DNA of 64,000 nucleotides from the IMG/VR virus record IMGVR_UViG_3300045988_144476. The stretch is one strand, 5' to 3'. Under the pieces are notes generated by a model. It did not search any database. It worked only from the letters and a program-made list of their open reading frames with translations, and was not told where the DNA came from. The translations under genes were made by a program, and so were the position numbers. This stretch comes from a virus. This document shows, in pieces, positions 1-64,000 of the stretch; positions within the stretch are counted from its first letter, which is position 1; every line of letters starts with the position of its first letter.

Positions 1-1
1 C

Positions 2-154
2 AATAAAGAAAGTGAACAATTTAAAGAGTATGAAAATAATCAAATGTTTGATTATCATATTTTAAATGATGGAACTATTGAAGATAGTATTGATAAAATG
101 AGTAAAATTATTTTGAATAAAACTAATGATTTAATCAAAGAGGACGTAGAATGA
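2..154 (+). CDS. 3' end of an upstream gene (partial, unknown function)
   Basis: Open frame from the window edge ending ...NDLIKEDVE. Its TGA overlaps the next ATG (ATGA at 151-154), which suggests translational coupling. Confidence 0.4.
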   Translation, partial: NKESEQFKEYENNQMFDYHILNDGTIEDSIDKMSKIILNKTNDLIKEDVE

Positions 155-2412
155 TGGATATTATTAATTGGCTTGGAAAAGACAATACACTTGGTATTGA
201 TATTTGGAAAAATAAATATCAGCACGACAATGAGTCATTTGAAGATTGGATTAATAGAATTTCTGGTGGTAATAAAGATATTGCACAATTAATAAAAGAC
301 AAGAAATTCTTATTTGGCGGTAGAATCTTAGCCAATAGAGGACTTGAAAATGTAGGACGTAAGATTAGTTTGTCAAACTGTTATGTAATTGCCCCACCTG
401 AAGATAATATTGAAAGTATTTTTGATTGTGCTAAAAAACTTGCTCGTACATATAGTTATGGCGGTGGATGTGGAGTAGATATTAGTAAACTTTCACCTAG
501 AGGAGCTAAAGTGAACAATGCAGCCAAAGAAACAACCGGTTCCGTGTCGTTTATGGATTTATACTCGATGGTTACTGGATTAATTGGGCAGAGTGGCCGT
601 AGAGGGGCTTTAATGCTAAGTATTTCCTGTGAGCATCCAGACTTGGAAGAATTCATTGAAATTAAATCAGATCTTGATAGAGTTACTAAAGCAAATATTT
701 CAATTCGTATTACAGATAAATTTATGGCCGCTGTAAAAAACAAACAGCCTTTTGAATTATCTTTTACAAGAATCGAAACTGGAGAAACTATTACTAAAAT
801 AGTTGATGCATATTCTATTTTCCATAAAATGTGCGAAATGAACTGGGATTATGCAGAACCTGGAATGCTTTTCTGGGATCGTATTAATAACTGGAATTTA
901 CTCAGTTGTGATGATGAATTTGAATATGCAGGCACAAATCCTTGTGCTGAGGAACCTCTTCCAGCAGGCGGGTCGTGCCTTCTCGGAAGTATCAACTTAT
1001 CAGAATTTGTAAATGATGATAAAACATTTAATTTTGATTCTTTTAGAGAATGTGTTGATAAAGCGGTAATTGCTTTAAATGAAGTATTAGATGAAGGATT
1101 ACCACTTCATCCGTTAAAAGAGCAGAGAGAGTCAGTACATGATTGGAGACAGATCGGACTTGGAATCTTTGGTTTAGCAGATATGTTTATCAAAATGAAT
1201 GTTAAATATGGTAGCACAGACGCTATTGATTTATGTGATATGATTGGGCATGCTATGGCAGATCAGGCATTAAAAACATCTGCATTGATGTCAAAAGAAC
1301 ATGGACCATATCCTAAATATAATCCAGACGCAGTTGAACAGTCTGCTTTTTATTCATTAAATGCATTAGGAGAAACAAAAGACTTGATTAAAGCATTTGG
1401 TCTTAGAAACTCTCAGCTTTTAACAATTGCACCAACCGGATCATTATCTACAATGATTGGTGTATCTGGTGGTATTGAACCGATATTTGCCAACTATTAT
1501 GTACGTAAAACAGAATCGCTTAAAGGACATGATGAGTATTACAAAGTATATACTCCAATTGTTAAAGAATACATGGAAATTCATAATATTAAAGATGATA
1601 AAGATTTGCCAGAATTCTTTGTGACAGCGCAGACATTAAATTATAAAGCTAGAATAGGAATGCAGGGAATTTGGCAGAATCATATTGATGCATCTATCAG
1701 TTCAACTGTTAATTTACCAAATACAGCAACTGTGGAAGATGTAGAAAAACTTTACATGTATGCTTGGGAGTTCGGACTTAAAGGTGTAACAATCTTTAGA
1801 GATGGATGTAAAAGAGCAGGAATTCTTACAACAACTACAGAAGAAAAAACAGATAATAAAAAGATAACAAATAAACATACTCTTGAAAGAGGAATGATTA
1901 TTAAAGCAGATGATAACTGTATTGGTAAGAAAAGAACATTAAAAACTGGTTGTGGAACACTTCATTGTGAAGCATTCTTTGATCCAGAAACAGGACAGCT
2001 CCTTGAAACTTACTTTAGTAAAGGATCTTCTGGTGGATGTAATAACTTTATGATTGGATTATCAAGAGCCATTTCACTTTGTGCTAGAGGTGGAATTGAT
2101 GTTTACTCTATTGTTGATCAGTTACAGTCATCTGGAACTTGTCCGTCTTATGCAGTTAGAAAAGCTACAAAACATGACACATCTAAAGGTAGCAGCTGCC
2201 CAGTAGCAATTGGAAATGCACTTCTTGATATGTATAACGAAATACAGAACGAACTTTTTGATACAGATGAATGCATTCCAGAGTTAATGACAGAAGATAT
2301 CACTGTTACATATGATATTCCTAAAGCAAAATGCCCACAATGTGGTGGAGAGCTTATTTTCGAAGGTGGATGTAATACCTGTAAATCATGTGGTTGGAGT
2401 AAATGTGATTAA
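151..2412 (+). CDS. nrdJ: Class II (adenosylcobalamin-dependent) ribonucleotide reductase
   Basis: 753 aa. Carries NPCAEEPLPAGGSCLLGSINL (NPCxE finger-loop Cys), TIAPTGSLS, SSTVNLP and GLKGVTIFRDGC. C-terminal zinc ribbon CPQCGG...CNTCKSCG. Confidence 0.9.
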   Translation: MMDIINWLGKDNTLGIDIWKNKYQHDNESFEDWINRISGGNKDIAQLIKDKKFLFGGRILANRGLENVGRKISLSNCYVIAPPEDNIESIFDCAKKLARTYSYGGGCGVDISKLSPRGAKVNNAAKETTGSVSFMDLYSMVTGLIGQSGRRGALMLSISCEHPDLEEFIEIKSDLDRVTKANISIRITDKFMAAVKNKQPFELSFTRIETGETITKIVDAYSIFHKMCEMNWDYAEPGMLFWDRINNWNLLSCDDEFEYAGTNPCAEEPLPAGGSCLLGSINLSEFVNDDKTFNFDSFRECVDKAVIALNEVLDEGLPLHPLKEQRESVHDWRQIGLGIFGLADMFIKMNVKYGSTDAIDLCDMIGHAMADQALKTSALMSKEHGPYPKYNPDAVEQSAFYSLNALGETKDLIKAFGLRNSQLLTIAPTGSLSTMIGVSGGIEPIFANYYVRKTESLKGHDEYYKVYTPIVKEYMEIHNIKDDKDLPEFFVTAQTLNYKARIGMQGIWQNHIDASISSTVNLPNTATVEDVEKLYMYAWEFGLKGVTIFRDGCKRAGILTTTTEEKTDNKKITNKHTLERGMIIKADDNCIGKKRTLKTGCGTLHCEAFFDPETGQLLETYFSKGSSGGCNNFMIGLSRAISLCARGGIDVYSIVDQLQSSGTCPSYAVRKATKHDTSKGSSCPVAIGNALLDMYNEIQNELFDTDECIPELMTEDITVTYDIPKAKCPQCGGELIFEGGCNTCKSCGWSKCD

Positions 2413-2422
2413 ATCGAGTAAC

Positions 2423-2524
2423 TTATTCGTTTAGATGGCACCAGTGTGGGAGAATAAAGTAACAGATTAATTGAGTAATAACAAAGCAGGTAAAAGATAT
2501 AATCGTAGCAATATTAGATGTCAT
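2423..2524 (-). CDS. 33-aa hydrophobic peptide, type I toxin-like candidate (MTSNIATIISFTCFVITQLICYFILPHWCHLNE)
   Basis: Below the ORF-track cut-off. ATG is preceded by GGAGGTG with a 6-nt spacer. One predicted TM helix. Lies antisense in the nrdJ 3' intergenic region. Confidence 0.4.
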   Translation of the reverse strand: MTSNIATIISFTCFVITQLICYFILPHWCHLNE

Positions 2525-2613
2525 AAACATCACCTCCAGTATAGCATGAAAACAAGACACCATAATAAATATTTCCGAAGGTTCCCCACTGGTGGCAGGT
2601 GTCTTTGCTAATG

Positions 2614-2622
2614 ATTATAACA
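2614..2622 (-). promoter_or_regulatory. Extended -10 element (TGtTATAAT) for the antisense small-peptide transcript
   Basis: + strand attataaca is TGTTATAAT on the - strand, about 90 nt upstream of the peptide ATG. The -35 (TTTCAT) is weak. Confidence 0.35.
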
Positions 2623-2636
2623 TAGGGTGAATTAAT

Positions 2637-2909
2637 ATGAAAGTACTCAATAAAGGCGATATTTTATACTTTTCCAGAATAATCCCTAAGACTGGAATAT
2701 ATGATGTATGTGAATTATATATTCGTACAGTTGAAGAGACTTATTTTGTTGGAATAGATAAAAAAGATAAACAGGCTCATATTTTTGGATATGATCGAAT
2801 CAATGAGGATATATTCGATAATAGAAAAGATGCATTAAATAAAGTACAAAGAGCTGAAAAGAATAAAAAATATGGTGAACCTCAAGAGGTTTATTATGAA
2901 CAGTATTAA
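2637..2909 (+). CDS. Hypothetical protein (90 aa)
   Basis: ORF with AGGGTGA RBS upstream of the ATG. No recognisable motif. Confidence 0.6.
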   Translation: MKVLNKGDILYFSRIIPKTGIYDVCELYIRTVEETYFVGIDKKDKQAHIFGYDRINEDIFDNRKDALNKVQRAEKNKKYGEPQEVYYEQY

Positions 2910-2950
2910 ATAATGTTTTAATTAAATACAATTCAAAAGGAGAAAACAAA

Positions 2951-3931
2951 ATGAGCAAAATTACAATGAAATCAACAAAACAGGAAATTATGGAAGCATA
3001 TGAAGAAGCGATGAAAAAAATTGCAGAATCTGAATCCGGTAAAGATGATCCGGTAGCTGCTGCTAAGGCTGAGAATGATAAAAAGATCATTGAATCAGCA
3101 CAGATGATTGTAGAAGATAATATTCTTAATCCTGTAATCATTGAGCGTTACGAAAATCTTAAAACTGCTATTGAAATGAAGAATAAAGAACTTCAGGAAC
3201 TTTATGGCATTGAAACAAAAGCTAATTCTCTTGTTGCTATGATTAACGCTTACAAAGATAAAGAAATTGAGCTTAAAGATAAATATAATGCAAGAACTAA
3301 AGAACTGGATGATGAATTCACTAAGAAAGAATTGATTCTTAAAGAGGAAATTGCAAGCTTAGAGAAGAGTAAAGAAGATCTTATTAATAAAATTCAGAAT
3401 GAATCCAATGAACTTACCAAATCTCTTAATAAGAAGCATAAACGTGAGGAAGAAGAATATGAGTACAATCTTAAACGCTCTAGGAAGGTTGAAAATGATA
3501 GATGGGAAGATGAAAAAGCAGCTCGTGAAAAAGAACTCACAGAACGTGAAGCAGCAGTAAAAGCTGACGAAGCTGAATTAGCTGATAGAACATCTTATAT
3601 TGAAGAGTTAGAGAAGAAAGTTGAAGAAATCCCGGAGCTTATTCAGGACGCTAAAGATAAAGCATTTGCAGAGGGTAAAGCAAAAGCTGACAAATCTAAC
3701 GCTTTTGAAGTACGTGCTCTTAAACAGCAGAATGATTATAACACTCAGATTTTTGATGACAAAGTAGATAGACTTTATTCAGAAGTAGATTCTCTTAAAG
3801 CAGAAAAAACTAATCTTCAGGCTAAACTCGATGACGCATATGCTCAGATGAGAGAACTGGCAGCAGAAACGGTTAAGTCTACTGGTGGTGTAAAAATCCT
3901 CAGTGGTCAGAATAATACAGCTAATAAGTAA
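2951..3931 (+). CDS. K/E-rich coiled-coil protein (326 aa), function unknown
   Basis: RBS AAAGGAGAA. Heptad-like charged repeats run through most of the protein. Followed by a perfect 10-bp hairpin. Confidence 0.7.
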   Translation: MSKITMKSTKQEIMEAYEEAMKKIAESESGKDDPVAAAKAENDKKIIESAQMIVEDNILNPVIIERYENLKTAIEMKNKELQELYGIETKANSLVAMINAYKDKEIELKDKYNARTKELDDEFTKKELILKEEIASLEKSKEDLINKIQNESNELTKSLNKKHKREEEEYEYNLKRSRKVENDRWEDEKAAREKELTEREAAVKADEAELADRTSYIEELEKKVEEIPELIQDAKDKAFAEGKAKADKSNAFEVRALKQQNDYNTQIFDDKVDRLYSEVDSLKAEKTNLQAKLDDAYAQMRELAAETVKSTGGVKILSGQNNTANK

Positions 3932-3945
3932 TTGATTAATTTTAT

Positions 3946-3973
3946 CCATACACGGTGTCAAATCCGTGTATGG
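3946..3973 (+). terminator. Hairpin after the coiled-coil gene (weak intrinsic terminator)
   Basis: ccatacacgg-tgtcaaat-ccgtgtatgg: perfect 10-bp stem followed by aattt. The U-tract is poor. Confidence 0.4.
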
Positions 3974-3986
3974 AATTTAGGAAAAT

Positions 3987-4157
3987 ATGAAATCAGAAAA
4001 AGAATATTCAGAATCAACTCTTATGAAGATGACCAAGAAAGAATTGATTGAGTATATCAAATGTTTGGTCAATAACAATAATGTACTACAAAACATGTTG
4101 GATCAACAATATAAGAATTATATGGAGAAAGTTAATGACATTAGAAAAAATAATTAA
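3987..4157 (+). CDS. Hypothetical small protein (56 aa)
   Basis: Below the track cut-off: MKSEKEYSESTLMKMTKKELIEYIKCLVNNNNVLQNMLDQQYKNYMEKVNDIRKNN. AGGA precedes the ATG. Its end overlaps the next gene start. Confidence 0.5.
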   Translation: MKSEKEYSESTLMKMTKKELIEYIKCLVNNNNVLQNMLDQQYKNYMEKVNDIRKNN

Positions 4158-4542
4158 GACTCATAGTATTTTTAAAGATGTAGCATGGATTATTTTAAAA
4201 AAGAAAGATATTAATATTCCATTTAAATATAAAAACATTGAGGTTTGTGAATATTATTATGATGATGAAACTAATCCGAATCATCTAACTTGGATTGATG
4301 TTGAGGGCATAGGTTATGGTTGGATGTGGATAGCAAACTGGTTAAGAAAAAGATCTACATTTTTACAGCGCAGAGCTGTTAAAAAATATGCCAAAGATAT
4401 ATTAAAAGAAATTGATGATGAGACAGATGTAGTAGCATTTTATTATAGAAATCTTTTCGTTTGTGGATTTGTTCCTAAAGATAATCCAACTATTTATATA
4501 CAAATAAGATTAAGTAATGAAGAATTATATTTTGAGGGATAA
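4135..4542 (+). CDS. Hypothetical protein (135 aa)
   Basis: Track ORF 4048..4542 trimmed to internal ATG 4135, which is preceded by GGAGAAAG. The upstream part overlaps 3987..4157 in another frame. Confidence 0.6.
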   Translation: MTLEKIIKTHSIFKDVAWIILKKKDINIPFKYKNIEVCEYYYDDETNPNHLTWIDVEGIGYGWMWIANWLRKRSTFLQRRAVKKYAKDILKEIDDETDVVAFYYRNLFVCGFVPKDNPTIYIQIRLSNEELYFEG

Positions 4543-4546
4543 ATAA

Positions 4547-5005
4547 ATGATTGTAGGTAGAATTGGAAAATTTAATTCAGTTAAATGTAAAAAATGTGGC
4601 TCCGATATTATGTTTACAAAGATTAAAGGTAATAACACAGGACTATATTGTCATGAATGTGGAGCTTGGCAGAAATGGTTAAGTAAGAATGAAAAGAATA
4701 TTTGGGATTCTCCAGTTATGAGAGACGCAACACCAAAAGAGAAAAATGCAGCAAATACACATATTAATAATGTTTCAAAACTAACAGGTTTTAATACTTT
4801 TAGTGATAAAACAATGCCAGAAAGATTACAAAAATTTATTGATGCTATCGAAAAGAAAATCAGTATTGAAATGATGACAGAACCTAAATCTGATGCCGAT
4901 CAAATTAGAAAGTGCTCATATTGTTTAGCACTTGAGCAGTGCAAAACTTCTCTTGAAAATATTTTAGCTGATAGGGAGTTTAATGATGATGCAGAAAATA
5001 AATAA
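4547..5005 (+). CDS. Zinc-ribbon protein (152 aa)
   Basis: N-terminal CKKCGS...CHECGA (CxxC-x17-CxxC) motif. Confidence 0.65.
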   Translation: MIVGRIGKFNSVKCKKCGSDIMFTKIKGNNTGLYCHECGAWQKWLSKNEKNIWDSPVMRDATPKEKNAANTHINNVSKLTGFNTFSDKTMPERLQKFIDAIEKKISIEMMTEPKSDADQIRKCSYCLALEQCKTSLENILADREFNDDAENK

Positions 5006-5762
5006 TTTAGATGTATATACAACAGGAATGCAGAAATCACTTAATGATAAATTGTTCTTTGTAGATAAAGTTGATGGTATAGACAGAATTGTTGATTTTG
5101 GTTGCGCTGATGGAGCATTTCTCAGAGAGATGTATAAAGTAAATCCTGATATTAATTATGTTGGGTACGACAATAATGTCAATATGCTTATTGTTGCTCA
5201 AAGTAAAACTGATTTTGATAAATACAAAACAATTATTTATACCGCACAACTTGGTTCATTAGATGATAATAAATATAGTTTATTAAATCTTTCGAGCGTA
5301 ATTCATGAAGTGTATTCATATTCTCAACCAGATGAGATTAACACATTCTGGAATAATGTACTTTATCAAAATTATAAGTATATTGCAATCAGAGATTTTT
5401 GTATTAGTAAATCGATTAGTAGACAGTCCGATATTAATGATTATACAAAAGTAATTCAAAATGCTGATAAAGAACAAATAGATGAATATGAATCTATCTG
5501 GGGATCATTAAGAGAGAATAGGAATTTAGTTCATTATTTAATGAAGTACAGATATACAGAAAACTGGAATAGAGAAGTACGTGAAAACTATTTCCCTATT
5601 ACATTAGAAACACTTTTGAGTATGATTCCAACATATAAATATGAAATTATTTATTTTAAAGATTATATTCTTCCTTTTACAAAGAATAAAGTAAAAGAAG
5701 ATTTCGATGTTGACCTTCATGATAATACTCATGTAAAGATTTTACTTAAGAGGAAAGATTAA
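4983..5762 (+). CDS. Class I SAM-dependent methyltransferase-like protein
   Basis: 259 aa. Motif I-like IVDFGCADGAF followed by an acidic residue at VGYDNN. Substrate unknown. Confidence 0.65.
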   Translation: MMMQKINNLDVYTTGMQKSLNDKLFFVDKVDGIDRIVDFGCADGAFLREMYKVNPDINYVGYDNNVNMLIVAQSKTDFDKYKTIIYTAQLGSLDDNKYSLLNLSSVIHEVYSYSQPDEINTFWNNVLYQNYKYIAIRDFCISKSISRQSDINDYTKVIQNADKEQIDEYESIWGSLRENRNLVHYLMKYRYTENWNREVRENYFPITLETLLSMIPTYKYEIIYFKDYILPFTKNKVKEDFDVDLHDNTHVKILLKRKD

Positions 5763-6373
5763 TGGATAGTAGAAAAGTACGAATAAAATATTTATGTGAA
5801 TTACCAGAATATTTACATGCATATATTAAAAGTTTTGCCGGAAAAGTTGGAATAATTACAGAAATTATAATTGACGCAGAAAAAACAATCTACCAAATTG
5901 ATTTAGGCGGTGGAGTAATAATACAAGCAGAAAAACAATTTTTTATTTTTATAAATGAAGAGGAGAATGAAAATATGGCAGCATTAACAGGATACGCAGC
6001 AGTAGCAGTAATTGAACAGGGATGTTATAACAAAGAATATTATTATGCAATTTATGCAGATGGTTATAATTATAAAGTTGGAGATAAAGTACTTGTATCA
6101 AATACTAATGATATTTGGACTATTAAAAGACTTTTAACAGTTCAGCAGGCGGCAGAAGAACATAAAGCTGCTATTACTGCAGAAGTTGTAGCTCATGTAG
6201 ATAATTCAGCATATCTGAAAAGGGTTGAACAGCGCAAAGAAGCTGCGGCTATTAAAAAGGATATGGATAAAATTATCAAACAAATGGATGAGCAAATGAA
6301 ATATGATATTTACGCAGAAGAAAATCCTGAGCTTAAAAAGATGCTTGAGAGATATAGAGAGCTGAAAGGTTAA
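5762..6373 (+). CDS. Hypothetical protein (203 aa)
   Basis: ATG overlaps the previous stop (TAATG). An internal GAGGAG+ATG at MAALTGY could give a shorter product. C-terminal charged helix. Confidence 0.6.
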   Translation: MDSRKVRIKYLCELPEYLHAYIKSFAGKVGIITEIIIDAEKTIYQIDLGGGVIIQAEKQFFIFINEEENENMAALTGYAAVAVIEQGCYNKEYYYAIYADGYNYKVGDKVLVSNTNDIWTIKRLLTVQQAAEEHKAAITAEVVAHVDNSAYLKRVEQRKEAAAIKKDMDKIIKQMDEQMKYDIYAEENPELKKMLERYRELKG

Positions 6374-6377
6374 TATA

Positions 6378-6533
6378 ATGAGTGATATAATAAGAATAGG
6401 TATTTGTAGTTTATGCTATTGCGGAATATTGACTTTATCTGGTGTAAAAATTGTAAATAAAAAATACTTTGCTATTTTGGCATTATTAATTATTCAAGCA
6501 GTAGTGTGGGGAACATGGGGAATGCAATCATGA
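6378..6533 (+). CDS. Small membrane peptide (51 aa)
   Basis: Below the track cut-off: MSDIIRIGICSLCYCGILTLSGVKIVNKKYFAILALLIIQAVVWGTWGMQS. AAAGG RBS. Stop overlaps the next ATG (ATGA). Confidence 0.45.
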   Translation: MSDIIRIGICSLCYCGILTLSGVKIVNKKYFAILALLIIQAVVWGTWGMQS

Positions 6534-7267
6534 TTTGGATTACAGGTGATACTCATGGGGACTGGGTTCATAGATTAAATATGAACTCTTTCCCGGAACA
6601 AAAAGAAATGACAAAAGATGATTATGTAATTATTTGTGGAGATTTTGGTATTTGGAACGATACTCCGCAGCAGCGATGGAATTTAAGTTGGTTAGAAGAA
6701 AGAAATTTCACTACATTATTTGTTGATGGTAATCATGAAAATTATGATTCACTTAACACATATTCAGTGTCTGAATGGCATGGAGGTAAAGTACATTTTA
6801 TTAAACCATCAGTAATACATCTTATGCGAGGACAGATCTTTAATATAGAATATAGAACATTTTTTACATTTGGTGGAGCACGAAGTCATGATATTAAAGA
6901 TGGTATTCTTGAAATAGATGATCCACGAATAAAATCATGGAATAAAGATCCAGATAAGATGTATCGAATTAATCATGTATCCTGGTGGGAAGAAGAAATG
7001 CCAAATGAAAAAGAAATGGCTGAAGGAAGAGAAAATTTAGAATTAGCTGGGAATAAAGTTGATTTTATTATTACTCATTGTGCCCCATCATCTACTCAGG
7101 CTATATTGAGCGGTGGATATTATGAGCCGGATAAACTTACAAAGTATCTTGAGAGTATAAAATGTGGTGTAGATTATAAGACATGGATATTTGGTCATTA
7201 TCATATTGATAAGTCGGTTACAAGTAAAGATATTTGTTTATTCGAACAGATTGTGAGGATTAATTAA
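6530..7267 (+). CDS. Calcineurin-like metallophosphoesterase (Ser/Thr phosphatase-like)
   Basis: Carries GDTHGD, GDFG, GNHEN, THCAP and GHYH motifs. Start placed at ATG 6530 (ATGA coupling); GTG 6506 or ATG 6515 remain possible. Confidence 0.85.
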   Translation: MIWITGDTHGDWVHRLNMNSFPEQKEMTKDDYVIICGDFGIWNDTPQQRWNLSWLEERNFTTLFVDGNHENYDSLNTYSVSEWHGGKVHFIKPSVIHLMRGQIFNIEYRTFFTFGGARSHDIKDGILEIDDPRIKSWNKDPDKMYRINHVSWWEEEMPNEKEMAEGRENLELAGNKVDFIITHCAPSSTQAILSGGYYEPDKLTKYLESIKCGVDYKTWIFGHYHIDKSVTSKDICLFEQIVRIN

Positions 7268-7269
7268 AT

Positions 7270-7473
7270 ATGGATAATGATATAAAAGAATATTTAATGT
7301 ATGTAGAAGATAATTTAATGAAGAAATATAACATCACTCAAGATTTATCTCGGAGAATAATTTCAGAATCTTATCTTCCTGATTCAATAATTAAATTTCC
7401 AGAGAAATGCTTACATGAAGATATAGAGACAGTTACTGATATTATTTATCATGATTATTTAGAGGGAGTATGA
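7270..7473 (+). CDS. Hypothetical protein (67 aa)
   Basis: ORF in operon context. Stop overlaps the next ATG. Confidence 0.55.
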   Translation: MDNDIKEYLMYVEDNLMKKYNITQDLSRRIISESYLPDSIIKFPEKCLHEDIETVTDIIYHDYLEGV

Positions 7474-7721
7474 TGAATCGAGTAGAAAATTTATTATTAG
7501 ATTATGGATACGATGGAGTTGTATATTTTACAAACCCTTCATATGAAAGAGCTTTTCTTGGAGTATCAACAGATGATAGAGCAATTTATGATTTTGATCT
7601 TATGGTCGAATCACTTATGGAAGAAGAAGGAATGACAGAAGAAGACGCTGCAGAGTGGATAGATTATAATTGCTCTTATTATTTTGATGGATGTCCAATT
7701 ATTATGCATAGATTGGAGTAG
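7470..7721 (+). CDS. Small acidic protein (83 aa)
   Basis: ATGA-coupled and D/E-rich (EEEGMTEEDAAEW). No motif recognised. Confidence 0.6.
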   Translation: MMNRVENLLLDYGYDGVVYFTNPSYERAFLGVSTDDRAIYDFDLMVESLMEEEGMTEEDAAEWIDYNCSYYFDGCPIIMHRLE

Positions 7722-7752
7722 AATATGAATTATTTTATTAGAGGTGAATTAA

Positions 7753-8109
7753 TTGCCAAAACGTAACCAAGGATATTTTAGAGAACAAAGATTAAGAAGT
7801 ATTGAAAGACGTAAAGAGATTATTAGACAAAATGGTAGTTGTATTAGACCTTTTGAACCTTTAAATGATCCTAATTTTAAAGAAGGAACACTTGCTAAAG
7901 GACATAATGGATATTGCGGTAATGCCGGAAGAGCAGTTAAAACAAATAGACGTAAAGGACATACTACATACCGACATAAGGGTGCATATGGTCCGGCAAA
8001 TAATTATTCAAGACATGATAAGCAGCAGGTTGAAGATGGAGTACAGCAAATTAAAGAATGGGAGAATGAAGATGGAAAAAGAGAAAAAGAAAGTTTTGAT
8101 TGTAATTGA
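7753..8109 (+). CDS. Basic protein (118 aa), unknown function
   Basis: TTG start 7 nt after GAGGTG. R/K/H-rich. 3' end overlaps the nicotinamidase start by 38 nt. Confidence 0.5.
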   Translation: MPKRNQGYFREQRLRSIERRKEIIRQNGSCIRPFEPLNDPNFKEGTLAKGHNGYCGNAGRAVKTNRRKGHTTYRHKGAYGPANNYSRHDKQQVEDGVQQIKEWENEDGKREKESFDCN

Positions 8110-8632
8110 TATGCAGAATGATTTTGTTTATGGACCACTTGGAACACCAGAAGCACAAGCTATTGTTCCTAATGTGATGGAAAAAATTGCCGATTATAAA
8201 AGAAATAACTGGCCTATATTATATACGAGAGATACACATTATGAAGATTATCTGGATACACAGGAAGGAAAGAAACTTCCGGTACTACATTGTATCCGGG
8301 ATACAGAAGGATGGCAAATCATTCCTGAGATTAATCCATATGAAAATTGTTTTATTTTTGATAAGAACACATTTGGGAAATATAACTGGGAATTAGAAAC
8401 TTGGCTTGATGGTAAATATGCAAGATATGATATTGAAATCATTGGTGTTTGCTTAGATATTTGTGTAATTTCAAATGCTCTTATTCTTAAAGCAACTTTT
8501 CCAGAAAATGAAATTACAGTAGATGCTAGATGCTGTGCGGGATCAACGCCTGAAAAACATAAAGCAGCATTAGAAGTAATGAAGAGCTGTCAGATTAATG
8601 TGATTGGAGAGTTAGGAGAATTAAATAAATGA
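8072..8632 (+). CDS. pncA: Nicotinamidase (isochorismatase fold)
   Basis: Track ORF 7865..8632 trimmed to ATG 8072 (GGAG 7 nt upstream). Carries VLIVIDMQNDF, the PncA-type metal pattern RDTH...LPVLHCIRDTEG, and catalytic Cys in GVCLDICV. Confidence 0.8.
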   Translation: MEKEKKKVLIVIDMQNDFVYGPLGTPEAQAIVPNVMEKIADYKRNNWPILYTRDTHYEDYLDTQEGKKLPVLHCIRDTEGWQIIPEINPYENCFIFDKNTFGKYNWELETWLDGKYARYDIEIIGVCLDICVISNALILKATFPENEITVDARCCAGSTPEKHKAALEVMKSCQINVIGELGELNK

Positions 8633-9474
8633 TAAAAGTAAATAATGAATTAATCAAACCAGAATATTTTCCGGACGGTACCATGAAATTAAAATATGAA
8701 CGTGATCATGAAAGCGGGAGGTTTGGATACTTTGATATAAAATGGCTTTATGATAATGAAGAAGAAATGATATTGCTTTATTATCTCGTAAATCAAATAC
8801 GTAATAATATTTCTAAACCAACCATTAATTTATTCATGCCATATATTCCAAATGCAAGATTTGATAGAACAAAAAATAAAGAAGAAGTGTTTACATTAAA
8901 ATTTTTCTCTAATTTTATTAATGATTTGCATTTCGATCAAGTAATAGTATTTGATCCTCATTCACATGTATCGGAAGCATTGATTAATAATATTGTTATT
9001 GAACATCCGATACATACAATTGTTAAAGCAACAGAAAGAATTACTAATAATTTAAATGATTTACTTTTATTCTTTCCGGATGAAGGAAGTACAAAAAGAT
9101 ATCAGGAAGTAATTGAAACATTTTCAAATTTTCCATATGCATTTGGTATAAAGAATAGAGATTGGGTTACAGGTGAAATCATAGAACTATCTGTGAATGG
9201 CAAAGTTGATCAGATTAGAGGTAGAGATGCGTTTATTATTGATGATATCTGTAGCAAAGGCGGCACATTTTATCATAGCGCAAAGAAGCTGAAAGAGCTT
9301 GGAGCAAAGAATATTTATCTTTATGTAAGCCATTGTGAAAATAGTATTTATGATGGTGAATTATTAAAAGCGAGTAATAATGATTTAATCAAACGCATTT
9401 ACACAACTGATAGCATTTTAACTAATCTTGAAAGTCATAAAATTGAGTTAGTAGAAGAATGGAGAAAATTATGA
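8629..9474 (+). CDS. Ribose-phosphate pyrophosphokinase (Prs) homologue; candidate ADP-ribose diphosphokinase (Adps-like)
   Basis: 281 aa. Carries FPDGT, PYIPNARFDR, VFDPHS, PDEGSTKR and the PRPP-type loop FIIDDICSKGGT. ATGA-coupled on both sides. Confidence 0.8.
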   Translation: MIKVNNELIKPEYFPDGTMKLKYERDHESGRFGYFDIKWLYDNEEEMILLYYLVNQIRNNISKPTINLFMPYIPNARFDRTKNKEEVFTLKFFSNFINDLHFDQVIVFDPHSHVSEALINNIVIEHPIHTIVKATERITNNLNDLLLFFPDEGSTKRYQEVIETFSNFPYAFGIKNRDWVTGEIIELSVNGKVDQIRGRDAFIIDDICSKGGTFYHSAKKLKELGAKNIYLYVSHCENSIYDGELLKASNNDLIKRIYTTDSILTNLESHKIELVEEWRKL

Positions 9475-9827
9475 AACCAATCGTAAATCCTTGGATTGTA
9501 TATTTCGCTCATTTATTTAGTAATATTCAAATGCTATTTACAATTCTTTTATTGGCAAGTGTAAGTGTTTTGGTTATCAGTTTTATTTCTGAATTTGATT
9601 TTATAAATTCCGATAAGATAGGTAAATTTATAAAAATATTAGTCATTATTATAAGTGTATCTGGATTGGTATTAACATTTATTCCAGATAAAGAAACCGT
9701 TTATACAATGATCGTATTAGATCAATTGACAGAAGATAATATTAATTCAATAGGGAAAACCGGTAAAGACGTAATTGATTATGTAACAGATAAAATCGAA
9801 GCTTTAGAGGAGAAAGATAATGAATAA
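9471..9827 (+). CDS. Membrane protein (118 aa, 2 TM) between the Prs-like and NAMPT-like genes
   Basis: Start taken at ATG 9471 (overlaps the Prs-like TGA; GGAG 6 nt upstream). Two hydrophobic helices and an acidic tail. Confidence 0.6.
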   Translation: MKPIVNPWIVYFAHLFSNIQMLFTILLLASVSVLVISFISEFDFINSDKIGKFIKILVIIISVSGLVLTFIPDKETVYTMIVLDQLTEDNINSIGKTGKDVIDYVTDKIEALEEKDNE

Positions 9828-11292
9828 TACATTAGCAATTTTATTAAGTGATACTTATAAGCAAGTTCACCATAATATGTTCCCGGAAGGTCTTACAAAA
9901 CTTGTATCTTATTGGACCCCAAGAAGATCTATGTTAAAAGAACAGAATGAGATGGTATTTTTCGGGCTACAGGCATTTATTAAAGAATATCTTATTGGAG
10001 TATTTAATGATAATTTCTTTAATCTTGTATTAGGCGAAGTTGCCGGAAGATATATAGATGCTATGGATACACAATTAAACGCAGATGATTATGATTATAA
10101 TCCAATTATTGAATTATATTCTTTAGGATATCTCCCAATTCAGATTCGTGCTCTACCTGAAGGAACATTAGTACCAATGGGTGTTCCATGTATTGAAATT
10201 ACAAATACTCATCCAGATTTTGCCTGGGTGGTACAGTGGATTGAATGTATCTTACAGGTTGAACTTTGGAAGCCTTGCTGTCATGCAACAATTGGTCATA
10301 TGTACAGAGAGGCTGCAAACTATTGGTATAACAAAACAGTTGAAAATAATGTAAAACCTTCAATGGCAGCCTCTGATTTCGGCATGAGAGGAATGTCATG
10401 TATGACTGAAGCTGAAAGATGTTCTACGGCATGGCTGCTGTCATTTGATAAGACAAGTACTATACCAGCAATTGATTATATCGAAAAATATTATCATTCT
10501 AATTGTAAAAACCTTGGGATTGGACTTGGTGCCGTAAGTACAGAGCATAGTGTAATGGCCTCTAATTTTGCAGTTGATGGCGATGAAATTACTTTTGTAA
10601 AAAAACTTCTGACAGAATTATATCCAGACACTTCATTCAGCATGGTATCTGATACATATGATTATTGGAATATGATTAATAACATTCTTCCTGCTTGCAA
10701 AGAAGAAATCATGAATCATAATGGTAAGCTTCTTGTAAGACCAGATTCTGGAAATATGGTTGAGATTTCGGTAAAAACTATTGAGAAACTTTGGGAGATA
10801 TTTGGTGGTACTACAAATAGTAAAGGCTATAAAGTACTTGATCCTCATATTGGAATTATTTATGGTGATGGCTGCAGTTTAAATAATGTGAATGAAGTTT
10901 GGAGTCAACTTGAGAGTAAGGGTTTTGCTGCAAATAATATTGTATTTGGCGTAGGAGCATTTTGTTTCTCTGCAATTGTCGAAAAAGATGGTCATATGGT
11001 AGTAGTTACTAGAGATACTTTTGGTATTGCAATGAAGGCTACATATGGTGTTGTAAATGGTAAACCAATCATGATTTATAAGGATCCGAAAACAGATACA
11101 TCTCATCTTAAAAAATCTCATAAAGGCTGCTGCCTGGTGTATAAAAGATATAATTATGAGAACAAGTTAGATTGTGATGATGGATATGATGAAATTCAGT
11201 ACGGTGGTATGTTACATACCGTGTATAAAGATGGAGTTCTTATGAAAGATGAGTTCTTTGAAGATATCCGGAACAGATTGAATGAGGTATAA
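9820..11292 (+). CDS. Nicotinamide phosphoribosyltransferase (NAMPT/NadV) homologue; candidate nicotinamide ADPR-transferase (Namat-like)
   Basis: 490 aa. Carries DFGMRGMS, STEHSVM, VRPDSGN, IIYGDG and FGVGAF, in the order seen in NAMPT. GAGGAG RBS. Confidence 0.85.
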   Translation: MNNTLAILLSDTYKQVHHNMFPEGLTKLVSYWTPRRSMLKEQNEMVFFGLQAFIKEYLIGVFNDNFFNLVLGEVAGRYIDAMDTQLNADDYDYNPIIELYSLGYLPIQIRALPEGTLVPMGVPCIEITNTHPDFAWVVQWIECILQVELWKPCCHATIGHMYREAANYWYNKTVENNVKPSMAASDFGMRGMSCMTEAERCSTAWLLSFDKTSTIPAIDYIEKYYHSNCKNLGIGLGAVSTEHSVMASNFAVDGDEITFVKKLLTELYPDTSFSMVSDTYDYWNMINNILPACKEEIMNHNGKLLVRPDSGNMVEISVKTIEKLWEIFGGTTNSKGYKVLDPHIGIIYGDGCSLNNVNEVWSQLESKGFAANNIVFGVGAFCFSAIVEKDGHMVVVTRDTFGIAMKATYGVVNGKPIMIYKDPKTDTSHLKKSHKGCCLVYKRYNYENKLDCDDGYDEIQYGGMLHTVYKDGVLMKDEFFEDIRNRLNEV

Positions 11293-11294
11293 AA

Positions 11295-11555
11295 ATGTTT
11301 GGTAATTTATTCAAATCTGAACAAAAGACATTAATTAAAGAGGAAACATTAAAAGATAAACTATGGAATGATAATGATGTCATTTTATTTATAGCTAAAC
11401 ATAATGCATTATCTTTAAATAAAGATGATTATTCTTTAAATGATTTAAAAAGAATCAAAATAGCTTCTGAAATAGATAATCAAAATAAAATTAATAGACA
11501 TAAATACGAGTTAAATAAAATTTTTGACACATATAAACAAATGGAGGATTTATGA
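11295..11555 (+). CDS. Hypothetical protein (86 aa)
   Basis: ORF in operon, 2 nt after the previous stop. Confidence 0.55.
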   Translation: MFGNLFKSEQKTLIKEETLKDKLWNDNDVILFIAKHNALSLNKDDYSLNDLKRIKIASEIDNQNKINRHKYELNKIFDTYKQMEDL

Positions 11556-11992
11556 GTAAAACAATAATACCAAAAGATGCAGCTTGGTTATTTCAGAATC
11601 CAGAAGATATTGCGAAAACTATGGGTGGTATTCTAAGAAATATCGAAGCACGAGATTCAAGAATCAAATATCTCGAAGAAGAAAATAAAAAGCTTAAAGA
11701 TGAAGCATTTAAAGACGAAGAATTAAAAAGGATGCAAGAAAAACTTAAACGAACTTCTGATGCATTAATGAACAGTTTTCAGATATCAAAAAAAGAATGG
11801 GATAAAATTCATGAATGGAAAAAACAGCATGAAGCGGATGTGCATGGACTACATACTTTAAAAGAAAGAATATCTGCACATGGAGCTGCGGGTGGTGGTT
11901 ATTCATATGAGTTTCATCCAACAAGCATTGTAACCTTTGGAAGTGTTGTATGTGATAGATGTGGAGCAAAATTTCAGTTTCAGGAAGATTAG
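11552..11992 (+). CDS. Hypothetical protein (146 aa) with coiled coil
   Basis: ATGA-coupled. Central K/E coiled coil. C-terminal VCDRCGAKF half zinc-ribbon. Confidence 0.6.
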   Translation: MSKTIIPKDAAWLFQNPEDIAKTMGGILRNIEARDSRIKYLEEENKKLKDEAFKDEELKRMQEKLKRTSDALMNSFQISKKEWDKIHEWKKQHEADVHGLHTLKERISAHGAAGGGYSYEFHPTSIVTFGSVVCDRCGAKFQFQED

Positions 11993-11999
11993 GTGATTT

Positions 12000-12767
12000 A
12001 TGACAATAGAAGAGATTAAAGAAAAAATTAAAACTGATCCAGCGTATGAATTTCTTCGTACAAATTCTCATCTTAGTGATAATATTTGTCTTCTATATTT
12101 AAGTGGCAGCTATGCTTATGGAACAAATGTAGAAGATAGTGATATTGATTTGAGAGGTGTTGCTTTAAATAGCAAAGAGGAAATTCTTCTTGGACAGGAT
12201 TTTAGAAGCATTACAGATGGAAGTACAGATACAACAATTTATTCATTTAAGAAGATGATTAAAATGCTCTGTAGTAATACTCCAACTGCTATTGAGATAT
12301 TTGGTCTTAAGTCGGAGCATATTTTATATGCTAATTCAATAGGAAAAGAATTATTAACTAAACAAGATATGTTTCTTACTAAAAGAGTTGGTCCGGCTTT
12401 TTGTGGATATATCAAAGATAGCTTAAAGCTGCTTGAATCAGAAAAATGTTTGAATGATAAAACTAAGATGGCTAAATATATGGTTCATCCAGTTAGATTA
12501 TTTTGTATGATCATGGATATTTTAGAAAAACAAAAGGTAGTTACATATCGTGAATGTGAACATGAAGAACTTATGGACATCCGTAATGGTAAATGGCTTG
12601 AAGATAATAAGCCTTCTAAACCTTATATGTATTTTATGAATGATTATGACAAAATAATTAAATATCTTCTTCAAGAAAAATATCTTCCTAACGAATTAAA
12701 TCAAGTTGCTATAGATGATTATGTAATATCAGTACATGAGAAAATAGTAAAAGGAGAAATTAAATGA
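12000..12767 (+). CDS. Pol-beta superfamily nucleotidyltransferase (RlaP-like)
   Basis: 255 aa. Carries GS-x9-DxD signature LSGSYAYGTNVEDSDIDLRGV followed by a helical C-terminal domain. Confidence 0.7.
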   Translation: MTIEEIKEKIKTDPAYEFLRTNSHLSDNICLLYLSGSYAYGTNVEDSDIDLRGVALNSKEEILLGQDFRSITDGSTDTTIYSFKKMIKMLCSNTPTAIEIFGLKSEHILYANSIGKELLTKQDMFLTKRVGPAFCGYIKDSLKLLESEKCLNDKTKMAKYMVHPVRLFCMIMDILEKQKVVTYRECEHEELMDIRNGKWLEDNKPSKPYMYFMNDYDKIIKYLLQEKYLPNELNQVAIDDYVISVHEKIVKGEIK

Positions 12768-13288
12768 TCAACATATATAATGGAAGCATTTTAAATGCTA
12801 GAACAGATTTCATTATGCACCAGGTGAATTGTCAAGGTGTAATGGGATCCGGGGTTGCTAAAGTGCTTAGAGATTTTAATGAGGGTATTTACGATCATTA
12901 TAGAGCCAGATATGAATTTCAAAAATTACATAATATTCCTCTACTTGGGAGTAATGATTATTATTGGTTAGAAAATCATAATAATCAACAATGTATTGTC
13001 TCAATGTTTGCTCAGGATAAATATGGCTATGATGGTAAACAGTACACAAATTATGAAGCCTTTAAAACTTGTTTGAGACAATTTAAAGCTGACTGGCCTG
13101 CATGGGTAGAAGATATAGATGCTGATAATAAGAAAATTTTGAGAAGAACAACAGTGTCACTTCCTTATTATATAGGATGTGGCAGAGGCGGTGGTGATTG
13201 GGAGGAAATACTTGAAATAATTACTACTGAACTTGTCGATTATGATATAGAACTGTGGAGGTTAAACGTATATGATATGCGAGGATAA
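12764..13288 (+). CDS. Macro domain protein (ADP-ribose binding/hydrolase)
   Basis: 174 aa. Carries NARTDFIMHQVNCQGVMGSGVA and a second Gly loop YIGCGRGGGDW. ATGA-coupled to the NTase. Confidence 0.8.
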   Translation: MINIYNGSILNARTDFIMHQVNCQGVMGSGVAKVLRDFNEGIYDHYRARYEFQKLHNIPLLGSNDYYWLENHNNQQCIVSMFAQDKYGYDGKQYTNYEAFKTCLRQFKADWPAWVEDIDADNKKILRRTTVSLPYYIGCGRGGGDWEEILEIITTELVDYDIELWRLNVYDMRG

Positions 13289-13649
13289 TATTCTTCTTCC
13301 AGATGAGAGCGATTTAATACGTAGAAATATACAATTATCAGAACGTCTTAATCATGCTTGTGATGAAATTATAAGTCTTCAAAAAGAAAACAAGAGACTT
13401 AAAGAAATTCTTGAACAACTTGATTATAATCATGTTGAGAGAAGAGTTATAGATATAAAGGTTGAATATGATTTTATGGATCCTAAGTTTAAACATATAA
13501 AACTGAAAGATTCTAAAACAATTGAGCAGAATTTATACATAGATTTGTTTAATAGGTTTAATAAAGATGAAGGGTTTAGAAAGCTTACTGTTAAATGTAC
13601 TGATATAACTGATAAATTGGAGAAATTAAATGAAAAAGATAAAGATTAA
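13272..13649 (+). CDS. Hypothetical protein (125 aa)
   Basis: ORF overlapping both neighbours. Has a coiled-coil segment. Confidence 0.55.
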   Translation: MICEDNILLPDESDLIRRNIQLSERLNHACDEIISLQKENKRLKEILEQLDYNHVERRVIDIKVEYDFMDPKFKHIKLKDSKTIEQNLYIDLFNRFNKDEGFRKLTVKCTDITDKLEKLNEKDKD

Positions 13650-14001
13650 ATATTTAATTCTAGTTTTGGCTGTATATATTTTAGCAATATCTTTAACTGG
13701 ATGCAAAAAGTGTGTTGAGAAATTTGATTCTACAGTACAGGTAGAAATTGTAAACGAATATTATAAACCGAAACAAATTAATTATTATATGGATTCAAGA
13801 GGTCGTCTCAAAAGAGAATGGGATTACGCTGAATATGAAATTATAGTCAGATATGATGGAGTTGAATATTCACTTATGGACGAATCTACATATAGAAAAT
13901 ATCATGGCAGAATTGGAGAAAAAGTCCAGGGTATTTTGAGAACTAAGAAATATGATGACGGATCAGTTAAAGAACGGATTATTGGATTAGGAGGAATGTA
14001 A
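13630..14001 (+). CDS. Putative lipoprotein (123 aa)
   Basis: Signal peptide with lipobox LAISLTGC. Confidence 0.65.
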   Translation: MKKIKIKYLILVLAVYILAISLTGCKKCVEKFDSTVQVEIVNEYYKPKQINYYMDSRGRLKREWDYAEYEIIVRYDGVEYSLMDESTYRKYHGRIGEKVQGILRTKKYDDGSVKERIIGLGGM

Positions 14002-14189
14002 TGCGTAATTTTAATTTTAAAATTGTTACAGATATTTCAGTCATTGTATTAAGCATCATAGGTGTAGTTTTCAATTTTGTAAATTGTTTTCTAGGAGGAG
14101 AAAAAGATGCACTTATGATCGCACTTCTTTTTATACTTATTTTAATGGATAATATTGAGCTTTTAATTGTACATATGGAGGATGAATGA
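14001..14189 (+). CDS. Small membrane protein (62 aa)
   Basis: Two hydrophobic helices. Start overlaps the previous stop. Confidence 0.5.
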   Translation: MRNFNFKIVTDISVIVLSIIGVVFNFVNCFLGGEKDALMIALLFILILMDNIELLIVHMEDE

Positions 14190-14464
14190 TGAAAAAAAAT
14201 ACTTTAGAAAATATTGGAGCTATAACGGTTATAGTTAGCTTAATTACATTTTTGGTTATTTTACCGGCACTTACATTTGCTTTTGCTTATGTTGGTGGAA
14301 TGATTATTAATTTCTTTGTTGGTGAAGGATTAGTAAAAGGTTTAAACCTTATGTTTAATACTACTAGATTTACTAGAGAGATGATCCCACTTACATGTGC
14401 AACACTTGCAACTATTGGCAGATATTTTAAATCAAGTACAACAACTAATTCTAAGGAGAAATAA
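14186..14464 (+). CDS. Membrane protein (92 aa)
   Basis: ATGA-coupled. Two TM segments. Confidence 0.55.
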   Translation: MMKKNTLENIGAITVIVSLITFLVILPALTFAFAYVGGMIINFFVGEGLVKGLNLMFNTTRFTREMIPLTCATLATIGRYFKSSTTTNSKEK

Positions 14465-14466
14465 GT

Positions 14467-15264
14467 ATGGATTATTATTTTAATGCTAAAAAAGTAAAAG
14501 ATGATTGTGTACAGTGGATACGAGATTATTTTAAAGAGAATGGTCCAATGTGTAATGCTGTAATTGGAATTTCTGGAGGAAAAGATTCTTCTGTAGTAGC
14601 TGCACTTTGTGTAGAAGCTCTTGGAAAAGATAGAGTAATTGGAATCATGATGCCACAGGGTAAACAGGCTGACATTGGATATTCAGTAATGCTTTGTGAA
14701 TTCCTTGGAATTGATAACTTCTGTCTTAATATTGAAGAAGCTTATAAATCAATTCGAAGTCAGGTTAAAGAGACACTTAATGGACATTTTAGTCAGCAAA
14801 GTGCTATAAATATGCCACCTAGATTAAGGACAGTAGTAGTACGTACATATTGTCAGAATTTAAATGGAAGAATGGCGAATACATCGAATCTTTCAGAAGA
14901 TTATGTAGGTTATTTTACCATTGATGGGGACGATCGTGGAGACTTTGCTCCACTTGCAAATCTTACAGTTGGTGAAGTAAAAGCTATTGGTAGAGAGCTT
15001 GGATTACCAGAAGAATTGATTGAGAAAACACCTATTGACGGGCTTTGCGGTAAGACAGATGAAGAGAATCTTGGATTTACATATGATGTTCTGGATAGAT
15101 ATATTCGTACCAGAGAAATTGATGATTTAGAAGCTAAAAAGAAGATTGATTATCTTCATGAAAAGAATGCTTTTAAATTAAAAGAGATGCCAAAATTTAA
15201 ATATGTTTCTGATGAGTTTACAAAGGCAGTAGAAAAAACAGTCGAAGAATTATTAAGGAGATAA
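14467..15264 (+). CDS. nadE: NH3-dependent NAD+ synthetase
   Basis: 265 aa. PP-loop GISGGKDSSV. Length and overall layout match NadE. Confidence 0.88.
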   Translation: MDYYFNAKKVKDDCVQWIRDYFKENGPMCNAVIGISGGKDSSVVAALCVEALGKDRVIGIMMPQGKQADIGYSVMLCEFLGIDNFCLNIEEAYKSIRSQVKETLNGHFSQQSAINMPPRLRTVVVRTYCQNLNGRMANTSNLSEDYVGYFTIDGDDRGDFAPLANLTVGEVKAIGRELGLPEELIEKTPIDGLCGKTDEENLGFTYDVLDRYIRTREIDDLEAKKKIDYLHEKNAFKLKEMPKFKYVSDEFTKAVEKTVEELLRR

Positions 15265-15366
15265 AATATAATAAATGACAATAAAAATTAAGGAGAATTT
15301 CATTAGATAGTGGCAAATTATCTGATGAAATTGAAATTATAAATTTAAAGAAAGGAAGAAACTAAT

Positions 15367-15861
15367 ATGACATCTAATATTTTAATTACATTTCTGGTGT
15401 CTCTATTAACACTATCTGGTATTAATACTAATACCGCAAATATCAATCAGAAAACTACTGATGCAACTGTAATAAATAAATCAGTAGAAGCAGCCGAAGA
15501 CACTGATTACGAAGAAGATGATGAAGTTAATGATGAAACCGATGATGAAATTGCTGATGAAGATTTAATGAGCATCGAAGAAAAATATGAACATAACAAA
15601 CGCAATTATACTGATGACAGTGGTAACACTTTGGTCTGGTATGACGTTCCGTATTGCGATAATCATGACTTTGAAGTTCTTGGTGATGAAACAGAAACCA
15701 TGTATATTTGTAAAAAATGTGGTTATTCATATTCCGAATTCCATGAAAATAATCAGGACGAATCAGAAGATGAACAGGATAATATGGAAGATGACTTCGA
15801 AGGTTCTGATGATGAAAATGATAACGAAAACGATGTAGAAAATAACGTAGAAAATAACTAA
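15367..15861 (+). CDS. Extremely acidic protein with N-terminal signal/anchor and zinc-ribbon-like core
   Basis: 164 aa. Hydrophobic N-terminus, D/E/N-rich tracts, and CDNH...CKKCG. Confidence 0.6.
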   Translation: MTSNILITFLVSLLTLSGINTNTANINQKTTDATVINKSVEAAEDTDYEEDDEVNDETDDEIADEDLMSIEEKYEHNKRNYTDDSGNTLVWYDVPYCDNHDFEVLGDETETMYICKKCGYSYSEFHENNQDESEDEQDNMEDDFEGSDDENDNENDVENNVENN

Positions 15862-15930
15862 ATATTTGTTTAAATAAGGAGAAAAATCACATTTAATGTT
15901 TGACAAAATAAAGGAGTTTTTCATTAAATA

Positions 15931-16629
15931 ATGCCAAATTATTTAATGAAATATAAGGGAATATATCGGTTAAAAGCACATGTTGATCAGTCTACAAATG
16001 ATTATCCAAGAAATTTAAACGGAATGATTGATAGTGATGATATCTACATAAAATGTGCTTTTAACAGCCAAATTTACTCTTATGGAAGAGGAATTCTGGT
16101 AGCATATATTCCGTCAATTGGCAGAGGCCACAACATATTAAAAGCACTTGGAGAACGCTTATGTGGGTTTGATATTTCAACTATTAAGATTGATTATAAA
16201 CCACTTTATGATGCTCTTATAAGTGAAGGAACAATTAAAAATATCATGGAGAATGATGAAGAAATAGAGTTTAGATTTCATGCTAAGAACATTGATTTGA
16301 TCGCTGAATATCTCAAACCTTTGACTGCAGGAGCATCAATTTCACCATTCTCAACTAAGAACTTACCTAAGTCAGATTACAGTATTCCTGTAGATGAATT
16401 ATCACTATATAAGAATTTAACATATGGTATTCCTAAAGAGGATATAATACTTATCTCACAGATTACAAGACGATTTATTAACGATAAAATTGCTAAAAGT
16501 AAGCAATATAGATCAAAGAATATTCGTTCAGAAATGAGAAAATCAATGCTAAAAGGTAAGGAATTTATTCATTATTCTGGATTCTGGAATCAGTATATTG
16601 AATATCTAAAAAAGGAGTTAAATAAATGA
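15931..16629 (+). CDS. Hypothetical protein (232 aa)
   Basis: ORF with AAAGGAG RBS. No motif recognised. Confidence 0.6.
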   Translation: MPNYLMKYKGIYRLKAHVDQSTNDYPRNLNGMIDSDDIYIKCAFNSQIYSYGRGILVAYIPSIGRGHNILKALGERLCGFDISTIKIDYKPLYDALISEGTIKNIMENDEEIEFRFHAKNIDLIAEYLKPLTAGASISPFSTKNLPKSDYSIPVDELSLYKNLTYGIPKEDIILISQITRRFINDKIAKSKQYRSKNIRSEMRKSMLKGKEFIHYSGFWNQYIEYLKKELNK

Positions 16630-16763
16630 ATAAATATGAATGTATCAATAATATAGCAGCATGGATTTGCACAACAGTTAGTATTCTTTGTGGTCTGTAT
16701 TTAACTAAATCTGCTAATTGTTTATGGGCGTTTTGGATCCCTTTAATTTATACATCAATGTGA
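16626..16763 (+). CDS. Small membrane peptide (45 aa)
   Basis: Below the track cut-off: MNKYECINNIAAWICTTVSILCGLYLTKSANCLWAFWIPLIYTSM. ATGA-coupled to the upstream gene. Confidence 0.4.
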   Translation: MNKYECINNIAAWICTTVSILCGLYLTKSANCLWAFWIPLIYTSM

Positions 16764-16773
16764 GGATAAGTAT

Positions 16774-16923
16774 ATGGCATATGATGATTACAGTTATTGT
16801 GAAGAATGTATGATGTATGGAGATAACATATATATAGATGAATATGGTAATGAATATATCAGATGTTATGATTGCTATGAGAACCCGGATAACTATGATG
16901 ATGGATATTACATAGGTGATTAG
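16774..16923 (+). CDS. Small acidic Cys/Tyr-rich protein (49 aa, CxxC...CxxC)
   Basis: Below the track cut-off: MAYDDYSYCEECMMYGDNIYIDEYGNEYIRCYDCYENPDNYDDGYYIGD. GAGGA lies 7 nt upstream. Confidence 0.45.
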   Translation: MAYDDYSYCEECMMYGDNIYIDEYGNEYIRCYDCYENPDNYDDGYYIGD

Positions 16924-16990
16924 GATGATTAAGATTAGTGATTTGATTATAGATGAAATTATAAGTTTGAAATAAAAGGAGAGATTAAAC

Positions 16991-17503
16991 ATGGCAAGTA
17001 GAGTAGCAAAATTTGAAAAAGTATCAAAAGATAGATTTGTACAGGATTGGCAGCATGAATTTATGGGAAGTGAAGAATGGGCCAGAGTAGTTTATGATCG
17101 TATTAAAATACCACAGAGAGCAACTAAATTCTCTGCTGGATACGATTTCTATTCACCTCTTGATTTTACATTGCAGCCTGGTAATACGATTAAAATCCCT
17201 ACTGGAATTAGATGTGGAATGAATACTGATTGGGTATTAATGATCTATCCAAGAAGTGGACTTGGATCTAAATATCAGTTAGGAATTTGCAATACGATTC
17301 CTGTAATAGATGCCGATTATTACTTCTCAGATAACGAAGGACATATTTTTATTAAGCTTGTGAATCGTGGAGACAAACCAGTACATATTAAAGCTGGAGA
17401 AGCTTTTGCTCAGGGCATTTTTATGCAGTACGGTATTACTGAAGATGATCATGTTGAAGCAGAACGTAATGGTGGATTTGGTAGTACAGATAAGAAAGAA
17501 TAA
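16991..17503 (+). CDS. dut: dUTP diphosphatase (trimeric dUTPase family)
   Basis: 170 aa. Carries AGYDFYS, YPRSGLG and C-terminal RNGGFGSTD. Confidence 0.88.
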   Translation: MASRVAKFEKVSKDRFVQDWQHEFMGSEEWARVVYDRIKIPQRATKFSAGYDFYSPLDFTLQPGNTIKIPTGIRCGMNTDWVLMIYPRSGLGSKYQLGICNTIPVIDADYYFSDNEGHIFIKLVNRGDKPVHIKAGEAFAQGIFMQYGITEDDHVEAERNGGFGSTDKKE

Positions 17504-17539
17504 AATATTACAGATGTCCGATAATAACGAGGTATAAAT

Positions 17540-18019
17540 ATGAAGAATAGAGAGAAATTCGCTAAAGAAATTTTGGATATTGCTTGTAGTGGTAGGAGTA
17601 TAGCAGTAACAAAAGAAAATAAAATCGTTTATTGTAGTGATATATTATGTAAATCATGCATGTTTGATAGTTGTGGTAAATATATTGGACGTTCACAGGC
17701 ATGCCTCGATCGATTACGTGAATGGTCTGAATCAGAATACGTAGAAAAACCTACGATCACATCAAAAGAAAAGGCATTTCTTGGTTTGATTTTATCTAAA
17801 TGGAAATATTTAGCAAGAAGTGAAGATAAAAGTTTATGTGCTTTTGATTCACTACCAATTAAAAGAAAAGATGGTTGGTATATCGAAAATATATCAATGT
17901 GTGATAATTGTTATATTTCTAAAAAACTATTTGGTGATATGTTTGATTTCATAAAATGGGAAGATGAAAAACCTTGGAGTATTGAAGATTTGAAGAGATT
18001 AGATGTGAAAAATGAATAA
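17540..18019 (+). CDS. Cys-rich hypothetical protein (159 aa)
   Basis: ORF with GAGG RBS. Several CxxC-like pairs. Confidence 0.6.
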   Translation: MKNREKFAKEILDIACSGRSIAVTKENKIVYCSDILCKSCMFDSCGKYIGRSQACLDRLREWSESEYVEKPTITSKEKAFLGLILSKWKYLARSEDKSLCAFDSLPIKRKDGWYIENISMCDNCYISKKLFGDMFDFIKWEDEKPWSIEDLKRLDVKNE

Positions 18020-18048
18020 ATAGTAAGAACGAAAGTAGAGAATAACAG

Positions 18049-18279
18049 ATGAAAGTACAGATTGAAACAGGAGAACAGGCCAGAAAGTTAGTAACTTTAG
18101 CCTGCAATAAGAAGTATGCGGATTATGATGTTGATTGTTCATATGGTAGATATATCATTGATATGAAGTCTATTATGGGAATGCTATCACTTGCATGGCC
18201 CAAAGAAGTTGATATTGAGATTCATGCTGATCAGGATATCCAGGATGAGTTTTATAAGGATGTGAGTGATATTGTGTGA
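18049..18279 (+). CDS. HPr-family protein, Crh-like (no catalytic His)
   Basis: 76 aa. TGEQARKLV aligns to HPr GIHARPA and Crh GLQARPA. MKSIMGMLSLA aligns to the Ser46 region LKSIMGVMSLG. Confidence 0.65.
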   Translation: MKVQIETGEQARKLVTLACNKKYADYDVDCSYGRYIIDMKSIMGMLSLAWPKEVDIEIHADQDIQDEFYKDVSDIV

Positions 18280-18478
18280 TAGAACGGAATTATTACAGAA
18301 TACTTATTTAACACCAAAAGACATTCAAGAACATTTACAGATTGGTAGAGATAAAGCTTATGCCTTATGTGCATTAAAAGGTTTTCCAGCAATTAAAATA
18401 GGTTCATCTTACAGAGTAGATCCGATTAAGTATAATGCCTGGCTGGACAAACAGTCAGGAACACATATATATATATAA
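18266..18478 (+). CDS. Excisionase-like helix-turn-helix DNA-binding protein
   Basis: 70 aa. GTG start 5 nt after AAGGA. LTPKDIQEHLQIGRDKAYAL...IKIGSSYRV resembles excisionase/MerR-type HTH. Convergent with int. Confidence 0.6.
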   Translation: MILCDRTELLQNTYLTPKDIQEHLQIGRDKAYALCALKGFPAIKIGSSYRVDPIKYNAWLDKQSGTHIYI

Positions 18479-18480
18479 GA

Positions 18481-18511
18481 AGAAGCAGAGTTAATCCTCT
18501 GCTTCTTTTTT
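18481..18511. terminator. Bidirectional hairpin between the xis-like gene and int
   Basis: agaagcagag-ttaatc-ctctgcttct followed by ttttt. The stem overlaps the last int codons. Confidence 0.55.
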
Positions 18512-19660
18512 GTTATTATTAAAAATTGAAATTGCATTTGATTTCTGCTCAGGAATAATATGGATGTATATATTATATGTAGTTTGTATATCTTTATGCC
18601 CCATAAGCTCACTGACAACTTTTATATCTACTCCATTACGAATAAGCTCTGATCCGAAACTATGCCTTAAATCATGCGCTGTAGCAGCTTTATTTGAGCA
18701 ATCACCAATTTCAAGAAGATTAGCGAGAGTCCGGTTTACATTACGTCTTTGTATAGGTGTGCCAACGGTACTTACAAATACAAGATCGTTATCAGAATGA
18801 GGATAGTTGTTATAGAAAAACATTACAATATCATATGCTATATCTGATAATGGTACATAACGCTGGCTAGATTTTCTCTTAGGAGTTGTATGGTCCAGAA
18901 TATACTTGTTGCCACTTTTATTACGATTTTTTATCTCTGGAGCATTTTCCGTAATAAATATAGTACGGTCTTTAAGATTTACGTTTTTCCACTTAAGAGC
19001 AATAAGTTCACTGATTCTCAGACCAGTGTGAAGTAAGAAGACAATTACTTTGGAATTGTTTCCATATTTATAGTATTCTTTTGTTTTCATCTTCATGTCA
19101 GCAAAATTCTCTAGTTTCTTACGATCTTCTGTGGTTAAGAATATCGGCTCTCGTGTTTTCTTTGTAACTTGCTCTTCAATAGGAAGCTTTACTTCTTCAA
19201 GAGGATTATTGAGAATATATTTCTTACGCTTTGCAAAATTGAATATCTGATTAAGAAGGGCTTTGTTCTTACGAATACTGTTCATCGGGAGCCATTCAGC
19301 CCAGTTATCAATATAAGACTGAACATGTTCATCTGTAATTGTATGCATCTGCATTGTGTTAATAGTATATCCATTGTCATACTTAAGAACATTCTGTACA
19401 AAATACTCATAGCCATCATAAGTAGTATTCTTGACTTGCTTCTTTTTAGATTTCAGCCATTCTTCAGCCACATCATCTAAAGTCTTTTGTTCTTTTGGTA
19501 GTTCTTTATTCTCATCTTTCCATTTCATGTATTTTAGCTTTGCAGCTTTCTCAGTTTTACCGTAAAAATCTTTTCCTTCAGGGGATCTGAATCTCTTGTA
19601 AGTAATACCATTAATCTTTTTTGTTCCCCATGAGCCTTCACCATTACGTCTTTTTGCCAT
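18491..19660 (-). CDS. int: Tyrosine site-specific integrase
   Basis: 389 aa. Carries TGLRISE (Arg I), HDLRHSFGSELIRNG (HxxR), LMGH and a terminal Tyr in YIHI. N-terminal SAM-like domain. Confidence 0.92.
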   Translation of the reverse strand: MAKRRNGEGSWGTKKINGITYKRFRSPEGKDFYGKTEKAAKLKYMKWKDENKELPKEQKTLDDVAEEWLKSKKKQVKNTTYDGYEYFVQNVLKYDNGYTINTMQMHTITDEHVQSYIDNWAEWLPMNSIRKNKALLNQIFNFAKRKKYILNNPLEEVKLPIEEQVTKKTREPIFLTTEDRKKLENFADMKMKTKEYYKYGNNSKVIVFLLHTGLRISELIALKWKNVNLKDRTIFITENAPEIKNRNKSGNKYILDHTTPKRKSSQRYVPLSDIAYDIVMFFYNNYPHSDNDLVFVSTVGTPIQRRNVNRTLANLLEIGDCSNKAATAHDLRHSFGSELIRNGVDIKVVSELMGHKDIQTTYNIYIHIIPEQKSNAISIFNNNKKEAED

Positions 19661-19723
19661 AATAATACCTCCCTGAGTTGTTGGTTAATCAGTATCAACT
19701 TAGTTCTAAAATTACTTACCCTT

Positions 19724-19749
19724 AAATTTACCATAATTTTACCATAACT
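19724..19749. repeat. Arm-type repeat copy 1 (2 x TTACCATAA)
   Basis: aaatttaccataattttaccataact recurs at 19987-20013 with one extra t. Confidence 0.5.
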
Positions 19750-19824
19750 AGAATCGAAAAACAAGAATAAATCAGGTCAAATCAGAACGAATGTTTGTGG
19801 TATTTTTCAACACTTTTTGCAACA

Positions 19825-19869
19825 AAAAAGCCCTGAAACCCGCATAAATAGGGGATTTCAAGGCTTTTT
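19825..19869. terminator. Bidirectional hairpin upstream of int
   Basis: aaaaagccctgaaa...tttcaaggcttttt, with A-run and T-run flanks and one C/A mismatch. Confidence 0.5.
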
Positions 19870-19886
19870 AGAGTTAAAAAAAAGAA

Positions 19887-19948
19887 AGCTGAAAATGGGA
19901 CTCGAACCCACGACCCCTTCATTACGAGATATAGAATCGCATATCTGG
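19887..19948 (-). other. tRNA 3'-half-like fragment (T arm + 3' acceptor strand); candidate attP core
   Basis: - strand GTGGG-TTCGAGT-CCCAT then TTTCAGC. No matching 5' acceptor strand (GCTGAAA) upstream, and the anticodon-like stem has an 8-nt loop. Confidence 0.5.
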
Positions 19949-19986
19949 AAAGTCTTAAAATATAAGTAAAAATCAATGTTCATAAA

Positions 19987-20013
19987 AAATTTACCATAAT
20001 TTTTACCATAACT
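19987..20013. repeat. Arm-type repeat copy 2 (2 x TTACCATAA)
   Basis: aaatttaccataatttttaccataact, a direct repeat of 19724-19749 on the other side of the tRNA-like fragment. Confidence 0.5.
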
Positions 20014-20208
20014 GAAACTTTAAAATTTAGGCAAGAAGTTTGATTATGCTTCTTGCCTTTTTCAAATGTGGTATTTTATGAAAACTAAAATAGCACAGGA
20101 TAGATTGGAGATGCCAGAATCCTGTGCTAGTTTGTAATTAGGTTGTTGTCGATCATTACAACAATATAATTATTACATCTTTAATTGCTAATGTCAACAT
20201 AAAAAGTG

Positions 20209-20240
20209 AAAAAAGGGATACCACTATTAAGTGATATCCC
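20209..20240 (-). terminator. Intrinsic terminator of the late (- strand) operon
   Basis: - strand stem gggatatcac/gtggtatccc (9 of 10 bp) followed by UUUUUU, downstream of the holin stop. Confidence 0.55.
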
Positions 20241-20375
20241 TAATTATTAACTGTATAAGTTAATGAGTATCATTTGTATATACAGCCTCTCTACGAAGCG
20301 TATATTGGCCTAGAATTAATTCTAATGTGCTTACCCTAAGAAGTACACACTAAATAGTATAAAGTCGATTCTGGC

Positions 20376-20645
20376 TCAAATTTCATCCTTCTTAGGCTCT
20401 GTATATCCAAGTGCTTGCTTACTATCAGTAATACCGTCAGTTGTCGGGTCAGTTACAACACCAAGAATTGTCAGTACTGCAAATACAGCATTAACAACAG
20501 CTAAAAGCTTGTTGCCCATATCACCCAGATCAATAGTAATTCCGAATACAGCAGCCACAACCTGAATCAGTAGTAGCACTGCTGGAATGAGTGCAATCCA
20601 GAATGCTTTATTTTTAATTCTTACAGTCCAGTTAATATTTCTCAT
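20376..20645 (-). CDS. Holin (phiLC3/LL-H-like)
   Basis: Track ORF trimmed to ATG 20645 (AAGGAGG RBS). MRNINWTVRIKNKAFWIALIPAVLLLIQ...VVTDPTTDGITDS is typical of this holin family. Two TM segments. Confidence 0.82.
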   Translation of the reverse strand: MRNINWTVRIKNKAFWIALIPAVLLLIQVVAAVFGITIDLGDMGNKLLAVVNAVFAVLTILGVVTDPTTDGITDSKQALGYTEPKKDEI

Positions 20646-20646
20646 A

Positions 20647-21252
20647 TTAAATTCCTCCTTTTTGTGAATAGATACTTCCGTCAGGATAATGAATTTCCAG
20701 AGATTCAACTTCTGGAAGGAGTTTCTCATGGTAGACATCATTTCCTCCACTAGCTTCATAAAGTTTACCCATTTCCATAAATGTCTTTAATCCGTCCGGA
20801 GTAACATATCCTTGATTTGTAAAATCTTTATGCATACGCCATAATGAACTTCTAAATGAAGCAACGGTACGATCATTTTGTGTATCAATAAACGAACTCA
20901 TCATTTGAGATAAATCCGATATTTGAGTACTTAATCCTTCTTGATTTTTCTTTAGTTCATTTCTAATCTGAATACTTTGTTCATGATAGCCTTTCTGTTT
21001 TTGGTATAGCTTATCATCACGATTATCCAATTCTTTGGTCAAATCTTTAACCGCTTGTTCAAGGGTTTCAATACGTTTTTCTTGTGCTTTTTTATATAGA
21101 CTTGATTTGGTTTCAATACCCCAAATCTCTATCAGTTTGTTAATTCCTACTTTACCCAACGTGAACAAGACTACCACATAAATAGCAACTAGAAGTGCAT
21201 TATATTCACCGAAAGCATGTATCTGTTTTATAGCTTCAATACCATCATTCAT
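20647..21252 (-). CDS. Membrane-anchored coiled-coil protein in the lysis cassette
   Basis: 201 aa. One N-terminal TM helix and a long coiled coil. Sits between the endolysin and the holin. Confidence 0.6.
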   Translation of the reverse strand: MNDGIEAIKQIHAFGEYNALLVAIYVVVLFTLGKVGINKLIEIWGIETKSSLYKKAQEKRIETLEQAVKDLTKELDNRDDKLYQKQKGYHEQSIQIRNELKKNQEGLSTQISDLSQMMSSFIDTQNDRTVASFRSSLWRMHKDFTNQGYVTPDGLKTFMEMGKLYEASGGNDVYHEKLLPEVESLEIHYPDGSIYSQKGGI

Positions 21253-21263
21253 AACACACTCCC

Positions 21264-22997
21264 TTAAGCCTTATCAACATGTCCAGAAAAGATATAGCCA
21301 TAGATTTTTCCACCAATACAGATGTAGTACCAATTATTACCAGAAGCAGATTTTATTGTGTCACAAACATCAACAAGATTACCTTTGTTCAGTGTTGGGT
21401 AAGATGTTAATTGAGCATATTTTTTACCTGGATTTTTACGTACAGGCGCATTGTTTTTATTTACTTTACCAACAAATTTGCGAACTTTAGATGGAGCTTT
21501 AGATGCAGTGGCTGTATTTCTTTTGCTCTGAGCAGCAATTACAGCATTAAGTTTTGCAATAGTATTTTTACCTGCAACACCGTCAACTTCGAGTTCTTTT
21601 TTGTATTTTGTCTGGAACGATTTGATAGCTTTTAACGTATTATCACCATAAATTCCATCAACATCAAGCTTATATCCAACCTTGTTAAGCTTAGTCTGAA
21701 GTGTTTTTACAGCATCACCTTTGTCACCAACAGTAAGATAATTCTTTGTATTTGTAGGAGTTGTTGGAATAGAAGTAGAAGAATTTCCAGATACAATAGA
21801 TGTTACAAGAGAGTAGTTAGGAGTACAGAATTTAGTTCCTGGAAGCTTTGAATTGTAATAAGATTTGGCACATACACCACCGCCATTTGCTACAATACCA
21901 GAAGCTCCAGATGTATTTCCTTCGATTGTCCAGAACTGATCACCTTTAACTTTTGTTACTAATCCGGTGTGTGCAAAAGTACCATTTCGGTAGAATATAA
22001 CAATGTCTCCAACTTTCGGATTTGCGTTTTTAGTAAATAGAGTTCCGAGTGTTGGACAATATACATAAGGCCAATGTTTAAGTAATTTCTTAGCCATTGC
22101 AAGACCAAATGTTTTCATGAATATCCACGAAATAAAACATGCACACCATGCCTGTCCCTGATATGCAGGATAAACATCTCTCCAGTATTTTGTATAATTG
22201 TTATATCCAGCATTGGCTGTTTTACTATTTAATTGAGCATTTGATTTTTTCTCAAGATAGCCGATTTCATTTTGAGCTACTTTAATAACAGCATTAATTG
22301 CCTGTTCTTTTGTTATTTTATTTGTCATAGTATTATTTCCTTTATTTGTGTTACTTGAAGTGGAAGAAGTGGTAGAATTACCAGTAGAAATTTTAGAATA
22401 ATCTTTATAGAAGACATTTCTATCGACTTTATTTGGGATTCCAGGAATGGTGCATTGACTTGAGTATTGCCAACCTATAACACCATTAGATGCAGAAACT
22501 CTTAATCTTTCCTGTAAATCGCCTGTATCATTTGCTGGGTATCTTGCAACCCAGCAGTCGTATTTTTTGGCATCTGCCGGAAGTTTATCTTTAAACCAAG
22601 AATAACTGCAATAAATACCAAATTTATATCCTGCTTTAATAACAATATCCTTGAAAACATTGATCATTTTCATCATTAAATCTTTCGGTAGATTCACTTG
22701 ACATTTGTCTTCAATATCTAAGAAAATAGGATACTGTAAAGTTCTTTTATTAAGTGTTTTGATTACAGCATTGGCTTCTGCTTTTATCTGATCAATAGTA
22801 GTAGCATAGCTGTATTTGTAGACTCCAACTGGAATTTTATATTTTATACATCCGGCATAATTGGATTCGAATTTTGAATCAACTTTATTTCCTTTTTCAG
22901 TGATTCTAATAATTGTAAAGCCCATACCATAATCAGAAACTTTCTTCCAGTCAATATTGCCTTGATAAGAGGAAACATCAATACCTTTAATTTCCAT
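21264..22997 (-). CDS. Multidomain endolysin (GH25 muramidase + CHAP + PG_binding_1 + SH3-like)
   Basis: 577 aa. N-terminal GIDVSSYQGNIDW is GH25. AWCACFISW...FAHTGLV is CHAP Cys/His. GDAVKTLQTKLN...DGIYGDNT is a PG-binding repeat. C-terminal NWYYI..GYI is SH3-like. Confidence 0.9.
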   Translation of the reverse strand: MEIKGIDVSSYQGNIDWKKVSDYGMGFTIIRITEKGNKVDSKFESNYAGCIKYKIPVGVYKYSYATTIDQIKAEANAVIKTLNKRTLQYPIFLDIEDKCQVNLPKDLMMKMINVFKDIVIKAGYKFGIYCSYSWFKDKLPADAKKYDCWVARYPANDTGDLQERLRVSASNGVIGWQYSSQCTIPGIPNKVDRNVFYKDYSKISTGNSTTSSTSSNTNKGNNTMTNKITKEQAINAVIKVAQNEIGYLEKKSNAQLNSKTANAGYNNYTKYWRDVYPAYQGQAWCACFISWIFMKTFGLAMAKKLLKHWPYVYCPTLGTLFTKNANPKVGDIVIFYRNGTFAHTGLVTKVKGDQFWTIEGNTSGASGIVANGGGVCAKSYYNSKLPGTKFCTPNYSLVTSIVSGNSSTSIPTTPTNTKNYLTVGDKGDAVKTLQTKLNKVGYKLDVDGIYGDNTLKAIKSFQTKYKKELEVDGVAGKNTIAKLNAVIAAQSKRNTATASKAPSKVRKFVGKVNKNNAPVRKNPGKKYAQLTSYPTLNKGNLVDVCDTIKSASGNNWYYICIGGKIYGYIFSGHVDKA

Positions 22998-23026
22998 ATA
23001 GATCCCTCCTTTTAGATTTGTTTACA

Positions 23027-23055
23027 TTGACAAACATACGTTTGCTTTATATAAT
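23027..23055 (+). promoter_or_regulatory. Consensus sigma70-type promoter for the + strand moron
   Basis: TTGACA-17 nt-TATAAT, an exact consensus, followed by the 15-bp perfect palindrome atagctttaagctat at 23087-23101. Confidence 0.6.
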
Positions 23056-23148
23056 ATTTATAATGAAATTTTGAGATTCGAACTTGATAGCTTTAAGCTA
23101 TAGAAATAGAAGATTAAAAAAGATTAAAAAGTTAGAAAGGTTAGAATT

Positions 23149-23424
23149 ATGATAAATAATACGTACAATTATATCCCCATTCCCGTGATCGCTTCATTTA
23201 ATACTTCCGGAGACTTTATGCCAATTTGGTTTCGTTATAACGACTGCGTATATGACGTAGCAGTAAGCTCACATAAAGAATCCTATGGTTCCAGAACTTT
23301 TGAATGTGAAATTGTAAAAGCATCAAATGAAGATGAAGGAAGTTATATGATTGGAAAGAAAATAGAGATTATATACCATGAAGGTAATCATATTTGGGGA
23401 ATCGTAAAGAATAGTTCTTTATAG
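23149..23424 (+). CDS. Moron-like hypothetical protein (91 aa), opposite to the late genes
   Basis: Only + strand ORF in the lysis/fibre region. Has its own promoter and an AAAGG RBS. Confidence 0.55.
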   Translation: MINNTYNYIPIPVIASFNTSGDFMPIWFRYNDCVYDVAVSSHKESYGSRTFECEIVKASNEDEGSYMIGKKIEIIYHEGNHIWGIVKNSSL

Positions 23425-23425
23425 T

Positions 23426-24115
23426 TCATCCTACACGCATCCACATATAGACATTTAAATATGGAGGCATATTGTTATGAGCAGTTCCTGAACCTGTTGA
23501 ACCGGTAAAACCTGTTATAGTATGAGCATGTGCTCCCTGTGTATCAGTTCTTCCACACCAATCACTCATATAACCAGAATTAGCAGATGGTACACTAGGA
23601 TTTGATGAACCTGTTGTGTTCTTAGCCTCTATTTTTTTTGTTTCAATTTGAATTTGGTGAGTATGACCACCTGCTGAAGCGGCTTGTAAAGTTCCGACGT
23701 CATGGTTATGAGAAGGAATATTACTTGTATTTAAAGCAACAGTACTTGCACCACCTGTACCTCCAATAGCATTTCCTGAATATAGAAAACGATCATTAAT
23801 ACGTTCCCATGTGCCAAATCCAAAATAGTGATTCACTTCATCAGGAGTTGTTAAAGAAGGTGCATTTAACGTATTTCCATTTACTTTTTTATTTGTCCAT
23901 GTAAAAATGTAACCAATTGGTACAAGTTTTTCAGAAATATTCTTTGATACATCGATATTTTTAGTTATTTTATCATTCAGTGCTTTACCCTGGCTTGCAG
24001 CTAATGGAAGTGTATCAGAAGTAGAGTCGAGGTTACTTACACACTTTCCTTCTAAGAATGTATAGAAGTTTTTAAAACTTTGCAATAATTGTTCTTTCAT
24101 AGATGTAATTGCCAT
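23426..24115 (-). CDS. Short tail-fibre tip protein (tail-collar-like domain)
   Basis: 229 aa. LVPIGYIF..W, GGASTVALNTSNIPSHNH, HTH, HAH and NMPPYLNVYMW. Paralogous to the C-terminus of 25205..28165. Confidence 0.7.
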   Translation of the reverse strand: MAITSMKEQLLQSFKNFYTFLEGKCVSNLDSTSDTLPLAASQGKALNDKITKNIDVSKNISEKLVPIGYIFTWTNKKVNGNTLNAPSLTTPDEVNHYFGFGTWERINDRFLYSGNAIGGTGGASTVALNTSNIPSHNHDVGTLQAASAGGHTHQIQIETKKIEAKNTTGSSNPSVPSANSGYMSDWCGRTDTQGAHAHTITGFTGSTGSGTAHNNMPPYLNVYMWMRVG

Positions 24116-24126
24116 TTAATCACCTC

Positions 24127-25113
24127 TTATTCATTTTCTATTTTGTTTTCTTCATTTTCTTTAGTATCAGGATTACTACTTGTAAGAGATTCTAGGAATT
24201 TCTGAATAACTAACTTAGACTGTTCCATGATCATATTATAAGTTTCAAGATATTTACCTGTAAGTTCATTTCCATACAATACAGCTTCAACAGCAAGTTT
24301 ATCATCTAATGACTCAATATACATTTTGAGCTGATTTGTATAAGTCTGATGATGTGTAAGATTTGTCATTTCATTTACGTACAATGTAGTAATTTCTTCA
24401 GGAGTAAACAATCTGCAGTTTTCACCATCTGCATGATATGGCATACTCATCTGAGTAGCTATTGAGAGCTGAAGAGCACTAATAAGATTTGACTGATCCT
24501 CTGGCTTATATGAGAATAATTGCATTTCTCCGTCCACTTCCATATAAGCACCATGAACAATATTAAAATTACAAGCTTTAGAAATTTCTTCTATTTTTGT
24601 ATTCTTGATTTCTTCTAATGTAGGTTCTGCTGGCTTTTCTGGTTCAGATGGAGTAGAAATATCTGGTTCTTCCGGAGCTACATAAATACTTTCATCATTA
24701 CTAAGCCAGAGAGTATTAGTTTCCTCATCTTTTTTATATACTGTATTAAAACTATGATATTCAGCACATACAGTTTCTGATCTTGTAAGAATAAGGATAA
24801 CATTAAAAATAGACATATCTTCAAGGAGAGAAGTCATGTCTACTTTTTCATCAAGTCTTATTGTCATAACATTTCCATATATTGAAATGTCATCAAATTC
24901 ATATTTCTCATCATTTGTGAGCTGAATTTTTTCTTTTGGATTTTGAGATTCAATCTCTTGAGTAGCAGAGAATGGATCTTTATTTGTTTCGTTCTTATCA
25001 ATTGGTCCAGCTGGATCGAGTGGTTCTACAGGTTCTACTTTTTCTTCAGGGATCACTGATTCAGTCTGATCAATTTTATCTTTATCGATTATTCCTGTAT
25101 CTTCGTTATACAT
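24127..25113 (-). CDS. Acidic protein, possible fibre assembly/accessory protein
   Basis: 328 aa. Acidic P/E-rich N-terminus. Placed between the two tip-bearing genes. AAGGAGG RBS. Confidence 0.55.
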   Translation of the reverse strand: MYNEDTGIIDKDKIDQTESVIPEEKVEPVEPLDPAGPIDKNETNKDPFSATQEIESQNPKEKIQLTNDEKYEFDDISIYGNVMTIRLDEKVDMTSLLEDMSIFNVILILTRSETVCAEYHSFNTVYKKDEETNTLWLSNDESIYVAPEEPDISTPSEPEKPAEPTLEEIKNTKIEEISKACNFNIVHGAYMEVDGEMQLFSYKPEDQSNLISALQLSIATQMSMPYHADGENCRLFTPEEITTLYVNEMTNLTHHQTYTNQLKMYIESLDDKLAVEAVLYGNELTGKYLETYNMIMEQSKLVIQKFLESLTSSNPDTKENEENKIENE

Positions 25114-25204
25114 AAAATTCCTCCTTTATGTGGAATTTATTTTAATTTGAGATTCGAATTGAGATATGTTTTAGATGTTTAAGATATGAATTAGGAATTA
25201 AGAA

Positions 25205-28165
25205 TTAAGCAATTCTCTGCCAGATGTATACACCTTTATATGGTGGCATAATACTAAATGCGGAACCTGATCCATTTGAACCAGTAGTAGAAGCATTAGT
25301 AGAAACATTATGTCCATGTGTGCCTTGAGAATCAGTATCACCAAATCTCCAATCAGACGTATTATTACCACCACCATTTGCTCTTGCAGAGCCACCGGAT
25401 TTTGTTGCACAGTTATTAGTATATTTAGCTCTAACGTTATGAGCATGCGCTCCATTATTAGCAGCCCAACCACTTAATGCAGGAATACTATGAGTATGTG
25501 ACGGCATATTTCCAACGCCCAAAGAAACAGTGGACGCTCCACCTTGAGAATTTGGATTACCATAAAGGAATGTGTCACCTACATACTGCCAAGTACCAAA
25601 TCCGAAATAATCATGAACAGCTTGAGCACTTGTTAAAGCTGGTGCACCAGATAAAGTTTCATTGAAGTTTGTAAGTTTTCTATTGTTCCAAATAAAGATA
25701 TAACCAATAGGAACAAGTTTGTCTAATTTATCTTTTAGTATTTTACCTTGAGCAGCACTCAAACTCTGATCAGTAGAATCAGATGTCAAATTATTTACAC
25801 ATGGCCTCCAAGTATTAGTATCCGTAAATACTGCTCCAACAGGTACATTGGCATTAACTGTATGTCCATTAACAGTTGACGCATTACCTCCATTTGCAGG
25901 CAAAGAAGAAGGTCTACCGCTAATTTCTGACCAACTATAACTTGGCTTACTACTAGCTTTTGCCCAAGAATAAACATCACTCGCTGGCATTGAAGAAGGC
26001 CTACCAGAAACATTTCCCCAGGCAACTGAATTTGCACTACCAGCAGAATCTGCATATCCTGCACTAGAAACTTTGCTATCTGTAAATGCAATGGTTTTCC
26101 ATGCAGTTTTTGAGCCATTAACATTTCTTCTGAATTTAATAATGTCAGAATCAAATCTATAAGCCATTTCTTGCCAATAACCATTATTATAACCAGAATG
26201 TTGAGTTCTTACTACAGACCACCATGCTGAGTCAGGGCAAATAGTTGTATTTTCACTATATTGGAACATAAATAATCCATTGGTTGATTTATCTTCTGTA
26301 GGGTTGCAAGCAGTTTTGATTGCATAATTTGCGTAGCTTGCGCCATTAGCCCAATTTGCAGAACCGCCTGCTGAACTAGATCCCGCATAATTATGTGTAT
26401 GAGAACTTGGAGTAAAAGTACTTGGCTTTCCAGTAATCTCCCCCCAAGAATAACTTGGTTTTGAACTTGCTTTAGCCCAACTATATACGTCACTTGCAGG
26501 CAAAGAACCTGGTTTTCCTGATACATTGCTCCAAGCTACAGAGTTAGCTGATCCTGCGGAAGTTGCGTACTTAACACTTGCATTTCCAATATCAGAGATA
26601 TTTGAAATTGTATGGCTATGACTAGCTTGTGCGAACTGCGTTTTGTTTACAGCTCTTAATTCATTTCCATTCCAAGCCGCAAGCCATGTATAGTCAGCGT
26701 AATTCATACCTGCTTTTGAATATGCAAACGTTGTATGCGAACTACCATTTACATCTAACACATATGAATGTGTATGTGATGATGCAGCTTTTCCATCTAA
26801 AGCACTCTGTAATCCGCTTACTTGTGCAATAGTATGTGTGTGACTTGCGGAAGCTTTAGAATCGAGAATCGTTTGAAGATTTGATATTTGTGCTATTGTA
26901 TGAGTGTGAGATGAAGCAGCATAATTTCCCTTTACTTGATATACAGAATCAGCTTTACCCTTAATATAAGACCAAAGAGCAGAGTGTAATCTTCTAGTAT
27001 AAGTTGTAGTTGATGTGCCACCACCTGCATATTGAGCAATATAATAATCATCATCTGTTGGAGTAGAAGTTCCTTCATCCAGAGTGTTAATCATTGTGTT
27101 TAAATTATGACTATGACTCGTATCTGATTTACCGGCAAGTTTTGTATTCATTTCACTTTCCGTATAATAACGGTCATCATGAGTATGTCCTGTGTTGGAT
27201 TTACCATCCAGTTTTGAATTAATTTCAGATTCAGTATAGTATCTATCATCGTGAGTGTGAGCAGAAGGAACAAACGTACTCGGTTTTCCTGTTACACCGC
27301 TCCAAGGTACTGAAGTAGCAGATCCGGCTGTATAAATTGTATAACCAGCTTCTGATGAAAGTTTAGTATCATCAATAACCAGATACATCTTTGCATTAGC
27401 GTCTGTTCCAACTTTAACAGTATCACCATTCTGAACATCAGAAGTTGTAAGTTTGAATCTTGCCGCATCGTCAGTAACAATTTTGCATCTTTCTAATGCT
27501 CCAGCTGGAAGATGATCAATTCCAATTACCCCAGTAATTTTATCAGCACTAAGAGATGTAATATCTCCACTACCATGAGTGTGGGCTGATGGTGCATAAG
27601 TGGTTGGTGGATTTTTAACTCCAGACCAATCTACAGAAGATGCTGTACCTGCACTTCCGGCAGAAGTGGCATATTTTACTGATTTATCTTTGTCTGCTGT
27701 ATTATCTACATTTCCAAGTCCAACTTCAGCTTTTGTATATGTAGGTTTTGTTGAAGCTTTTGCCCATGCCGGAACGTCTGAAGCGGGCATACTTGTAGGA
27801 AAATCAGTAATATCAGCTTTTTTATGTGTATGTGAAGAGTCAGCTTTTCCTGCCAACTTAGAATTCATTTCTGTTTCAGTGAAATAACGATCGTCATGAT
27901 TATGATCTTCTGGTGGGAAAGTAGTAGGCTTTCCAGTAAGATTTGCCCAAGTCTGTACATCAAGGGCTTTATATGTTTTAGACGTATCATCCCAATAATA
28001 AGAAGCGTTTACTGTAGTATCTATGTAAATAATATTTTGTTCTCCCGTTTTTGGGAAGACCGAAAGTGATGCGTAAGGTTTTACGTCTTGATCATCTTTT
28101 ACATATTCTTTAATGTATCCGATGAGTTCTGTCAAACCAGAGTCATTCAAAAATTGTTGTTTCAT
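25205..28165 (-). CDS. Long tail fibre, HxH-repeat shaft with tail-collar-like tip
   Basis: 986 aa. 14 HxH motifs (SHTH, GHTH, SHSH, HNH...). Repeated DDRYYTESE.NSKL and PASDVYSWAKASSKPSYSW units. C-terminal MPSHTH...IMPPYKGVYIW. Confidence 0.85.
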   Translation of the reverse strand: MKQQFLNDSGLTELIGYIKEYVKDDQDVKPYASLSVFPKTGEQNIIYIDTTVNASYYWDDTSKTYKALDVQTWANLTGKPTTFPPEDHNHDDRYFTETEMNSKLAGKADSSHTHKKADITDFPTSMPASDVPAWAKASTKPTYTKAEVGLGNVDNTADKDKSVKYATSAGSAGTASSVDWSGVKNPPTTYAPSAHTHGSGDITSLSADKITGVIGIDHLPAGALERCKIVTDDAARFKLTTSDVQNGDTVKVGTDANAKMYLVIDDTKLSSEAGYTIYTAGSATSVPWSGVTGKPSTFVPSAHTHDDRYYTESEINSKLDGKSNTGHTHDDRYYTESEMNTKLAGKSDTSHSHNLNTMINTLDEGTSTPTDDDYYIAQYAGGGTSTTTYTRRLHSALWSYIKGKADSVYQVKGNYAASSHTHTIAQISNLQTILDSKASASHTHTIAQVSGLQSALDGKAASSHTHSYVLDVNGSSHTTFAYSKAGMNYADYTWLAAWNGNELRAVNKTQFAQASHSHTISNISDIGNASVKYATSAGSANSVAWSNVSGKPGSLPASDVYSWAKASSKPSYSWGEITGKPSTFTPSSHTHNYAGSSSAGGSANWANGASYANYAIKTACNPTEDKSTNGLFMFQYSENTTICPDSAWWSVVRTQHSGYNNGYWQEMAYRFDSDIIKFRRNVNGSKTAWKTIAFTDSKVSSAGYADSAGSANSVAWGNVSGRPSSMPASDVYSWAKASSKPSYSWSEISGRPSSLPANGGNASTVNGHTVNANVPVGAVFTDTNTWRPCVNNLTSDSTDQSLSAAQGKILKDKLDKLVPIGYIFIWNNRKLTNFNETLSGAPALTSAQAVHDYFGFGTWQYVGDTFLYGNPNSQGGASTVSLGVGNMPSHTHSIPALSGWAANNGAHAHNVRAKYTNNCATKSGGSARANGGGNNTSDWRFGDTDSQGTHGHNVSTNASTTGSNGSGSAFSIMPPYKGVYIWQRIA

Positions 28166-28185
28166 TTACCCATCGTATCCTTTCT

Positions 28186-28227
28186 AAATATAAAATACAC
28201 CAGAGGAGATTCGAACTCCCCTAGTGT
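28186..28227 (-). terminator. Hairpin plus U-rich tract after the 357-aa fibrous protein gene
   Basis: - strand acactaggggag-uucgaau-cuccucuggugu (10 of 12 bp) then auuuuauauuu. The loop contains the TTCGAATCTC motif. Confidence 0.5.
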
Positions 28228-28241
28228 TGAATTAGACTAAC

Positions 28242-29315
28242 TTATTCGGTTGCAAAAAGAGCTTTAATCTTTTCAGATGGAATAGCTTCGTATCCATCAC
28301 CTACAAGACCCTGGAGTGCAGAAATTGCATTTGCATTAGCTGCAATCTTAGGTTTTTCTGTAGCCATATCGGTTTCAAGAGTTTTTACTTTACCTTCAAC
28401 AGTAGTTACTCTACCTGATACGGCTGTGATATTATCAGCATTTTTCTTATCAGCAGCTTCAAGAGTTGGAACTTTATCTTCAAGAGTCTTGATTCTACCA
28501 ACAGCGGCTGTAAGGTCTTCAGCTTTTGCATACTGAGAAAGATCAGAATCAGCAAGTGCTTTAGATACATATTCAGCAATGTAACCTACAATATCTTTAG
28601 ATGTAGCAGATTCTGGAAGAGTACCAATCAGAGTTTTCAGTTTGGCAATATCTTCTTTATTAGTCTTAATCTGACTGTTCATACCAGCAGCGTCAGATGC
28701 ATGAGTTGAAATCCAATCAGAAATTTCTTTCAGTGTGTCATATGCTTCCGGAGCACCATTAACAATAGCGGCTACAGCGTCAGATACTGCTTTCTTAACA
28801 GATCCATCACCTGTTCCATTCAGGGTTTCGATAGCAGCGGTATTGGCATTTACTTTGCCTTTAAGTTCAGAGTCATCATAAGAGCCTGTCTTAACAGCCT
28901 CTTTAATATAAGCAACTACATCTTTTGCTTTTGCATCGGCTGGAATAGTACCAACATAGGTCATAACCTCGCCTTTAGCTTTAGTAGCAGCACCAGCAAC
29001 TTCAAAATCTGTTACGGCTTTACCGGAATCAACAAGGTTTCCGTTAGCATCAAGACCTGCAAGATGACCATTAACAGCACCTGTTACTTTGTCAGCTTTT
29101 GCATTGTCTTTTGGCAGAGTAATAGTGAATACTGCATCTTCAACTGTTACAGGAGCGGTCTTTGCATAGAAATACAGAGTGAATCCATCAGTAGACTGAG
29201 ATACTGTTTTAATTGAACTCTTTACTGCTTCAGAGATTTTTGCATCAATCTGAACATTATGAAGTGAGAGAAATTCGGTAAGATTGGAAAGTGTAGCGAA
29301 CTGTAATTTAGCCAT
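28242..29315 (-). CDS. Ala/Lys-rich fibrous structural protein
   Basis: 357 aa. Strong RBS AAGGAGGAAG. Coiled-coil repeats (TLE.KV..LE). Followed by a terminator-like hairpin, so probably abundant. Confidence 0.65.
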   Translation of the reverse strand: MAKLQFATLSNLTEFLSLHNVQIDAKISEAVKSSIKTVSQSTDGFTLYFYAKTAPVTVEDAVFTITLPKDNAKADKVTGAVNGHLAGLDANGNLVDSGKAVTDFEVAGAATKAKGEVMTYVGTIPADAKAKDVVAYIKEAVKTGSYDDSELKGKVNANTAAIETLNGTGDGSVKKAVSDAVAAIVNGAPEAYDTLKEISDWISTHASDAAGMNSQIKTNKEDIAKLKTLIGTLPESATSKDIVGYIAEYVSKALADSDLSQYAKAEDLTAAVGRIKTLEDKVPTLEAADKKNADNITAVSGRVTTVEGKVKTLETDMATEKPKIAANANAISALQGLVGDGYEAIPSEKIKALFATE

Positions 29316-29329
29316 ATTAAGCTTCCTCC

Positions 29330-30202
29330 TTAATTATTAAAAATGTTTGTTAGTTCTTCAGTGGAAATTCCACCGATTTTTTTATCTAATGCACTGTCAA
29401 GCTTTTCATCTAACTGTTGATCGATGATGTCTGCAACAGATTCCTGGATTGTTTTCGTAATGAATTCCTTTGCAGCATCAGCAGACATATAATTCTGGTC
29501 AGCAATCCAGTTTTCTGTAATATACTTATCAGTACGATATGTTCCGTCTGTTTGCAAAAAATAAAGCACTATTGAAGTGCCTTGCATTTTTGTGATAGTC
29601 ATTTTCTTTTCAAGTTCTGGATCGTGGGAAATAAAGAATAAAACATCTTCAGCAGAAGACTGGACAGTAGGATTAGATTGGCTAATAATATATTGGCCTT
29701 TGATTTTATATATACCATCTTCAAGAGATGAAATATAAACAGGAGCATTAAGAGAACCAATAAGATTTTCAATTGGTTTATCAGATAATTTATTATAAGA
29801 AAGACTATTGATATAATCCACGACAGTAGATTTGTCTTCAAGATTACCAACAATATCATCAAGCAATTTACCAACATCAGCAGCTTTGATATATTGATCA
29901 AGTCCAATAGATGTTTTTACCTGTTCAATAATATGTTGTGCATCTTCTTCAGTCATTGACATATCAAATGAATAAATAAGATTCCCATTTGAATAGAACA
30001 TAAGATTTGTTCCGATAAATTTAATATCTGTTATCTGATTAGTTCCATTAATATATTGTAATTTGTTATCTTGAGTAACCCAGGCTAAAGATTTTGTATC
30101 CTGTATAAAACACATACCTGGATATTTTAAAATACCTCTTTCGAGGGCTTTTTCAACTATAGCTTTTGTTGAGGCAGAAAACCAAGATGGGATTAATGCC
30201 AT
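29330..30202 (-). CDS. Structural protein, unknown function (290 aa)
   Basis: ORF in the fibre/baseplate operon with an AAGGAGG-type RBS. Confidence 0.6.
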   Translation of the reverse strand: MALIPSWFSASTKAIVEKALERGILKYPGMCFIQDTKSLAWVTQDNKLQYINGTNQITDIKFIGTNLMFYSNGNLIYSFDMSMTEEDAQHIIEQVKTSIGLDQYIKAADVGKLLDDIVGNLEDKSTVVDYINSLSYNKLSDKPIENLIGSLNAPVYISSLEDGIYKIKGQYIISQSNPTVQSSAEDVLFFISHDPELEKKMTITKMQGTSIVLYFLQTDGTYRTDKYITENWIADQNYMSADAAKEFITKTIQESVADIIDQQLDEKLDSALDKKIGGISTEELTNIFNN

Positions 30203-30209
30203 TTTGTGA

Positions 30210-30458
30210 TCACCTCTCTTTGCTTAATTCTTCATATTCTGGTTTCGTAATTTCAATTATTTCATATTCTGTATTGTCAGGCGGGAAATTATATAAACCT
30301 TCAATGTGCCAGCCGTGTATCCCGTCTGAACTCAGAATAGCTTCTGCTTCCTGAATATTGCACAGGAGCAGTAAATTATGTTTTTCTTGATATTTTATGT
30401 AATTGATATTCTTAAGAACATCAACTACTTTATTTTCTTTTAATACTTTATAATACAT
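30210..30458 (-). CDS. Hypothetical protein (82 aa)
   Basis: Track ORF 30210..30503 trimmed to ATG 30458, which is preceded by AAGGTGGTG. The upstream part is a terminator hairpin. Confidence 0.5.
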   Translation of the reverse strand: MYYKVLKENKVVDVLKNINYIKYQEKHNLLLLCNIQEAEAILSSDGIHGWHIEGLYNFPPDNTEYEIIEITKPEYEELSKER

Positions 30459-30471
30459 TTGGCACCACCTT

Positions 30472-30498
30472 AAAAATGGCAAGGACATCTCTGTCCTT
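30472..30498 (-). terminator. Hairpin plus U-tract after the 2413-aa gene
   Basis: - strand aaggaca-gaga-tgtcctt then gccauuuuua. Confidence 0.45.
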
Positions 30499-30509
30499 AC
30501 CAAATATTT

Positions 30510-33500
30510 TTATGCTTCACAGGAAATTGAGAACATGAAGAGAATTCCGGCAACCTGTGGATAGAAATATCCATTAACTTTACCAGGGTTATCTTCACCA
30601 CCATCAACTCCCCATTGCCATGTTCCAACATTCTGGTCAACATTTGCAGATCTAGTAGGGTATGCTTCATATTTTTCAGGTGTTGAAACTTTAGATCTCT
30701 GACGGGAAATATCACTTGTCATAAATGATATTGTTGCATCAGTCTCAGATGTATATGGTTCATTTGTAATTGTCGGATCAATTTCATAAATTGAAGGAAT
30801 AAAGAAATAACATTCAGACATAGAAGTTGATTTATCTTTATTCGCATTGTTGGCATATACATTAACTTTCTTAATAAGAGATTTCCATAAAGGAGAAATT
30901 GCTTTTGGCAATCTGGTATTAAGCCAGGTATTAAGAGGTGACTTGCTCCATCCTCCAGAAACATTTCCATAAGAATGGTTTGTACTTAACAGATTTTTAC
31001 CAATAAATGTAATATTTGCTCTCTTAGTTGTATTATCAGATAAATAATACTCTTTATACTTTGCAACCATCATAGGGATAGTTTCATGTACCCAAGCGGC
31101 AATTTCTTTACATTCATTCTCACCAAGATCTGCATACCACAATTTAGCCCAATGAATCTTACCTTTTGCATACTTCTCATATTCACCATCATCAGCCTTA
31201 GAACATCCAAATACAAGAGTAGATGGAATCACAGGAATTCTGATAGCAGCAAGAGTAGTAGTTGATACTTCATTTCCAGTTAGATTAGAGCAGTATATAT
31301 ATGCCTGTTCGCTTCCGGCTTCATGCCGGATAACAACAAGCTCTCTATTTCCAACATTTGCAGGACTCGTGCTTTTAGTTCCCCAGTTAAGGTTTACGTT
31401 TGAGCTATACCATAATCTGAATCCATTTGAACCATTTGATTGGAAACATTGTGCGAGAGTAGCACCAGAAGTGTTTCCATTATCAAATTCAAAATCAATC
31501 GCAAATGTAAAATCACGGTCTTTATCCATAATAGTAGTATTAGTATCAATGTAATTAGTACCATCGAATTCAGTCGTTTCAGATATAAATTCTTTACTTT
31601 CTACATCATCATAATTATAATCCACACCAAGTTTGAAATTTAATACATCTCCGGATGTTGTTTTTGATTGTTCAAGATTCATCTTCATCAGAGTATATAA
31701 TTCAACTTCTGATAAATTTTCTAAATCTTTTCCGTCAAAATATCCATCAGTGTATGCACAAGAATCAAATACACTATAGATTTTCTTATCACCTGTAATA
31801 AGACCAGATTTATCCCATTCTTTAAATAAGTAATATTTAAATGCAGATTCTTCGGCTGTATATTTAGGGATATCTCCTTCATATTCAATCGTTGAACCAT
31901 ATGGGCCAGTAGAAGACTGTAATACAGTTTCTGCTGCATTTTTATTTGCTTTCAAAATATATTGGACTGTATAATTTCTAACAGAAGGTTCATATACAGC
32001 AGTTATAGTTCTGTCTGCAAACACTTTTGTAAATGCTGCGTCCCAATGCTTAAATGTAAAATCATTCTCGACTGTACTTGGAATGGTAGGAGTCTTAATT
32101 GGATTTGTAGCTCTTGTCAAAGGATCTTCGCCATCGGCACCAATATCTACATACTGAATATCAAGAACTGTGTGTGCCTCATCAGCATTGACACAGGTGA
32201 TTTTGTACTGAACAATAAGAGAATCATAAGTAATTTCAAGTCCAGTCCAAATACCTTTATGGGTATCATTTCCAACATATTCCAGAAGTTCCTGGTTACG
32301 AATAACAGGTACATGAATAGTTCCGGTAAGAACTGAATGTTCAGTATTGAATTCGTTTTCATCTTTTCCGGTAAGTTTTGATAATACTTTAAGAATATCT
32401 GTGTTTTCCAGATTCCAGTTGATTCCTGTTACGGTTACAGTCTTAAGAGATTTAATAGCTTTCTGAATAATGCCTAAAGCATCAACTTTAGAATTTCTAC
32501 AAATGAAAGTTTCAAGATTTTCATAAGAAGGAATTACTAAATCAGTAAGATTCTGTAAATCTCTAAATGTAAGAGCATTGATTGTTGCTGGGAGATAAAC
32601 ATGTGTAATCTTTCCGTGTGTAGCAAATGATACAGAAGAAATGATTGTTCCTGATGCATTTAATTTCAGAAGATTTTCACATGCAGAAAGATTAATAGAA
32701 CCTGTAAGGTTTGGACAATTCTGAACGTCAAGTTCTTCAAGAAGAGTATTGTTACCCATGTTCAGATTTGTTAAGAAGGAGTTTTGATATCCTTCTTTGT
32801 TACTGCCAATAATAAGAGTTTTCAATTTAGATGCTTTTGAGAAATCATTATCATGGATATAACAAGCTGATAAATCGTTTAAAGCTTGGATTCTGGACGC
32901 ACAGTAGATTAATACTGCGGTATCATCCATGTTTGTGAGAGTAGTAGTGATTTCATATTCCTGTCCAGCTTTAGCACGTACCTGAGTAGGATTTGCTGAG
33001 TTACCATATAATACGGAGATATACATATCAGAATATGGAATAATTCTTAATGTATAATCTGGTTTAACAACAGCCTGTTTAGGAGTATTACATCTGAACA
33101 TAATCTGGTCAGATTTTACATCTGTGTGAACGAATTTGGTTCCCATATAAGCATGTTGATCACGTTCCCACTGTGCAAGATGATATATTCCACGACCATT
33201 CATCATTTCCTGTAAGAATCTTACAGTGCCTGCTCTATAAGTTCTGAAATATAATCTATCATAATGAAGTCTCCAGAGTTCTTCTGGGAATTGATTCTGC
33301 CAAGCCTTATATTCATTAATCAGATGGGTATCAGACCAACAGTTAGCATCTACGGACTGATACATATTTCTTAATTGTGGTTGCATGAGATCACGGATCC
33401 TACACCATAATGTTGATTCAGCAGCATTAAATACATAACCAGAAGAAGGCTTACCATCTTCTTTATAATCAGTATCTTCTTTTCCATATGGAAAAACTAA

Positions 33501-36500
33501 TTCACCACTGTTATTAATTCCAAGCTGAGTATCCATATCATATGCCCAGAAATCAAATCTATATCCATTATGAATTGCAGCAGCATTATCATCTATTGTA
33601 TAATACTGGGCTTTATCTCCAGCTTCAGCAGCTTCAGATGTACTCATGTAATGTTTAGCCCAATGAGGAAAAACATTCTTTGCTCGGTTGTCAATCATGC
33701 TATATCTAAGAGTAACTAAATAGAAGTATAATGTTGTTTCTTTGATAACCCAATCTCCTAAATGAGCAACGAAATCTTCGTCAGAAGAAGTAACTATAAA
33801 TTCATAGAAATCACGCCATATCTGACGGTTGTTTGTACGAATCTTTTCCTTCTCTTCATCTGTAGAAATAGCAGAACCATCTTTAGAATCTCCACAACAA
33901 TCGTATCTAAATTCAAATGATCCGTCCCAATTATTGTAAAGATTGTCATAAGCAGTATTTCCTGCTTTCCATTCTGCTTTTGTAATTGGATATTTTGGTG
34001 TTCCGTCTGGATTTGTTACTCCCGTCTGGAATGCAGAGTTTGGAAGAGTATTATCTGAAATCTCAATACAAAATTCCTTCATATCATCTGGATCATAAGC
34101 TCTTGTAACATCTGTCTTTTTGGAATCACCCATATTGCCTAAACTATAGAAATGCCAATCAGTGTCTTGGAATTCTCTATGAGTAGATACGTCTGGATCG
34201 TTCTCTTTAAGGAAGATTACACAGTTTACGAACTCCATAGAGTTCTTTACTTTCGGATCTCTTTTAGTTCCTGGACTTGTATATGGAAGAAAATCATTAA
34301 ATCTCTTTTGTCCTAATGCGTTTGTAGCCATGTTAGAACTTGCTACATTCACCTTGAAATTCCACCAGTTATTAGGCACTGAATTTCTCGTAAGAGATAT
34401 TTTACCTGTTCCATCAGTAGTTTTACTTCCGTCCCCAAGTTCAAGAATCGTTTTATAATTAGGATCTAATTTGATTTTACTATTAACCTGATGTTCACCA
34501 TCAAAACAACAGATAACATCGATATTTCTTGCAGCAAAACCATATTCATTAGATGTTGTACCCTGGCCAGCATGATAGCAATTGGTAAATTTCCAGTTAT
34601 CAAGAACTGGATCACCATTTGTATAAATACACTGCATGGAGGTATTTTTTACGAAGTCCTTCTTATCATTTGTAAAATGAGGAGCTTCAATTTTAATAAT
34701 TCTCAAATCTGGACATGCTTTTGCAACTGACTCTGGAGTAAGTGAATTATTTTCATCATAAATCTGATTACGTTCATATCTTGCAATCATATCATCAGAA
34801 TCTCTGGCATCCGCAATAAAGTTAGAAAGAATATCTGTATCAGTTAAAGCTGCAGAATAGGCTTTCATTCGATAAACATATACATCACAGTCATCAGAAC
34901 CAATAGTAATTGGTACAGGAGAATATTGATATAATCTATGAACATCATTATATATCATAGGTCTGCTACCAACGCCATCTTCATAAGTCATAACAATAGA
35001 AGTAGCCCCGTCAGTTTTTGTATCCAAGGCATTGATATTAAATTCATATTCAATAATGTCTTCTTCACTGTATGGAAAATACAGACTATCTGTAGAAGAA
35101 TAAATATTTGCTTCATGAACATTCATTTCAAGACCAACTTTATCATCAGTAGTTGGGATACAAGACAAGAAAGTAGCAGAAGCATCACGAACATTTGTAG
35201 TTTTAAATACAATCTTAAATTCAGAACCTGTCTGTTTCGGATCAGTTCCAAAAAGATTATAATTAATAGTAGCAGTTGTTCCGGCTTTTACACAGAAATA
35301 TTGACTTCCATCTGAATCAAGCTGATATCCACCATTAGACCAGTCAAAGTTATCAGATACAGTCATATTTACATTTGTATGTGTCTTATCTGTCCAAAGT
35401 CTATTTTCGTCACTGTTTGAATATCCTGTTGGATTAAAATCAAATTCAAGATTTGCAGTAACTGGCTCAACATCAATATCCAGTTTTTCAATGTTTGCTT
35501 TTAGAATTTTTGTAACCTTTCGACAGGAAATAGTTAAATTATGGTTTCCAATATCAGATGATTTATAACTCCAGGTCTGCGCTGTACGATTAACAGATAA
35601 TGTAGATACAGTATTTCCATCTATGGCTAATTTTACTGTTGCTGGATTATGATCTGGATCATATACAACATAAGGAATATTTGTCGCATGATACTGCTGA
35701 GTTGTAAATTCTTGCATTGAACAACCAATAATAGGAGTTCTGTCATCCGGATTGACCCATATAATATCTTTAATAATTGTCTCTGACTGAATGTCCTGGT
35801 TATTTACAGTAGCAGTCATATATACTTTAAGTAGGTGCGCTCCGTGAGATTGTTTTGTAAGAACATAGGATAACTGTCTACCAGAGGCAGTAGTGTTGAT
35901 TGAATCTAACTCAACGCCATCAAGAATAAAATGTACTGTTTTATTAATATTTCCATAAGGGATATATCTGAATGAGACTTCATCAGAATAGAAGAGTGTA
36001 TCATTAAAAGAACTCTCTAATTTAAAATCGACAATTGTGATTGTCCATGTTTTCGTTGAGAGAGTGCCTACGCTATCAGTGATTGATAATCTAATAGAAT
36101 TTGTACCTGTTTTAAGAAACTCTGTAAGATCAATACTATTTTTACCCTGACCAACTGTAAGAGTAGAAACCGTTGTATTGTCTATTTTCCAAACCGCTGT
36201 ACCAATACCTGTTGAATCACCAACATTATCAACTGATGACCAGGTATATTCAATAACAGATTTATTACCCAATAAGAAAATGGCATCAGCTGGAGTAATA
36301 CGTTCAATTGTCATTGTAGAAGTAGTAGTTCCACCACCGCCTCCACCTTGAATTGTAAATGTTTTAATGGTTTCTCCATTTTCTTTCCAGTAGAAAATAT
36401 TATCAGCATAATCAACATCATATTCAGTGGATGCCGGATTTTCTTCTAATTTTTTAACCCTTCCTTCCAGAGTATCAAAATTCGTTCCTAAACTATCAAC

Positions 36501-37751
36501 GGCTTCTTTATTTCCGTCAACAGTCTGTTTCATATTTGCTACTGAGTTAGTAGCTTGCGACACATCTTTTTTAATTTGTGGAATCTCAGTTTTTTTTACT
36601 TCATCCAGAGAAGATGTTAAGTTGGTAATTTTCTGTTCATCCTTGGTCTGCTGCTCTTGAATAGACTGAATACTATTGTTAATAGGAGTAATGTTGGCAG
36701 TTACCCATTCAGTAGAAGGATCAATAGAACCAATATTAACAGAAGTAATAGGTTCTTCAACGCCTTCTTGATAAAAACTTAAAATACCTTTGCCATCAGA
36801 AGTAGTATATTTTGCTCGTAATTTAGATAGACTGTCAATGTCAATTACCGCATGAGCAATTTCCTTTTTGCTATCCTTGTATAATAAGGTAAGTGTCTGA
36901 TTTGCTTTTGTATAAGAAATATCAAGATTTGCCAATCCATCCATATTATCAATGGCATTTTTGAGTAAGGAAATAGAATCATTAATATGTTTTTCTTGTG
37001 TGTCAACTTCCGTTTTAGTATAATAATTTACTAAAGAAGACGTATTATTAATTTCATCTCTAATCTCACTCATGACGGATTCTTTGATGTTGTTTAGTTT
37101 TTCATTAACTTCTGTAGCAGCATTTTTGGCTTTTGTAGCAGCTTGTTTTGCTTCTTCTGTATATCCAACAATCTTCTTTTCAAAAGAAGTCATCCATCCA
37201 GAATCTGAAGGCTCAATTGCTCCATTAATATCAATTCCCTGTAAAATATTAATTTTTCCATTTGGTCTTGTACTCCAAGCATAAACCAAATTACCAATTT
37301 GTCCTGTTGCACGAATTTCAAATATATATTCACCTGGGGTTTTAGTAAGTTTATCATCAATTAGCCATCCAAAACAGATATATTGACTATTTCGTTTTAC
37401 ATTAACTACAGGATATTCCCCAGGATTTCCACCAGTTAATTTATCGCTATAGCGAACACAAAAAGTCATTTCTGATAAATCAATTCCATCGTAAAATCTT
37501 GGAATTCTAAATGGTATGTACTGGCTGTTTGATTCCTGTGTAATGTTAATCTGAGAAGAATCCATTGTGATATTTTTATTATTATCTACAGTAGAATACT
37601 TCTCATCAATATATTGTGAATATTGATCATAACCACTTACAATTTCATAATCATCTCCAGCATATACATCCATATCATCATCAACTGAAGCAAGCGTCAT
37701 TACTTCGGATGATGCAGCCATAGCTTTTCTTTTTACGTCTTTAAATGACAT
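30510..37751 (-). CDS. Giant host-recognition / adhesin-like tail protein (2413 aa)
   Basis: BppU-like N-terminus, coiled coil and Ig-like beta regions. A tentative CotH-like stretch (IDNRAKNVFPHW...FDFWAYDMDTQLG). BspA-type LRRs (LEELDVQNCPNLTGSINLS). Two Listeria-Bacteroides repeats (FTFKHWD..ITAVY, YLFKEWD..IYSVF). A LamG-like jelly roll. Confidence 0.85.
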   Translation of the reverse strand: MSFKDVKRKAMAASSEVMTLASVDDDMDVYAGDDYEIVSGYDQYSQYIDEKYSTVDNNKNITMDSSQINITQESNSQYIPFRIPRFYDGIDLSEMTFCVRYSDKLTGGNPGEYPVVNVKRNSQYICFGWLIDDKLTKTPGEYIFEIRATGQIGNLVYAWSTRPNGKINILQGIDINGAIEPSDSGWMTSFEKKIVGYTEEAKQAATKAKNAATEVNEKLNNIKESVMSEIRDEINNTSSLVNYYTKTEVDTQEKHINDSISLLKNAIDNMDGLANLDISYTKANQTLTLLYKDSKKEIAHAVIDIDSLSKLRAKYTTSDGKGILSFYQEGVEEPITSVNIGSIDPSTEWVTANITPINNSIQSIQEQQTKDEQKITNLTSSLDEVKKTEIPQIKKDVSQATNSVANMKQTVDGNKEAVDSLGTNFDTLEGRVKKLEENPASTEYDVDYADNIFYWKENGETIKTFTIQGGGGGGTTTSTMTIERITPADAIFLLGNKSVIEYTWSSVDNVGDSTGIGTAVWKIDNTTVSTLTVGQGKNSIDLTEFLKTGTNSIRLSITDSVGTLSTKTWTITIVDFKLESSFNDTLFYSDEVSFRYIPYGNINKTVHFILDGVELDSINTTASGRQLSYVLTKQSHGAHLLKVYMTATVNNQDIQSETIIKDIIWVNPDDRTPIIGCSMQEFTTQQYHATNIPYVVYDPDHNPATVKLAIDGNTVSTLSVNRTAQTWSYKSSDIGNHNLTISCRKVTKILKANIEKLDIDVEPVTANLEFDFNPTGYSNSDENRLWTDKTHTNVNMTVSDNFDWSNGGYQLDSDGSQYFCVKAGTTATINYNLFGTDPKQTGSEFKIVFKTTNVRDASATFLSCIPTTDDKVGLEMNVHEANIYSSTDSLYFPYSEEDIIEYEFNINALDTKTDGATSIVMTYEDGVGSRPMIYNDVHRLYQYSPVPITIGSDDCDVYVYRMKAYSAALTDTDILSNFIADARDSDDMIARYERNQIYDENNSLTPESVAKACPDLRIIKIEAPHFTNDKKDFVKNTSMQCIYTNGDPVLDNWKFTNCYHAGQGTTSNEYGFAARNIDVICCFDGEHQVNSKIKLDPNYKTILELGDGSKTTDGTGKISLTRNSVPNNWWNFKVNVASSNMATNALGQKRFNDFLPYTSPGTKRDPKVKNSMEFVNCVIFLKENDPDVSTHREFQDTDWHFYSLGNMGDSKKTDVTRAYDPDDMKEFCIEISDNTLPNSAFQTGVTNPDGTPKYPITKAEWKAGNTAYDNLYNNWDGSFEFRYDCCGDSKDGSAISTDEEKEKIRTNNRQIWRDFYEFIVTSSDEDFVAHLGDWVIKETTLYFYLVTLRYSMIDNRAKNVFPHWAKHYMSTSEAAEAGDKAQYYTIDDNAAAIHNGYRFDFWAYDMDTQLGINNSGELVFPYGKEDTDYKEDGKPSSGYVFNAAESTLWCRIRDLMQPQLRNMYQSVDANCWSDTHLINEYKAWQNQFPEELWRLHYDRLYFRTYRAGTVRFLQEMMNGRGIYHLAQWERDQHAYMGTKFVHTDVKSDQIMFRCNTPKQAVVKPDYTLRIIPYSDMYISVLYGNSANPTQVRAKAGQEYEITTTLTNMDDTAVLIYCASRIQALNDLSACYIHDNDFSKASKLKTLIIGSNKEGYQNSFLTNLNMGNNTLLEELDVQNCPNLTGSINLSACENLLKLNASGTIISSVSFATHGKITHVYLPATINALTFRDLQNLTDLVIPSYENLETFICRNSKVDALGIIQKAIKSLKTVTVTGINWNLENTDILKVLSKLTGKDENEFNTEHSVLTGTIHVPVIRNQELLEYVGNDTHKGIWTGLEITYDSLIVQYKITCVNADEAHTVLDIQYVDIGADGEDPLTRATNPIKTPTIPSTVENDFTFKHWDAAFTKVFADRTITAVYEPSVRNYTVQYILKANKNAAETVLQSSTGPYGSTIEYEGDIPKYTAEESAFKYYLFKEWDKSGLITGDKKIYSVFDSCAYTDGYFDGKDLENLSEVELYTLMKMNLEQSKTTSGDVLNFKLGVDYNYDDVESKEFISETTEFDGTNYIDTNTTIMDKDRDFTFAIDFEFDNGNTSGATLAQCFQSNGSNGFRLWYSSNVNLNWGTKSTSPANVGNRELVVIRHEAGSEQAYIYCSNLTGNEVSTTTLAAIRIPVIPSTLVFGCSKADDGEYEKYAKGKIHWAKLWYADLGENECKEIAAWVHETIPMMVAKYKEYYLSDNTTKRANITFIGKNLLSTNHSYGNVSGGWSKSPLNTWLNTRLPKAISPLWKSLIKKVNVYANNANKDKSTSMSECYFFIPSIYEIDPTITNEPYTSETDATISFMTSDISRQRSKVSTPEKYEAYPTRSANVDQNVGTWQWGVDGGEDNPGKVNGYFYPQVAGILFMFSISCEA

Positions 37752-37763
37752 TTGCTTCCTCCT

Positions 37764-38486
37764 TTATTTCAAAAGTTTATCTAAATTAACCATCTGCATA
37801 CTCGGAATTTGGTCTAAATTTACAACACCATCTTGAGTACCGTCTGGATCTTTTCCTGTAAGGTCTTCAGCTATAAGAGTAGATAAATTAGTAACTTCAA
37901 TACCTTCTCCAGTATCATTTCCATCTCTATCTGTCAGAATAACTTTTCTGTCTTCAGTATTAATATGAATATCCTTTACCATTCCGTTATAAGCATTTTC
38001 TGCCATAGACATCATATCTTTCTGAAGTGCTTCCATAACAAGTAATCTCTGATCAATTTCATCAAGCATTTCATCAGGCTCGTATTTAGCAAAGGCAGCA
38101 AGAGGAGAAATATGGATAACTCCTGACTGAGTTTTACGAACATAAGAAGTAGTAGAATCATCTTCATTAGATACTAATTTAAGAAATGTGAATGATACTT
38201 CAATATCACCAGCTTCTGCAGTTAAATAAGCTTCTGCTGGAATTAAGTACTGTATATAATCAGTTTCATATGCCAGATCATTTGGTTCTAGTTTAATCAT
38301 TTTAATCTTACCTGTAACAGGAAGAACATATCTCATGTAAACTGTACAATCTGACATATCAATTTGTTCTCTATATAATTTTGCGACCACAATCTGTATT
38401 TGATCTACATAATCGCTTCTCTCAATAATCTTTTCTTTTACTGTAGTCACAACAGTATTTTCATCAGTAATTTTTAAGGTATACAT
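37764..38486 (-). CDS. Baseplate protein (BppU-N-like)
   Basis: 240 aa. Its position and N-terminal pattern resemble the N-terminus of the 2413-aa protein. Confidence 0.55.
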   Translation of the reverse strand: MYTLKITDENTVVTTVKEKIIERSDYVDQIQIVVAKLYREQIDMSDCTVYMRYVLPVTGKIKMIKLEPNDLAYETDYIQYLIPAEAYLTAEAGDIEVSFTFLKLVSNEDDSTTSYVRKTQSGVIHISPLAAFAKYEPDEMLDEIDQRLLVMEALQKDMMSMAENAYNGMVKDIHINTEDRKVILTDRDGNDTGEGIEVTNLSTLIAEDLTGKDPDGTQDGVVNLDQIPSMQMVNLDKLLK

Positions 38487-38497
38487 TGTGGCCTCCT

Positions 38498-39166
38498 TTA
38501 TTGTATAAGTTTTGAAAATTCTGTAATAGTAATCGCACTTGACATAGGCGTAGTTTCAACCCAATCTGTCCATTTAAAATTTAAATTAGATTTTAAACAA
38601 AATCGTTCGAAGCTTCTATATGAATTTTCGTTTGTAAGATATACTCTTTGATATAAATTTACATCATCACGATCACCTTGAATGGATCTATGTTCTCCAA
38701 AAGTAGAATATCCAGATAACTTAACAGGTGCATTAGATACTTTTGTTGAATCATCGTTCTTGTACCAACCTGTATTATTTATTTTATTCCAATCAGTTAC
38801 AGTATTTCTGTACTGTTTTCCTATTTTTAGGTTAATCTCGCTGACATCATCACATGTCTCACGAAGCACCTGAGTAATACATTCTTCTTTACCTAAACCA
38901 TTTATGCTAATTATTTGATTAATGTCATCTATCGACTTGTCTTGAGTATTATTAACTTCTTTTATATTCAATATATCTTTATTATTTTGTGCGAGTTTAT
39001 CTTCAACAGGTTTTAATCTGTCACCAACAGCTTTTGCGTCAGCAAACATTCCTTTTTCTCTTAAAGTAGCATCAGATACCGGAAGAGCATCTAATGCCGG
39101 ATAATATACTTTAACTAATCCTGATGTAGTTTCAATATATTCAATACTATTATTACTATTAGCCAT
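38498..39166 (-). CDS. Short fibre / knob-type receptor-binding protein candidate
   Basis: 222 aa. Carries the fibre N-terminal motif GMFADAKAVGD, a short coiled coil, and a C-terminal knob-like domain ending KWTDWVE. Confidence 0.55.
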   Translation of the reverse strand: MANSNNSIEYIETTSGLVKVYYPALDALPVSDATLREKGMFADAKAVGDRLKPVEDKLAQNNKDILNIKEVNNTQDKSIDDINQIISINGLGKEECITQVLRETCDDVSEINLKIGKQYRNTVTDWNKINNTGWYKNDDSTKVSNAPVKLSGYSTFGEHRSIQGDRDDVNLYQRVYLTNENSYRSFERFCLKSNLNFKWTDWVETTPMSSAITITEFSKLIQ

Positions 39167-39191
39167 TTTTACACCTTTCCTTTCCTATAAA

Positions 39192-39217
39192 GAAAAGGCC
39201 ATTAAAATGACCTTTTC
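39192..39217 (-). terminator. Hairpin after the membrane-protein gene
   Basis: gaaaaggcca/tgaccttttc stem (9 of 10 bp) then uuuauagg on the - strand. Confidence 0.4.
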
Positions 39218-39221
39218 AAAA

Positions 39222-39665
39222 TTATTTCATTTGATATATTTTTTTACCCAAAATTTTATAATATGGTTTTACATCTGATTTATATCCAAAAATATAACAG
39301 TCAATCCAATCCATAAGAGGAATTACCCATGCTGCAATCAGCATCCATAACAATGAAAATGGCAAACATACCATACCATCAATATTCATTGGCATATTTC
39401 TGTAATCCCAAATATGATAATCTGCATTAAAAATAACACCAAATATATATTCTACAAATGTTGCAAATATTGTACATAGGACTAACTGCAATAGAAAATC
39501 AACTTCATATGAAAACTGATTATTTAAAACGACCATAGGAATAACACAAATAGAAGCACAAAACATCATGGTAATATCAGATCTGCCTCTAAACAATAAT
39601 TCAAGACATACATAAATATATCCAGAAAATGTGAATAATAATACATATTTCATGAAAGATTTCAT
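39222..39665 (-). CDS. Polytopic membrane protein (4 TM) embedded in the tail operon
   Basis: 147 aa. Resembles the so-called putative ABC-transporter type IV (CmpB-like) family: LELLFRG...HIWDYRN...LPFSLLW. Confidence 0.65.
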   Translation of the reverse strand: MKSFMKYVLLFTFSGYIYVCLELLFRGRSDITMMFCASICVIPMVVLNNQFSYEVDFLLQLVLCTIFATFVEYIFGVIFNADYHIWDYRNMPMNIDGMVCLPFSLLWMLIAAWVIPLMDWIDCYIFGYKSDVKPYYKILGKKIYQMK

Positions 39666-39668
39666 ATA

Positions 39669-40097
39669 TTATTCCTCTTTCTTATTCAATTCTTCATCCT
39701 TGTTTTCCTCTTCTTTTTCAGGAAGTACAAGAAAATCTTCAATAAGAACGTACTGACTTGGAGTAGCAGTAGCACAATATGGCATTATAAAATCATCTTT
39801 TGGAATCTGATAAAGATCTACATTTACTTCAAGAGCAGCAATAGGGTCTACTTTTTCTGTAAACTTTTTAATTGCTTCTGTATCCTTTTCATCAATATAA
39901 ACTCGCCCGTCTTCAGACTTTTTACCAAATTCATTTAAAGCATCGTTGATTACTTTTTCATAATCTTTAACTTCATTTTCAAGAATACGAATGTTTCTAT
40001 AAATTGCATATCCTGTTGGTCCAGAAGCACCATCTGTAAATCCTGGCTGATTTAATGTATTCAGTAAATATTTTATAATTCCATTTGTGATTTTCAT
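39669..40097 (-). CDS. Hypothetical protein (142 aa), acidic C-terminus
   Basis: ORF in the tail operon. Confidence 0.6.
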   Translation of the reverse strand: MKITNGIIKYLLNTLNQPGFTDGASGPTGYAIYRNIRILENEVKDYEKVINDALNEFGKKSEDGRVYIDEKDTEAIKKFTEKVDPIAALEVNVDLYQIPKDDFIMPYCATATPSQYVLIEDFLVLPEKEEENKDEELNKKEE

Positions 40098-40118
40098 GTT
40101 AAATATCTCCTTTTATCC

Positions 40119-43100
40119 TTATTTTATTTTATCTTTTAATTTTTCTAATTCTGCTTGCAATTGTTTTACCTGATTCTGTAAGTCTATAATAATTGAATTG
40201 GCATTTGTATCAGAACTTGATATCTTAGATGTGAACATAGGGTTTGATAGTAATTGCTGAATAACTTCAGCACTAACTGTAAAATTAGAACCATTATTAG
40301 ATTTTCCTTGAATTGATCCGGCATCATGAGAACTTGCATTTACCATACCTTCAAGTAATGAATTATAGTCATCCCTCTTAGATGCATATTGAATCATATT
40401 TGAAAATGTGATTTCCATTGATTCATCAAGATCACACGGATTATAAGAAATCTTGATTAATCTTAATGTAATAAAAGTATTATCATTTAATTCTATATGT
40501 ACATAATCATTAACATTAAATCTGTCATGATAATCTTTTAGTTCAGGAAGTGCGTATATGTTCTCAATAGAATCTGAGTATATGTACTGAGGATGCGATT
40601 CAACATATAGCTCCTTTACTGCATCATCAAATAATTTCTTTACCTGTTTGACGGCTGTAACACTTGTATCAAGATCTGTAATTTCAATGTTTTCATTTGA
40701 GTAATTAGCCTGTCTGTACAAATGTGTAAGAATAATAAATTCTTCATTTGTAAAAGCCTCATTTAATAATTCGTCAGAAGATAAAATTCCTTGTAAATAT
40801 TTATAATTAGTATCCATATCTATATTATAGTCAGATTTCCAGTTCTTTCCCCAGTTTTTTATATCAACATCTTTAGCTATGAATAATCTCATATTATTTG
40901 CTTTATTAATACCACCATCAAAAGTATATAAGATTGGTATTGTTTTATCATTTTTATCGTTAATAGGTTTCCCATTATCATCAAGCTTTATATCACCAAT
41001 ATCAATATTGGTAACAGTACCCGTCTGTAGTTCATCATATTCTGCCTGGCGTTTTTTTAGAGCATCACTTGCCTGTTTAACTAAATTTTCATAATCCTTA
41101 TAGCACTGATTCATTTGTGAGTAATAATCCAAATCACATCCAAGATCAGAATTATAAGTATTATTAAAACCTTTCTTCTTTAATTCAAGCATGCAGTTTT
41201 CATAGGTTTTAATTTTTACTTTCAGCTCATCAATACCATATAAGTCCCAGTTAGTCTCATATGCCTTAATGTCATCATTATTTTCAATGAAATATCCAAA
41301 TCCGGCATTTAAAATATTCGATTCGTTACTTTTATAATTGTTGTATTCGTCTTCAGACAATTCTTCCAATTGCATACCGCAAATATAAAATGGTAAGGTA
41401 TTTCTATAATCAATACCTGCGGCAGTATATGCGACAAACGCTACATCTATTAATGTAGTATTTTTATCAGTTTTAAAGAGTAGCCAACATTTTTTCCAGT
41501 CATTTGCTTTTTTTATAACATATGATTTGTTGGATGCAGGGGTGTATTTATTTGATGATTTTGCATATGATAATTGGAATCCACCAGCGTTCGGTATACC
41601 AGACGCTTTTATATAACAGCTTAAACAATAATAACTTTCTACGTTTACAGATATTTTAGACTGAATAATACCAAAATTTCCTGCGAATTTATCTACTTTT
41701 GATGAAATATTTTCATTTCCTACATCAGGAACATAATCATCTTCGTATACTCCAATGATCTCATTCCCATCTTCATCATATATTTTTTCTGTTATATCAT
41801 AAAATTTAAATCCTCTTGTAATTCCTTTACATTGAGAAAGATCAATAGTAATATCATCAGTAATACAGTTAGTATATAATCTATTGCAAACTATCCAGTC
41901 AGTATTTATTACAACTGGATTAACATTGGATAGAAGATTGCCGTTTCCGGTAATCTTAAATTGAGCCTTATTTAATTTCTTGTCGGGATCATTCTCAAAC
42001 AGTTTATTAAGTTCTTTTATAGCTTCAGACCCATCGACACCCTTTGAATGAAGAGCAGCAATAATAGAGGGGAGAGCGTAATCCATAATAGAACTATATA
42101 AATTCCAGTCACTTTTATGTTTTTTTAGTTCGTCTAAACTAAAATTCTTATCAGCATCTACATATAAATTTTCTAAACCTAATATAATAGCAACATTTGA
42201 ATTATATGCTGATTTTAAATCTTTTACAGAAGATGAGAACCAATCAGTTTGAACACTATCAGTAGGTACACGATTAACCAATTCTGTCTGTTTTTCATTG
42301 ATATAAGCATATACTTTTGAGTTGAAAATATAATCTTTTCTCTTATCTTCCTTATACTCAATATATCTTTTATATTTCTCTTGTAATGATTTTGGCATAT
42401 ATTGATCATTAATAAAATGAGAAATATCCGTTATAACCGAATCACCAAAGTTTACGACATCAACATTATAGTCATTTGCGCCAGATACATAGAACTGAGT
42501 TATGAGACTGGTGTCTCTTGAAATTGATACATTATTCTGAATATTCCTAAATCCTAAGAACAATTCTGTATCAGTCCCTAATCCTTCAGGCCTATAAGCA
42601 TTAATAGTCATATTAACTGTATCAAATTCAAATACACATCGACAAATTCCTGCAACTTCCTGAGTAAGGAATGAATATACAGATTTATTGTCTACGTCAT
42701 AATAATATTTGTAATCCTTTAAAAGAGCTGTATCGCTTGTATCATTTGACTCTGAAGGAGTAGAATCAACGTATCCGACATGCCATCCTAAAACATCTGC
42801 TCCAGAATGCTTAAGTACCAAATCTAAAAGACTAAGTTCTGGACATTCTGAATTATATAAAACTACAGAAAAATATTCTCCGGAATCAAAATCCGGATCA
42901 TGGTCTGGATTATCTTTATGATTTAAGTCATAATTTTTTTTATATTGGATTTCATATGAACCCTCATCGCCAGTATTTATTTTAAATGTATTTAACATAT
43001 ATTGGGATAATGTTACTTCATATGATTCTGCAGTAACTTCTTTGGTTTCCTGTAATCCATCAAAACTAACAGAAGGAGGATCGACAATTTTAAACCATAT

Positions 43101-43343
43101 TCCGTCACAATATAATTCCATCATCTCTTCAATATAATCATATGAATTTGATACTGTATTTTCTCCAATATATTTATTTACAGAGAATGAGAGAGTAGTA
43201 GTATTATTTGTGTTTATTTCAAGTTTAACAGTAGAACTGTCAATTCCATTCATAGCACAGATTACATTCTTACCAGGTCTTGCTAGATAAATAATAGATG
43301 GTTCTTTACGATTATATACATCATATTCATGATTAATTCTCAT
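40119..43343 (-). CDS. Tail-associated lysin-like / tail tip protein (Tal)
   Basis: 1074 aa. ATGA-coupled directly downstream of Dit. N-terminal region is of prophage-tail type. C-terminal coiled coil. Confidence 0.7.
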   Translation of the reverse strand: MRINHEYDVYNRKEPSIIYLARPGKNVICAMNGIDSSTVKLEINTNNTTTLSFSVNKYIGENTVSNSYDYIEEMMELYCDGIWFKIVDPPSVSFDGLQETKEVTAESYEVTLSQYMLNTFKINTGDEGSYEIQYKKNYDLNHKDNPDHDPDFDSGEYFSVVLYNSECPELSLLDLVLKHSGADVLGWHVGYVDSTPSESNDTSDTALLKDYKYYYDVDNKSVYSFLTQEVAGICRCVFEFDTVNMTINAYRPEGLGTDTELFLGFRNIQNNVSISRDTSLITQFYVSGANDYNVDVVNFGDSVITDISHFINDQYMPKSLQEKYKRYIEYKEDKRKDYIFNSKVYAYINEKQTELVNRVPTDSVQTDWFSSSVKDLKSAYNSNVAIILGLENLYVDADKNFSLDELKKHKSDWNLYSSIMDYALPSIIAALHSKGVDGSEAIKELNKLFENDPDKKLNKAQFKITGNGNLLSNVNPVVINTDWIVCNRLYTNCITDDITIDLSQCKGITRGFKFYDITEKIYDEDGNEIIGVYEDDYVPDVGNENISSKVDKFAGNFGIIQSKISVNVESYYCLSCYIKASGIPNAGGFQLSYAKSSNKYTPASNKSYVIKKANDWKKCWLLFKTDKNTTLIDVAFVAYTAAGIDYRNTLPFYICGMQLEELSEDEYNNYKSNESNILNAGFGYFIENNDDIKAYETNWDLYGIDELKVKIKTYENCMLELKKKGFNNTYNSDLGCDLDYYSQMNQCYKDYENLVKQASDALKKRQAEYDELQTGTVTNIDIGDIKLDDNGKPINDKNDKTIPILYTFDGGINKANNMRLFIAKDVDIKNWGKNWKSDYNIDMDTNYKYLQGILSSDELLNEAFTNEEFIILTHLYRQANYSNENIEITDLDTSVTAVKQVKKLFDDAVKELYVESHPQYIYSDSIENIYALPELKDYHDRFNVNDYVHIELNDNTFITLRLIKISYNPCDLDESMEITFSNMIQYASKRDDYNSLLEGMVNASSHDAGSIQGKSNNGSNFTVSAEVIQQLLSNPMFTSKISSSDTNANSIIIDLQNQVKQLQAELEKLKDKIK

Positions 43344-44341
43344 ATGAATACACCTACTTTTCTAGGTTCTCTATAAGTGATTTCCACGCTCATATCACCC
43401 TGGATAACAAATTCATTTATTCCATAACATAATCTGGGCCAGTATATGTTATTTATTGTTTCACTTGTGATTCCTAGTTCTTTAAAACTGATTTCTTGAT
43501 CGTCAGCATAAAGCTTGAAATTTTGGCAGTCCATATAAAATGTAATCTTATTTTTGATATCTTTAGTGTTTAAGATTAATTCACGATTATTATCCGTGAT
43601 ATTTAATAACCGTATCTCACCACGATATTCTTCTATAGGATTAAATTTAATCAATGGATAAATATATTCTTCCTGGCAATCTGAAGTGTTATTTATAGTA
43701 AATGAAGTTGGATTATTTTTTGTTGATGATTGCCAGACTTTTTTCTCTGGCGAATAACCATATGGGCTATCACATGTAACTGTGTAAGTAATCTGATAAG
43801 GTTTACCTATATTTTCAACATTAACAGCGGTTATAGTTCCAAAAAAATCCACATCTTCAAAATAGTAGTCATCATTTGTTGTATTTTTATTTTTTAACCT
43901 TAGTAATTTTGGAAACTGAGGTGATGTGAGCCAGGCGTTCAAAGCTTTAATATCATTTGATGTAAAATAATCAGAATGCTGGCTGATTAAATTACCATTA
44001 GAAACAGCTAAATCATATGAGCTTGGGAATGTAAGTACATGCGTTTTAGGATCAATTGTAGGAGTATCATGAAATACAAGAACGTTATTGTATTCAACAC
44101 CGTTAATTATTTTATCTTCTACCCATGGCAAATAATCTCTTTTACATATATCTTTAATAAATGTAATATTAAAAGAATAGTTCTTATCATAAGTAGTACC
44201 AAAATGATTTTCACGAGCACGGTATTTATTCTTTTGTCCTAAGATTAATGATCTACTCTCAAGCTCATTATTTTCCTCAATAGTTGTTACAATAACACCA
44301 AACTCATCAGAACTTTGTCCATTAAATTCAAATTCAACCAA
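43340..44341 (-). CDS. Distal tail protein (Dit)
   Basis: 333 aa. TTG start after GAGGTGA. The N-terminus MVEFEFNGQSSDEFGVIV is typical of siphovirus Dit. Sits immediately after the tape measure. Confidence 0.72.
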   Translation of the reverse strand: MVEFEFNGQSSDEFGVIVTTIEENNELESRSLILGQKNKYRARENHFGTTYDKNYSFNITFIKDICKRDYLPWVEDKIINGVEYNNVLVFHDTPTIDPKTHVLTFPSSYDLAVSNGNLISQHSDYFTSNDIKALNAWLTSPQFPKLLRLKNKNTTNDDYYFEDVDFFGTITAVNVENIGKPYQITYTVTCDSPYGYSPEKKVWQSSTKNNPTSFTINNTSDCQEEYIYPLIKFNPIEEYRGEIRLLNITDNNRELILNTKDIKNKITFYMDCQNFKLYADDQEISFKELGITSETINNIYWPRLCYGINEFVIQGDMSVEITYREPRKVGVFI

Positions 44342-44360
44342 ATTTTCACCTCATTTCATA

Positions 44361-44396
44361 TGTAAAATAGAAGAGACTGCATTACACAGTCTCTTC
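44361..44396 (-). terminator. Hairpin plus U-rich tract between the tape-measure ORF and Dit
   Basis: gaagagactg-7 nt-cagtctcttc: perfect 10-bp stem then uauuuuaca on the - strand. Confidence 0.5.
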
Positions 44397-44406
44397 ATTG
44401 AAAATA

Positions 44407-47400
44407 TTATCTGTTACGTCCTGTCAGTTTCATCATGTCTTTTCTCATGTATTTACTATAATCATTCATAACAGTGTTACTTACCTCTTTGGCAAGTTTC
44501 TTAACATCAACATCACTGCTGATACTATCAACATTGATCGTAACATTGCTATTGAATGTATTTTCCTGATTTGAAGCAGGAATATTAGGTAATTTACCGG
44601 AAAGCATATCATTAAACTGACTCATTGTTGCCGTTGCGGGTTTTAACTGCTTTGTAAATTCCTGAGTAAGGATAGTTTCTCCAGGATTAATTGGAGCAAA
44701 TCCAGTATCGCCATTCTTAAGAATTGCGTCACCTAAGAATGAATTTGCATCTGCCGGTATAAGTTGACGAACAACTCCACCTTTAGAGAATCCATATCCT
44801 TTTAATTCTTTAAGAATTTTATCCTTCCATGATTTCTTCCAGTCTTTATATGGTTTACTTGCAATATAGTTATGACCAAGGATTTTAGCTACCTGTTCAA
44901 AATCCTTCTGACCTACTTTTTTATTTTTCTTCCAGAAATAATAATAGAAATCATGGTGTTTTTCTTTAAATTTGCTGCTTGTAACCTTTCCGGTGGGAAC
45001 ACTATTATACCATTCCTGAAGTTTAGACTTTGTATTTGCAGCTGATTCAACAGCGGCTTTAGCCTTTTGAGCAGCAGCAGCGGCAGCTTCAGCTTGTTCT
45101 CTTGCTTGTCTTTGCTCAATAGTCTCAACTGTTAGATTCGATCCAGAAGGATCCTGACTATTTAAAGCATTATTAACAGCATTATCAGATCCACTCTTGT
45201 CAGGACGCTGACTATCAATCTCGTCCGTATTTGTTTTTGGAACATTTGTAGGTATTTCACTGATAGTTTTATTTGTTAATTGTGCCTTTTTAATAAGGTC
45301 ATCAAACATATCAGAAGTCTTATATCCAGTATCTTCAATAGTTTTCTGAATATTACTATACGCATCAGAATAGGAATTCTGTACTTCTTTAAGCATGTTA
45401 TTAATAACAGACTTCTGAAGCTCTGTATTAGACTTGACAGCCTGAAGTGTTTTATCAAGTGCATCATTGGCCTGCTCAGATAAATTATCATATCCTTTAG
45501 ATTCTAAATCGATTTGGTGTTCATATTTAGTATCTGCCAGATCATCCTCTTTATCTTTAAGATCTGCTTTAAGTTGTGCAAGACGAGCTTTTGCTGATGC
45601 ATTTGTTGTACCTTCAAGAGCAGCAATTTGTGCTTTGAGTGTGTCGATATCCTTATTCTTATCTTTTAAAGTCTTATCATAGTCATAATAATCTTTTTTA
45701 GCACTAAGGGCATCTTTACGCTTATCAATATTATCCTGTAAGGACTTATTAACTTTAGTGATCTGGTCTTCATAAGCCTTAAGCATATTCTGTTGGCTGC
45801 TATAGAGACTCTTAGAAGCTTTATTGATATTAGAAACAGCATCTTTGGTAGCATCTTCATACTCATCAAGAGTTATCATATGATTGTCATACAACTCCTG
45901 AACTTCAGATAATTGTTGTCTATAATCAACGATCTGCTGTTTATAAGCGTCCATTTCTTTGCTAATTAACAAGATATTAGATAATCCCTGTTTTGTGAAT
46001 GAACCATCGTCATTCAGGAATGTATCAGAATCCATCATATCCTGAAGATCGTTTAGATTATCAATATAATCATTCAGATCATCCTGGATGTCACTAAATG
46101 CTTTAAATCTCAGGTCAACAATAGATTTCTTTAATTCCGCTGTACTATTTGCCGTATCAATAATAGAACTATTAATATCAGCTAAATCTTTGGCTAAATC
46201 CTGATACTGAGTAGAATTTTCGCTATATTGACTCATCTGATTAATAATGTCATTTCTTCTATTATTTAAAGCAATAGCGGTTTTATCATTGGTCTTTATA
46301 GCATTTAGATAATCATTTTCGGTCAGATCATTTCCAGAACCTTTATAATTATTTTTTTCTTTATAATCTCTGGAATCAGAAAGCTTATCAGAAGCTCTTT
46401 GATATTTGTCAACTTGCCACTGATCATAAGTAAGTTGGATTTCTTTTAACTTATTTTCATATTCAGCAGTTGATTGTATAATGTCATAATAAGATTTATT
46501 AAGCCCTTCAAGAGTAGCTTTTGCTTCTTTTGTGGCTGTATCATCTGGACCATATTTTTTAGCAAACTCATTATAAGCAGTCTGATACTTCTGAATTTCC
46601 TGATAAATCAAATCTGCTTGTGTCTGATTTGAAGAAATCTGATTTCTGATCGTATTTGTATAATCAGAATTAGGAGCCTGAGATGCACCTTTTTCTTCAC
46701 GAGCAGAATTTAAACTGTCTAAAGTCTCATTGTAAGATGAATAAACCCCAATTAAAGCATCATATCTCTCTGTAATATTGTTAAGTTTCTGCTGGTAGAG
46801 TTCTTTTTCTTTTTGTTTTAATTCCTCTATAGCTTTGTTACAATCATTGATTTTGTCATACCATTTCTGGTAAGCTTCAACCTTTTTCTTGTTATCATCA
46901 GAAAGTTTTGCCAGATCAATTTTACCATTCTTGACTTTATTCTTTAAATCAGCTGATAATCCAATATCTTTTGCAAACTTATCGGATTTCTTGGTGTACA
47001 TTTTAGCACCTTTAGCATAATCCTTCTGAAGTTCCTGATTATCCTTAAGCTGTTTATTGATATAAGTTTCTTTGTTTGCAAGCTTATATGTGTTTTCAGC
47101 TTTAGCAGCATTTAAATCTATACGATTCTCAAGCTTCTTAACTAATCGTTCAAACCAGTCTACAATATCATCAAGATATTTCTTGGAAGAAGATTTAGAT
47201 GAGGATTTATTTTTTTTTCCAGATCCAGATCCTGAACCAGAATTTGAACCAGAAGATTTCTTATTGGAAGAACTAGAAGAAGTAGATTTCCGAGTAGAAG
47301 TGTCTTTAAAATTAAATCCAGTAAGTGCATAAGCATTAGAACCTAATGAACCTTGAGCATAAGCACGAGCATTACTATTTGTTCGTCCATGTTCTAATAA

Positions 47401-50400
47401 ATCTTTTGTTTGGGAAGCATTAAATATAATATCTCCCTTTTTCAGATTTTCGAAATGTGGACCACCTGGTAATAAACTCCACACACCATCACGAACAATA
47501 GATTCCGTACCTACTTCATTTGTAAGGGCAGTCTCATTCTGATTTAAAGCAACATTACCACCTGCATGAGCAGAAGAAAGTGGCTTCAGGTTAAGCATAT
47601 TATAAGCAGTACCATCAGCATGAGCGATTGAGGTCATTGTGCCAGTAGCTTGTACCTTTTTAGTGTATACAGCAGTTCCAAATATTGTAGGAGCAGTTTT
47701 AGGATAACTACCTAAAGTATAATTTGCAGTACCAGATATGTCTGGAGCTGTTGTTGGATGATCACCCATAGTATAATTTGCTTGACCTTTTATATCATCA
47801 GCTACTTTAGGTTCATCACCTTTTTTATAATTTACAGTAATGCTTGCAGGATTTGATTCTATCTGTGATTTAATTGCATCGACATTTCCTACATTACCTT
47901 CTTCTACACCAATTGAAATTTGTACTTCAGGAGGAAGTTGAGCAATTTCATTTACTAATTCTGATACTTTGTCATCTTGCACAATAGCATCAATAGTAAC
48001 ACCTTTTCCTTGAAGTTCAGAAATTCTCGCCTGTAATTGATCTACTAATTCAGCACCTTGAGTTTCGGCTGTAACCTGTACTTTTTTATCATGGATTTGC
48101 TGCAGAAGATCTATTAAAGCCTGAACTTTTTCTGCATCTTCAACATCTCCATCTATTGTAAACTTTGTTTGTTCTTTAGAGAGTTCTTGAATTTTAGATT
48201 CTAGATTGTCGATAGACATAGAATCAGCGTCTATGTCAAGATCAATTTTAGAATTTATTTTTCCATCACTTTGAAGTTGTTTTACATCTTCAAGAGCACT
48301 ATCTGCACTTGCTTTAAGCTCTTCAATTTCTGAAGAGTCAACTTCCGGCTTAAGAACACCCAATCCTTCAAGAGCCTGTACAAGCTGGTCTTTCGTTAAA
48401 CCGGCCTGATTAGCAAGATCTTGTAATGCATCTTCAGCTTGTTCCATACCTTCAACATTGTAAGCACCGTCACCAAGTTGGATTCCTTCAAGATCAGTAG
48501 CAGTATATTGTTTTAGAGCGTTGAAATCAGCTTCAGTTGCTTCTGCATTTGCTTCGTGAGCCTGCTTAACTGCTTCAAGAGAATTCGCATATTCTTTAGC
48601 TGCAGTCGGATCAGAAATTCCCATCTCTTCTGCAGTGAGAGGAGAATCAAATGTTCCAATACCTTTATCGTGTAGCATCTGATTAAAAGCATCTTCGTCA
48701 ACTTCGAACTCAGGAGTTAATTTAATCTTATTATCCTTAGCTAATTGCTGAATACGATCATATAATCCTTGAGCATATTCCTGTTGTGCCGGATCATCTT
48801 TCACCTGTTGGTATTCTTTTGCAAAATCATTAATTGTCTGTTTTGCAGTATTCAGATTTTGCACTTCACGATCAGTTGCGCCATTTACATATGTATCAAG
48901 AGCAGTATTAGCATCATTAACCTGATTCTTTAAATCATCCACAACTTGAGCTTGCTGTTCAATCGCATATTGTGGTGCACCATTGGCAACTAATTCAGAG
49001 TATTTTTCTTGTGCAGAAATAAGATCTTTAGTCTTTTTGGTAACATCAGCCTCTCCTTCGGCTATAGATGAAATATTTGTAACAACTCCACCCATATCTT
49101 CGTAACGGCCAATGTAATCCTTGAATTGTTCTTCACTCATTCCAACTGCTTTGGCTGCAACATCGGAATCAGCAAATGTCATTTGCCATTGTTTAGAGCC
49201 ATCTTCAAGAGTTTTATAAGTAGCAAGTCCTTTTGATTGTAATAAATCAAGGAATTTTAATGGGCCAGATTTATCATCTGTATAATATGGTTTCCACTTA
49301 TTATAATTCTCAATGAAATTATCAGCATCTGTGAATCCATAAGGAGAGAAGTAAGCGGCTTTCTCTTTAAAATCATCTGTACCAATTTCACCATTATCGT
49401 ACATTTCTTTTAAAGATTCTAACTTACTTTTAGTTGCCTTATAATGATCTCCGGCATTTGGAGTGCTTTCAGCATTAATACCCTTTTGCCATTGACTGGT
49501 CTGTTCCTGCATATTTTTATACTGAGCCATATATTCATTTTGAAGATTCTTAAGTTCTTCAAGTTTTTGTTTTTCTGACTCAATAATATTACCATTTGAA
49601 TCGTGGATTTTCTTCTCTTGATCAGCAATCTGAGATGCTAAATCTTTTGAAACCATTTCATTTTGGGCTTCAGAAAGCTCCTGGAATCTATCAGTATTTA
49701 ACTGTAATCCTTTTGCAGATCTTGTAAATAATCCACTTATATCAGTTCCCTGAGCAGTAAGATCACTAAACTGAGTAACAAGATTCTTCACAGAGTCACT
49801 GGTTAATCCAGTTTCACTATTTGTTTCTCCAATAGCAGTACTCAAAGCACTGGTCAGATTTGTAACATCAGTAATAGGAAGATTCTGGATTTCTTCAAGC
49901 CATCCAGCCTGAGAAGCTTTCATATTTTCGATGGACATTTGAGCAGACTGGATTTGATCCTGGTATCCTTTGATCTTCTCATTGTCTTCATCAGTAAGAG
50001 GAGAGATACCTTTACTTTCTCTAATTGTACGGATATTATCCTGGTAATCCTTAATCTGTTTATTCAGATTTGAAATCTGAGCATTACCATTCTCAACAAG
50101 ATTGTTGTAATCCTGTGCAGTTGCTTTCTGATTTAATGCAGATTTATTACTCATTAGGGTCTGCATATCTGAAGCGTCAGTCTGAAGTCTAGTTAAATCT
50201 TTAGAGAGATTTTCAAGATCCTGATCATTCGCATCAAGATGAATTTGTGGACGTAATTCATCAATTTTTGCAATCCATTCATCAAGACTAGCAGTAGCCA
50301 TAGAAGGATCCATAGACAATTTTACAATTGCTTGTTGAGCTACTTTATCACCAGAATATTTATCGAAAAGATTAGTAAGGGTATTTTCTGCATTATCCTT

Positions 50401-52383
50401 TAAGAATTCAGATCCTTTTAAATTTGACCGAACTCGTTTGATTACATCATCCTGAACGTTGCTCATATCAAATCCCGCAGTATTAATACCATCCAAAATA
50501 CTTTGAACATATTTATCTGCAGCAGCTAATTCCTTCGGATCAGTCGTATCTTTTACAGCATCACGAATCTTTCCAATAGCAGTAGAAGCTTTATCGGTTG
50601 CAAGTTTCTGCAAGCCTGTCTGTAAATCATCTGTCTCAGTAGCAAGTTCTGGGAATTGCTGAATAAGATCTGTGATATCAGAACTCTTCATATCACCGGA
50701 TTTCAGGGAATCCATAGCAGTCTTGATATTAGACATACTTGACTGGAAATTATCTGTTACGGTATCAATGTCTGTTGCTGTGTCTTCAGCTGCATTCTTG
50801 AAGAGAGAAGAAAAAGTTTTGGATGTATCTTCGGAAGAAGCTTTAGATTCTTCCATTGCTTTATTCCAATTGGAAGTAAGTGTACCTATTCCCCAATCAT
50901 TCTCTTCAGGATCAAGACCATTATTCTGGAGATAATTCCAGAAAGTTTCTATATCTTTATCTGATTTATCCTTAAAAAATGCATCAGCGATTGAGCCGCC
51001 AGAAGTACTCGGAAGTTTTGACATAAATGCAAAAGTATCTTTAAGATTTTCTTTTACACCTTCAATATTTAATGCTTCCGGATCAGCTATAGCCATGATA
51101 TAAGATGCCAAATCATCTTGTGATACATTTTTATCTCCAAGTGCTGATTTGAGATCAGAATAATCTTTATTACTATTCAGAGCATCAAGAATTCCCTTGG
51201 AACCTTTAGACTTACCAATACTTTCAAGTTTTGTCTGTAAGTCTGCATAATCAGCGAGAGCAAAAAGATTGTTTAGTTTGTCCTCTGTGTCGGAAGATGA
51301 ACCTATGAGATTTGAGTAATTATCAATAAGAGAATTAACCTGGTCAATGGTACCCTGGTATTTCTTATCAAGAACTGTACCATCATCTTTAAGCATACTC
51401 TGTGACTGATCTGAGATATTAGAAATCATTTCAGAAAGTTCTGATTTTTGAGTATCAATACCTTCTTGCTGTCTCTCAAGAGTTTTATTTTCCTCTTCGG
51501 TAATTAGGTCCATATTATCGCTATGACCTTTTTTAATATTTTCATAGGCGGTATCATATCTATCCTGTAGATGTTGGATGTAATCCATTTTTGCCTGAGC
51601 TTCATCAAGATCATTAACATATACTTTGGCTTGTGGATTATAAATTCCACTACCGTCAGAGAAATAATCCTGCTGTAGAGATTTCTTCTTTAGATCTTTT
51701 TGTGCAGCATCTGCCTCAGCAGTTTTGGCACTGTCAGCTAATTTTTGTTTCAATGATACTTGGGCACCAAGAAGTTCATTCTGATCCTGAAGAGTATTTA
51801 ATTCTTGACTCTCTTCTAGTGATCTGTTTTCTTTTGCTCGAAGCTCTTGAATACGATCTTGATTAGTTGCGTATGCAGATTGTGCGGTTTCAAGATCAGA
51901 TTGAGCTGTTTCATTCTTCTCTTGAGCTTTTTGGTATTTCTTTGTGGTGGTTGCTTTTGTAAGATCAAATTGATTATCAAGACCTTTCCATGTAGCTGTA
52001 ACTGCTGCAATGCCTAATGAAAGAATTAATTCTGGAGCAATTGCTTTAAGCACAGATCCAATACCGGATAATACACCACTAGCTTTTCCAGTGACTCCTT
52101 TAGAACCAAATAAGAAACTTTTAATGTCTACAGTTTTGGTAGCATTGTCAAGAGCCTTTTCAACCTCTTCTTTGGTATGCTCTTCACCAAATTTATTCTT
52201 AACAGCTTCAAAAATCTGATCTGTTGATAGGAATTTTTGATTGCCTTTTCTATCGGTGTTTACACGATAAGCCCATTTCATTGCTGTCTCAAAATCTGAG
52301 AATCCACCAAATGCCGCATTTAAATCTTCTTTTGTACCTGTTTTAAATGCATTTTTTAGTTTTCCGATTTTACTTAATGACAT
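44407..52383 (-). CDS. Tape measure protein, distal part (2658 aa)
   Basis: Hydrophobic GIGSVLKAIAPELILSLGIAAV near the N-terminus, very long coiled coils, and a Ser/Gly/Lys linker. C-terminal TMP-type motifs (GTESIVRDGVWSLLPGG; GGVVRQLIPAD...INPGETILTQ). No Shine-Dalgarno precedes the ATG. Confidence 0.8.
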   Translation of the reverse strand: MSLSKIGKLKNAFKTGTKEDLNAAFGGFSDFETAMKWAYRVNTDRKGNQKFLSTDQIFEAVKNKFGEEHTKEEVEKALDNATKTVDIKSFLFGSKGVTGKASGVLSGIGSVLKAIAPELILSLGIAAVTATWKGLDNQFDLTKATTTKKYQKAQEKNETAQSDLETAQSAYATNQDRIQELRAKENRSLEESQELNTLQDQNELLGAQVSLKQKLADSAKTAEADAAQKDLKKKSLQQDYFSDGSGIYNPQAKVYVNDLDEAQAKMDYIQHLQDRYDTAYENIKKGHSDNMDLITEEENKTLERQQEGIDTQKSELSEMISNISDQSQSMLKDDGTVLDKKYQGTIDQVNSLIDNYSNLIGSSSDTEDKLNNLFALADYADLQTKLESIGKSKGSKGILDALNSNKDYSDLKSALGDKNVSQDDLASYIMAIADPEALNIEGVKENLKDTFAFMSKLPSTSGGSIADAFFKDKSDKDIETFWNYLQNNGLDPEENDWGIGTLTSNWNKAMEESKASSEDTSKTFSSLFKNAAEDTATDIDTVTDNFQSSMSNIKTAMDSLKSGDMKSSDITDLIQQFPELATETDDLQTGLQKLATDKASTAIGKIRDAVKDTTDPKELAAADKYVQSILDGINTAGFDMSNVQDDVIKRVRSNLKGSEFLKDNAENTLTNLFDKYSGDKVAQQAIVKLSMDPSMATASLDEWIAKIDELRPQIHLDANDQDLENLSKDLTRLQTDASDMQTLMSNKSALNQKATAQDYNNLVENGNAQISNLNKQIKDYQDNIRTIRESKGISPLTDEDNEKIKGYQDQIQSAQMSIENMKASQAGWLEEIQNLPITDVTNLTSALSTAIGETNSETGLTSDSVKNLVTQFSDLTAQGTDISGLFTRSAKGLQLNTDRFQELSEAQNEMVSKDLASQIADQEKKIHDSNGNIIESEKQKLEELKNLQNEYMAQYKNMQEQTSQWQKGINAESTPNAGDHYKATKSKLESLKEMYDNGEIGTDDFKEKAAYFSPYGFTDADNFIENYNKWKPYYTDDKSGPLKFLDLLQSKGLATYKTLEDGSKQWQMTFADSDVAAKAVGMSEEQFKDYIGRYEDMGGVVTNISSIAEGEADVTKKTKDLISAQEKYSELVANGAPQYAIEQQAQVVDDLKNQVNDANTALDTYVNGATDREVQNLNTAKQTINDFAKEYQQVKDDPAQQEYAQGLYDRIQQLAKDNKIKLTPEFEVDEDAFNQMLHDKGIGTFDSPLTAEEMGISDPTAAKEYANSLEAVKQAHEANAEATEADFNALKQYTATDLEGIQLGDGAYNVEGMEQAEDALQDLANQAGLTKDQLVQALEGLGVLKPEVDSSEIEELKASADSALEDVKQLQSDGKINSKIDLDIDADSMSIDNLESKIQELSKEQTKFTIDGDVEDAEKVQALIDLLQQIHDKKVQVTAETQGAELVDQLQARISELQGKGVTIDAIVQDDKVSELVNEIAQLPPEVQISIGVEEGNVGNVDAIKSQIESNPASITVNYKKGDEPKVADDIKGQANYTMGDHPTTAPDISGTANYTLGSYPKTAPTIFGTAVYTKKVQATGTMTSIAHADGTAYNMLNLKPLSSAHAGGNVALNQNETALTNEVGTESIVRDGVWSLLPGGPHFENLKKGDIIFNASQTKDLLEHGRTNSNARAYAQGSLGSNAYALTGFNFKDTSTRKSTSSSSSNKKSSGSNSGSGSGSGKKNKSSSKSSSKKYLDDIVDWFERLVKKLENRIDLNAAKAENTYKLANKETYINKQLKDNQELQKDYAKGAKMYTKKSDKFAKDIGLSADLKNKVKNGKIDLAKLSDDNKKKVEAYQKWYDKINDCNKAIEELKQKEKELYQQKLNNITERYDALIGVYSSYNETLDSLNSAREEKGASQAPNSDYTNTIRNQISSNQTQADLIYQEIQKYQTAYNEFAKKYGPDDTATKEAKATLEGLNKSYYDIIQSTAEYENKLKEIQLTYDQWQVDKYQRASDKLSDSRDYKEKNNYKGSGNDLTENDYLNAIKTNDKTAIALNNRRNDIINQMSQYSENSTQYQDLAKDLADINSSIIDTANSTAELKKSIVDLRFKAFSDIQDDLNDYIDNLNDLQDMMDSDTFLNDDGSFTKQGLSNILLISKEMDAYKQQIVDYRQQLSEVQELYDNHMITLDEYEDATKDAVSNINKASKSLYSSQQNMLKAYEDQITKVNKSLQDNIDKRKDALSAKKDYYDYDKTLKDKNKDIDTLKAQIAALEGTTNASAKARLAQLKADLKDKEDDLADTKYEHQIDLESKGYDNLSEQANDALDKTLQAVKSNTELQKSVINNMLKEVQNSYSDAYSNIQKTIEDTGYKTSDMFDDLIKKAQLTNKTISEIPTNVPKTNTDEIDSQRPDKSGSDNAVNNALNSQDPSGSNLTVETIEQRQAREQAEAAAAAAQKAKAAVESAANTKSKLQEWYNSVPTGKVTSSKFKEKHHDFYYYFWKKNKKVGQKDFEQVAKILGHNYIASKPYKDWKKSWKDKILKELKGYGFSKGGVVRQLIPADANSFLGDAILKNGDTGFAPINPGETILTQEFTKQLKPATATMSQFNDMLSGKLPNIPASNQENTFNSNVTINVDSISSDVDVKKLAKEVSNTVMNDYSKYMRKDMMKLTGRNR
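52338..52347. repeat. 10-bp direct repeat, left copy (ctgttttaaa)
   Basis: Identical 10-mer at 55997-56006. Both copies encode F-K-T in the same codon phase of the two tape-measure ORFs. Confidence 0.4.
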
Positions 52384-52405
52384 GTATAAAATTATCAGGT
52401 ATAAT
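52377..52405 (+). promoter_or_regulatory. Sigma70-type promoter of the cassette
   Basis: ATGACA-17 nt-TATAAT. The -35 overlaps the ATG of the distal tape-measure ORF on the other strand. Confidence 0.55.
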
Positions 52406-52436
52406 GATGTTATAAAGATGCAAAGGAGAGATTAAA

Positions 52437-53024
52437 ATGGCTTTAATAAAATGTCCTGAATGTGGTAAGGAAGTTTCCAATAAAGCTCCAGCGTGCATAC
52501 ATTGTGGTTTCCCATTGAGTGAACTCAAAAAAGAAGGCACTTGTAAAATAAATGATCAAGAAGTTGATCTGATAAGGATCAAAAAATTATATGATTCATT
52601 ACCAGATGAATGTAAAAAAATTATATATAAAAGTTGTCGAACAAACGCAACAAAAACAGAAAAATATATTTGTTCATGTTCTCCGGATACATATACTGTA
52701 GAAGAAAGTAATAAAATTTATGATATTTATATGGATATGATATTTCCAATCCAAAAACAATTTAATTGGTTTGGTGCTAATGAGTATTTAGTTCACAGAT
52801 TCCTTGTAGAATGCATCGATCACAACTTTGAATACTTTGAGTTCAATACCTCAGATTATCCTTCTCCCGGATCTCAAAATCAACTTCGTTGTCCAAAATG
52901 TGGTTCAACTTCAATCGTTCCAGAAAAAAGAGGATACGATATTATGTGGGGATTTTTAGGATCTGAGAGAATCGTATATAATGTATGTCAGAAGTGTGGA
53001 CATAAGTGGAAGCCTGGAAAATAA
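52437..53024 (+). CDS. Double zinc-ribbon protein (195 aa)
   Basis: RBS AAAGGAGAG. N-terminal CPECG...CIHCG and C-terminal CPKCG...CQKCG. Confidence 0.65.
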
Positions 53025-53047
53025 GGAGCAGTTACTTAATTGTTTTG

Positions 53048-53200
53048 TCAATCATATGTATAACGCATTTTTGGAATGCCAGAATCATTCAAACGAGAAT
53101 TAATAATTTGCTGTAATTTTTCTTGCTCTTTTTCAAATTGCCACCAGTAGATTACTTTTAGTATATTTTGATGTTTTGGTGTGGGTATAAGGTATAACAT
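53048..53200 (-). CDS. Possible small ORF (50 aa)
   Basis: Below the track cut-off: MLYLIPTPKHQNILKVIYWWQFEKEQEKLQQIINSRLNDSGIPKMRYTYD. Only a weak RBS. Confidence 0.3.
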   Translation of the reverse strand: MLYLIPTPKHQNILKVIYWWQFEKEQEKLQQIINSRLNDSGIPKMRYTYD

Positions 53201-53277
53201 GTTGATCAGCTCACTTTCAAGAGGGAATAATGAATATAAGAAAAATAAAGAAAACGATATATATACAACCGATATAA

Positions 53278-53442
53278 TTATTCACTTATGTCATGTTTTT
53301 GGTCTTGACAATCTGTATCTGATGAAGTGACCGGTATAAAACATTGAGTGAATATATATTTACAAAGTTCTTCTGTGTTTGTTTCAGTTATAGGCATACT
53401 GTCTGAATAAATGGTAGACACTTGTTCTGATTGTGTATTCAA
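53278..53442 (-). CDS. Possible small acidic ORF (54 aa)
   Basis: Below the track cut-off. TTG start 6 nt after GAGGTG. MNTQSEQVSTIYSDSMPITETNTEELCKYIFTQCFIPVTSSDTDCQDQKHDISE. Confidence 0.4.
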   Translation of the reverse strand: MNTQSEQVSTIYSDSMPITETNTEELCKYIFTQCFIPVTSSDTDCQDQKHDISE

Positions 53443-53504
53443 TTAAATCACCTCGATTCTAATAAAAGTGTGGTTATAAGTGGTGGCTGGGGAGATAAAT
53501 AATT

Positions 53505-54320
53505 ATGTATATTGATACCTATGATACTAATAACGAAGATGAAAGATTTAAAAAATATGTAGAAATTCTTAAATCCCATGATCAGCTAAAAAAATCATTA
53601 TGGAATAAGCTTAATACTCCAGAAGTGTTAAAATTAGAAGAAGAATCAGATACTCTTTTTAAAGAATATATGAAACTAGATAGAAAACTTCAAAGAGAGG
53701 TTGCGTTTTATAATAGTTATTTGAAATCTGATTCTGATTGTATAGATTATTGCGATGTAAAATTTCATGAAGATCTAGATTTTAATCTTCCTGAAGAAAT
53801 TCAAGAGTTGGCTAATACATTTCATAAGAAAGATAAAGAATATAGTTGTGCTTGTAATGCCCACAAAGAAGCATTATGTAAAAATTTTGTAAAGCTAATA
53901 TCAGATATTACTCCTGAAAATTGTTTTAGAGATAATTCATTTGGAAGTACTCGTGATGTCTTCTCAGATTTTTATAATTCATGCAAACCATTCATGATCC
54001 TTAACATGGGGTTATACGAGCTTATTATAGTTCAAGATATTTTTACAGATAAGTATCATCATACAAATTATTCTATTACTATGTATGAATTGAAAAACAT
54101 GTCAAACTTTGATGTAAAAGTAAGATGTGAAAAGTTCTTCGATCAATTTAATAAAGAATTAGAACCATATCGACAAAACTTACGTTCTAACTTCGAACAT
54201 AAAACTCCTGTTCTGACACCTTTTAAAGATGCATATACTCTTTTTGCTCAGACCAGATCAGAAGAATATGGCAGAACTAGACAATATCTGATTATTGGAT
54301 GTGTGGTGTATCAAAAATAG
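53505..54320 (+). CDS. Hypothetical protein (271 aa)
   Basis: RBS GGGGAG. No recognisable motif. Confidence 0.6.
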   Translation: MYIDTYDTNNEDERFKKYVEILKSHDQLKKSLWNKLNTPEVLKLEEESDTLFKEYMKLDRKLQREVAFYNSYLKSDSDCIDYCDVKFHEDLDFNLPEEIQELANTFHKKDKEYSCACNAHKEALCKNFVKLISDITPENCFRDNSFGSTRDVFSDFYNSCKPFMILNMGLYELIIVQDIFTDKYHHTNYSITMYELKNMSNFDVKVRCEKFFDQFNKELEPYRQNLRSNFEHKTPVLTPFKDAYTLFAQTRSEEYGRTRQYLIIGCVVYQK

Positions 54321-54365
54321 CAGAAAATACGTTCTGATTTACATATTATATGAAAATGGTATAAT
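54321..54365 (+). promoter_or_regulatory. Operator/promoter copy 1
   Basis: cagaaaatacgttctgatttaca (CAGAA-N6-TTCTG palindrome abutting -35 TTTACA), 16-nt spacer, then extended -10 TGgTATAAT. Confidence 0.6.
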
Positions 54366-54371
54366 TTACCA

Positions 54372-54555
54372 TGTAGATGGTGAGTGTACGCACCGCCCAC
54401 CTGTGCGTATCTACAAGCAACCCGTTAACCTATACACCATGAGAAAGTAGAGGTGTATGCTTATTTCCAGGAGTCTACATGATTCTGGTAGTCGTATCAA
54501 GTTCATCTTAGCTTCCAAACAAATAGTGAATCCGTCACTAGATTGGAGGTGAAAG
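54372..54555 (+). ncRNA. About 185-nt structured 5' leader of peptide 1 (class unknown)
   Basis: Nested stems gtaga/tctac plus tacgcac/gtgcgta, atacacc/ggtgtat and ccagga/ttctgg. CCACCT (54397-54402) is complementary to SD AGGTG. Confidence 0.4.
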
Positions 54556-54738
54556 ATGAATAATAATGATCGACTATTTAAGCTTGCAAGTTTAACACTT
54601 TTCTTGGTAGTTATAGTAGCTATAGTTTGGATAATTCTAGACCATAATCCAATCGTTTTAAAGGCAACTATTAACATATTGAAATTTTCTGCTGAGATTA
54701 GTTGCGAGTTTGCAAGCGTTGCATCAGGCTGCAATTAA
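54556..54738 (+). CDS. Small membrane peptide 1 (60 aa), type I toxin-like architecture
   Basis: GGAGGTG RBS. N-terminal TM helix LASLTLFLVVIVAIVWIIL and a polar tail. Confidence 0.55.
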   Translation: MNNNDRLFKLASLTLFLVVIVAIVWIILDHNPIVLKATINILKFSAEISCEFASVASGCN

Positions 54739-55072
54739 GTTGACCGTGGGTCGTTTATAGCCTGAGAATCAGAGGGTAATTCCTTTGATGTAAAACGGTG
54801 CCTTTTGCTCCAACAAGAGGTACCGTTATCAATAGAAATACCATGACATTTTACAATATCAGATTTTATTATTTGAGATTTCTCTTTGCTTATAAACAGC
54901 GAATCTAATTTATTATTCATAATAGTTCCTTTTATCCATTTTATTATATATTTGAAAATAAAGCTCCTGGATATTCCAAGAGCTTTGTTATCGGCAATCG
55001 TTCACGATTATTTTTTAAACAGGGGAGTGCCCGGATCAGCCGATATGATTCCCTCAGCATGTGAGCCTGTTA

Positions 55073-55118
55073 CAGAAAATATGTTCTGATTTACAAAAAT
55101 ACCAAATATTGGTAATAT
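55073..55118 (+). promoter_or_regulatory. Operator/promoter copy 2
   Basis: cagaaaatatgttctgatttaca (22 of 23 identical to copy 1), 17-nt spacer, then extended -10 TGgTAATAT. Confidence 0.6.
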
Positions 55119-55124
55119 ACCAAT

Positions 55125-55308
55125 AGGTATTTTGTGGTTGTAGATGATGCATTACAACACGATTGCACGGCAAATACCTGATTTATTCTTTAATAAATCA
55201 TGCATAAGCAAAGCTATACAATCTTGTATACGCAATGCGAAAAGAGAATTCTGCCCGTTCTGGGCGAAACTTCCCAAATAAGAAATTTTTATTAGGGGAG
55301 GAGGTGAA
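55125..55308 (+). ncRNA. About 185-nt structured 5' leader of peptide 2 (class unknown)
   Basis: Stems aggtattt/aaatacct, gttgta/tacaac, tgatttatt/aataaatca, tatacaa/tgtata and gccc/gggc. Hairpin 55271-55299 pairs UUCCC with the first GGGGA of the SD. Confidence 0.4.
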
Positions 55309-55494
55309 ATGAATATGATTGAATTGTTTAGTATTTTTGGAGGTCTTCTAGTAATTATAATCTTAGCTCATATGTATTATAGTTCAAAGAAACACACCAT
55401 TGATCAGATTTGTAATCATCCAGAATTATCTGATGAGAAAGTTGAATCGATCACTAAAATGATGAAAAGACAGTACAAAGATCGTATCAAATAA
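55309..55494 (+). CDS. Small membrane peptide 2 (61 aa), type I toxin-like architecture
   Basis: GGGGAGGAGGTG RBS. N-terminal TM helix LFSIFGGLLVIIILAHMYY and a K/E-rich tail. Confidence 0.6.
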   Translation: MNMIELFSIFGGLLVIIILAHMYYSSKKHTIDQICNHPELSDEKVESITKMMKRQYKDRIK

Positions 55495-55572
55495 TTCTAA
55501 TGTCATTTCCCAATTATGAATTCTCCTTTAGATTTAAAGTTTTAATAGATTTTTAGAAATGTTTACGAAAGA

Positions 55573-55598
55573 GGCCGGGAGTATTCTCGGTCTTTTTT
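55573..55598 (+). terminator. Intrinsic terminator closing the + strand cassette
   Basis: ggccggg-agtatt-ctcggtc (7 bp including 2 G-U pairs) followed by TTTTTT. Confidence 0.65.
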
Positions 55599-55985
55599 CT
55601 CTTCATTCACAGTAGAAGAGTAGTACTGAGTGGATTTCACCACCGTTACAGTGGTACATGCATTAAAAGCATATGTCTTTCCGAACTTAACATATACTCC
55701 GAGGAAGGGTGCACTCTCTACACTTCCTGATTATTCATATGCTTCCATCACCATAACTTTCGTTATTGCTTCTAGTGTATCACATATTACTAAACGTAAA
55801 TCAGGTTGGCACATGCGTCACTCTGCGAACTTGCGTTCACTTCACTGCATAAGCAGAATAACAGGCTTCGATGTTTTATTCCTCTATTTATTTATAGCCG
55901 CTAGTCTCCACACATTGATTATTAATCTCTATGTAGATAGGCTCATTATCAAAATCGGAAAAATAAATGTAACCCTGAGTTTGGG

Positions 55986-58900
55986 TCAACCTACGGCTGT
56001 TTTAAAACCACCACCAATTAAGAAATCTAATCCTTTTTTACCTGCATTCTTTACAGTCATTGCTGAGAAAATTGCAGTGATTAGAGCTGGTATTGGTCCT
56101 AAAGTTTTCTCTAATCCGGTAAATCCTTCTGTTAATCCATGTACAAAATCAAGTGCTCCACCTACTTGATCTGAATTATAGAAGTTTAACCAGAATTCGT
56201 CCATTTGAGTTTTAATGGCCTGGACTTTGCCATTGAAAGATTCCATGTATTTCTCTTGGTTTGCTTCAGCGTTACCTTGAGCATTTGTAGCTTCTTCAGC
56301 TAAAGACATGGAGTCTGTGAATGCGTCCAATATGTTCTTGAACTTGGATGTTTGTCTTGTCGCTGCGACATCAAATGCGATTTTTGCTTGCTGTGCATCA
56401 GTCAAATCATTCCATTTGGATTTCAGTTCGGATAATACCGTAACAATTCCACGGTCTGATCCATCTGGATTATAGACATCAACACCTATAGAATGCAGAG
56501 AAGCAGAAGCATTTGATAATGTTGCATTATCAACCTCATCTGCGTATTGTGGCATTTTACCGACTTTTGTGGTTCTGGTAATAATTGTCTTTAAAGCATT
56601 ACCAATTGAACTTCCATCTTCACGAGTTCTTTCAGCTACTTTTGCAGAAATAGCAGCTAATTGTTCATATGACATTCCGGCATCATAAGCAACCTGACCT
56701 GAAGCCTGTACAGCATCAGACATTACCTTAATACCTTTGGCATAATCCATACCCACGTTCGATGATATTTTATCCATTACATCTACTACATGCATAGAAG
56801 CATCAGCAGCAGAAGTAGATCCGTCTTCTAACATATGGAACTGCTGTAAAATACCCTGTACCTGGTCAGCAGCAGTAGAAGCATCAACACCACTTAAGTT
56901 ACTCAGAATAGCAGTCGGTTTAGCAGTTTCCTGAATTTCTTTTGAAGTAGTATTCATATTTGCATAGATCTGATAAATATCCATTGTATTATCAAGAGAC
57001 ATTGACAGATCTTTTGCCATATCAACAGCAGAAGTACCTAAATCAGATAATTGCTGTTTATTCATATCCATGGTATAACTGATAGTAGTTAAAGCCTTAT
57101 CATAATCCATGAATGTATTGAATCCTTCACGCATTTGTTGCCATGCCTGTTGCATAATTTGGATACTACCAACAGCATTTGCGACATCACCAAGAGCGGA
57201 AGTAAAGTTACCTTTTACAAGTCCTTTCAGACTATCTGAAAGAGATGTAAAACCAGATGTTCCGGATTTATTTGTATATTTCTCCATTGTACGGAGACTG
57301 TCATTTGCTTTTTCTATATTACCTGTAAGAGTAACAAGATTACCTGAAACATCTTTAAAAACTAATGATATAGAACCGGTACTTTTATTTATACTAGTTG
57401 AAACTTCATTAGTAAGACCAAGTTGAGATGCATAATTTCTTAGAGCAGAAGTAGCATCATCAATATCTTTTATGGTACCAAGAGTACCTTCTTGTAAAAT
57501 ACCTTTTCCATTTTTTCTATCATATCCAGAAGCAGTTTTTTGGAAATTTTCAATATCAGAAATGATATTATTAACAGAATCATGAAAATTATTTTCGTCA
57601 ATTTCTTTATTATTAAGTGAATCAACTAATTGATTGTATCGTGTTCTAAATTCAGTGATCTTATCTTTGTAGGCATCAATTTTATTTCCAGAATTTGCAA
57701 ATTTATTTAATTTATTTATTTGTTCTGCGAAATTAAGCTCGTCATTACCTGTCACAGTATTTTCATAATAATTCTTTAGATCTGTAAATTTTTCGGTCTG
57801 TTCTTGTATTTTATCAACATAATCTAAAATACCATTAGCATTTTTATTTTGATTAAATGCACTTTCAGCATCTTTAGTAGATGTTTTTATACTTTCTAAA
57901 TCAGCTTTTAAACGATCGGTTATACGACCTGCACTTTCAAGTTTGGTGAGATAACTATCGACTTGATTTAAGAATGACTTAGAATTATTTGAAATTAACT
58001 GATCTTGAGTAGCATTGGCTCTATTACGAATATCAAATATTGCATTTTCAGCAACTTCTTTCCCAAATATGCTATTTACTTGTGCACGAAGACTTTGATA
58101 TGCATTAGTATAATTTTCACCTAAAATCTTTCCGGCAGTAATATCGGCTCCATCTTTAGTAGCAAGACCAAGAAGTTTGTTTTCGTTATTTCTTTTGTTT
58201 GAATATGCCTTCTTCATCAATTCAATGATATTATTGTTTTTACCATCAAAATTAGAATAATCAGACATATCATCAAAAGCCTTTTGATATGAATCAAATT
58301 TCTTTTGATCTAAAATTCTGTCGGGATTTGATTTATTATTATCGTATACTGTATTATAAAAATCCCCAACTTCTTTTCGTAAAGATTTAATTTTATCTAC
58401 TTGAGCATTTACTTTTTCAATGTATTCATCTTTACCATATTTGCCAGAAGCTCCATTTGCCTGGATATTATATAAATCAACATATGCTTGTTTTAATTCT
58501 TTAACTTTAGCAATAGCAGAGTCATATGTTTGATTATAATCATCTATATTTTTCTGTGTATTTTCTTTCTGAAAAGCACTATATGCACCTTGTTCAGCTT
58601 CACCTAATTTACTTTTTTGGGTGTTATAAGCATTTACACGATCTTTTCCTAATACATCAGAATGCTGTTCAATAAATTTATCGGCATCCTCAATATTCTT
58701 TTGTTTATTATCAATTTCTTTGCGTAAATTGTTAATTAATTCATTAGAAGCACCTTTAGATTTAGCAGAAGATAATTCTTTATTTTTCTTCTCTAGTTTA
58801 GAAAGACCATTCATTAAATCGGTGTATTCAGAAATAATTTGATCTGAAATACGATTTCCCGCACGTTCGTTCATATCAATCCGATGTTGTTCAATTCCTT

Positions 58901-61775
58901 TTTGAATTGCCTCATCAAATTGTTCAGTCGTATATTCAGGATGTTCTTGAGCATAAGTCTCTGCATCTGCTCTTAAGCTCTTCATACGTCCCTTTAAATA
59001 TCCAATACGTTTTTTAGAAGCTTTAATATTAGATTGACTACTATTTTTGGCAATACCTGCCTCCATATCAGCAAGATCTTCACGTTCGGTCATTAATCTT
59101 TTTTCTATATTAATTGCTTCTGTCTCTAACGCTGCATATCCGCTTTTTATATCACCGCCAGATTGTCTCCATAAACCATCTGAATCTTTTGTGAGAGTTC
59201 TAGTGTATGATCGTCCGGTCTGATCGTCTTTGTAAACTGTAGTCTTTTTTCGACCATTAATGTCTTCCTTATTAGACACAAGTCTATAATTCTTATATGG
59301 ATTATCTTGTTCCAAAAACCCTAAAAGTTTTTCTGGAGAAAGTTTAAATCCATTATATGTACTACCTAAAAGATTTCCAGATTTATAACCAGTTAAAAAA
59401 TTCTCTTTATGAGCAATAAAACTTTGTTCGTTTTCAGCTGCTTGAGCATTTTTCTTAGCTTGTATAATACGAACTCTTTGTTCTTCTCTATCAGATTTGC
59501 TTTGAGCAGTATCTGTAGATACTTTTAATTTAGGCGCAGAAGTAACTTTATATTTTCTTTCTTCTTGTTTAACAGATTCTTCCTGCTTCTTAGCCGTATC
59601 CTCAGTAGCAACACCAAGTCTCTTAGTAGAATCAGCCATCTGATCAATATTTTCAGTGGCATTACCGGCAGCAGAAGCAACAGCATCATTGATATGATCA
59701 ACGGCAGTATCCACAGCATCTGCAGTCTTTTCTGTTTTCTTAGCTTGAGTGGTAGGAGATTTAGAAGAAGTAGATGTATCCTCTAAAGAATCACGAAGTG
59801 CATAATGAGTGTCAGAAAGAAAATATAATCCTTTAGTATCTTTACCAGATTTTTTACGAATTTTCCCTAATAATCTTTCTTCGTATCTTTCTGTTTTATC
59901 TAAATCTGCAATAGATAAATTTCCGTTATTTTTTTTGATATTTTGAGCAAACATCTGATTGACAAGTTTATCAGCTGCATTTCTAATACTATCATGTGAT
60001 AATAATGTACCATCAAAATTATTTATCTGATCATAAATTTGAGAAAAAATAGATAATCTTTGTTCTAACCCTTTTAATTCTGATTCGGCATCTTTCAAAT
60101 TAGTATTTTGATTTACATAAGGAGAATGTAAATTTAAAGCTTCTGCAGGTATACCATTTTTTAAAGCAGTTATATAATATTTTCTTGTTTTATATAAAGC
60201 TGCAGTTTCTGAAAAACTACCTTGTGGTATATCTGGATTTTCTCGAATTTGATCTAAATCTCTTGAAGCTGCCATAAATTTTGTGGCGGCATTTTTTTTA
60301 CCAGTAGCAGAATAATCAGCGTTTACAATTGAATCATATACAGAACCTTTCGAAGTAATATTCTGTGTAGGAGTAGTAGATTGAGTGGATTTCTTCTGGG
60401 TAGTTTTAGGTTTAGAAGAAGTAGATTTGGAAGTAGATTTCTTTTTAGGAGTGGTTGTTTTTGGAGCGAAACTAGAAACAGCTTTCTTTTCCGCATCTTG
60501 TTGCTCTAAGAATAGTTTGGCAGATTGTTCTTCATATATTTTTTTGAAAAATCCTGTAGTATCTTGTTCGAATATAAGGTTTTTTACGTCATCAAAATCT
60601 TGAAGATCTTTAAGACCTGTTCCACCCTTATATTTATACACTAGGAGATTTCCAAGAATACCAGCCTGAACAGTTGGGCTTAAGTCTTCATTTTGAAAAT
60701 CATGTTCCCGTCTGTATCTATTTAATGTTGCTCTTGACGTTTTAGCGTCATTTTTTTCAATAGCTTCTAGTATTTTATCTTTAGCATTAGATAATTCTCT
60801 ATTTTTAGTATCTAAAATATCACGTTTTCCTGCATCTTTAGCTTGGGCTGTCAGTCCAGTTTGCACTGACTTTAAAGCATCTATAACTTCTTTAGATCCA
60901 GCACCAATGGATTTTGCTGCTGTAATAAATACTGTAGCGATTCCTTCACCACCAGCTTCTAACGAAGTCTTTATATCGCCAATTAATGCTTTTTGAGATA
61001 CTTCTTCAGTAACAGATGTATTAAAACCGGGAATAAGTTCAGAATTTTTTTTGGTAAAATAATTTCTTGTGGCTACTTGATGACCACCTAAATTATCTGG
61101 AGTATTATTTTTATTAAATTGTTCAACAAGTCTGTCATGATAAGCAAGAACGTCCGCTTGTCTTTGTCGTGCAGCTAACATTTCATCTAAAGTTTCATAT
61201 TCTTCAGCTTTAAAAAGTCCAGACTTACTGCTATAAGATTCATTAATTTTTTTTATAATATTACCAATACGAAACAATTCTGCAATTTGTTCTTGATATT
61301 CACTAGAAATTTTATTCTTATTTATAAAAGAAGTAATTCCACCACGAACTCTTGAATCTAATTCAGAAGTAGACGCTAATTCTGGATATTGAGACATAAA
61401 ATCTTTTACATTAGCATTTTTACCTAATTGTGTTAAATTTTTTTTTGTAACGTTGGTAGTTGCATTTGAAATAGCACTTTCTAATGCCTTTGCATATGCT
61501 TTAGCGTCACTTAAAGTTTTCTTATCAAGATTTGATGGAAGTTTTACTTCTCCCATTAATGGAATTTTAGTTTCTTTATATTTAATCTCAGCTTCTGTTT
61601 TAATTGGCTTTTCAGCCTCTCTACGAGCTTTATCTATTTTTGATGTATCTGGGATAATAGTATCTTTTGTTTCATAATCTTTACTTGCTTCTTTTTTCCA
61701 TTCATCCCATAATTTTTTATCAACATTAATCGGAACATTTATTTCATGTTCGCCACTTGGTCCTTGATAACTCAT
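55986..61775 (-). CDS. Tape measure protein, proximal part (1929 aa, TP901-type core)
   Basis: AGGTGA RBS and long coiled coils. Core-region motif MDYAKGIKVMSDAVQASGQVAYDAGMSYEQLAAISAKVAERTREDGSSIGNALKTII. Ends in hydrophobic GPIPALITAIFSAMTV...GGGFKTAVG. Confidence 0.85.
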   Translation of the reverse strand: MSYQGPSGEHEINVPINVDKKLWDEWKKEASKDYETKDTIIPDTSKIDKARREAEKPIKTEAEIKYKETKIPLMGEVKLPSNLDKKTLSDAKAYAKALESAISNATTNVTKKNLTQLGKNANVKDFMSQYPELASTSELDSRVRGGITSFINKNKISSEYQEQIAELFRIGNIIKKINESYSSKSGLFKAEEYETLDEMLAARQRQADVLAYHDRLVEQFNKNNTPDNLGGHQVATRNYFTKKNSELIPGFNTSVTEEVSQKALIGDIKTSLEAGGEGIATVFITAAKSIGAGSKEVIDALKSVQTGLTAQAKDAGKRDILDTKNRELSNAKDKILEAIEKNDAKTSRATLNRYRREHDFQNEDLSPTVQAGILGNLLVYKYKGGTGLKDLQDFDDVKNLIFEQDTTGFFKKIYEEQSAKLFLEQQDAEKKAVSSFAPKTTTPKKKSTSKSTSSKPKTTQKKSTQSTTPTQNITSKGSVYDSIVNADYSATGKKNAATKFMAASRDLDQIRENPDIPQGSFSETAALYKTRKYYITALKNGIPAEALNLHSPYVNQNTNLKDAESELKGLEQRLSIFSQIYDQINNFDGTLLSHDSIRNAADKLVNQMFAQNIKKNNGNLSIADLDKTERYEERLLGKIRKKSGKDTKGLYFLSDTHYALRDSLEDTSTSSKSPTTQAKKTEKTADAVDTAVDHINDAVASAAGNATENIDQMADSTKRLGVATEDTAKKQEESVKQEERKYKVTSAPKLKVSTDTAQSKSDREEQRVRIIQAKKNAQAAENEQSFIAHKENFLTGYKSGNLLGSTYNGFKLSPEKLLGFLEQDNPYKNYRLVSNKEDINGRKKTTVYKDDQTGRSYTRTLTKDSDGLWRQSGGDIKSGYAALETEAINIEKRLMTEREDLADMEAGIAKNSSQSNIKASKKRIGYLKGRMKSLRADAETYAQEHPEYTTEQFDEAIQKGIEQHRIDMNERAGNRISDQIISEYTDLMNGLSKLEKKNKELSSAKSKGASNELINNLRKEIDNKQKNIEDADKFIEQHSDVLGKDRVNAYNTQKSKLGEAEQGAYSAFQKENTQKNIDDYNQTYDSAIAKVKELKQAYVDLYNIQANGASGKYGKDEYIEKVNAQVDKIKSLRKEVGDFYNTVYDNNKSNPDRILDQKKFDSYQKAFDDMSDYSNFDGKNNNIIELMKKAYSNKRNNENKLLGLATKDGADITAGKILGENYTNAYQSLRAQVNSIFGKEVAENAIFDIRNRANATQDQLISNNSKSFLNQVDSYLTKLESAGRITDRLKADLESIKTSTKDAESAFNQNKNANGILDYVDKIQEQTEKFTDLKNYYENTVTGNDELNFAEQINKLNKFANSGNKIDAYKDKITEFRTRYNQLVDSLNNKEIDENNFHDSVNNIISDIENFQKTASGYDRKNGKGILQEGTLGTIKDIDDATSALRNYASQLGLTNEVSTSINKSTGSISLVFKDVSGNLVTLTGNIEKANDSLRTMEKYTNKSGTSGFTSLSDSLKGLVKGNFTSALGDVANAVGSIQIMQQAWQQMREGFNTFMDYDKALTTISYTMDMNKQQLSDLGTSAVDMAKDLSMSLDNTMDIYQIYANMNTTSKEIQETAKPTAILSNLSGVDASTAADQVQGILQQFHMLEDGSTSAADASMHVVDVMDKISSNVGMDYAKGIKVMSDAVQASGQVAYDAGMSYEQLAAISAKVAERTREDGSSIGNALKTIITRTTKVGKMPQYADEVDNATLSNASASLHSIGVDVYNPDGSDRGIVTVLSELKSKWNDLTDAQQAKIAFDVAATRQTSKFKNILDAFTDSMSLAEEATNAQGNAEANQEKYMESFNGKVQAIKTQMDEFWLNFYNSDQVGGALDFVHGLTEGFTGLEKTLGPIPALITAIFSAMTVKNAGKKGLDFLIGGGFKTAVG
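55997..56006. repeat. 10-bp direct repeat, right copy (ctgttttaaa)
   Basis: See 52338-52347. Confidence 0.4.
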
Positions 61776-61786
61776 ATTATAATCAC

Positions 61787-62320
61787 CTACCTATTAAATA
61801 GTCTATACTGTTTAAATACTGAATAAGCAGCAGTATTTTTCATATTATCAAATTCTTCGCTTCCCCAAAATGCTGCAATATCACTTTCAATAAGAGGAGC
61901 AGGTGCAGCAGAACGAGCGGCCGGCCTCCCCCACATAACATATGCCGGAACCGGCATACGATATGTAGGTATACCATTATAATATCCTCCACCATGATAA
62001 CCATCCATAATTGTTAATTTATAAATATAATCACCATCTACACTATCAACTCTATGAGTTTTTTGAACCATATCAGAAGTCGAATTCCAAATTACAGACT
62101 TTGCTGTATAACTAACTTTATATGCATTATGTAATGAACCGGTACGTCTGTAATATTCAGGAGAATATGCTTCATAAAATTCATTGATTCGCTTGTTAAA
62201 TATATTTTCTATTTTTTTAGCAATTTTAGGTGCAATTATTTTTGCTATTTTTTGAGGAATCACAGTATCTTTATCTCTGACAAATTCATTTAAAATTTTA
62301 TCGAATTCTCCTGGAGACAT
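61787..62320 (-). CDS. Tail-module protein, unknown function (177 aa)
   Basis: Track ORF trimmed to ATG 62320 (AAGGAAGGTG 6 nt upstream). Immediately upstream of the tape measure. Confidence 0.6.
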   Translation of the reverse strand: MSPGEFDKILNEFVRDKDTVIPQKIAKIIAPKIAKKIENIFNKRINEFYEAYSPEYYRRTGSLHNAYKVSYTAKSVIWNSTSDMVQKTHRVDSVDGDYIYKLTIMDGYHGGGYYNGIPTYRMPVPAYVMWGRPAARSAAPAPLIESDIAAFWGSEEFDNMKNTAAYSVFKQYRLFNR

Positions 62321-62345
62321 ATTACACACCTTCCTTTTACTATTT

Positions 62346-62924
62346 TTAAATCTCTTTAAAAGTCATTTCTTTTGTATCTTCTTCGGATTCTTCGCCTTTT
62401 ACCTGGCTTACTAATTCCTGTAATCCTTCACTTACAAACAATCCAAGAGTAGTGGCTGCAGCATCGACATATTTCTTCACATAAGCATCAGCTGTCTTAT
62501 TTTCTTCCATATAATTATTCATAATCAATCCATTAATGCTTAATAATTCATCAAGTTCATCTTGACCAATAGTTTCCCAAATCATATTCATAATATTTCT
62601 CTGACGAAGCATGTCATAATCATCAAAAGCAGTAGTTTCACTGTCGTCAGTTTTGGATACTTTAATATTCGTATACAATATGAGAGTAGTAGTAACCATA
62701 TTTACTTTTGATAAGAAATAATCCATATGGGATACACCATTTGGTCCAGTAACGATTATTTTGTCAAACATTGTCTGCAAGATTACTTTCTTTTCAAGTA
62801 CAGGACAATATTTTCTTGTAATAATACTTTCAAGCATTTTTTGTTTTGCCTCATCGTTTTTGGCCATATCAAATCTACGACAGAATTCTTTTACATCAAT
62901 TTTTCTTTCTACGTTTTCATTCAT
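62346..62924 (-). CDS. Possible tail assembly chaperone (192 aa)
   Basis: Two genes upstream of the tape measure. Acidic C-terminus (GEESEEDTKE). No frameshift site identified. Confidence 0.45.
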   Translation of the reverse strand: MNENVERKIDVKEFCRRFDMAKNDEAKQKMLESIITRKYCPVLEKKVILQTMFDKIIVTGPNGVSHMDYFLSKVNMVTTTLILYTNIKVSKTDDSETTAFDDYDMLRQRNIMNMIWETIGQDELDELLSINGLIMNNYMEENKTADAYVKKYVDAAATTLGLFVSEGLQELVSQVKGEESEEDTKEMTFKEI

Positions 62925-62936
62925 AACAAAATCCCT

Positions 62937-63503
62937 CTATTCCTTATATTTACAACAAACCATATCTTTAATCTCTTCCTGAACTCTACCTTCTTTTGCC
63001 TTGCGTAGAAGAGAGCAGTTACGTTTATATCTCTTACATGATTTGCATTTATTCTCAAATTCATCTAAATCTTCCTGGCTGTCAAAAATACCAATAAAGT
63101 CTGTTTTATAAATCGTATATTCAATTCTAGGATTCTCAGAATCATATAAAACTTTTACAACACGTTCGCAGGCCATATTATCATCAACCCATACAATCCC
63201 GGAATCTGTAATAGCATCAAAAGCTACCTTCCAATAATTGTTTGTGTCCATATCAATTCTAGGAAAATAAAAAACAGCATCTACATAGTAGTGCTGCATC
63301 GGATCTGGATCAGTTATCCAGCCTTGTTCGGTTGCTTGTTTTTTTACATAATCAATAAAATCTTTTTGAAACTTCTTTGCTTCAGCTGTCTTATAGCTCA
63401 TTGCCATAGCACGACCATTCTTAGTAACAGTTTGATATGCCAGATAATGATTGACTGAAACAAAGTCTTTGACGGTTAATTTCAGTGTTTGAGTATTATG
63501 CAT
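62937..63503 (-). CDS. rusA: RusA-family Holliday junction resolvase with Cys-rich C-terminal extension
   Basis: 188 aa. SVNHYLAY (RusA SNNRYY), FYFPRIDMDTNNYWKVAFDAITDSGIVWVDDNMA (RusA RRDLDNLQKAAFDALT...DD). Extra CKSCKRYKRNC...CC tail. Confidence 0.68.
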   Translation of the reverse strand: MHNTQTLKLTVKDFVSVNHYLAYQTVTKNGRAMAMSYKTAEAKKFQKDFIDYVKKQATEQGWITDPDPMQHYYVDAVFYFPRIDMDTNNYWKVAFDAITDSGIVWVDDNMACERVVKVLYDSENPRIEYTIYKTDFIGIFDSQEDLDEFENKCKSCKRYKRNCSLLRKAKEGRVQEEIKDMVCCKYKE

Positions 63504-63867
63504 AAAAATTACCTATTAATTTAAACTGTATAGTACCACAATCTAAATCTGAAAAATGCATTTTAAAATCATCTATCAAAGCATTAGCATTATATTCATA
63601 CATTAAATTATCAAAACTTTCTGTAATATCTTTAGTCCAAACACCTTTAAAAATAAAAGTTATTTTTTTAACTGTATTTCGCATTTCGTATTCTTTTTTA
63701 ATAAGAGGATAAAATACATCACTTTTAATAGTAATATAACAAGTTTCAATTCTATTTAAATTGACATCGCAATCACGAATATTTCTTAATATACACACTT
63801 CATTGTCTTCAAATTCAATATGTATTTCTTTGACTTTTTCTACATAATAAGATTCATTTTGTTCCAT
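63496..63867 (-). CDS. Hypothetical protein (123 aa)
   Basis: ORF overlapping the rusA-like start by 8 nt. Confidence 0.55.
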   Translation of the reverse strand: MEQNESYYVEKVKEIHIEFEDNEVCILRNIRDCDVNLNRIETCYITIKSDVFYPLIKKEYEMRNTVKKITFIFKGVWTKDITESFDNLMYEYNANALIDDFKMHFSDLDCGTIQFKLIGNFYA

Positions 63868-64000
63868 ACGTGTTTTTCTTTCTCCATTTATTCCATTCTA
63901 TTCAAATTTATAACCGTTAATATCTATAGTACTTTTACTAATTCATAACTGATTACCAATGGAATAATTACCAATTCAGATCTAGTATCTCCAGTATCAT

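Follow-up and report, generated by a model that had tools for sequence, protein, structure and literature searches.

NARP1 consists of Adps and Namat (Osterman et al. 2024, bioRxiv 10.1101/2024.02.11.579819); NARP1-AP contains Adps, the macro phosphatase Adpp and Namat, and counters aRES, and 15% of NARP1 operons are reported to include a macro gene (bioRxiv 10.64898/2026.01.28.702374). The structure of Adps from ICP1 assigns catalytic or acceptor roles to Arg87, His121, Asp161, Lys185 and Asp212/213 (PMC13586617). In the crystal structure of SPbetaL1 Namat, nicotinamide lies between Phe189 and Tyr15' and receives a hydrogen bond from Asp215; the D215A substitution lowers NAD+ output 8.1-fold (PMC12774641). 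The substrate specificity of human NAMPT is set by Asp219 (Khan et al. 2006, as cited in PMC7096376), and one wall of the pocket of this enzyme is a hydrogen-bonded set made up of H191, G217, D219 and Y188. NARP2 pairs NAMPT with an NMN adenylyltransferase, the Preiss-Handler route comprises PncA, PncB, NadD and NadE, and jumbo phages carry pncB-nadD-nadE clusters (PMC11662467).

The window, the 64,000 nucleotides of viral DNA analysed here, is a temperate phage or prophage that also encodes RNR, an endolysin, tail genes and an integrase (18491-19660). A co-directional, tightly packed block of 13 ORFs occupies 8072-15264 on the + strand and runs from PncA through NadE, with neighbouring ORFs overlapping or separated by at most 7 nt; its assigned products are PncA, an Adps-like Prs, a Namat-like NAMPT, an RlaP/Pol-beta nucleotidyltransferase, a Poa1p-like macro domain and an NH3-type NadE (Table 1). 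Family, profile and structure matches confirm all five enzymes that a preliminary description had named here, at the coordinates given and on the + strand. Adps and Namat share a strand and are parted only by the 122-aa ORF, which has homologues at the same position in close relatives only; the 146-aa ORF is seen again in close relatives, and the four small ORFs that precede NadE are restricted to such relatives and lie outside the conserved core.

Table 1. Coordinates of the ORFs in the block from PncA to NadE and the basis of each assignment.
Feature	Length (aa)	Position	Strand	Basis or remark
PncA nicotinamidase	186	8072..8632	+	PF00857, E 2.8e-35
Adps-like Prs homologue	281	8629..9474	+	match to SPbetaL1 Adps
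Predicted membrane protein	122	9459..9827	+	between Adps and Namat; no family match
Namat-like NAMPT-family transferase, altered pyridine pocket	490	9820..11292	+	NF006629, 461 bits
Two small ORFs, the longer coiled-coil with C-terminal zinc ribbon	86; 146	11295..11992	+	sub-threshold matches only
RlaP/Pol-beta-type nucleotidyltransferase	255	12000..12767	+	PF10127 2.3e-13; phrog_388 2.3e-36
Poa1p-like macro domain, equivalent of Adpp	174	12764..13288	+	homologue profile
Four small ORFs: coiled-coil; lipoprotein-type signal (LTGC); two membrane proteins	125; 123; 62; 92	13272..14464	+	no family match where scanned
NH3-dependent single-domain NAD synthetase NadE	265	14467..15264	+	TIGR00552, PF02540

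PncA aligns over its full length with the P. horikoshii nicotinamidase (1ILW/1IM5) and contains the catalytic triad D13/K98/C131 and the metal ligands D54/H56/H73, which are kept in at least 97% of 100 homologues; it scores far below the cut-offs of both NCBIfam equivalogs, PncA NF008623 and BiuH NF050097. The sequence GGGAG lies 7 nt 5' of its ATG (8072), and its ORF overlaps that of Adps by 4 nt. NadE scores 168.7 bits against TIGR00552 (cut-off 63.65) and matches PF02540 with an E-value of 3e-49; it contains the SGGxDS ATP loop (GISGGKDSS) and has no glutaminase domain. Its nearest structures are 2E18, an NADS, followed by F. tularensis 3FIU at 1.3e-30.

The macro protein gave no Pfam match when the single sequence was searched, however the profile of its homologues (A4) matches the yeast ADPR-1''-phosphate phosphatase Poa1p over its full length (6LFQ, 2.4e-20), as well as Poa1p 6LFU at about 1e-20 and BT1257 at 3e-23. 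Homologues in phages carry the annotation phosphatase or Appr-1-p processing, and the protein fits the published description of Adpp. A Poa1p-like macro domain sharing an operon with Adps and Namat recalls NARP1-AP; here it is combined with PncA and NadE, and three ORFs separate it from Namat in the window. The nucleotidyltransferase sits inside the operon of the window and at the same position in a Ruminococcus prophage (L202), yet it does not regularly accompany the other genes; it was found within the flanks of 24 of 87 S/A-type and 2 of 59 D/E-type loci (classes defined below), and the linkage is loose.

At 36% identity, the Adps-like protein scores 140 bits against the validated SPbetaL1 Adps, whereas no true Prs in the PDB gives more than 74 bits; against the NCBIfam Prs model TIGR01251 it reaches 103 bits, under the cut-off of 113. 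Residues R77, H111, D151, K175 and D205/D206 are kept in at least 97% of 176 homologues and correspond to the ICP1 residues given above, a correspondence drawn from conserved motifs and not from structure. Conservation of these residues, and of the catalytic core of the neighbouring transferase, is shared with NARP1, as is the adjacency of the two genes.

That transferase has the Namat entries 9w5x and 9ke8 as its nearest structures and scores 387 bits against Namat structures (9w5x/9w5w), compared with approximately 203 bits against human NAMPT. It keeps catalytic Y13, F187, R190, H243, R307 and D309, which match Tyr15, Phe189, Arg192, the catalytic His, Arg306 and Asp308 of SPbetaL1 Namat. 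The pyridine pocket (S185, W205, K211, S213, G237, S240, H300) differs from that of NARP1: Ser213 stands in place of SPbetaL1 Asp215 and human NAMPT Asp219, and Ser240 in place of Ala242. Canonical Namat has Asp in this column, invariant in 78 D-type enzymes with Glu in 5 others, whereas Ser or Ala stands there in 102/102 surveyed enzymes of the clade to which the window's enzyme belongs, and every enzyme linked to PncA and NadE has Ser or Ala, or Val in one distant relative. The S/A-type Namats form a single clade, in which the S-type of the window and its A-type sister group are about 50% identical to one another and about 42% identical to the D-type; stacking and catalytic residues persist throughout the clade, while the pocket carries D219 to S/A, A244 to S, H191 to A/S/G, G217 to K/N, H211 to W and S241 to G, so that the H191/G217/D219 wall is replaced. 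The adenine clamp helix has an insertion of 9-10 aa where SPbetaL1 Tyr396 lies; the aromatic equivalent to Phe392 is kept, and the S-type has Met in place of Arg40, which the A-type retains. In human NAMPT, altered pyridine specificity has been linked to loss of Asp from this column, and D219S reportedly allows that enzyme to use nicotinic acid; however, the human change was engineered, in an enzyme that uses PRPP, whereas here the replacement is natural, clade-wide and in a Namat-type enzyme.

The residue that a Namat has in the human NAMPT Asp219 column defined the class of its locus. Where the flanks reached at least 4 kb, 87 S/A-type loci contained PncA in 86, Adps in 86, NadE in 87 and the macro gene in 65, whereas 59 D/E-type (canonical NARP1) loci contained Adps in 58 and neither PncA nor NadE in any; the sample was partly seeded with NadE or the Namat of the window, and locus counts are not independent. 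The macro gene is much commoner here than the published frequency for NARP1 operons. Scans seeded with motifs recovered at least 111 S-type and at least 118 A-type contigs, and PncA, Adps and NadE were present together in 37/37 of those whose flanks reached at least 3.5 kb. Ser, Ala or Val occupied the Asp219 column in 49 among the best 150 representatives (50% clustering); among divergent representatives, NAD_synthase adjoins Namat in all six with informative contigs, and isochorismatase and Prs-like genes are found in all five with upstream sequence, while a D-type control locus had neither. The idea of a co-conserved unit, put forward in the preliminary description, holds for PncA, Adps and NadE, extends to six divergent lineages, applies to the macro gene in most loci and is weak for the loosely linked nucleotidyltransferase. 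As the S/A type is one clade, the association with PncA and NadE may trace to a single ancestral event.

No homologue of PncB or NadD was found among the ORFs of the window by phmmer, the NadD half of this search, made with an E. coli sequence, being weak, and no ORF of the island has a Pfam or NCBIfam match to either enzyme; the earlier statement that both are missing stands with that reservation. In NadE-seeded loci without Namat, NadE is instead directly preceded by a genuine PncB, and PncB and S/A-type Namat are mutually exclusive in the surveyed loci. The PncB-NadE(-Nudix-macro) contigs from gut phages (L002, L005-L017, L036, L037) have a NadE 46-63% identical to that of the window, placed directly after a nicotinate-using transferase, and PncA and/or the macro gene is sometimes present; unlike the island, their transferase is PncB (PF04095 and PF17767) and Adps is missing, which makes them dependent on host NadD.

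What the analysis shows directly is which enzymes are encoded, that their catalytic residues are conserved, that the genes strictly co-occur and that the pocket is substituted; from these observations a function can be proposed. The island is probably an extended NAD+ reconstitution operon directed against NAD+-depleting host immunity and running through the nicotinic acid branch. Defence NADases would split NAD+ into nicotinamide and ADPR or ADPR-1''-phosphate, the latter being turned into ADPR by the macro phosphatase. Adps is predicted to pyrophosphorylate ADPR with ATP, giving ADPR-PP and AMP, while PncA would deamidate nicotinamide to nicotinic acid and NH3. The Namat variant, with Ser213 in place of the nicotinamide-binding Asp, would couple nicotinic acid and ADPR-PP directly to NaAD and PPi, and NadE would complete the route by amidating NaAD with NH3 and ATP to NAD+. 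The four core genes, for PncA, Adps, the Namat variant and NadE, would thus make a closed pathway for which neither PncB nor NadD is needed.

Use of nicotinic acid by the Namat variant is suggested by sequence and gene context: the nicotinamide-recognising residue is lost, and therefore NAD+ is probably rebuilt via nicotinic acid. The variant probably also still uses ADPR-PP, and because the clamp that confers selectivity for ADPR-PP is altered this expectation is drawn mainly from the constant Adps neighbour; NadE is likewise expected to act on NaAD, and the operon to serve in anti-defence. The first and last Preiss-Handler enzymes are present and the two routes are predicted to converge on NaAD, however the PncB and NadD steps would be replaced by Adps and a nicotinic acid-using Namat, with ADPR rather than PRPP and ATP as the predicted source of ribose and adenylate. 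The preliminary description had left the middle steps to the host, which is probably wrong, as Adps and Namat most likely are that middle; it had also seen a paradox in PncA competing with the NAMPT-like enzyme for nicotinamide, which presumes a nicotinamide-specific enzyme and would vanish if the pair supplies the missing steps. The island also differs from NARP2, since it encodes no NMNAT-type protein and its transferase is of the Namat type.

A phage-boosted Preiss-Handler route, rather than recycling of ADPR, would result if the NAMPT-family enzyme were a PncB analogue making NaMN from nicotinic acid and PRPP, with the Prs-like protein providing PRPP or being unrelated, host NadD making NaAD and phage NadE finishing. 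This is considered unlikely: canonical Namat does retain NAM+PRPP activity in vitro and the adenine clamp is remodelled in the S/A clade, however the transferase is far nearer to Namat than to NAMPT and has kept the clamp aromatic. Locus L092 has PncA, NadE and an A-type enzyme without Adps within 8 kb, and phages that use PncB and NadE must depend on host NadD, both of which suit this route; set against them are a Prs-like gene nearer to validated Adps than to Prs and present in 86/87 loci, a Poa1p-like ADPR-1''-phosphate phosphatase in 65/87 that is sensible only if ADPR is a substrate, and one copy of the cassette placed after an NrtR-type regulator.

Less probable again is the reading closest to the preliminary description, in which a canonical nicotinamide-using NARP1-AP lies beside a PncA and NadE that boost the first and last host Preiss-Handler steps, the Asp to Ser/Ala change being irrelevant to substrate. 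Every component does have an ordinary family assignment, and NadE and PncA are found in other phages without Namat; however, the otherwise invariant Asp is replaced in every PncA/NadE-linked enzyme, the equivalent D215A change cripples the canonical enzyme, several pocket residues change together, PncA would starve Namat of its substrate, and PncA and NadE are absent from all 59 canonical loci.

It is very unlikely that NadE is an NMN synthetase converting NaMN to NMN, with NAD+ completed by host NMNAT or the RlaP-like enzyme. The Francisella enzyme behind the second-best PDB match has this activity and a nucleotidyltransferase does lie in the operon of the window, but the best match is P. horikoshii NadE, and the tested archaeal-type short NadE of M. 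jannaschii is NaAD-specific and without NMN synthetase activity; in addition, the cassette has no NadM, NadR or NadD, the RlaP nucleotidyltransferase is absent from approximately 72% of S/A-type loci, and Adps would be left without a role. Nicotinamide is a known sirtuin inhibitor, and the preliminary suggestion that PncA clears it for regulation, relieving Sir2-like or ADP-ribosyl-transferring enzymes rather than serving NAD+ synthesis, is hardly credible, as neither the window nor the surveyed loci link the cassette to a sirtuin or ADP-ribosyltransferase, the constant NadE and the pocket changes would go unexplained, and relieving defence SIR2 NADases would harm the phage.

The predicted nicotinic acid route costs one ATP more than direct use of nicotinamide. 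Speculatively, it may be favoured since host nicotinamidase removes nicotinamide anyway, since charged nicotinate stays inside the cell, or since NadE, acting irreversibly, draws the reaction onward.

Among 50,697 phage records NAMPT/Namat was found in 2045, NadE in 48 and PncA in 11; Lachnospiraceae and Ruminococcus of the human gut have phages and prophages in which the cassette is common, and Lachnospiraceae MAGs contain minimal cassettes with PncA, Adps, Namat and NadE back to back. Bacterial chromosomes also seem to carry it under an NrtR-type regulator; one chromosomal-looking copy sits after such a gene, and NrtR responds to ADP-ribose. The combination had been thought undescribed as one unit, however three of its five enzymes (Adps, Namat and the macro protein) are already published together as NARP1-AP; the link to PncA and NadE looks new, and no description of this extension of NARP1 was found in the literature searched. 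On balance, though with some reserve, the S/A-type Namat is considered to have a new activity, that of a nicotinate ADP-ribosyltransferase making NaAD from ADPR-PP and nicotinic acid, which together with PncA, Adps and NadE would constitute a self-contained fourth kind of NAD+ reconstitution ("deamido-NARP1") that bypasses PncB and NadD.

The 13 co-directional ORFs in window 8072-15264 overlap their neighbours or lie no more than 7 nt from them, and the five enzymes named in the preliminary description were all borne out by Pfam and NCBIfam family searches. Sequence comparison finds both the nicotinamidase triad and the metal site in PncA. Against the validated Adps of SPbetaL1 the Prs-like protein reaches 140 bits, and against the best true Prs structure 74 bits; for the NAMPT-like protein the figures are 387 bits with Namat crystal structures and ~203 bits with NAMPT. 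The two are the pair known as NARP1, in which ADPR-PP made by Adps is joined to nicotinamide by Namat (bioRxiv 10.1101/2024.02.11.579819). The macro domain has no Pfam match when searched as a single sequence; its homologue profile matches Poa1p, the ADPR-1''-phosphate phosphatase of yeast. Neither PncB nor NadD was found in a homologue search of the window ORFs, in which the NadD half, run with an E. coli query, was a weak test.

Features of the NAD island and the surrounding phage sequence (window coordinates)
Feature	Coordinates	Strand	Evidence or remark
Calcineurin-like metallophosphoesterase	6506-7267		PF00149, 2.3e-11; ~0.8 kb upstream of PncA
PncA	8072-8632	+	PF00857, 2.8e-35
Prs-like protein (Adps)	8629-9474	+	NCBIfam score under Prs cut-off
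Predicted membrane protein, 122 aa	9459-9827		overlaps Adps and Namat genes; no family match
NAMPT-family protein (Namat)	9820-11292	+	NF006629, 461 bits
Insertion of 9-10 residues	10960-10990		Namat residues ~383-392
RlaP/Pol-beta nucleotidyltransferase	12000-12767	+	PF10127
Macro domain	12764-13288	+	Poa1p, ~1e-20, full length
Three small envelope-type ORFs	13630-14464		between macro gene and NadE
NadE	14467-15264	+	TIGR00552, 168.7 bits (cut-off 63.65)
Terminator-like hairpin	18477-18510		strong, bidirectional, 14 pairs
Integrase gene	18491-19660	-	convergent with long + strand block
Giant ORFs	30510-61775	-	2413, 2658, and 1929 aa

A promoter scan returned 76 candidates versus 99 in shuffles, which is under chance expectation, and the sole convincing terminator, the hairpin where the integrase gene meets the long + strand block, lies outside the island; the operon boundaries are therefore set by gene spacing alone. 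The 122-aa ORF keeps its position between Adps and Namat in close relatives only. Of the envelope-type ORFs, which seem odd passengers for a metabolic operon, one encodes 123 aa and has a lipoprotein signal (LTGC), and the other two encode membrane proteins (62 and 92 aa). Many related loci (e.g., L020, L023, L026, L043, L202, L441, and L442) likewise have metallophosphoesterase homologues or Metallophos genes close to the cassette, and one such gene lies near a canonical NARP1 pair (L446).

The sequence around the island is that of a temperate phage, with genes for RNR, dUTPase, endolysin, tail proteins, and integrase; no tRNA genes were found in the window. Searched by megablast in 50,697 phage records, the island gave no match; protein-level searches were needed. 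Among the closest genomic copies is a prophage of the cultured Ruminococcus sp. AM36-2AA (499-kb scaffold), which has the gene order of the window with the nucleotidyltransferase included; the others are contigs of Lachnospiraceae MAGs. A crAss-like origin of the phage, considered because of its giant ORFs, was dropped, as these nearest genomic relatives are Ruminococcus/Lachnospiraceae prophages; a further 1074-aa ORF on the same strand and within the same region has no PHROG match.

A January 2026 preprint adds a Poa1p-like macro phosphatase, Adpp, to NARP1 as NARP1-AP, a system that counters the aRES defence, and reports a macro gene in 15% of NARP1 operons (bioRxiv 10.64898/2026.01.28.702374). 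With NARP1-AP published, three of the five island enzymes are a known unit; the claim that the five-enzyme combination is undescribed thus falls for Adps, macro domain, and Namat, and holds for PncA and NadE as far as the NARP papers searched go. These mention neither of the two, nor a nicotinamidase, a substrate role for nicotinic acid, or an NaAD intermediate. Jumbo phages are known to carry classical pncB-nadD-nadE clusters (PMC11662467). Phage phAss-1 (L121, OQ749652.1 96860-101298) carries the same nicotinamidase-Prs-NAMPT-hypothetical-NadE cassette as the window, annotated and undiscussed; this phage recodes TAG (code 15 clade), and its cassette adjoins a large tRNA array with a suppressor tRNA.

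Co-conservation was surveyed in three viral locus sets, seeded with the window NadE, with the Namat relatives nearest the window, and with those nearest the canonical SPbetaL1 Namat; locus genes were called by iterated profile searches, Namat was classed by its residue in the alignment column of human NAMPT Asp219, and counts were limited to loci with at least 4 kb of flank on both sides. Within these sets, two of which were seeded so as to favour association, the 87 loci with Ser/Ala-type Namat contain PncA in 86, NadE in 87, Adps in 86, the macro domain in 65, and the nucleotidyltransferase in 24; the corresponding figures for the 59 loci with Asp/Glu-type Namat are 0, 0, 58, 9, and 2. The genes, proposed as a unit in the preliminary description, are thus co-conserved across related phages, apart from the nucleotidyltransferase, an inconstant member. 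As the Ser/Ala enzymes all belong to one clade, the numerous loci are not independent events. PncA lies upstream of Adps in most loci and downstream of NadE in L001 and L107-L120; this variation in gene order among subgroups indicates that the linkage is maintained through rearrangement.

Motif scans and representative look-ups are less biased. In DNA scans for two pocket motifs, the contigs with Namat numbered at least 111 for one motif and at least 118 for the other, and PncA, Adps, and NadE occur together in all 37 with adequate flanks. In an exhaustive protein search, Ser, Ala, or Val occupies the Asp219 column in 49 of the best 150 representatives (50% clustering). Eight divergent representatives of this kind were looked up, six of which gave informative contigs; NAD synthase adjoins Namat in 6/6, and an isochorismatase and a Prs-like gene are present in the 5/5 with upstream sequence, while an Asp-type control contig has the Prs-like gene only. 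Both NadE and PncA are rare among the 50,697 phage records (48 and 11, versus 2045 for NAMPT/Namat). The bare four-gene cassette stands back to back in Lachnospiraceae MAG contigs.

In the structure of SPbetaL1 Namat, nicotinamide is stacked between Phe189 and Tyr15' and hydrogen bonded by Asp215, in a pocket also lined by Arg192, Ala242, Arg306, and Asp13'; the D215A mutation lowers NAD+ synthesis 8.1-fold (PMC12774641). The counterpart of Asp215 in human NAMPT, Asp219, is cited as the determinant of substrate specificity (PMC7096376), and forms one hydrogen-bonded wall of the site with His191, Gly217, and Tyr188. The window Namat retains Y13, F187, R190, H243, R307, and D309; S213 replaces the Asp and S240 replaces Ala242, and, in human numbering, S185 stands for His191, K211 for Gly217, W205 for His211, and G237 for Ser241. 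Throughout the Ser/Ala clade these replacements are near-fixed, and 78 Asp-type enzymes lack them; in the conservative Asp-to-Glu variants from Lak-type megaphages the other wall residues are unchanged, and the loci contain neither PncA nor NadE. Loss of the amide-recognising carboxylate, gain of a hydroxyl and basic side chains, and constant partners that hydrolyse nicotinamide and amidate deamido-NAD are most simply read as use of nicotinate by Ser/Ala-type Namat. Many Namat-family representatives (P0002-P0150) are 550-1100 aa long, with two to four separate stretches that match the query (cf. L441 8001-10379), and the N-terminus of P0026 carries an HNH endonuclease/AP2 insertion, which suggests frequent invasion of the gene by inteins or homing endonucleases.

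We infer all substrate assignments for the cassette enzymes from sequence. In the proposed pathway PncA would convert Nam to NA, Adps would convert ADPR to ADPR-PP, the altered Namat would join NA and ADPR-PP into NaAD, and NadE would complete NAD+; the macro phosphatase would bring ADPR-1''-P into the pathway. The ammonia from PncA would formally be that used by NadE, leaving a net extra cost over NARP1 of one ATP, perhaps justified, at a guess, by competition from host nicotinamidase, cellular retention of charged nicotinate, or the irreversible NadE step. The middle Preiss-Handler steps, earlier assigned to the host, would probably be replaced by Adps and Namat, and PncA, earlier seen as competing with the NAMPT-like enzyme for nicotinamide, would feed it. 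A possible alternative is a PRPP-based reaction from NA to NaMN, followed by host NadD, which would lead to NaAD and NadE all the same. All Ser/Ala-type enzymes carry the 9-10 residue insertion at the equivalent of the Namat selectivity-clamp helix, which neither Asp-type Namat nor human NAMPT has; the insertion remodels the adenine clamp, on which ADPR-PP specificity depends. That NadE is an NMN synthetase is unlikely, although the Francisella enzyme of that activity is the second-best structural match of the window NadE. The RlaP nucleotidyltransferase was rejected as the missing NaMN/NMN adenylyltransferase, given its limited occurrence and lack of a NadD/NadM-type match.

In NadE-seeded loci without Namat, a genuine PncB lies directly upstream of NadE, and PncB and Ser/Ala-type Namat do not co-occur in the surveyed loci; in PncB-bearing phages NadE is always preceded by a nicotinate-using transferase. 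This gut-phage PncB-NadE cassette (L006 8660-13544; also L002, L005-L017, L036, and L037) contains neither Adps nor Namat, and its NadE is 46-63% identical to that of the window. A 202-aa Nudix protein follows NadE in the L005-L017/L036 group, a macro domain lies ~3 kb from NadE in most of these loci, and PncA is also present in L002, L008, and L037. A divergent Ala-type cassette (L440 128-4614: Prs-like, isochorismatase, Namat-like, NAD synthase) follows the gene of a 276-aa protein in which an NrtR winged-helix domain is recognised (30.7 bits, cut-off 27) and, lying beside a 900-aa chemoreceptor gene, resembles a regulated version on a bacterial chromosome. A 235-kb viral contig (L092 5040-9503) encodes PncA, an AAA ATPase, NadE, and an NAMPT-family enzyme of the Ala type in which the human-217 position is still Gly; with no Adps within 8 kb, this enzyme may represent an intermediate form or a nicotinate transferase that uses PRPP.

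The PncA/NadE cassette with altered Namat is a real co-conserved unit, which would be neither host-dependent nor self-competing if the proposed pathway holds. NAD+ depletion is a central bacterial immune strategy to which few phage counter-pathways are known (NARP1, NARP1-AP, NARP2, and NARP3); the cassette would add one that runs via nicotinic acid and a new reaction in which NaAD is made directly from ADPR-PP. It would also be a natural case of an NAMPT-fold enzyme that has switched substrate through a specificity determinant familiar to medicinal chemists, and counts of NARP1 by adjacency of Adps and Namat would mix two biochemically different systems. Human-gut phages carry the Ser/Ala variant in abundance (at least 229 IMG/VR contigs), in a setting where microbiome conversion between nicotinamide and nicotinate already matters for host NAD metabolism.

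Follow-up and report, generated by a model that had tools for sequence, protein, structure and literature searches.

Phage group I introns are classically represented by td, nrdB and sunY of T4 and by those of SPO1 and SPbeta, which carry homing endonuclease genes. The open reading frames of these introns of about 0.25-1.5 kb encode endonucleases in the sense orientation, the one in sunY being located beyond the catalytic core on its 3' side. Certain group I introns in the nuclear rDNA of protists and fungi harbor homing-endonuclease genes in antisense orientation, which are expressed independently of the host gene. Genes can also be interrupted at the DNA level: skin, and SPbeta in spsM, are multi-kilobase elements that split sporulation genes whose rejoining is needed for function, and they are removed by an element-encoded recombinase acting at att repeats.

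That tape-measure genes can contain group I introns is already known. Those described from prophages of the Bacillus cereus group, TMP-IVS1/2/3 (Tourasse & Kolstø 2008, PMC2504315), are of the IA1/IA2 type and of ordinary size, and either lack an ORF or carry a same-strand GIY-YIG/HNH gene; a TMP intron of Lactobacillus phage JCL1032 and SPbeta-type introns are listed in the same work (PMC2504315). A second relevant layout is that of the IStrons CdISt1 and BcISt1, in which a group I ribozyme is fused to an IS200/IS605 element: the complete ribozyme forms the 5' side, a large cargo follows the P9 subdomains, and kilobases separate the 3' splice site from the core (PMC4227781). Here we analyse a virus sequence of 64,000 nt (IMG/VR record IMGVR_UViG_3300045988_144476; this whole stretch is referred to as the window), of which positions 52381-55988 on the minus strand in our view probably constitute a group I intron within a single giant tape-measure gene. 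We base this on features read directly from the sequences, namely conservation, covarying structure, complementarity between guide and exons, an ORF2 that lacks a start codon in some relatives and a Shine-Dalgarno sequence in all, and an uninterrupted homologue.

Results

Two large minus-strand ORFs, with 3.6 kb of opposite-strand genes between them, are the two halves of one tape-measure protein. ORF1 (55986-61775, 1929 aa) ends in ...GGGFKTAVG followed by a stop codon and holds a PF10145 core at aa 1583-1801 (profile match, E=1e-19), while ORF2 (44407-52383, 2658 aa) starts with MSLSKIGKLKNAFKTGTKE; both ORFs and their facing ends are present in the sequence as an earlier, sequence-only reading had described them. 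The TP901-type core would lie in exon 1 (55989-61775, minus strand, 1929 codons), as would the first hydrophobic segment; exon 2 (44407-52380, minus strand) would amount to 2657 codons plus the stop. Joined into one polypeptide, they provide the PF10145 core, the hydrophobic segments, which flank the predicted exon junction on both sides, and the long coiled-coil-rich C-terminal part of a TP901-type tape measure, and both parts are represented in two continuous homologues, L051 and P0056.

Dozens of human-gut phages have conserved this layout (more than 50 related contigs, 75-98% identity), and more divergent lineages of the tape measure also keep the split together with the ribozyme and the antisense zinc-ribbon gene. 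With the same position in 52 of 52 related loci covering both ends, the interruption goes far beyond what chance would give. ORF1 ends at the same codon in all 51 viral-contig relatives that include its end, except L051, with a stop that is TGA or TAA and kept throughout; after a gap of 1.6-4.6 kb the ORF2 homologue follows wherever the locus extends far enough, that of L034 ending before it is reached. A recent insertion disabling the tail, which was one of three earlier proposals, is refuted by this conservation. The tape-measure ORF of the distant relative L051, on the other hand, runs uninterrupted for more than 3291 aa; it is the continuous ORF that comparison with related phages had been suggested to look for. 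Its alignment extends to either side of the junction (GLKKAI...NSLLKQG in L051, GFKTAV-G-SLSKIG in the window), and the P0056 homologue likewise crosses the junction. A search for intron-less alleles gave no exact match to the precise splice junction in viral or metagenome contigs, and L051, distant as it is, is the only intron-less relative; intron-less alleles of the site would be expected of a mobile group I intron.

ORF1 and the next tail gene are preceded by Shine-Dalgarno sequences (AGGTGA and GAGGTG, respectively), whereas ORF2, as noticed before, has none, nor does the ORF2 start in any relative. The triplet at the position of the ORF2 'ATG' is ATG in 46 of 52 loci, TAG in five and GTG in one, and exon 2 of L078 is devoid of any start codon; at that very place its guide, described below, predicts an in-frame 3' splice site. 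The 'ATG' likely represents the last three bases of the intron and not a start codon. Some initiation on ORF2 itself may nonetheless occur, because the ATG is kept at the intron 3' end in the great majority of loci. Is the tape measure then simply a two-part one, with ORF1 and ORF2 made as separate proteins and the conserved RNA acting as a 3'-UTR element, terminator or stabiliser? Gene callers do give two genes, the ATG of those 46 loci lies directly before the SLSKIG codons, and the ORF1 stop is conserved in all relatives. However, the loci with TAG or without any start codon and the general lack of a Shine-Dalgarno sequence speak against separate translation, L051 has a single continuous ORF, the ATG/TAG/GTG variation fits a P9.0 pairing followed by a terminal G, and the guide covaries with both exon ends, which a UTR element would not need. 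We consequently do not favour this reading, also among the earlier proposals, and deem it unlikely.

Directly after ORF1, about 370 nt (55620-55988, minus strand) make up the putative ribozyme core from P1a to P9, which is non-coding and ~80% conserved; among all relatives, the first 340-400 nt past the ORF1 stop are non-coding and 79-86% identical, and this conservation begins abruptly at GCCGTAGGT/TGACCC. A group I fold, consisting of P1-P9 and a P3/P7 pseudoknot, was built by hand and tested on 18 sequences including divergent members. In this covariation test 93.5% of cells were paired versus 31-49% in slid controls, and 34 of 79 pairs had changes on both sides versus 4-8, values that none of 500 shuffles equalled, with the caveat that the fold was drawn by hand from the same sequences. 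Compensatory changes were found in each of P4, P5, P6, P6b, P7 and P8, and the MFE z-score of the core is -2.4. The 5' strand of P3, GAGGA (55880-55884, minus strand), is invariant and 100% paired with UCCUC at 55701-55705; 3' of it lie an A-rich J3/4 and P4 (ACAUCG, within 55866-55874, minus strand), with compensatory changes in three of six pairs. P7, formed by G-x-GCA (55710-55714, minus strand) and UGU-y-C (55654-55658), is also 100% paired, the x-y pair being A-U in 12, C-G in four and U-A in two sequences. Since P7 crosses P3, this yields the pseudoknot typical of group I cores, and the P4-P6 domain, the P3-P8 domain and the P3/P7 pseudoknot occur in the order of group I introns, with covariation in support. 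J6/7 is unusually long. The classical P/Q/R/S box sequences are absent from the core, and Rfam RF00028 gave no match to it, even at E<=10 on 450 nt; this negative weighs little, as the search also missed a plainly canonical group I intron in the related locus L026. The P9.0 pairing is clear in three clades and ambiguous in the window's own lineage.

An internal guide, UAAUGA-GCCUAU (55937-55948, minus strand), can pair with both exon ends. Its 3' half matches exon 1 bases -6 to -1 to form P1, in which a U·G marks the 5' splice site (exon GUAGGU with IGS GCCUAU, in 52 of 52 close loci; UAGAU/GUCUA as the alternative in three divergent members), and its 5' half, directly 5' of the P1 guide, matches exon 2 bases +1 to +6 in a P10 of 5-6 bp. 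For P10 there are four covarying exon/guide combinations, UCAUUA/UAAUGA, UCACUC/GAGUGG, UCACUU/AAGUGG and CGAUUU/AAAUCG, the covariation between guide and exon being seen in L054, L055 and L078. Furthermore, RNAalifold indicated a second exon-binding segment just 5' of P3, GCGGC (55897-55901, minus strand), that pairs with exon 1 bases -9 to -5 (GCCGU) and covaries as GCCGU/GCGGC, GUCGU/GCGAC and AACCU/GGGUU over 55 of 55 loci. At the nucleotide level, the last 9 nt of exon 1 (...GCC GUA GGU, encoding A-V-G) are conserved in all relatives, and GTCATTA..AAAATCGG at the start of exon 2, whose first bases are UCA UUA AGU AAA AUC GG (S-L-S-K-I-G), is invariant, whereas the protein further on shares just ~32% identity between relatives.

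With P1/P10 pairing and a G as the last base (omega G) in 55 of 55 loci, the whole intron would span 52381-55988 on the minus strand (3608 nt). Its first codon is an in-frame UGA stop (55986-55988), and the apparent ORF2 ATG takes its G from the last intron base, at 52381. Splicing is predicted to join ...GGGFKTAVG to SLSKIGKLK... in frame, giving a product of 4586 aa, an RNA junction of ...GCCGUAGGU/UCAUUAAGU... and a junction-spanning tryptic peptide TAVGSLSK.

The intron also harbors a cargo of plus-strand genes with their own promoters (52406-55600), situated between P9 and the 3' splice site. The first promoter (ATGACA-17-TATAAT, 52377-52405, plus strand) is strongly promoter-like and overlaps both the 3' splice site and, as recognised earlier, the ORF2 ATG. 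Downstream lies a zinc-ribbon protein gene (52437-53024, plus strand, 195 aa; phrog_2546, function unknown), found in 52 of 52 loci and in antisense orientation in each. Wherever a copy of the intron was sampled in full, this gene directly borders the 3' splice site, and it is the only cargo gene common to all such copies, other cargo being variable. It follows 70 of the 78 distinct core copies, the exceptions being truncated loci, chance matches and other clades, and L055 retains it in a minimal intron of 1.3 kb. The structural model of its product (pLDDT 82) had no nuclease-like fold match, the best PDB match having E=0.42. A 271-aa gene of unknown function (53505-54320, plus strand) is found in 45 of 52 related introns, the AlphaFold model of its product being too poor for use (pLDDT 52). 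The second promoter (54338-54365), a leader of ~190 nt and a gene for a 60-aa hydrophobic protein (54556-54738) together occupy 54338-54738 on the plus strand, this protein family being present in 47 of the 52 introns. Variable cargo is formed by a third promoter-like site (55090-55118) with a 61-aa membrane-protein-like ORF (55309-55494; 55090-55494 in all, plus strand). An intrinsic terminator (55567-55598, plus strand) closes the cassette just before transcription would run antisense into the ribozyme core, and the alignment shows an equivalent hairpin and T-run in relatives. None of the cassette ORFs matched recombinase, transposase or nuclease families, which agrees with the earlier remark that a recombinase is missing, and no cargo ORF had a Pfam, PHROG or NCBIfam match to homing endonucleases (LAGLIDADG, GIY-YIG, HNH, His-Cys box, PD-(D/E)xK, EDxHD).

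The 3' splice site thus lies 3.2 kb past the core, across convergent promoters, an uncommon arrangement among group I introns of bacteria or phages. This distance and the convergent promoters could lower the efficiency of splicing in cis. Alternatively, the transcript might stop after the core, with exon 2 on a separate RNA and the two joined in trans via P10 and P9.0. The long stretch from core to 3' splice site (1.2-4.2 kb among the loci), the terminator hairpin just past P9 and the extended pairing with the 5' exon would all suit such an arrangement. That terminator is, however, oriented for the plus strand and lacks a U-run on the minus strand, and there is no convincing minus-strand promoter before exon 2 (27 promoter-like sites versus 21±5 in shuffles, which is not an enrichment). 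Within 52200-56100, the conserved P1a hairpin, at the intron 5' end, forms the sole terminator-like site of the minus strand, and the cargo has none. As we moreover know of no natural trans-splicing phage group I intron, we consider this very unlikely, and infer that the tape-measure RNA is spliced, and in cis.

At the DNA level, the 10-mer CTGTTTTAAA does occur at 52338-52347 and 55997-56006 and reads F-K-T in the same phase of the two ORFs, as the sequence-only reading had it; the window contains no further copy, and both copies are on one strand. Excision between these copies, as in the intervening elements of sporulation genes, would restore the gene by a 3659-bp deletion with the junction ...GGTTTTAAAACAGGTACA... 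As a meaningful flank, however, the repeat does not hold up: random pieces of the two ORFs, 63 and 93 nt long, shared a match of 10 nt or more in 1.8% of trials, the copies reside inside the exons (one of them 9 nt upstream of a real junction, the other 33 nt downstream of the second one), and the repeat is just 9 nt in the sister phage L118 (96-98% identical) and missing from the next closest relative, L056, as well as from most clades. It appears to be due to chance. Furthermore, the deletion would remove the conserved AVG/SLSKIGKLKNA residues that align with uninterrupted homologues, no recombinase is encoded, and collections scanned for the splice junction, not the repeat junction, contained no junction-type sequence. 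We rejected a recombinase-excised element on account of the missing recombinase and of a 10-mer neither conserved nor at the boundaries, and excision from DNA is hardly credible. What endures of the earlier proposals is that one tape-measure gene is interrupted and that the interruption must be removed, at the RNA level only; the FKT/GTKE junction gives way to a predicted TAVG/SLSK produced by splicing.

A direct repeat around a foreign-looking block of lower GC could also recall a transposon or IS insertion with target-site duplication, a group II intron or an intein. But transposase, reverse transcriptase and intein motifs are absent, the repeat lies away from the element boundaries, the 5' end is not GUGYG, and there is no room for domains V/VI where the 3' end consists of the zinc-ribbon coding start and promoter. 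The probability of any of these is close to negligible.

Finally, could this be a decayed intron, with a dead ribozyme, a broken tape-measure gene and a cryptic prophage, much like the disabling insertion proposed earlier? The lack of a homing endonuclease and of intron-less alleles would be compatible with decay. Against it, compensatory changes keep the helices paired across many lineages, the exons are open for 1929 and 2658 codons, exon 2 being open to the locus end in relatives too (more than 3,000 codons in L001), and the element resides in phage contigs of 90-180 kb with complete structural modules. These open exons, compensated helices and complete modules therefore point to purifying selection, and decay is highly improbable.

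Discussion

How would a group I intron of this size operate? Late transcription would proceed from exon 1 through the ribozyme core of ~370 nt and 3.2 kb of antisense cassette into exon 2. The core would bind the final 9-10 bases of exon 1 through its two guides, P1 with the U·G at the splice site and the P3-adjacent segment, upon which guanosine may attack after ...GCC GUA GGU. Once exon 2 emerges, its first six bases would pair with the guide directly 5' of the P1 guide to form P10, the terminal intron G would dock, and the exons would be ligated. The UGA that forms the first intron codon might meanwhile stop ribosomes short of the folding ribozyme. The cassette would be transcribed from sigma-70-type promoters up to its own terminator, yielding the zinc-ribbon, 271-aa and small membrane proteins, most likely from the prophage and independently of the late genes; any function of this cargo is putative.

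More tentatively, these introns may represent a distinct class of phage group I introns, possible but doubtful at present, that carries an independently transcribed antisense module, anchored by the zinc-ribbon gene, in place of a homing endonuclease. In one version, the zinc-ribbon protein may be a new kind of factor for intron mobility or maintenance. In another, the intron may have been recruited as a safe harbour and a hotspot of recombination within an essential late gene. If the latter is true, prophages would store and exchange lysogeny-expressed genes there, and convergent transcription, together with a delay of 1-4 kb between the splicing steps, would couple full-length tape measure to the lytic programme.

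With the classical phage introns, the present one shares the predicted splicing chemistry, an early in-frame stop and a location in a conserved phage gene, and with sunY the position of its ORFs 3' of the core; it differs in size and in the strand and nature of those ORFs. Unlike skin and SPbeta in spsM, it has neither a recombinase nor a conserved repeat, and instead bears ribozyme signatures in its RNA. The antisense genes of nuclear rDNA introns offer a parallel, although these introns are eukaryotic and contain a single endonuclease ORF, whereas here a multi-gene, bacterial-type cassette lacks any endonuclease signature. Like the present intron, the Bacillus TMP introns have a site defined by the IGS/P1 with a U·G, and most have no functional homing endonuclease and are passed on with the prophage (PMC2504315). 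The present intron departs from them in its 1.6-4.6 kb length, its second guide for the 5' exon, its non-canonical core sequence, the lack of a recognisable endonuclease and its opposite-strand, promoter-bearing genes between P9 and the 3' splice site. With the IStrons it shares an occurrence in Clostridia and Bacilli (PMC4227781), as well as their layout, having the core at 55620-55988, the cargo at 52406-55600 and the 3' splice site at 52381. We rejected an identity as IStron, as the cargo is not of the IS200/IS605 type, has no transposase domains and is always in the same gene context. Where IStrons carry TnpA/TnpB and transpose to multiple copies, the present intron is single-copy in the window, keeps to one conserved site and gene, and has its cargo antisense under its own promoters. 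As such, antisense, promoter-bearing cargo between P9 and the 3' splice site looks like an apparently new variant of the group I intron.

Conservation of the split tape-measure gene

Both giant minus-strand ORFs described in the sequence-only reading are present: ORF1 (55986-61775) encodes 1929 aa, with a TP901-type core (PF10145) at residues 1583-1801 and the C-terminus ...LIGGGFKTAVG*, and ORF2 (44407-52383) encodes 2658 aa, starting with MSLSKIGKLKNAFKTGTKE and including another hydrophobic segment, with the long rest of the protein resembling a coiled coil. It is also true, as had been noted there, that ORF2 has no Shine-Dalgarno sequence; AGGTGA precedes ORF1, and GAGGTG the next tail gene. 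Directly past the ORF2 stop and ahead of that tail gene, a minus-strand hairpin with a T-run (gaagagactg...cagtctcttctatttt; ~44375-44400) is a possible terminator or attenuator within the late operon.

One explanation offered for the split was a recent insertion that disabled the tail. This can be excluded, since the same split is kept across relatives, with a gap of 1587-4633 nt (median 2832) in the 52 loci that cover both ends. The end of ORF1 is encoded in 51 IMG/VR contigs, mostly of 90-180 kb, and wherever the locus extends far enough, a gap precedes the ORF2 homologue in all but one of them. Homologues of the ORF1 C-terminus that are 75-81% identical stop at the same final residue (...VVG* or ...AVG*), and a 173-kb contig with SPbeta-type structural genes carries an ORF1 homologue, opposite-strand genes including one for a zinc-ribbon protein, and then an ORF2 homologue of >3,000 aa. 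A genome scan found relatives in assemblies of Lachnospiraceae, Frisingicoccus and Ruminococcus sp. AM36-2AA, the last of which carries its relative as a prophage. Of the metagenome matches, many bear the label human gut; megablast against GenBank phages gave no match. No intron-less junction was found among viral or metagenome contigs.

Two parts of the gap are conserved. The first consists of the 340-400 nt just past the ORF1 stop (55997 to ~55610), which are 79-86% identical and contain no ORF; the second comprises the ORF2 start region and the start of the zinc-ribbon gene. Conservation sets in sharply at GCCGTAGGT|TGACCC, and the codons immediately upstream vary freely. On the exon 2 side, the nucleotide sequence G|TCATTA..AAAATCGG shows no variation, with the protein downstream only ~32% identical among relatives. 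The apparent start codon of ORF2 is itself not conserved (ATG in 46, TAG in five and GTG in one of the 52 loci), and no relative has a ribosome-binding site there.

A putative group I ribozyme

The conserved RNA is rich in GNRA-capped stems with obvious compensatory changes, and RNAalifold predicts a multi-helix structure for it. All elements of a group I intron can be assigned in canonical order on the minus strand, and we consider it likely that the gap RNA (52381-55988) is such an intron. P1 pairs exon GUAGGU with GCCUAU, placing a U·G at the splice site, and is followed by P2 (55908-55936), P3 (GAGGA/UCCUC), an A-rich J3/4, P4 (ACAUCG/CG-CAUGU), P5 as a three-way junction with P5a and P5b, P6 (CCUGAUU/AAUCAGG, with an extension), an unusually long J6/7, P7 (G-x-GCA/UGU-y-C, crossing P3), P8 (55667-55699) and P9 (55625-55652). 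A weak tRNA-like cmscan match that overlaps P8-P9 (55621-55698, minus strand; 14.6 bits, E=3.9) is most likely due to chance.

In an alignment of 18 sequences including divergent members, 93.5% of cells are paired, compared to 31-49% in controls in which partners were slid by 1-3 columns; as the structure was derived from the same sequences, this percentage is inflated, which does not hold for the compensatory counts relative to the slid controls, where changes on both sides occur in 34/79 pairs as opposed to 4-8. None of 500 shuffles matched the observed values. Double changes are present in P4, P5, P6, P6b and P8, and the variable pair of P7 is A-U, C-G or U-A. The folded core is also more stable than all 100 shuffles (z = -2.4). 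The conserved 380 nt were also considered as a plus-strand protein gene (ORF 55630-56169), and this was rejected because the variation sits in indel-rich loops and compensatory stems.

The exon ends are paired by a guide that covaries with them. Immediately 5' of the P1 guide lies UAAUGA, which can pair at every position with UCAUUA, the opening hexamer of exon 2; such a contiguous P10/P1 guide is the classical group I arrangement. Across relatives, the exon/guide pairs of P10 read UCAUUA/UAAUGA, UCACUC/GAGUGG, UCACUU/AAGUGG and CGAUUU/AAAUCG, and those of P1 GUAGGU/GCCUAU (with a GUGGGU variant tolerated as G·U) and UAGAU/GUCUA. In locus L078, the guide pinpoints the 3' splice site at ...AAAAG|CGAUUUAAAGAAGUUGG, in frame and with no start codon anywhere upstream, and a G precedes the predicted 3' splice site in 55/55 loci. 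Candidate P9.0 pairings account for the intron ends CAUG, UAUAG and CAGUG by clade, and are ambiguous in the window's own lineage. Group I introns usually hold 4-6 exon bases. Here, exon 1 positions -9 to -5 are paired with another part of the intron, immediately 5' of P3 (GCCGU/GCGGC, GUCGU/GCGAC and AACCU/GGGUU covary), so that the ribozyme is predicted to grip 9-10 bases of exon 1.

Rfam gave no group I or group II match, neither at the gathering threshold for the window and five relatives nor in E-value mode on 4.4 kb and on 450 nt. We set these results aside because a control, a canonical-looking group I intron in locus L026, was missed as well. This intron is of a second type, absent from the window, that lies within the PF10145 core of exon 1 in many relatives (e.g. 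L026:6428-8000, L002:6410-7995 and L017:~6350-8000), with boxes such as GTTCAACGACTAGA and AAGAAATAGTCTGG and a same-strand ORF of 305 or 418 aa with a weakly GcrA-like N-terminus; Rfam detected none of the second-type introns in relatives. Truncations at several positions of the core, ending in odd tails that recur (..CLYVQKCA*, ..LKASLCMKKFILE*), affect many of the homologues in databases and suggest that this tape-measure family has several intron sites. Scanning for the P7/P3' motif furthermore showed divergent members of the ribozyme family interrupting other tape-measure genes right after ...KNLD.

Other kinds of intervening element fit poorly. A group II intron would start with GUGYG, which is absent, and domains V/VI have no room, as the 3' end is occupied by the promoter and start of the zinc-ribbon gene. 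An intein or translational bypass is rejected on the grounds that a stop codon and 3.6 kb bearing opposite-strand genes separate the halves, and an IS element with target duplication on the grounds that there is no transposase and the repeat lies away from the boundaries.

That repeat, the 10-mer on which the sequence-only reading had built a deletion model, does occur exactly twice in the window (CTGTTTTAAA, at 52338 and 55997) and in phase. As element boundary it fails: both copies are inside exons, one ending 9 nt before the 5' splice site and the other starting 33 nt past the 3' splice site, and the proposed FKT|GTK junction would lose the conserved AVG|SLSKIGKLKNA too. By chance, a shared stretch of at least 10 nt turns up between random 63-nt and 93-nt segments of the two ORFs in 1.8% of trials, and one of at least 9 nt in 6%. 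In the sister phage (L118, 96-98% identical) exon 1 reads CTTAAAACAG (L-K-T) and the match is only 9 nt. L056, which comes next in closeness, has IKT, and its exon 2 starts with an unrelated sequence; most clades have no repeat. One clade (L005, L016, L050 and 12 similar loci) has an in-phase 9-mer, TTGCAACAG, at exon 1 -17 to -9 and exon 2 ~+75; we regard it as curious given that its exon 1 position is that of the window repeat, and as not significant given ~10 independent lineages.

Predicted spliced product

Splicing would join the exons after ...GCC GUA GGU and before UCA UUA AGU, with whole codons on both sides, and the ligated RNA would read GCCGTAGGT|TCATTAAGT. The resulting protein, ...GLDFLIGGGFKTAVG|SLSKIGKLKNAFKTGTKE..., would comprise 1929 + 2657 = 4586 aa. 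The sequence-only reading had called for a comparison with related phages carrying an uninterrupted gene, and one was found in a divergent relative (L051), whose tape-measure ORF of >3291 aa aligns on both sides of the junction (GLKKAI...NSLLKQG). A 1095-aa homologue (P0056) is likewise continuous across this region, and both comparisons support one polypeptide running through it. By the usual rule of about 0.15 nm per residue, the spliced protein would correspond to a tail length of roughly 0.7 µm, or about double the length in SPbeta.

In all close relatives the intron opens with a stop codon, UGA or UAA, in agreement with the known requirement that ribosomes must not enter a group I core while it folds (PMC4227781). 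Just past the 5' splice site, within 55970-55988, lies a minus-strand hairpin (GACCC/GGGUU, covarying in divergent members) with a U-rich run after it. It is the sole terminator-like minus-strand site in 52200-56100, and might attenuate read-through into the intron.

Cargo of the putative intron

Between P9 and the 3' splice site lie plus-strand genes, for which all intron ORFs from the 52 loci were clustered. The double zinc-ribbon protein (195 aa; 52437-53024) is found in 52/52 loci, always antisense and always abutting the 3' splice site. A 271-aa protein (53505-54320) is antisense in 45/52 loci, and a small hydrophobic membrane-type protein of ~60 aa (54556-54738) in 47/52; the window has a second one of ~60 aa at 55309-55494. 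Remaining cargo varies and includes, for example, a DUF2513 protein and a 432-aa protein. Plus-strand promoter-like sites (scoring 9-11 of 12) are located at 52377-52405, 54338-54365 and 55090-55118, the first of which spans the ORF2 start (52383), in line with the cassette promoter placed there earlier; a plus-strand terminator lies at 55567-55598. At 54338-54555, a strong promoter-like TTTACA-16-TATAAT with an upstream TG, in a segment conserved among relatives, leads into a GC-richer untranslated leader of ~190 nt and a 60-aa ORF; this may represent a regulatory RNA or an organisation similar to that of type I toxins. Recombinases, already noted as missing, were not found among the cassette proteins, nor were transposases, nucleases or members of known defence families, and PADLOC defence models gave no matches. 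Only 8 homologues of the 271-aa protein were found, and its AlphaFold model (pLDDT 52) is unusable. The cargo presumably represents a prophage-expressed accessory module parked in the intron.

The zinc-ribbon gene follows the ribozyme closely. Counting distinct ribozyme copies for which the sequence extends 2 kb or more downstream, it comes next in antisense in 70/78 and in sense in 0/78; the eight exceptions are two loci ending too early, two probable chance motif matches and two clades with other cargo. A minimal intron of ~1.3 kb (L055) consists of the core and this gene alone. The protein belongs to phrog_2546 and to a family of ~1200 clusters with no known function, and its AlphaFold model (pLDDT 82) shows a helical domain with two zinc ribbons around it and no significant fold match in the PDB. 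Its near-universal linkage to the intron keeps alive the idea of a homing endonuclease, which is otherwise unsupported: the protein has no nuclease family or fold, and some homologues are free-standing without a nearby ribozyme. The setting of the latter is the accessory part of integrative elements, where their neighbours are resolvases, toxin-antitoxin pairs and XRE repressors. In gut bacteria, paralogous pairs lie at the edges of integrated elements (L113-L117), beside resolvase, YoeB/Phd, Bro-N and XRE repressor genes, and no ribozyme motif was found near them. A role of the protein in intron maintenance or mobility is possible.

Two contigs (L177, Ga0153972_1000166; L183, Ga0153920_1006569) carry 2-3 ribozyme motif copies in a stretch of 4-9 kb, and every copy has an antisense zinc-ribbon gene behind it. 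Two consecutive exons of L183 share the ending ...NLD, and in L177 one copy appears 5'-truncated and is placed after an XRE-type gene. Ribozyme and zinc-ribbon gene may duplicate or move as a unit.

Discussion

From the lack of terminator-like minus-strand sites inside the cargo and of a start signal for exon 2, we infer that splicing would occur in cis, across 3.2 kb of convergently transcribed DNA. A trans-splicing variant of the intron is possible, as is partial independent translation of ORF2 in lineages that retain the ATG; the truncated 1929-aa product could also have a functional role. If cis-splicing indeed takes place, a bacterial-type group I ribozyme reaches a 3' splice site up to ~4.2 kb away, past promoter-bearing antisense genes, and its grip on the 5' exon, in two parts and of unusual length, suggests a possible means of doing so.

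Among loci L001-L056, at least eight unrelated exon 2 N-termini follow an identical exon 1 end (e.g. SGGGLATVVG), with SL[SKGN]KIG[KN] alone retained, and the intron therefore sits where the tape-measure gene has a mosaic or recombination boundary. Given this mosaicism, and cargo blocks that differ between the window and its 96-98% identical sister, such introns may be points of exchange that also offer accessory genes a neutral place to park. In these large phages of human-gut Lachnospiraceae and Ruminococcus, gene calling splits the tape measure into two genes and Rfam overlooks the intron, which leads to clade-wide errors in tail-length predictions, protein clustering and judgements of prophage 'intactness'. 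The antisense zinc-ribbon protein, from its ~1200-cluster family, provides a concrete candidate for experiments.

For phage group I introns, we found no precedent of cargo that is antisense or encodes no endonuclease, nor a description of such an intron with a promoter-bearing antisense multi-gene cargo; as our coverage of the literature is incomplete, this is weak evidence that the arrangement is novel. Group I introns in tape-measure genes are known from prophages of the B. cereus group and from Lactobacillus phage JCL1032 (PMC2504315). The layout is that of the IStron, in which a complete 5' ribozyme is followed by kilobases of cargo downstream of P9 (PMC4227781): unlike an IStron, the intron described here has no IS200/IS605 transposase, but it too places its ribozyme at the 5' end and its cargo past P9.

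Follow-up and report, generated by a model that had tools for sequence, protein, structure and literature searches.

In this study, a 64,000-nt stretch of viral DNA (the window) was found to carry two small modules, each consisting of an operator, a promoter, a long structured leader and a gene for a small membrane peptide (Table 1). The leader of the second module, leader 2, is a member of a widespread, previously undescribed, conserved pseudoknotted RNA family. The explanation that we favour, and which as a whole we judge reasonably probable, is that the modules are two independent, horizontally shuffled moron cassettes, each reaching from its operator to a terminator, in a large temperate phage of gut Clostridia, from which small membrane effectors would be expressed by SOS-derepressed transcription and leader-gated translation.

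Table 1. Features of the two cassettes, with positions in the window
Feature	Position	Strand	Description
Operator copy 1	54321-54336	+	Core LexA-type box GAAAATACGTTC at 54323-54334, directly 5′ of the −35
Promoter P1	54338-54365	+	−35 TTTACA, 16-nt spacer, TG-extended −10 TATAAT, 11/12 match; predicted TSS about 54372
Leader 1	54372-54555	+	5′ terminal stem-loop, two middle hairpins, long 3′ helix; about 184 nt from predicted TSS
ORF1	54556-54738	+	60 aa; TM at about residues 10-28; conserved tail ...NPIVLKATINI.KFSAEISCEFASVASG
Operator copy 2	55073-55088	+	Core LexA-type box GAAAATATGTTC at 55075-55086
Promoter P2	55090-55118	+	−35 TTTACA, 17-nt spacer, TG-extended −10 TAATAT; predicted TSS about 55125
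Leader 2	55125-55308	+	About 184 nt; covariance-model match 55113-55315, 121.8 bits, E = 2.9e-22
Leader 2, pseudoknot	55147-55152 with 55200-55205		P2 loop AUGCAU paired with AUGCAU
Leader 2, P5	55251-55266		CUGCCC-GUUC-UGGGCG
Leader 2, anti-SD	55270-55275 with 55295-55300		CUUCCC paired with SD GGGGAG
ORF2	55309-55494	+	61 aa; N-terminal TM helix, conserved tail SKKHTIDQICNHPELSDEKVESITKMMKRQYK
Intrinsic terminator	55567-55598	+	3′ of ORF2, closes cassette 2

The leader-2 RNA family is about 190 nt long, with 34 pairs arranged in 7 helices including the pseudoknot, and 26 of these pairs show double compensatory changes. In the alignment, 90.4% of the cells were paired, compared with approximately 40% in slid controls, and the double changes (26 pairs, 115 cells) exceeded those in shuffles (15.1 and 36, respectively), with none of 500 shuffles reaching the observed values. 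The SD-pairing helix P6 was 92.9% paired across 22 leaders; the hairpin pairing UUCCC with the SD of leader 2, noticed in a first-pass annotation of this DNA made from the sequence alone, is present as described and corresponds to the anti-SD pairing in Table 1. Two unpaired blocks are invariant in the family, GCACGRCA and UUCUGCCC-NUUC-UGGGCAAUACA, and those of leader 2 are GCACGGCA and UGGGCGAAAC. In 55 of 73 viral loci, as well as in the window, the covariance model gave a single match per locus, located on the strand of the gene and directly ahead of it. The gene following the RNA always belonged to one family, whose members are small membrane proteins sharing a conserved HPELSDEKV tail, and a TGnTAWWAT −10 element homologous to that of promoter P2 was located just 5′ of the RNA across the family.

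Searching Rfam with the window gave no relevant match at the gathering score or at E ≤ 10, and 17 diverse loci gave none at the gathering score, no Rfam family matching the leaders. Leader 2 resembles translational riboswitches and other SD-sequestering leaders in being a multi-helix, pseudoknotted 5′ UTR with covariation, invariant unpaired positions, an anti-SD:SD helix at its end and a single downstream gene family. It differs from them in having no Rfam family and in that its ligand or binding protein, like a mutually exclusive ON-state fold, is putative. The first-pass annotation had offered, as a fallback, that both leaders are riboregulators of an unrecognised class. This is strongly supported for leader 2, as a conserved pseudoknotted family absent from Rfam; for leader 1 the evidence consists of folding energy and one-sided changes.

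Neither leader 1 nor peptide 1 is related to module 2, and both are lineage-restricted. Leader 1 fell outside the leader-2 RNA family when tested with the covariance model, and peptide 1, considered as a possible member of the peptide-2 family, was found to be unrelated by profile-profile comparison. The modules had been described as twins, which is true of their shared 23-mer and not of their leaders and peptides. Both leaders were structured, as proposed earlier for leaders of about 185 nt, and more stable than shuffled sequences, with a folding energy of −63.2 kcal/mol (z = −4.4) for leader 1 and −51.2 kcal/mol (z = −2.65) for leader 2. In the MFE and consensus folds of leader 1, nucleotides 54501-54519 (GUUCAUCUUAGCUUCCAA) form a 3′ helix with both the SD (GGAGG, 54545-54549) and the AUG. 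Sequestration of this SD had been anticipated, with CCACCT as its partner; CCACCT (54398-54403) instead pairs locally within the 5′ stem-loop. The consensus of leader 1 contained 57 pairs with several one-sided, pair-preserving changes and 0 double changes, there being only 5 distinct sequences, and the variant in locus L039 still sequesters the SD and the AUG (z = −3.2). The ORF1 family is narrow (5 clusters), and a search for a wider module-1 set yielded only near-identical copies. Possible uORFs in leader 1 (31 aa, ending in the ORF1 SD) and leader 2 (25 aa, overlapping the ORF2 ATG) were rejected, as neither reading frames nor stop codons are preserved in L039 or L032.

Each ORF has one hydrophobic segment, in agreement with the N-terminal TM helix first assigned to it, with a KD19 maximum of 3.04 in ORF1 (residues 10-28) and a hydrophobicity maximum of 2.26 in ORF2 (residues 3-21). 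Both ORFs are under purifying selection. The omega value of ORF1 against L039 was 0.48, while that of ORF2 was 0.26 overall, being 0.12 in the soluble tail and 0.57 in the TM helix. Relatives of peptide 2 are phage membrane proteins of 54-77 aa. Lysines follow the TM helix of peptide 2, from which a cytoplasmic tail is predicted, and by the positive-inside rule its topology is predicted to be N-out, C-in. The stronger selection on the soluble tail of peptide 2 than on its TM helix suggests that the protein acts on a specific partner rather than by generic membrane damage. A two-helix AlphaFold model of peptide 2 (pLDDT 71) had no significant Foldseek match in BFVD.

The window is phage genome throughout and has an attP-like region, and the host clade is gut Clostridia. 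A prophage setting had been assumed in the first-pass annotation; its phage nature holds, whereas an integrated state is not demonstrable. The promoter scan recovered the −35 TTTACA and extended −10 reported for each copy of the repeat, and promoter P1 was conserved in L039-L043. A terminator homologous to that of cassette 2 directly closes the module-1 homologue in L039 and L040; within the window, no terminator belonging to module 1 itself is present. The cassettes are oriented opposite to the flanking late (tail) genes, their neighbourhoods vary among relatives, and they show presence/absence polymorphism, sharp breakpoints and different insertion contexts. Operator copy 1 is the left homology breakpoint of cassette 1, and operator copy 2 is the left breakpoint of cassette 2 in L009 and L027. 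Such units, placed between phage genes, variably present and having their own promoter and terminator, resemble phage morons, which likewise run opposite to flanking late genes and have sharp breakpoints and varied contexts; the cassettes differ from morons by the addition of an SOS-type operator and an elaborate RNA leader. Searching INPHARED phages with the region by blastn gave no match.

The 23-nt element CAGAAAATAYGTTCTGATTTACA occurs exactly twice in the window (54321-54343 and 55073-55095), the copies being 752 bp apart and identical at 22 of 23 positions, as first noted. The count remained two when up to 3 mismatches were allowed and no match was obtained in 100 shuffles; no pair of copies is expected by chance. 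Comparison of lineages showed that the conserved core of the operator is GAAA-N4-GTTC (AGAAAATAYGTTCT). Of the CAGAA palindrome proposed earlier, this inner core stands and the outermost C does not, as it is T in several lineages. Operator copy 1 was invariant in all module-1 lineages, including L039 and L040 (roughly 80% identity). The element had no exact or relaxed match in IMG/VR scans, and a scan of GTDB genomes gave 13 matches, of which only L027 was real; the other 12 fell in unrelated phyla or within ORFs (e.g., L017, within a 630-aa ORF) and were rejected as chance matches.

The Clostridial LexA consensus is GAAC-N4-GTTT/C (PMC4234289). The window boxes, GAAA-N4-GTTC, directly abut the −35 and match 7 of 8 positions, being near-consensus rather than exact (GAAA for GAAC) relative to a published Clostridial consensus and not the host's own. 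In at least 10 diverged relatives, the operator position is occupied by AAAC-N4-GTTC, which is the reverse complement of the Clostridial consensus, or by a 1-mismatch variant, in either case promoter-proximal. The exact form was found at orthologous promoters in L050, L067, L097, L102, L113, L145 and others. Among non-redundant upstream regions of peptide-2 relatives, 7 of 26 had an exact box, whereas two control regions gave 1 of 26 each, and these exact boxes clustered 227-245 nt before the ATG. Alignment of the promoters placed acaAAACnTATGTTCtGGATTTA at a fixed position in at least 10 lineages whose flanks are unalignable. The spacing from box to −35 varies by 1 nt, consistent with repressor occlusion. 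A box is also found ahead of a different, short leader in L077 and ahead of the unrelated module 1, indicating that it follows the promoter and not the RNA. The box is missing from about half of the lineages that carry the RNA, suggesting that SOS control is optional, and L030 and L031 have a peptide-2 homologue without leader 2 or operator. Across the whole window, the bare 8-position LexA motif was not significantly enriched.

From these comparisons, both operators are probably bound by a LexA-type repressor, the dimeric regulator probably being the LexA of the host. The first-pass annotation had called for a dimeric DNA-binding protein whose gene lies outside the window; host LexA fits this as a specific candidate, the box in relatives matching the Clostridial consensus, and a host protein would explain why no regulator gene is present in the window.

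The sequence and comparative data suggest the following course of expression. Bound at the box directly ahead of the −35 element, LexA would silence transcription from the near-consensus sigma-A promoter until it cleaves itself upon DNA damage. The 184-nt leader then pairs the SD, and in module 1 also the AUG, so that the primary transcript would be poorly translated by default. In module 2, the conserved pseudoknotted fold with its invariant unpaired nucleotides implies that sensing, binding or processing may be needed to free the SD. The products would be small bitopic membrane proteins, and the conserved cytoplasmic helix (HPELSDEKV) of peptide 2 probably binds a specific protein of the host or phage at the membrane during the SOS/induction window. 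Tentatively, and as a possibility that we would not yet call probable, leader 2 may represent a new class of phage-borne sensory RNA, either a riboswitch or a protein- or RNA-responsive element, that gates an SOS-transcribed HPELSDEKV effector in temperate phages of gut Clostridia. The cassette would then be a two-input AND gate around prophage induction, requiring DNA damage and a second cellular signal.

A similar arrangement is known in E. coli, in which the LexA-controlled toxin genes tisB and dinQ combine an SOS promoter with an inhibitory 5′ UTR and encode small membrane peptides (PMC8309996). The window cassettes resemble tisB/istR-1 and dinQ/agrB in the LexA box at the promoter, the folding of a long 5′ UTR that makes the primary transcript translationally inert, and the small peptide with a single TM helix for the inner membrane. 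They differ in having no detectable antitoxin sRNA, in peptides twice as long, in the strongly conserved soluble tail of peptide 2, in residing in a phage of a Firmicute host, and in showing no sequence homology. Such a Gram-positive, phage-borne tisB/dinQ analogue, apparently without antitoxin RNA, could show whether leader gating alone controls potentially harmful small membrane proteins. Host LexA would probably control accessory (moron) genes directly in Clostridial phages, which would tie SOS induced by antibiotics or DNA damage in the gut to membrane-effector expression. Leader 2 belongs to an uncatalogued, pseudoknotted and strongly covarying RNA family of about 190 nt that is linked to a single family of small membrane proteins in phages of the human gut. 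This RNA is a specific candidate for a new class of riboswitch or regulatory RNA, for which a covariance model is now built.

Several other explanations are possible. The first-pass annotation had likened the cassettes to Firmicutes type I toxins, in which case the peptides would damage the membrane, the leaders would silence them and an antisense or trans sRNA would serve as antitoxin, as in txpA/RatA, bsrG/SR4 and yonT/SR6. The peptides are indeed small (60-61 aa) and have a single TM helix, a long structured 5′ UTR sequesters the SD (in module 1 together with the AUG), and the cassettes sit in a phage; moreover, E. coli has LexA-controlled type I toxins (PMC8309996), and the promoter of yonT/spbT, a type I toxin of SPβ, likewise carries a repeated operator (PMC10516654). 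Against this, no homology to a toxin family (TxpA/BsrG/Fst/YonT) was found in Pfam, NCBIfam, PHROGs or PADLOC, and no Rfam toxin or antitoxin RNA (RatA/SR4-6) matched. No conserved minus-strand sigma-A promoter or terminator was detected in the cassette in 22 lineages, a search sensitive only to consensus promoters; a minus-strand promoter inside ORF1 (54589-54560) was rejected, as it is destroyed in L039. The convergent minus-strand unit beside ORF1 (54735-54920) is protein-coding and moves independently of module 1, and is not an antitoxin RNA. Trans complementarity in the island, assessed by duplex energy, gave no outlier (best z about −3 among approximately 140 windows). In addition, constraint on peptide 2 falls mostly on the soluble tail, and the cassette is a lone gene in many contexts. 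Because an antisense or trans antitoxin RNA was undetectable in 22 lineages, membership of the type I toxin-antitoxin systems is unsupported, and we consider it unlikely. That the peptides are SOS-induced inhibitors of cell division, of the YneA/SosA/SidA kind, or membrane-tethered antirepressors aiding prophage induction is still less probable. Gram-positive SOS division inhibitors are small, LexA-controlled proteins with a single TM helix and little sequence conservation (PMC6851548), and the peptides resemble YneA and SosA in being single-TM proteins behind a LexA-type box. However, they have no LysM domain, their genes are phage-borne and not adjacent to lexA, and no homology was found; the C-terminus through which YneA and SosA act is extracellular, whereas the conserved tail of peptide 2 is predicted to be cytoplasmic.

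The regulator could also be a phage-encoded repressor (CI/Xre-like or MrpR-like), the cassettes then being early lytic genes that are silent in the lysogen and come on together with the other phage genes. Phage repressors typically act at an operator that recurs at several promoters, the window boxes differ from the LexA consensus at one position, and, the window being 64 kb of phage, a repressor gene may lie outside it. SPβ, a large temperate Firmicute phage in which MrpR acting at SPBRE controls a toxin promoter, is similar to the window in its repeated operator at a small-membrane-peptide promoter and in a genome layout with a small opposite-strand island beside the tape measure. Nevertheless, SPBRE derived from 7 SPβ promoters (CAAATACAAAWAATATGTATATA) is non-palindromic and differs from the window operator in sequence and symmetry, and the integrase-like protein of the window is unlike MrpR (E = 0.023 against YopR, over 106 aa only). 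With no MrpR-like protein and a different operator sequence, the SPBRE/MrpR system was rejected; the window also has no SR6-like antisense RNA, and its box matches host LexA and not a phage repressor. The element is absent elsewhere in the 64-kb window and in approximately 400 kb of related loci, including early-gene promoters. Phage repressor specificities normally diverge faster than was seen for this box, the consensus of which equals the host-type LexA consensus and is kept across phages with peptides only 35-60% identical. A phage repressor is accordingly improbable, to much the same degree as a type I toxin. Somewhat less unlikely, though still doubtful, is that the leaders are not sensors but constitutive translational dampers or mRNA stabilisers, a 5′ terminal stem with partial SD occlusion setting a low, safe level of expression. 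Each leader has a stable stem at its 5′ end and SD pairing at its 3′ end, leader 1 shows one-sided changes only, and no terminator/antiterminator alternative is evident. The downstream gene encodes a product of no assigned function, so that a ligand-like gene association is not inferable. The structure of leader 2, with its pseudoknot, seven covarying helices and invariant unpaired blocks kept across very diverged phages, is far beyond the needs of damping.

Other candidate elements in the region were also rejected. A CodY box, suggested by the CAGAAAAT half of the operator, was rejected on visual inspection: in all lineages the half that stays constant is GTTC, which is foreign to the CodY box, and L032 has no CAGAAAAT half. 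A perfect GAACTTGCGTTC at 55827, considered as a further LexA box, proved to be the stem of a hairpin with compensatory changes (AGGC/GCCU in L039). Inverted repeats (TGGTA...TACCA) that surround the two −10 boxes, considered as a second operator, are composed of the extended −10 and the 5′ strand of helix P1.

Scanning of the 64-kb window showed exactly 2 copies of the 23-nt element CAGAAAATAYGTTCTGATTTACA; no further copy with up to 3 mismatches was present, and none appeared in 100 dinucleotide shuffles. Each copy ends in a -35 hexamer and is followed by a TG-extended -10, a 184-nt leader extending from the predicted start to a strong SD, and a small ORF with one N-terminal hydrophobic segment (see the table). 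The predicted folds of both leaders were more stable than those of shuffled sequences (z = -4.4 for leader 1 and -2.65 for leader 2), and each has the SD base-paired. The scans, folding and ORF analysis thus confirmed the twin operator-promoters, structured leaders, strong SDs and small TM ORFs of the first-pass annotation, and this pair of operator-promoter-leader-peptide modules is biologically meaningful.

Features of the two modules, their surroundings and the leader-2 RNA fold (helix positions are columns of A10, the alignment of 22 leaders)
Feature	Position	Strand	Remark
2658-aa tail gene	44407-52383	minus	one side of island (start end)
Island with both modules	52437-55600	plus	3.6-kb
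23-nt element, module 1	54321-54343		ends in -35 TTTACA
-10 TATAAT, module 1	54360-54365		TG-extended; 16-17 nt after -35
Predicted transcription start, module 1	~54372
ORF1	54556-54738		60 aa
Minus-strand ORF	54920-54735	minus	61-aa hydrophilic protein; between modules, convergent with ORF1
23-nt element, module 2	55073-55095		ends in -35 TTTACA
-10 TAATAT, module 2	55113-55118		TG-extended; 16-17 nt after -35
Predicted transcription start, module 2	~55125
ORF2	55309-55494		61 aa
Tape-measure gene	55986-61775	minus	other side of island (stop end)
P1	33-36 / 107-110		closing stem
P2	43-49 / 60-66
Pseudoknot	54-59 / 132-137		P2 loop with segment following hairpin Px
Px	112-115 / 128-131
P4	140-144 / 159-163
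P5	196-199 / 207-210		GCCC-NUUC-GGGC, nearly invariant
P6	220-223 / 251-254		anti-SD UUCC with GGRA of the SD

The window is phage DNA throughout, encoding ribonucleotide reductase, NAMPT, NadE, dUTPase, a GH25/CHAP endolysin, tail fibres, very large tail proteins and a tyrosine integrase adjoining an attP-like region. Since the nearest relatives of the endolysin are from human-faecal phages and phages of Blautia and Monoglobales, the host is most likely a member of the gut Clostridia. The attP-like region (19661-20375) contains a segment resembling a tRNA 3' end (~19880-19935), which lies between direct repeats TTTACCATAATTTT(T)ACCATAACT at ~19728 and ~19990; ARAGORN detected no full tRNA in this region. 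An exact Clostridial LexA-consensus sequence, GAACGAATGTTT, lies at 19785, ~125 nt before the start of the integrase gene.

The same peptides were found on dozens of metagenomic contigs. Module 2 occurs without module 1 in three related loci (L009, L010 and L012) and module 1 without module 2 in four (L004, L005, L042 and L043). Homology ends at the operator's left boundary (L009, L027, L042 and L123) and also at the 55595 terminator, which in L039/L040 is fused directly to a module-1 homologue. Therefore, each module is an operator-to-terminator cassette, a moron. The cassette was also seen behind upstream regions unrelated to that of the window (L030/L031, L077-type and L080-type). In L030/L031, the peptide-2 homologue is preceded by neither the operator nor the family RNA; the upstream region nonetheless sets a UUCC anti-SD opposite GGGAAGG, and gene callers lengthened the ORF, probably wrongly, to 88-100 aa. 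A third promoter copy, TTCTGATTTACA-N13-TGATATAATTTACC, with the left half-site missing (ATTC instead of GTTC) and a short leader, drives a hydrophilic 54-aa ORF in L041 (2483-2713); thus, several small-gene cassettes draw on this promoter core, some of them having the box and others lacking it.

The outer C of CAGAA, included in the palindrome by the first-pass annotation, varies among lineages, and the conserved core of the operator is AGAAAATAYGTTCT; the C/T position of the 23-nt element is not cassette-specific. The core includes GAAA-N4-GTTC, one mismatch away from the Firmicute LexA box GAAC-N4-GTTC, and the consensus in Clostridia is GAAC-N4-GTTT/C (PMC4234289). Taken alone, the near-consensus box of the window is weak evidence for LexA, and the bare motif was not enriched across the window. 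Exact LexA-consensus boxes were found in 7 of 26 non-redundant regions upstream of peptide-2 relatives, compared with 1 in each of two control regions, and they cluster 227-245 nt before the ATG, the window box being at 234. When lineages were aligned on the RNA start, acaAAAC-nTAT-GTTCtGGATTTA occupied one constant position immediately 5' of the -35 in at least 10 lineages with unalignable flanks, L145 being a further example; AAAC-N4-GTTC equals GAAC-N4-GTTT read on the opposite strand. The spacing to the -35 varies by 1 nt, tolerable to a repressor acting by occlusion. The box is also present upstream of a different, short leader in L077 and of the unrelated module 1. This comparison is the decisive evidence on operator identity, and a host factor with conserved specificity explains the pattern better than a phage repressor. 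SPBRE, the MrpR operator derived from 7 SPβ promoters, is non-palindromic and different from the window operator, and the window integrase does not resemble MrpR. The dimeric regulator, previously noted as not identified in the window, is now probably host LexA, a reasonably well-favored candidate given the box conserved across lineages.

A profile search placed peptide 2 in a family whose members are 54-77 aa long, form 38 clusters at 50% identity and are encoded at 73 IMG/VR loci, most of which carry a homologous leader. The MAFFT alignment of 22 diverse leaders supports seven helices with a total of 34 pairs; 90.4% of cells were paired, vs 37-43% when partners were slid. Double-sided changes affect 26 pairs (115 cells) vs 15.1 ± 2.2 pairs (36 cells) in shuffles, the observed values being reached in 0 of 500; among closer relatives alone, 6 pairs already have double changes. 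The pseudoknot shows clear covariation: CCACAU/AUGUGG, UCGUAU/AUACGA, UCGCAU/AUGCGA and CUGCAU/AUGCAG, with AUGCAU/AUGCAU in the window, and the unpaired blocks GCACGRCA and UUCUGCCC-NUUC-UGGGCAAUACA are retained invariant. The covariance model R1 built for this RNA matched the window (55113-55315, 121.8 bits) and 55 viral loci, each time once per locus, on the strand of the gene and directly upstream of it; no Rfam 15 family matched. Leader 2 belongs to a new RNA family. The Rfam scan and comparative leader alignment suggested earlier therefore lend strong support, for leader 2, to the fallback reading as a riboregulator of an unrecognised class, with covariation, a pseudoknot and no Rfam family.

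Both ORFs are under purifying selection (omega 0.48 for ORF1 and 0.26 for ORF2); selection on ORF2 falls mainly on its soluble tail (0.12 vs 0.57 in the TM helix), and the family shares the near-invariant motif SK.H[TA][IV]D.IC.HPELSD[ED]KV..IT.M. Lysines right after the TM helix predict, by the positive-inside rule, an N-out, C-in topology for peptide 2. AlphaFold gave two helices (pLDDT 71), with no significant Foldseek match; the peptides matched no Pfam, NCBIfam or PADLOC family and only weakly a PHROG of unknown function. The L032 copy of the peptide-2 homologue (273-458) carries TGA in frame at a codon that is TGT (Cys) in relatives; database protein P0006 translates this TGA as Trp. The sister contig L048, with an identical leader, is intact. 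Sequencing error, recent nonsense mutation and recoding artefact are possible reasons for this TGA.

Peptide 1 and the peptide-2 family are unrelated. The peptide-1 family is restricted to 5 clusters, with no member in IMG/VR, and the extra copies found are near-identical only. Leader 1 is a plausible structured leader, less well supported than leader 2 because it has no R1 match and its 57-pair consensus fold has no double-sided covariation; the 80%-identical leader of L039 still sequesters SD and AUG (z = -3.2). The predicted fold of leader 1 pairs the SD and AUG with 54501-54519; CCACCT (54398), first noted as complementary to the SD, instead pairs locally within the 5' stem-loop. The 3' strand of this main helix is the SD plus AUG, fixed by translation, and changes in the 5' strand mostly keep pairing.

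The main label of the first-pass annotation, type I toxin-antitoxin systems, fits in peptide size, TM segment and SD-occluding 5' UTR. It is not supported because the defining RNA antitoxin is missing, leader uORFs are not conserved and the cassette also follows unrelated upstream regions; across 22 lineages, the minus strand of the cassette showed neither a conserved promoter nor a conserved terminator, and searches found no exceptional trans complementarity within the island and no Rfam antitoxin. The modules resemble the LexA-controlled loci tisB and dinQ (PMC8309996) at the promoter and inhibitory-leader levels. LexA would repress both promoters until DNA damage, and the primary transcripts would be closed to translation until a second input (candidates are ligand, protein, RNase processing or temperature) opens the SD, in leader 2 presumably by acting at the conserved core of the RNA. 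The small products, anchored in the membrane, might then act on a specific partner in the SOS or induction window, with toxin-like growth arrest, division inhibition, antirepression and superinfection exclusion as candidate roles.

The minus-strand unit between the modules was rejected as an antisense RNA and is a true protein gene, with in-frame indels (12 and 3 nt) and omega 0.27. Its stop codon overlaps that of ORF1 in TTAA, and it is not tied to module 1, occurring elsewhere with module 2 or alone. Its coding region contains a GC-rich hairpin with compensatory changes (54794-54828). A 12-bp hairpin at 54954-54992 (AAAGCUCCUGGA/UCCAAGAGCUUU) between this gene region and module 2 has A and U tracts at its sides; it resembles a bidirectional terminator and may end read-through from the module-1 promoter.

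The spacer from the ORF2 terminator to the tape-measure stop (55600-55986) is conserved and non-coding, with 83-93% identity in L039, L042 and L027 and indels of 1, 4, 19 and 51 nt; the 179-aa ORF called at 55630-56169 by gene finders is spurious. A perfect GAACTTGCGTTC at 55827 was rejected as a LexA box, being a fully compensatory 4-bp RNA hairpin (55827-55838; GAAC/GUUC vs AGGC/GCCU). The spacer had no Rfam match and may be a structured ncRNA or UTR on either strand. The gene at 52437-53024 encodes a 195-aa double zinc-ribbon protein of unknown function (PHROG 2546), which recurs next to the cassette, on its upstream side and on the same strand, in at least 4 other lineages (L050, L068, L091 and L104). 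A gene for a GmrSD-like (DUF262-type) nuclease adjoins the cassette upstream in several phages (L120, L108, L113, L116 and L097), and neighbours in other lineages include dUTPase/NrdD/NrdG or a large serine recombinase, with phage tRNA genes nearby in L070, L096 and L099.
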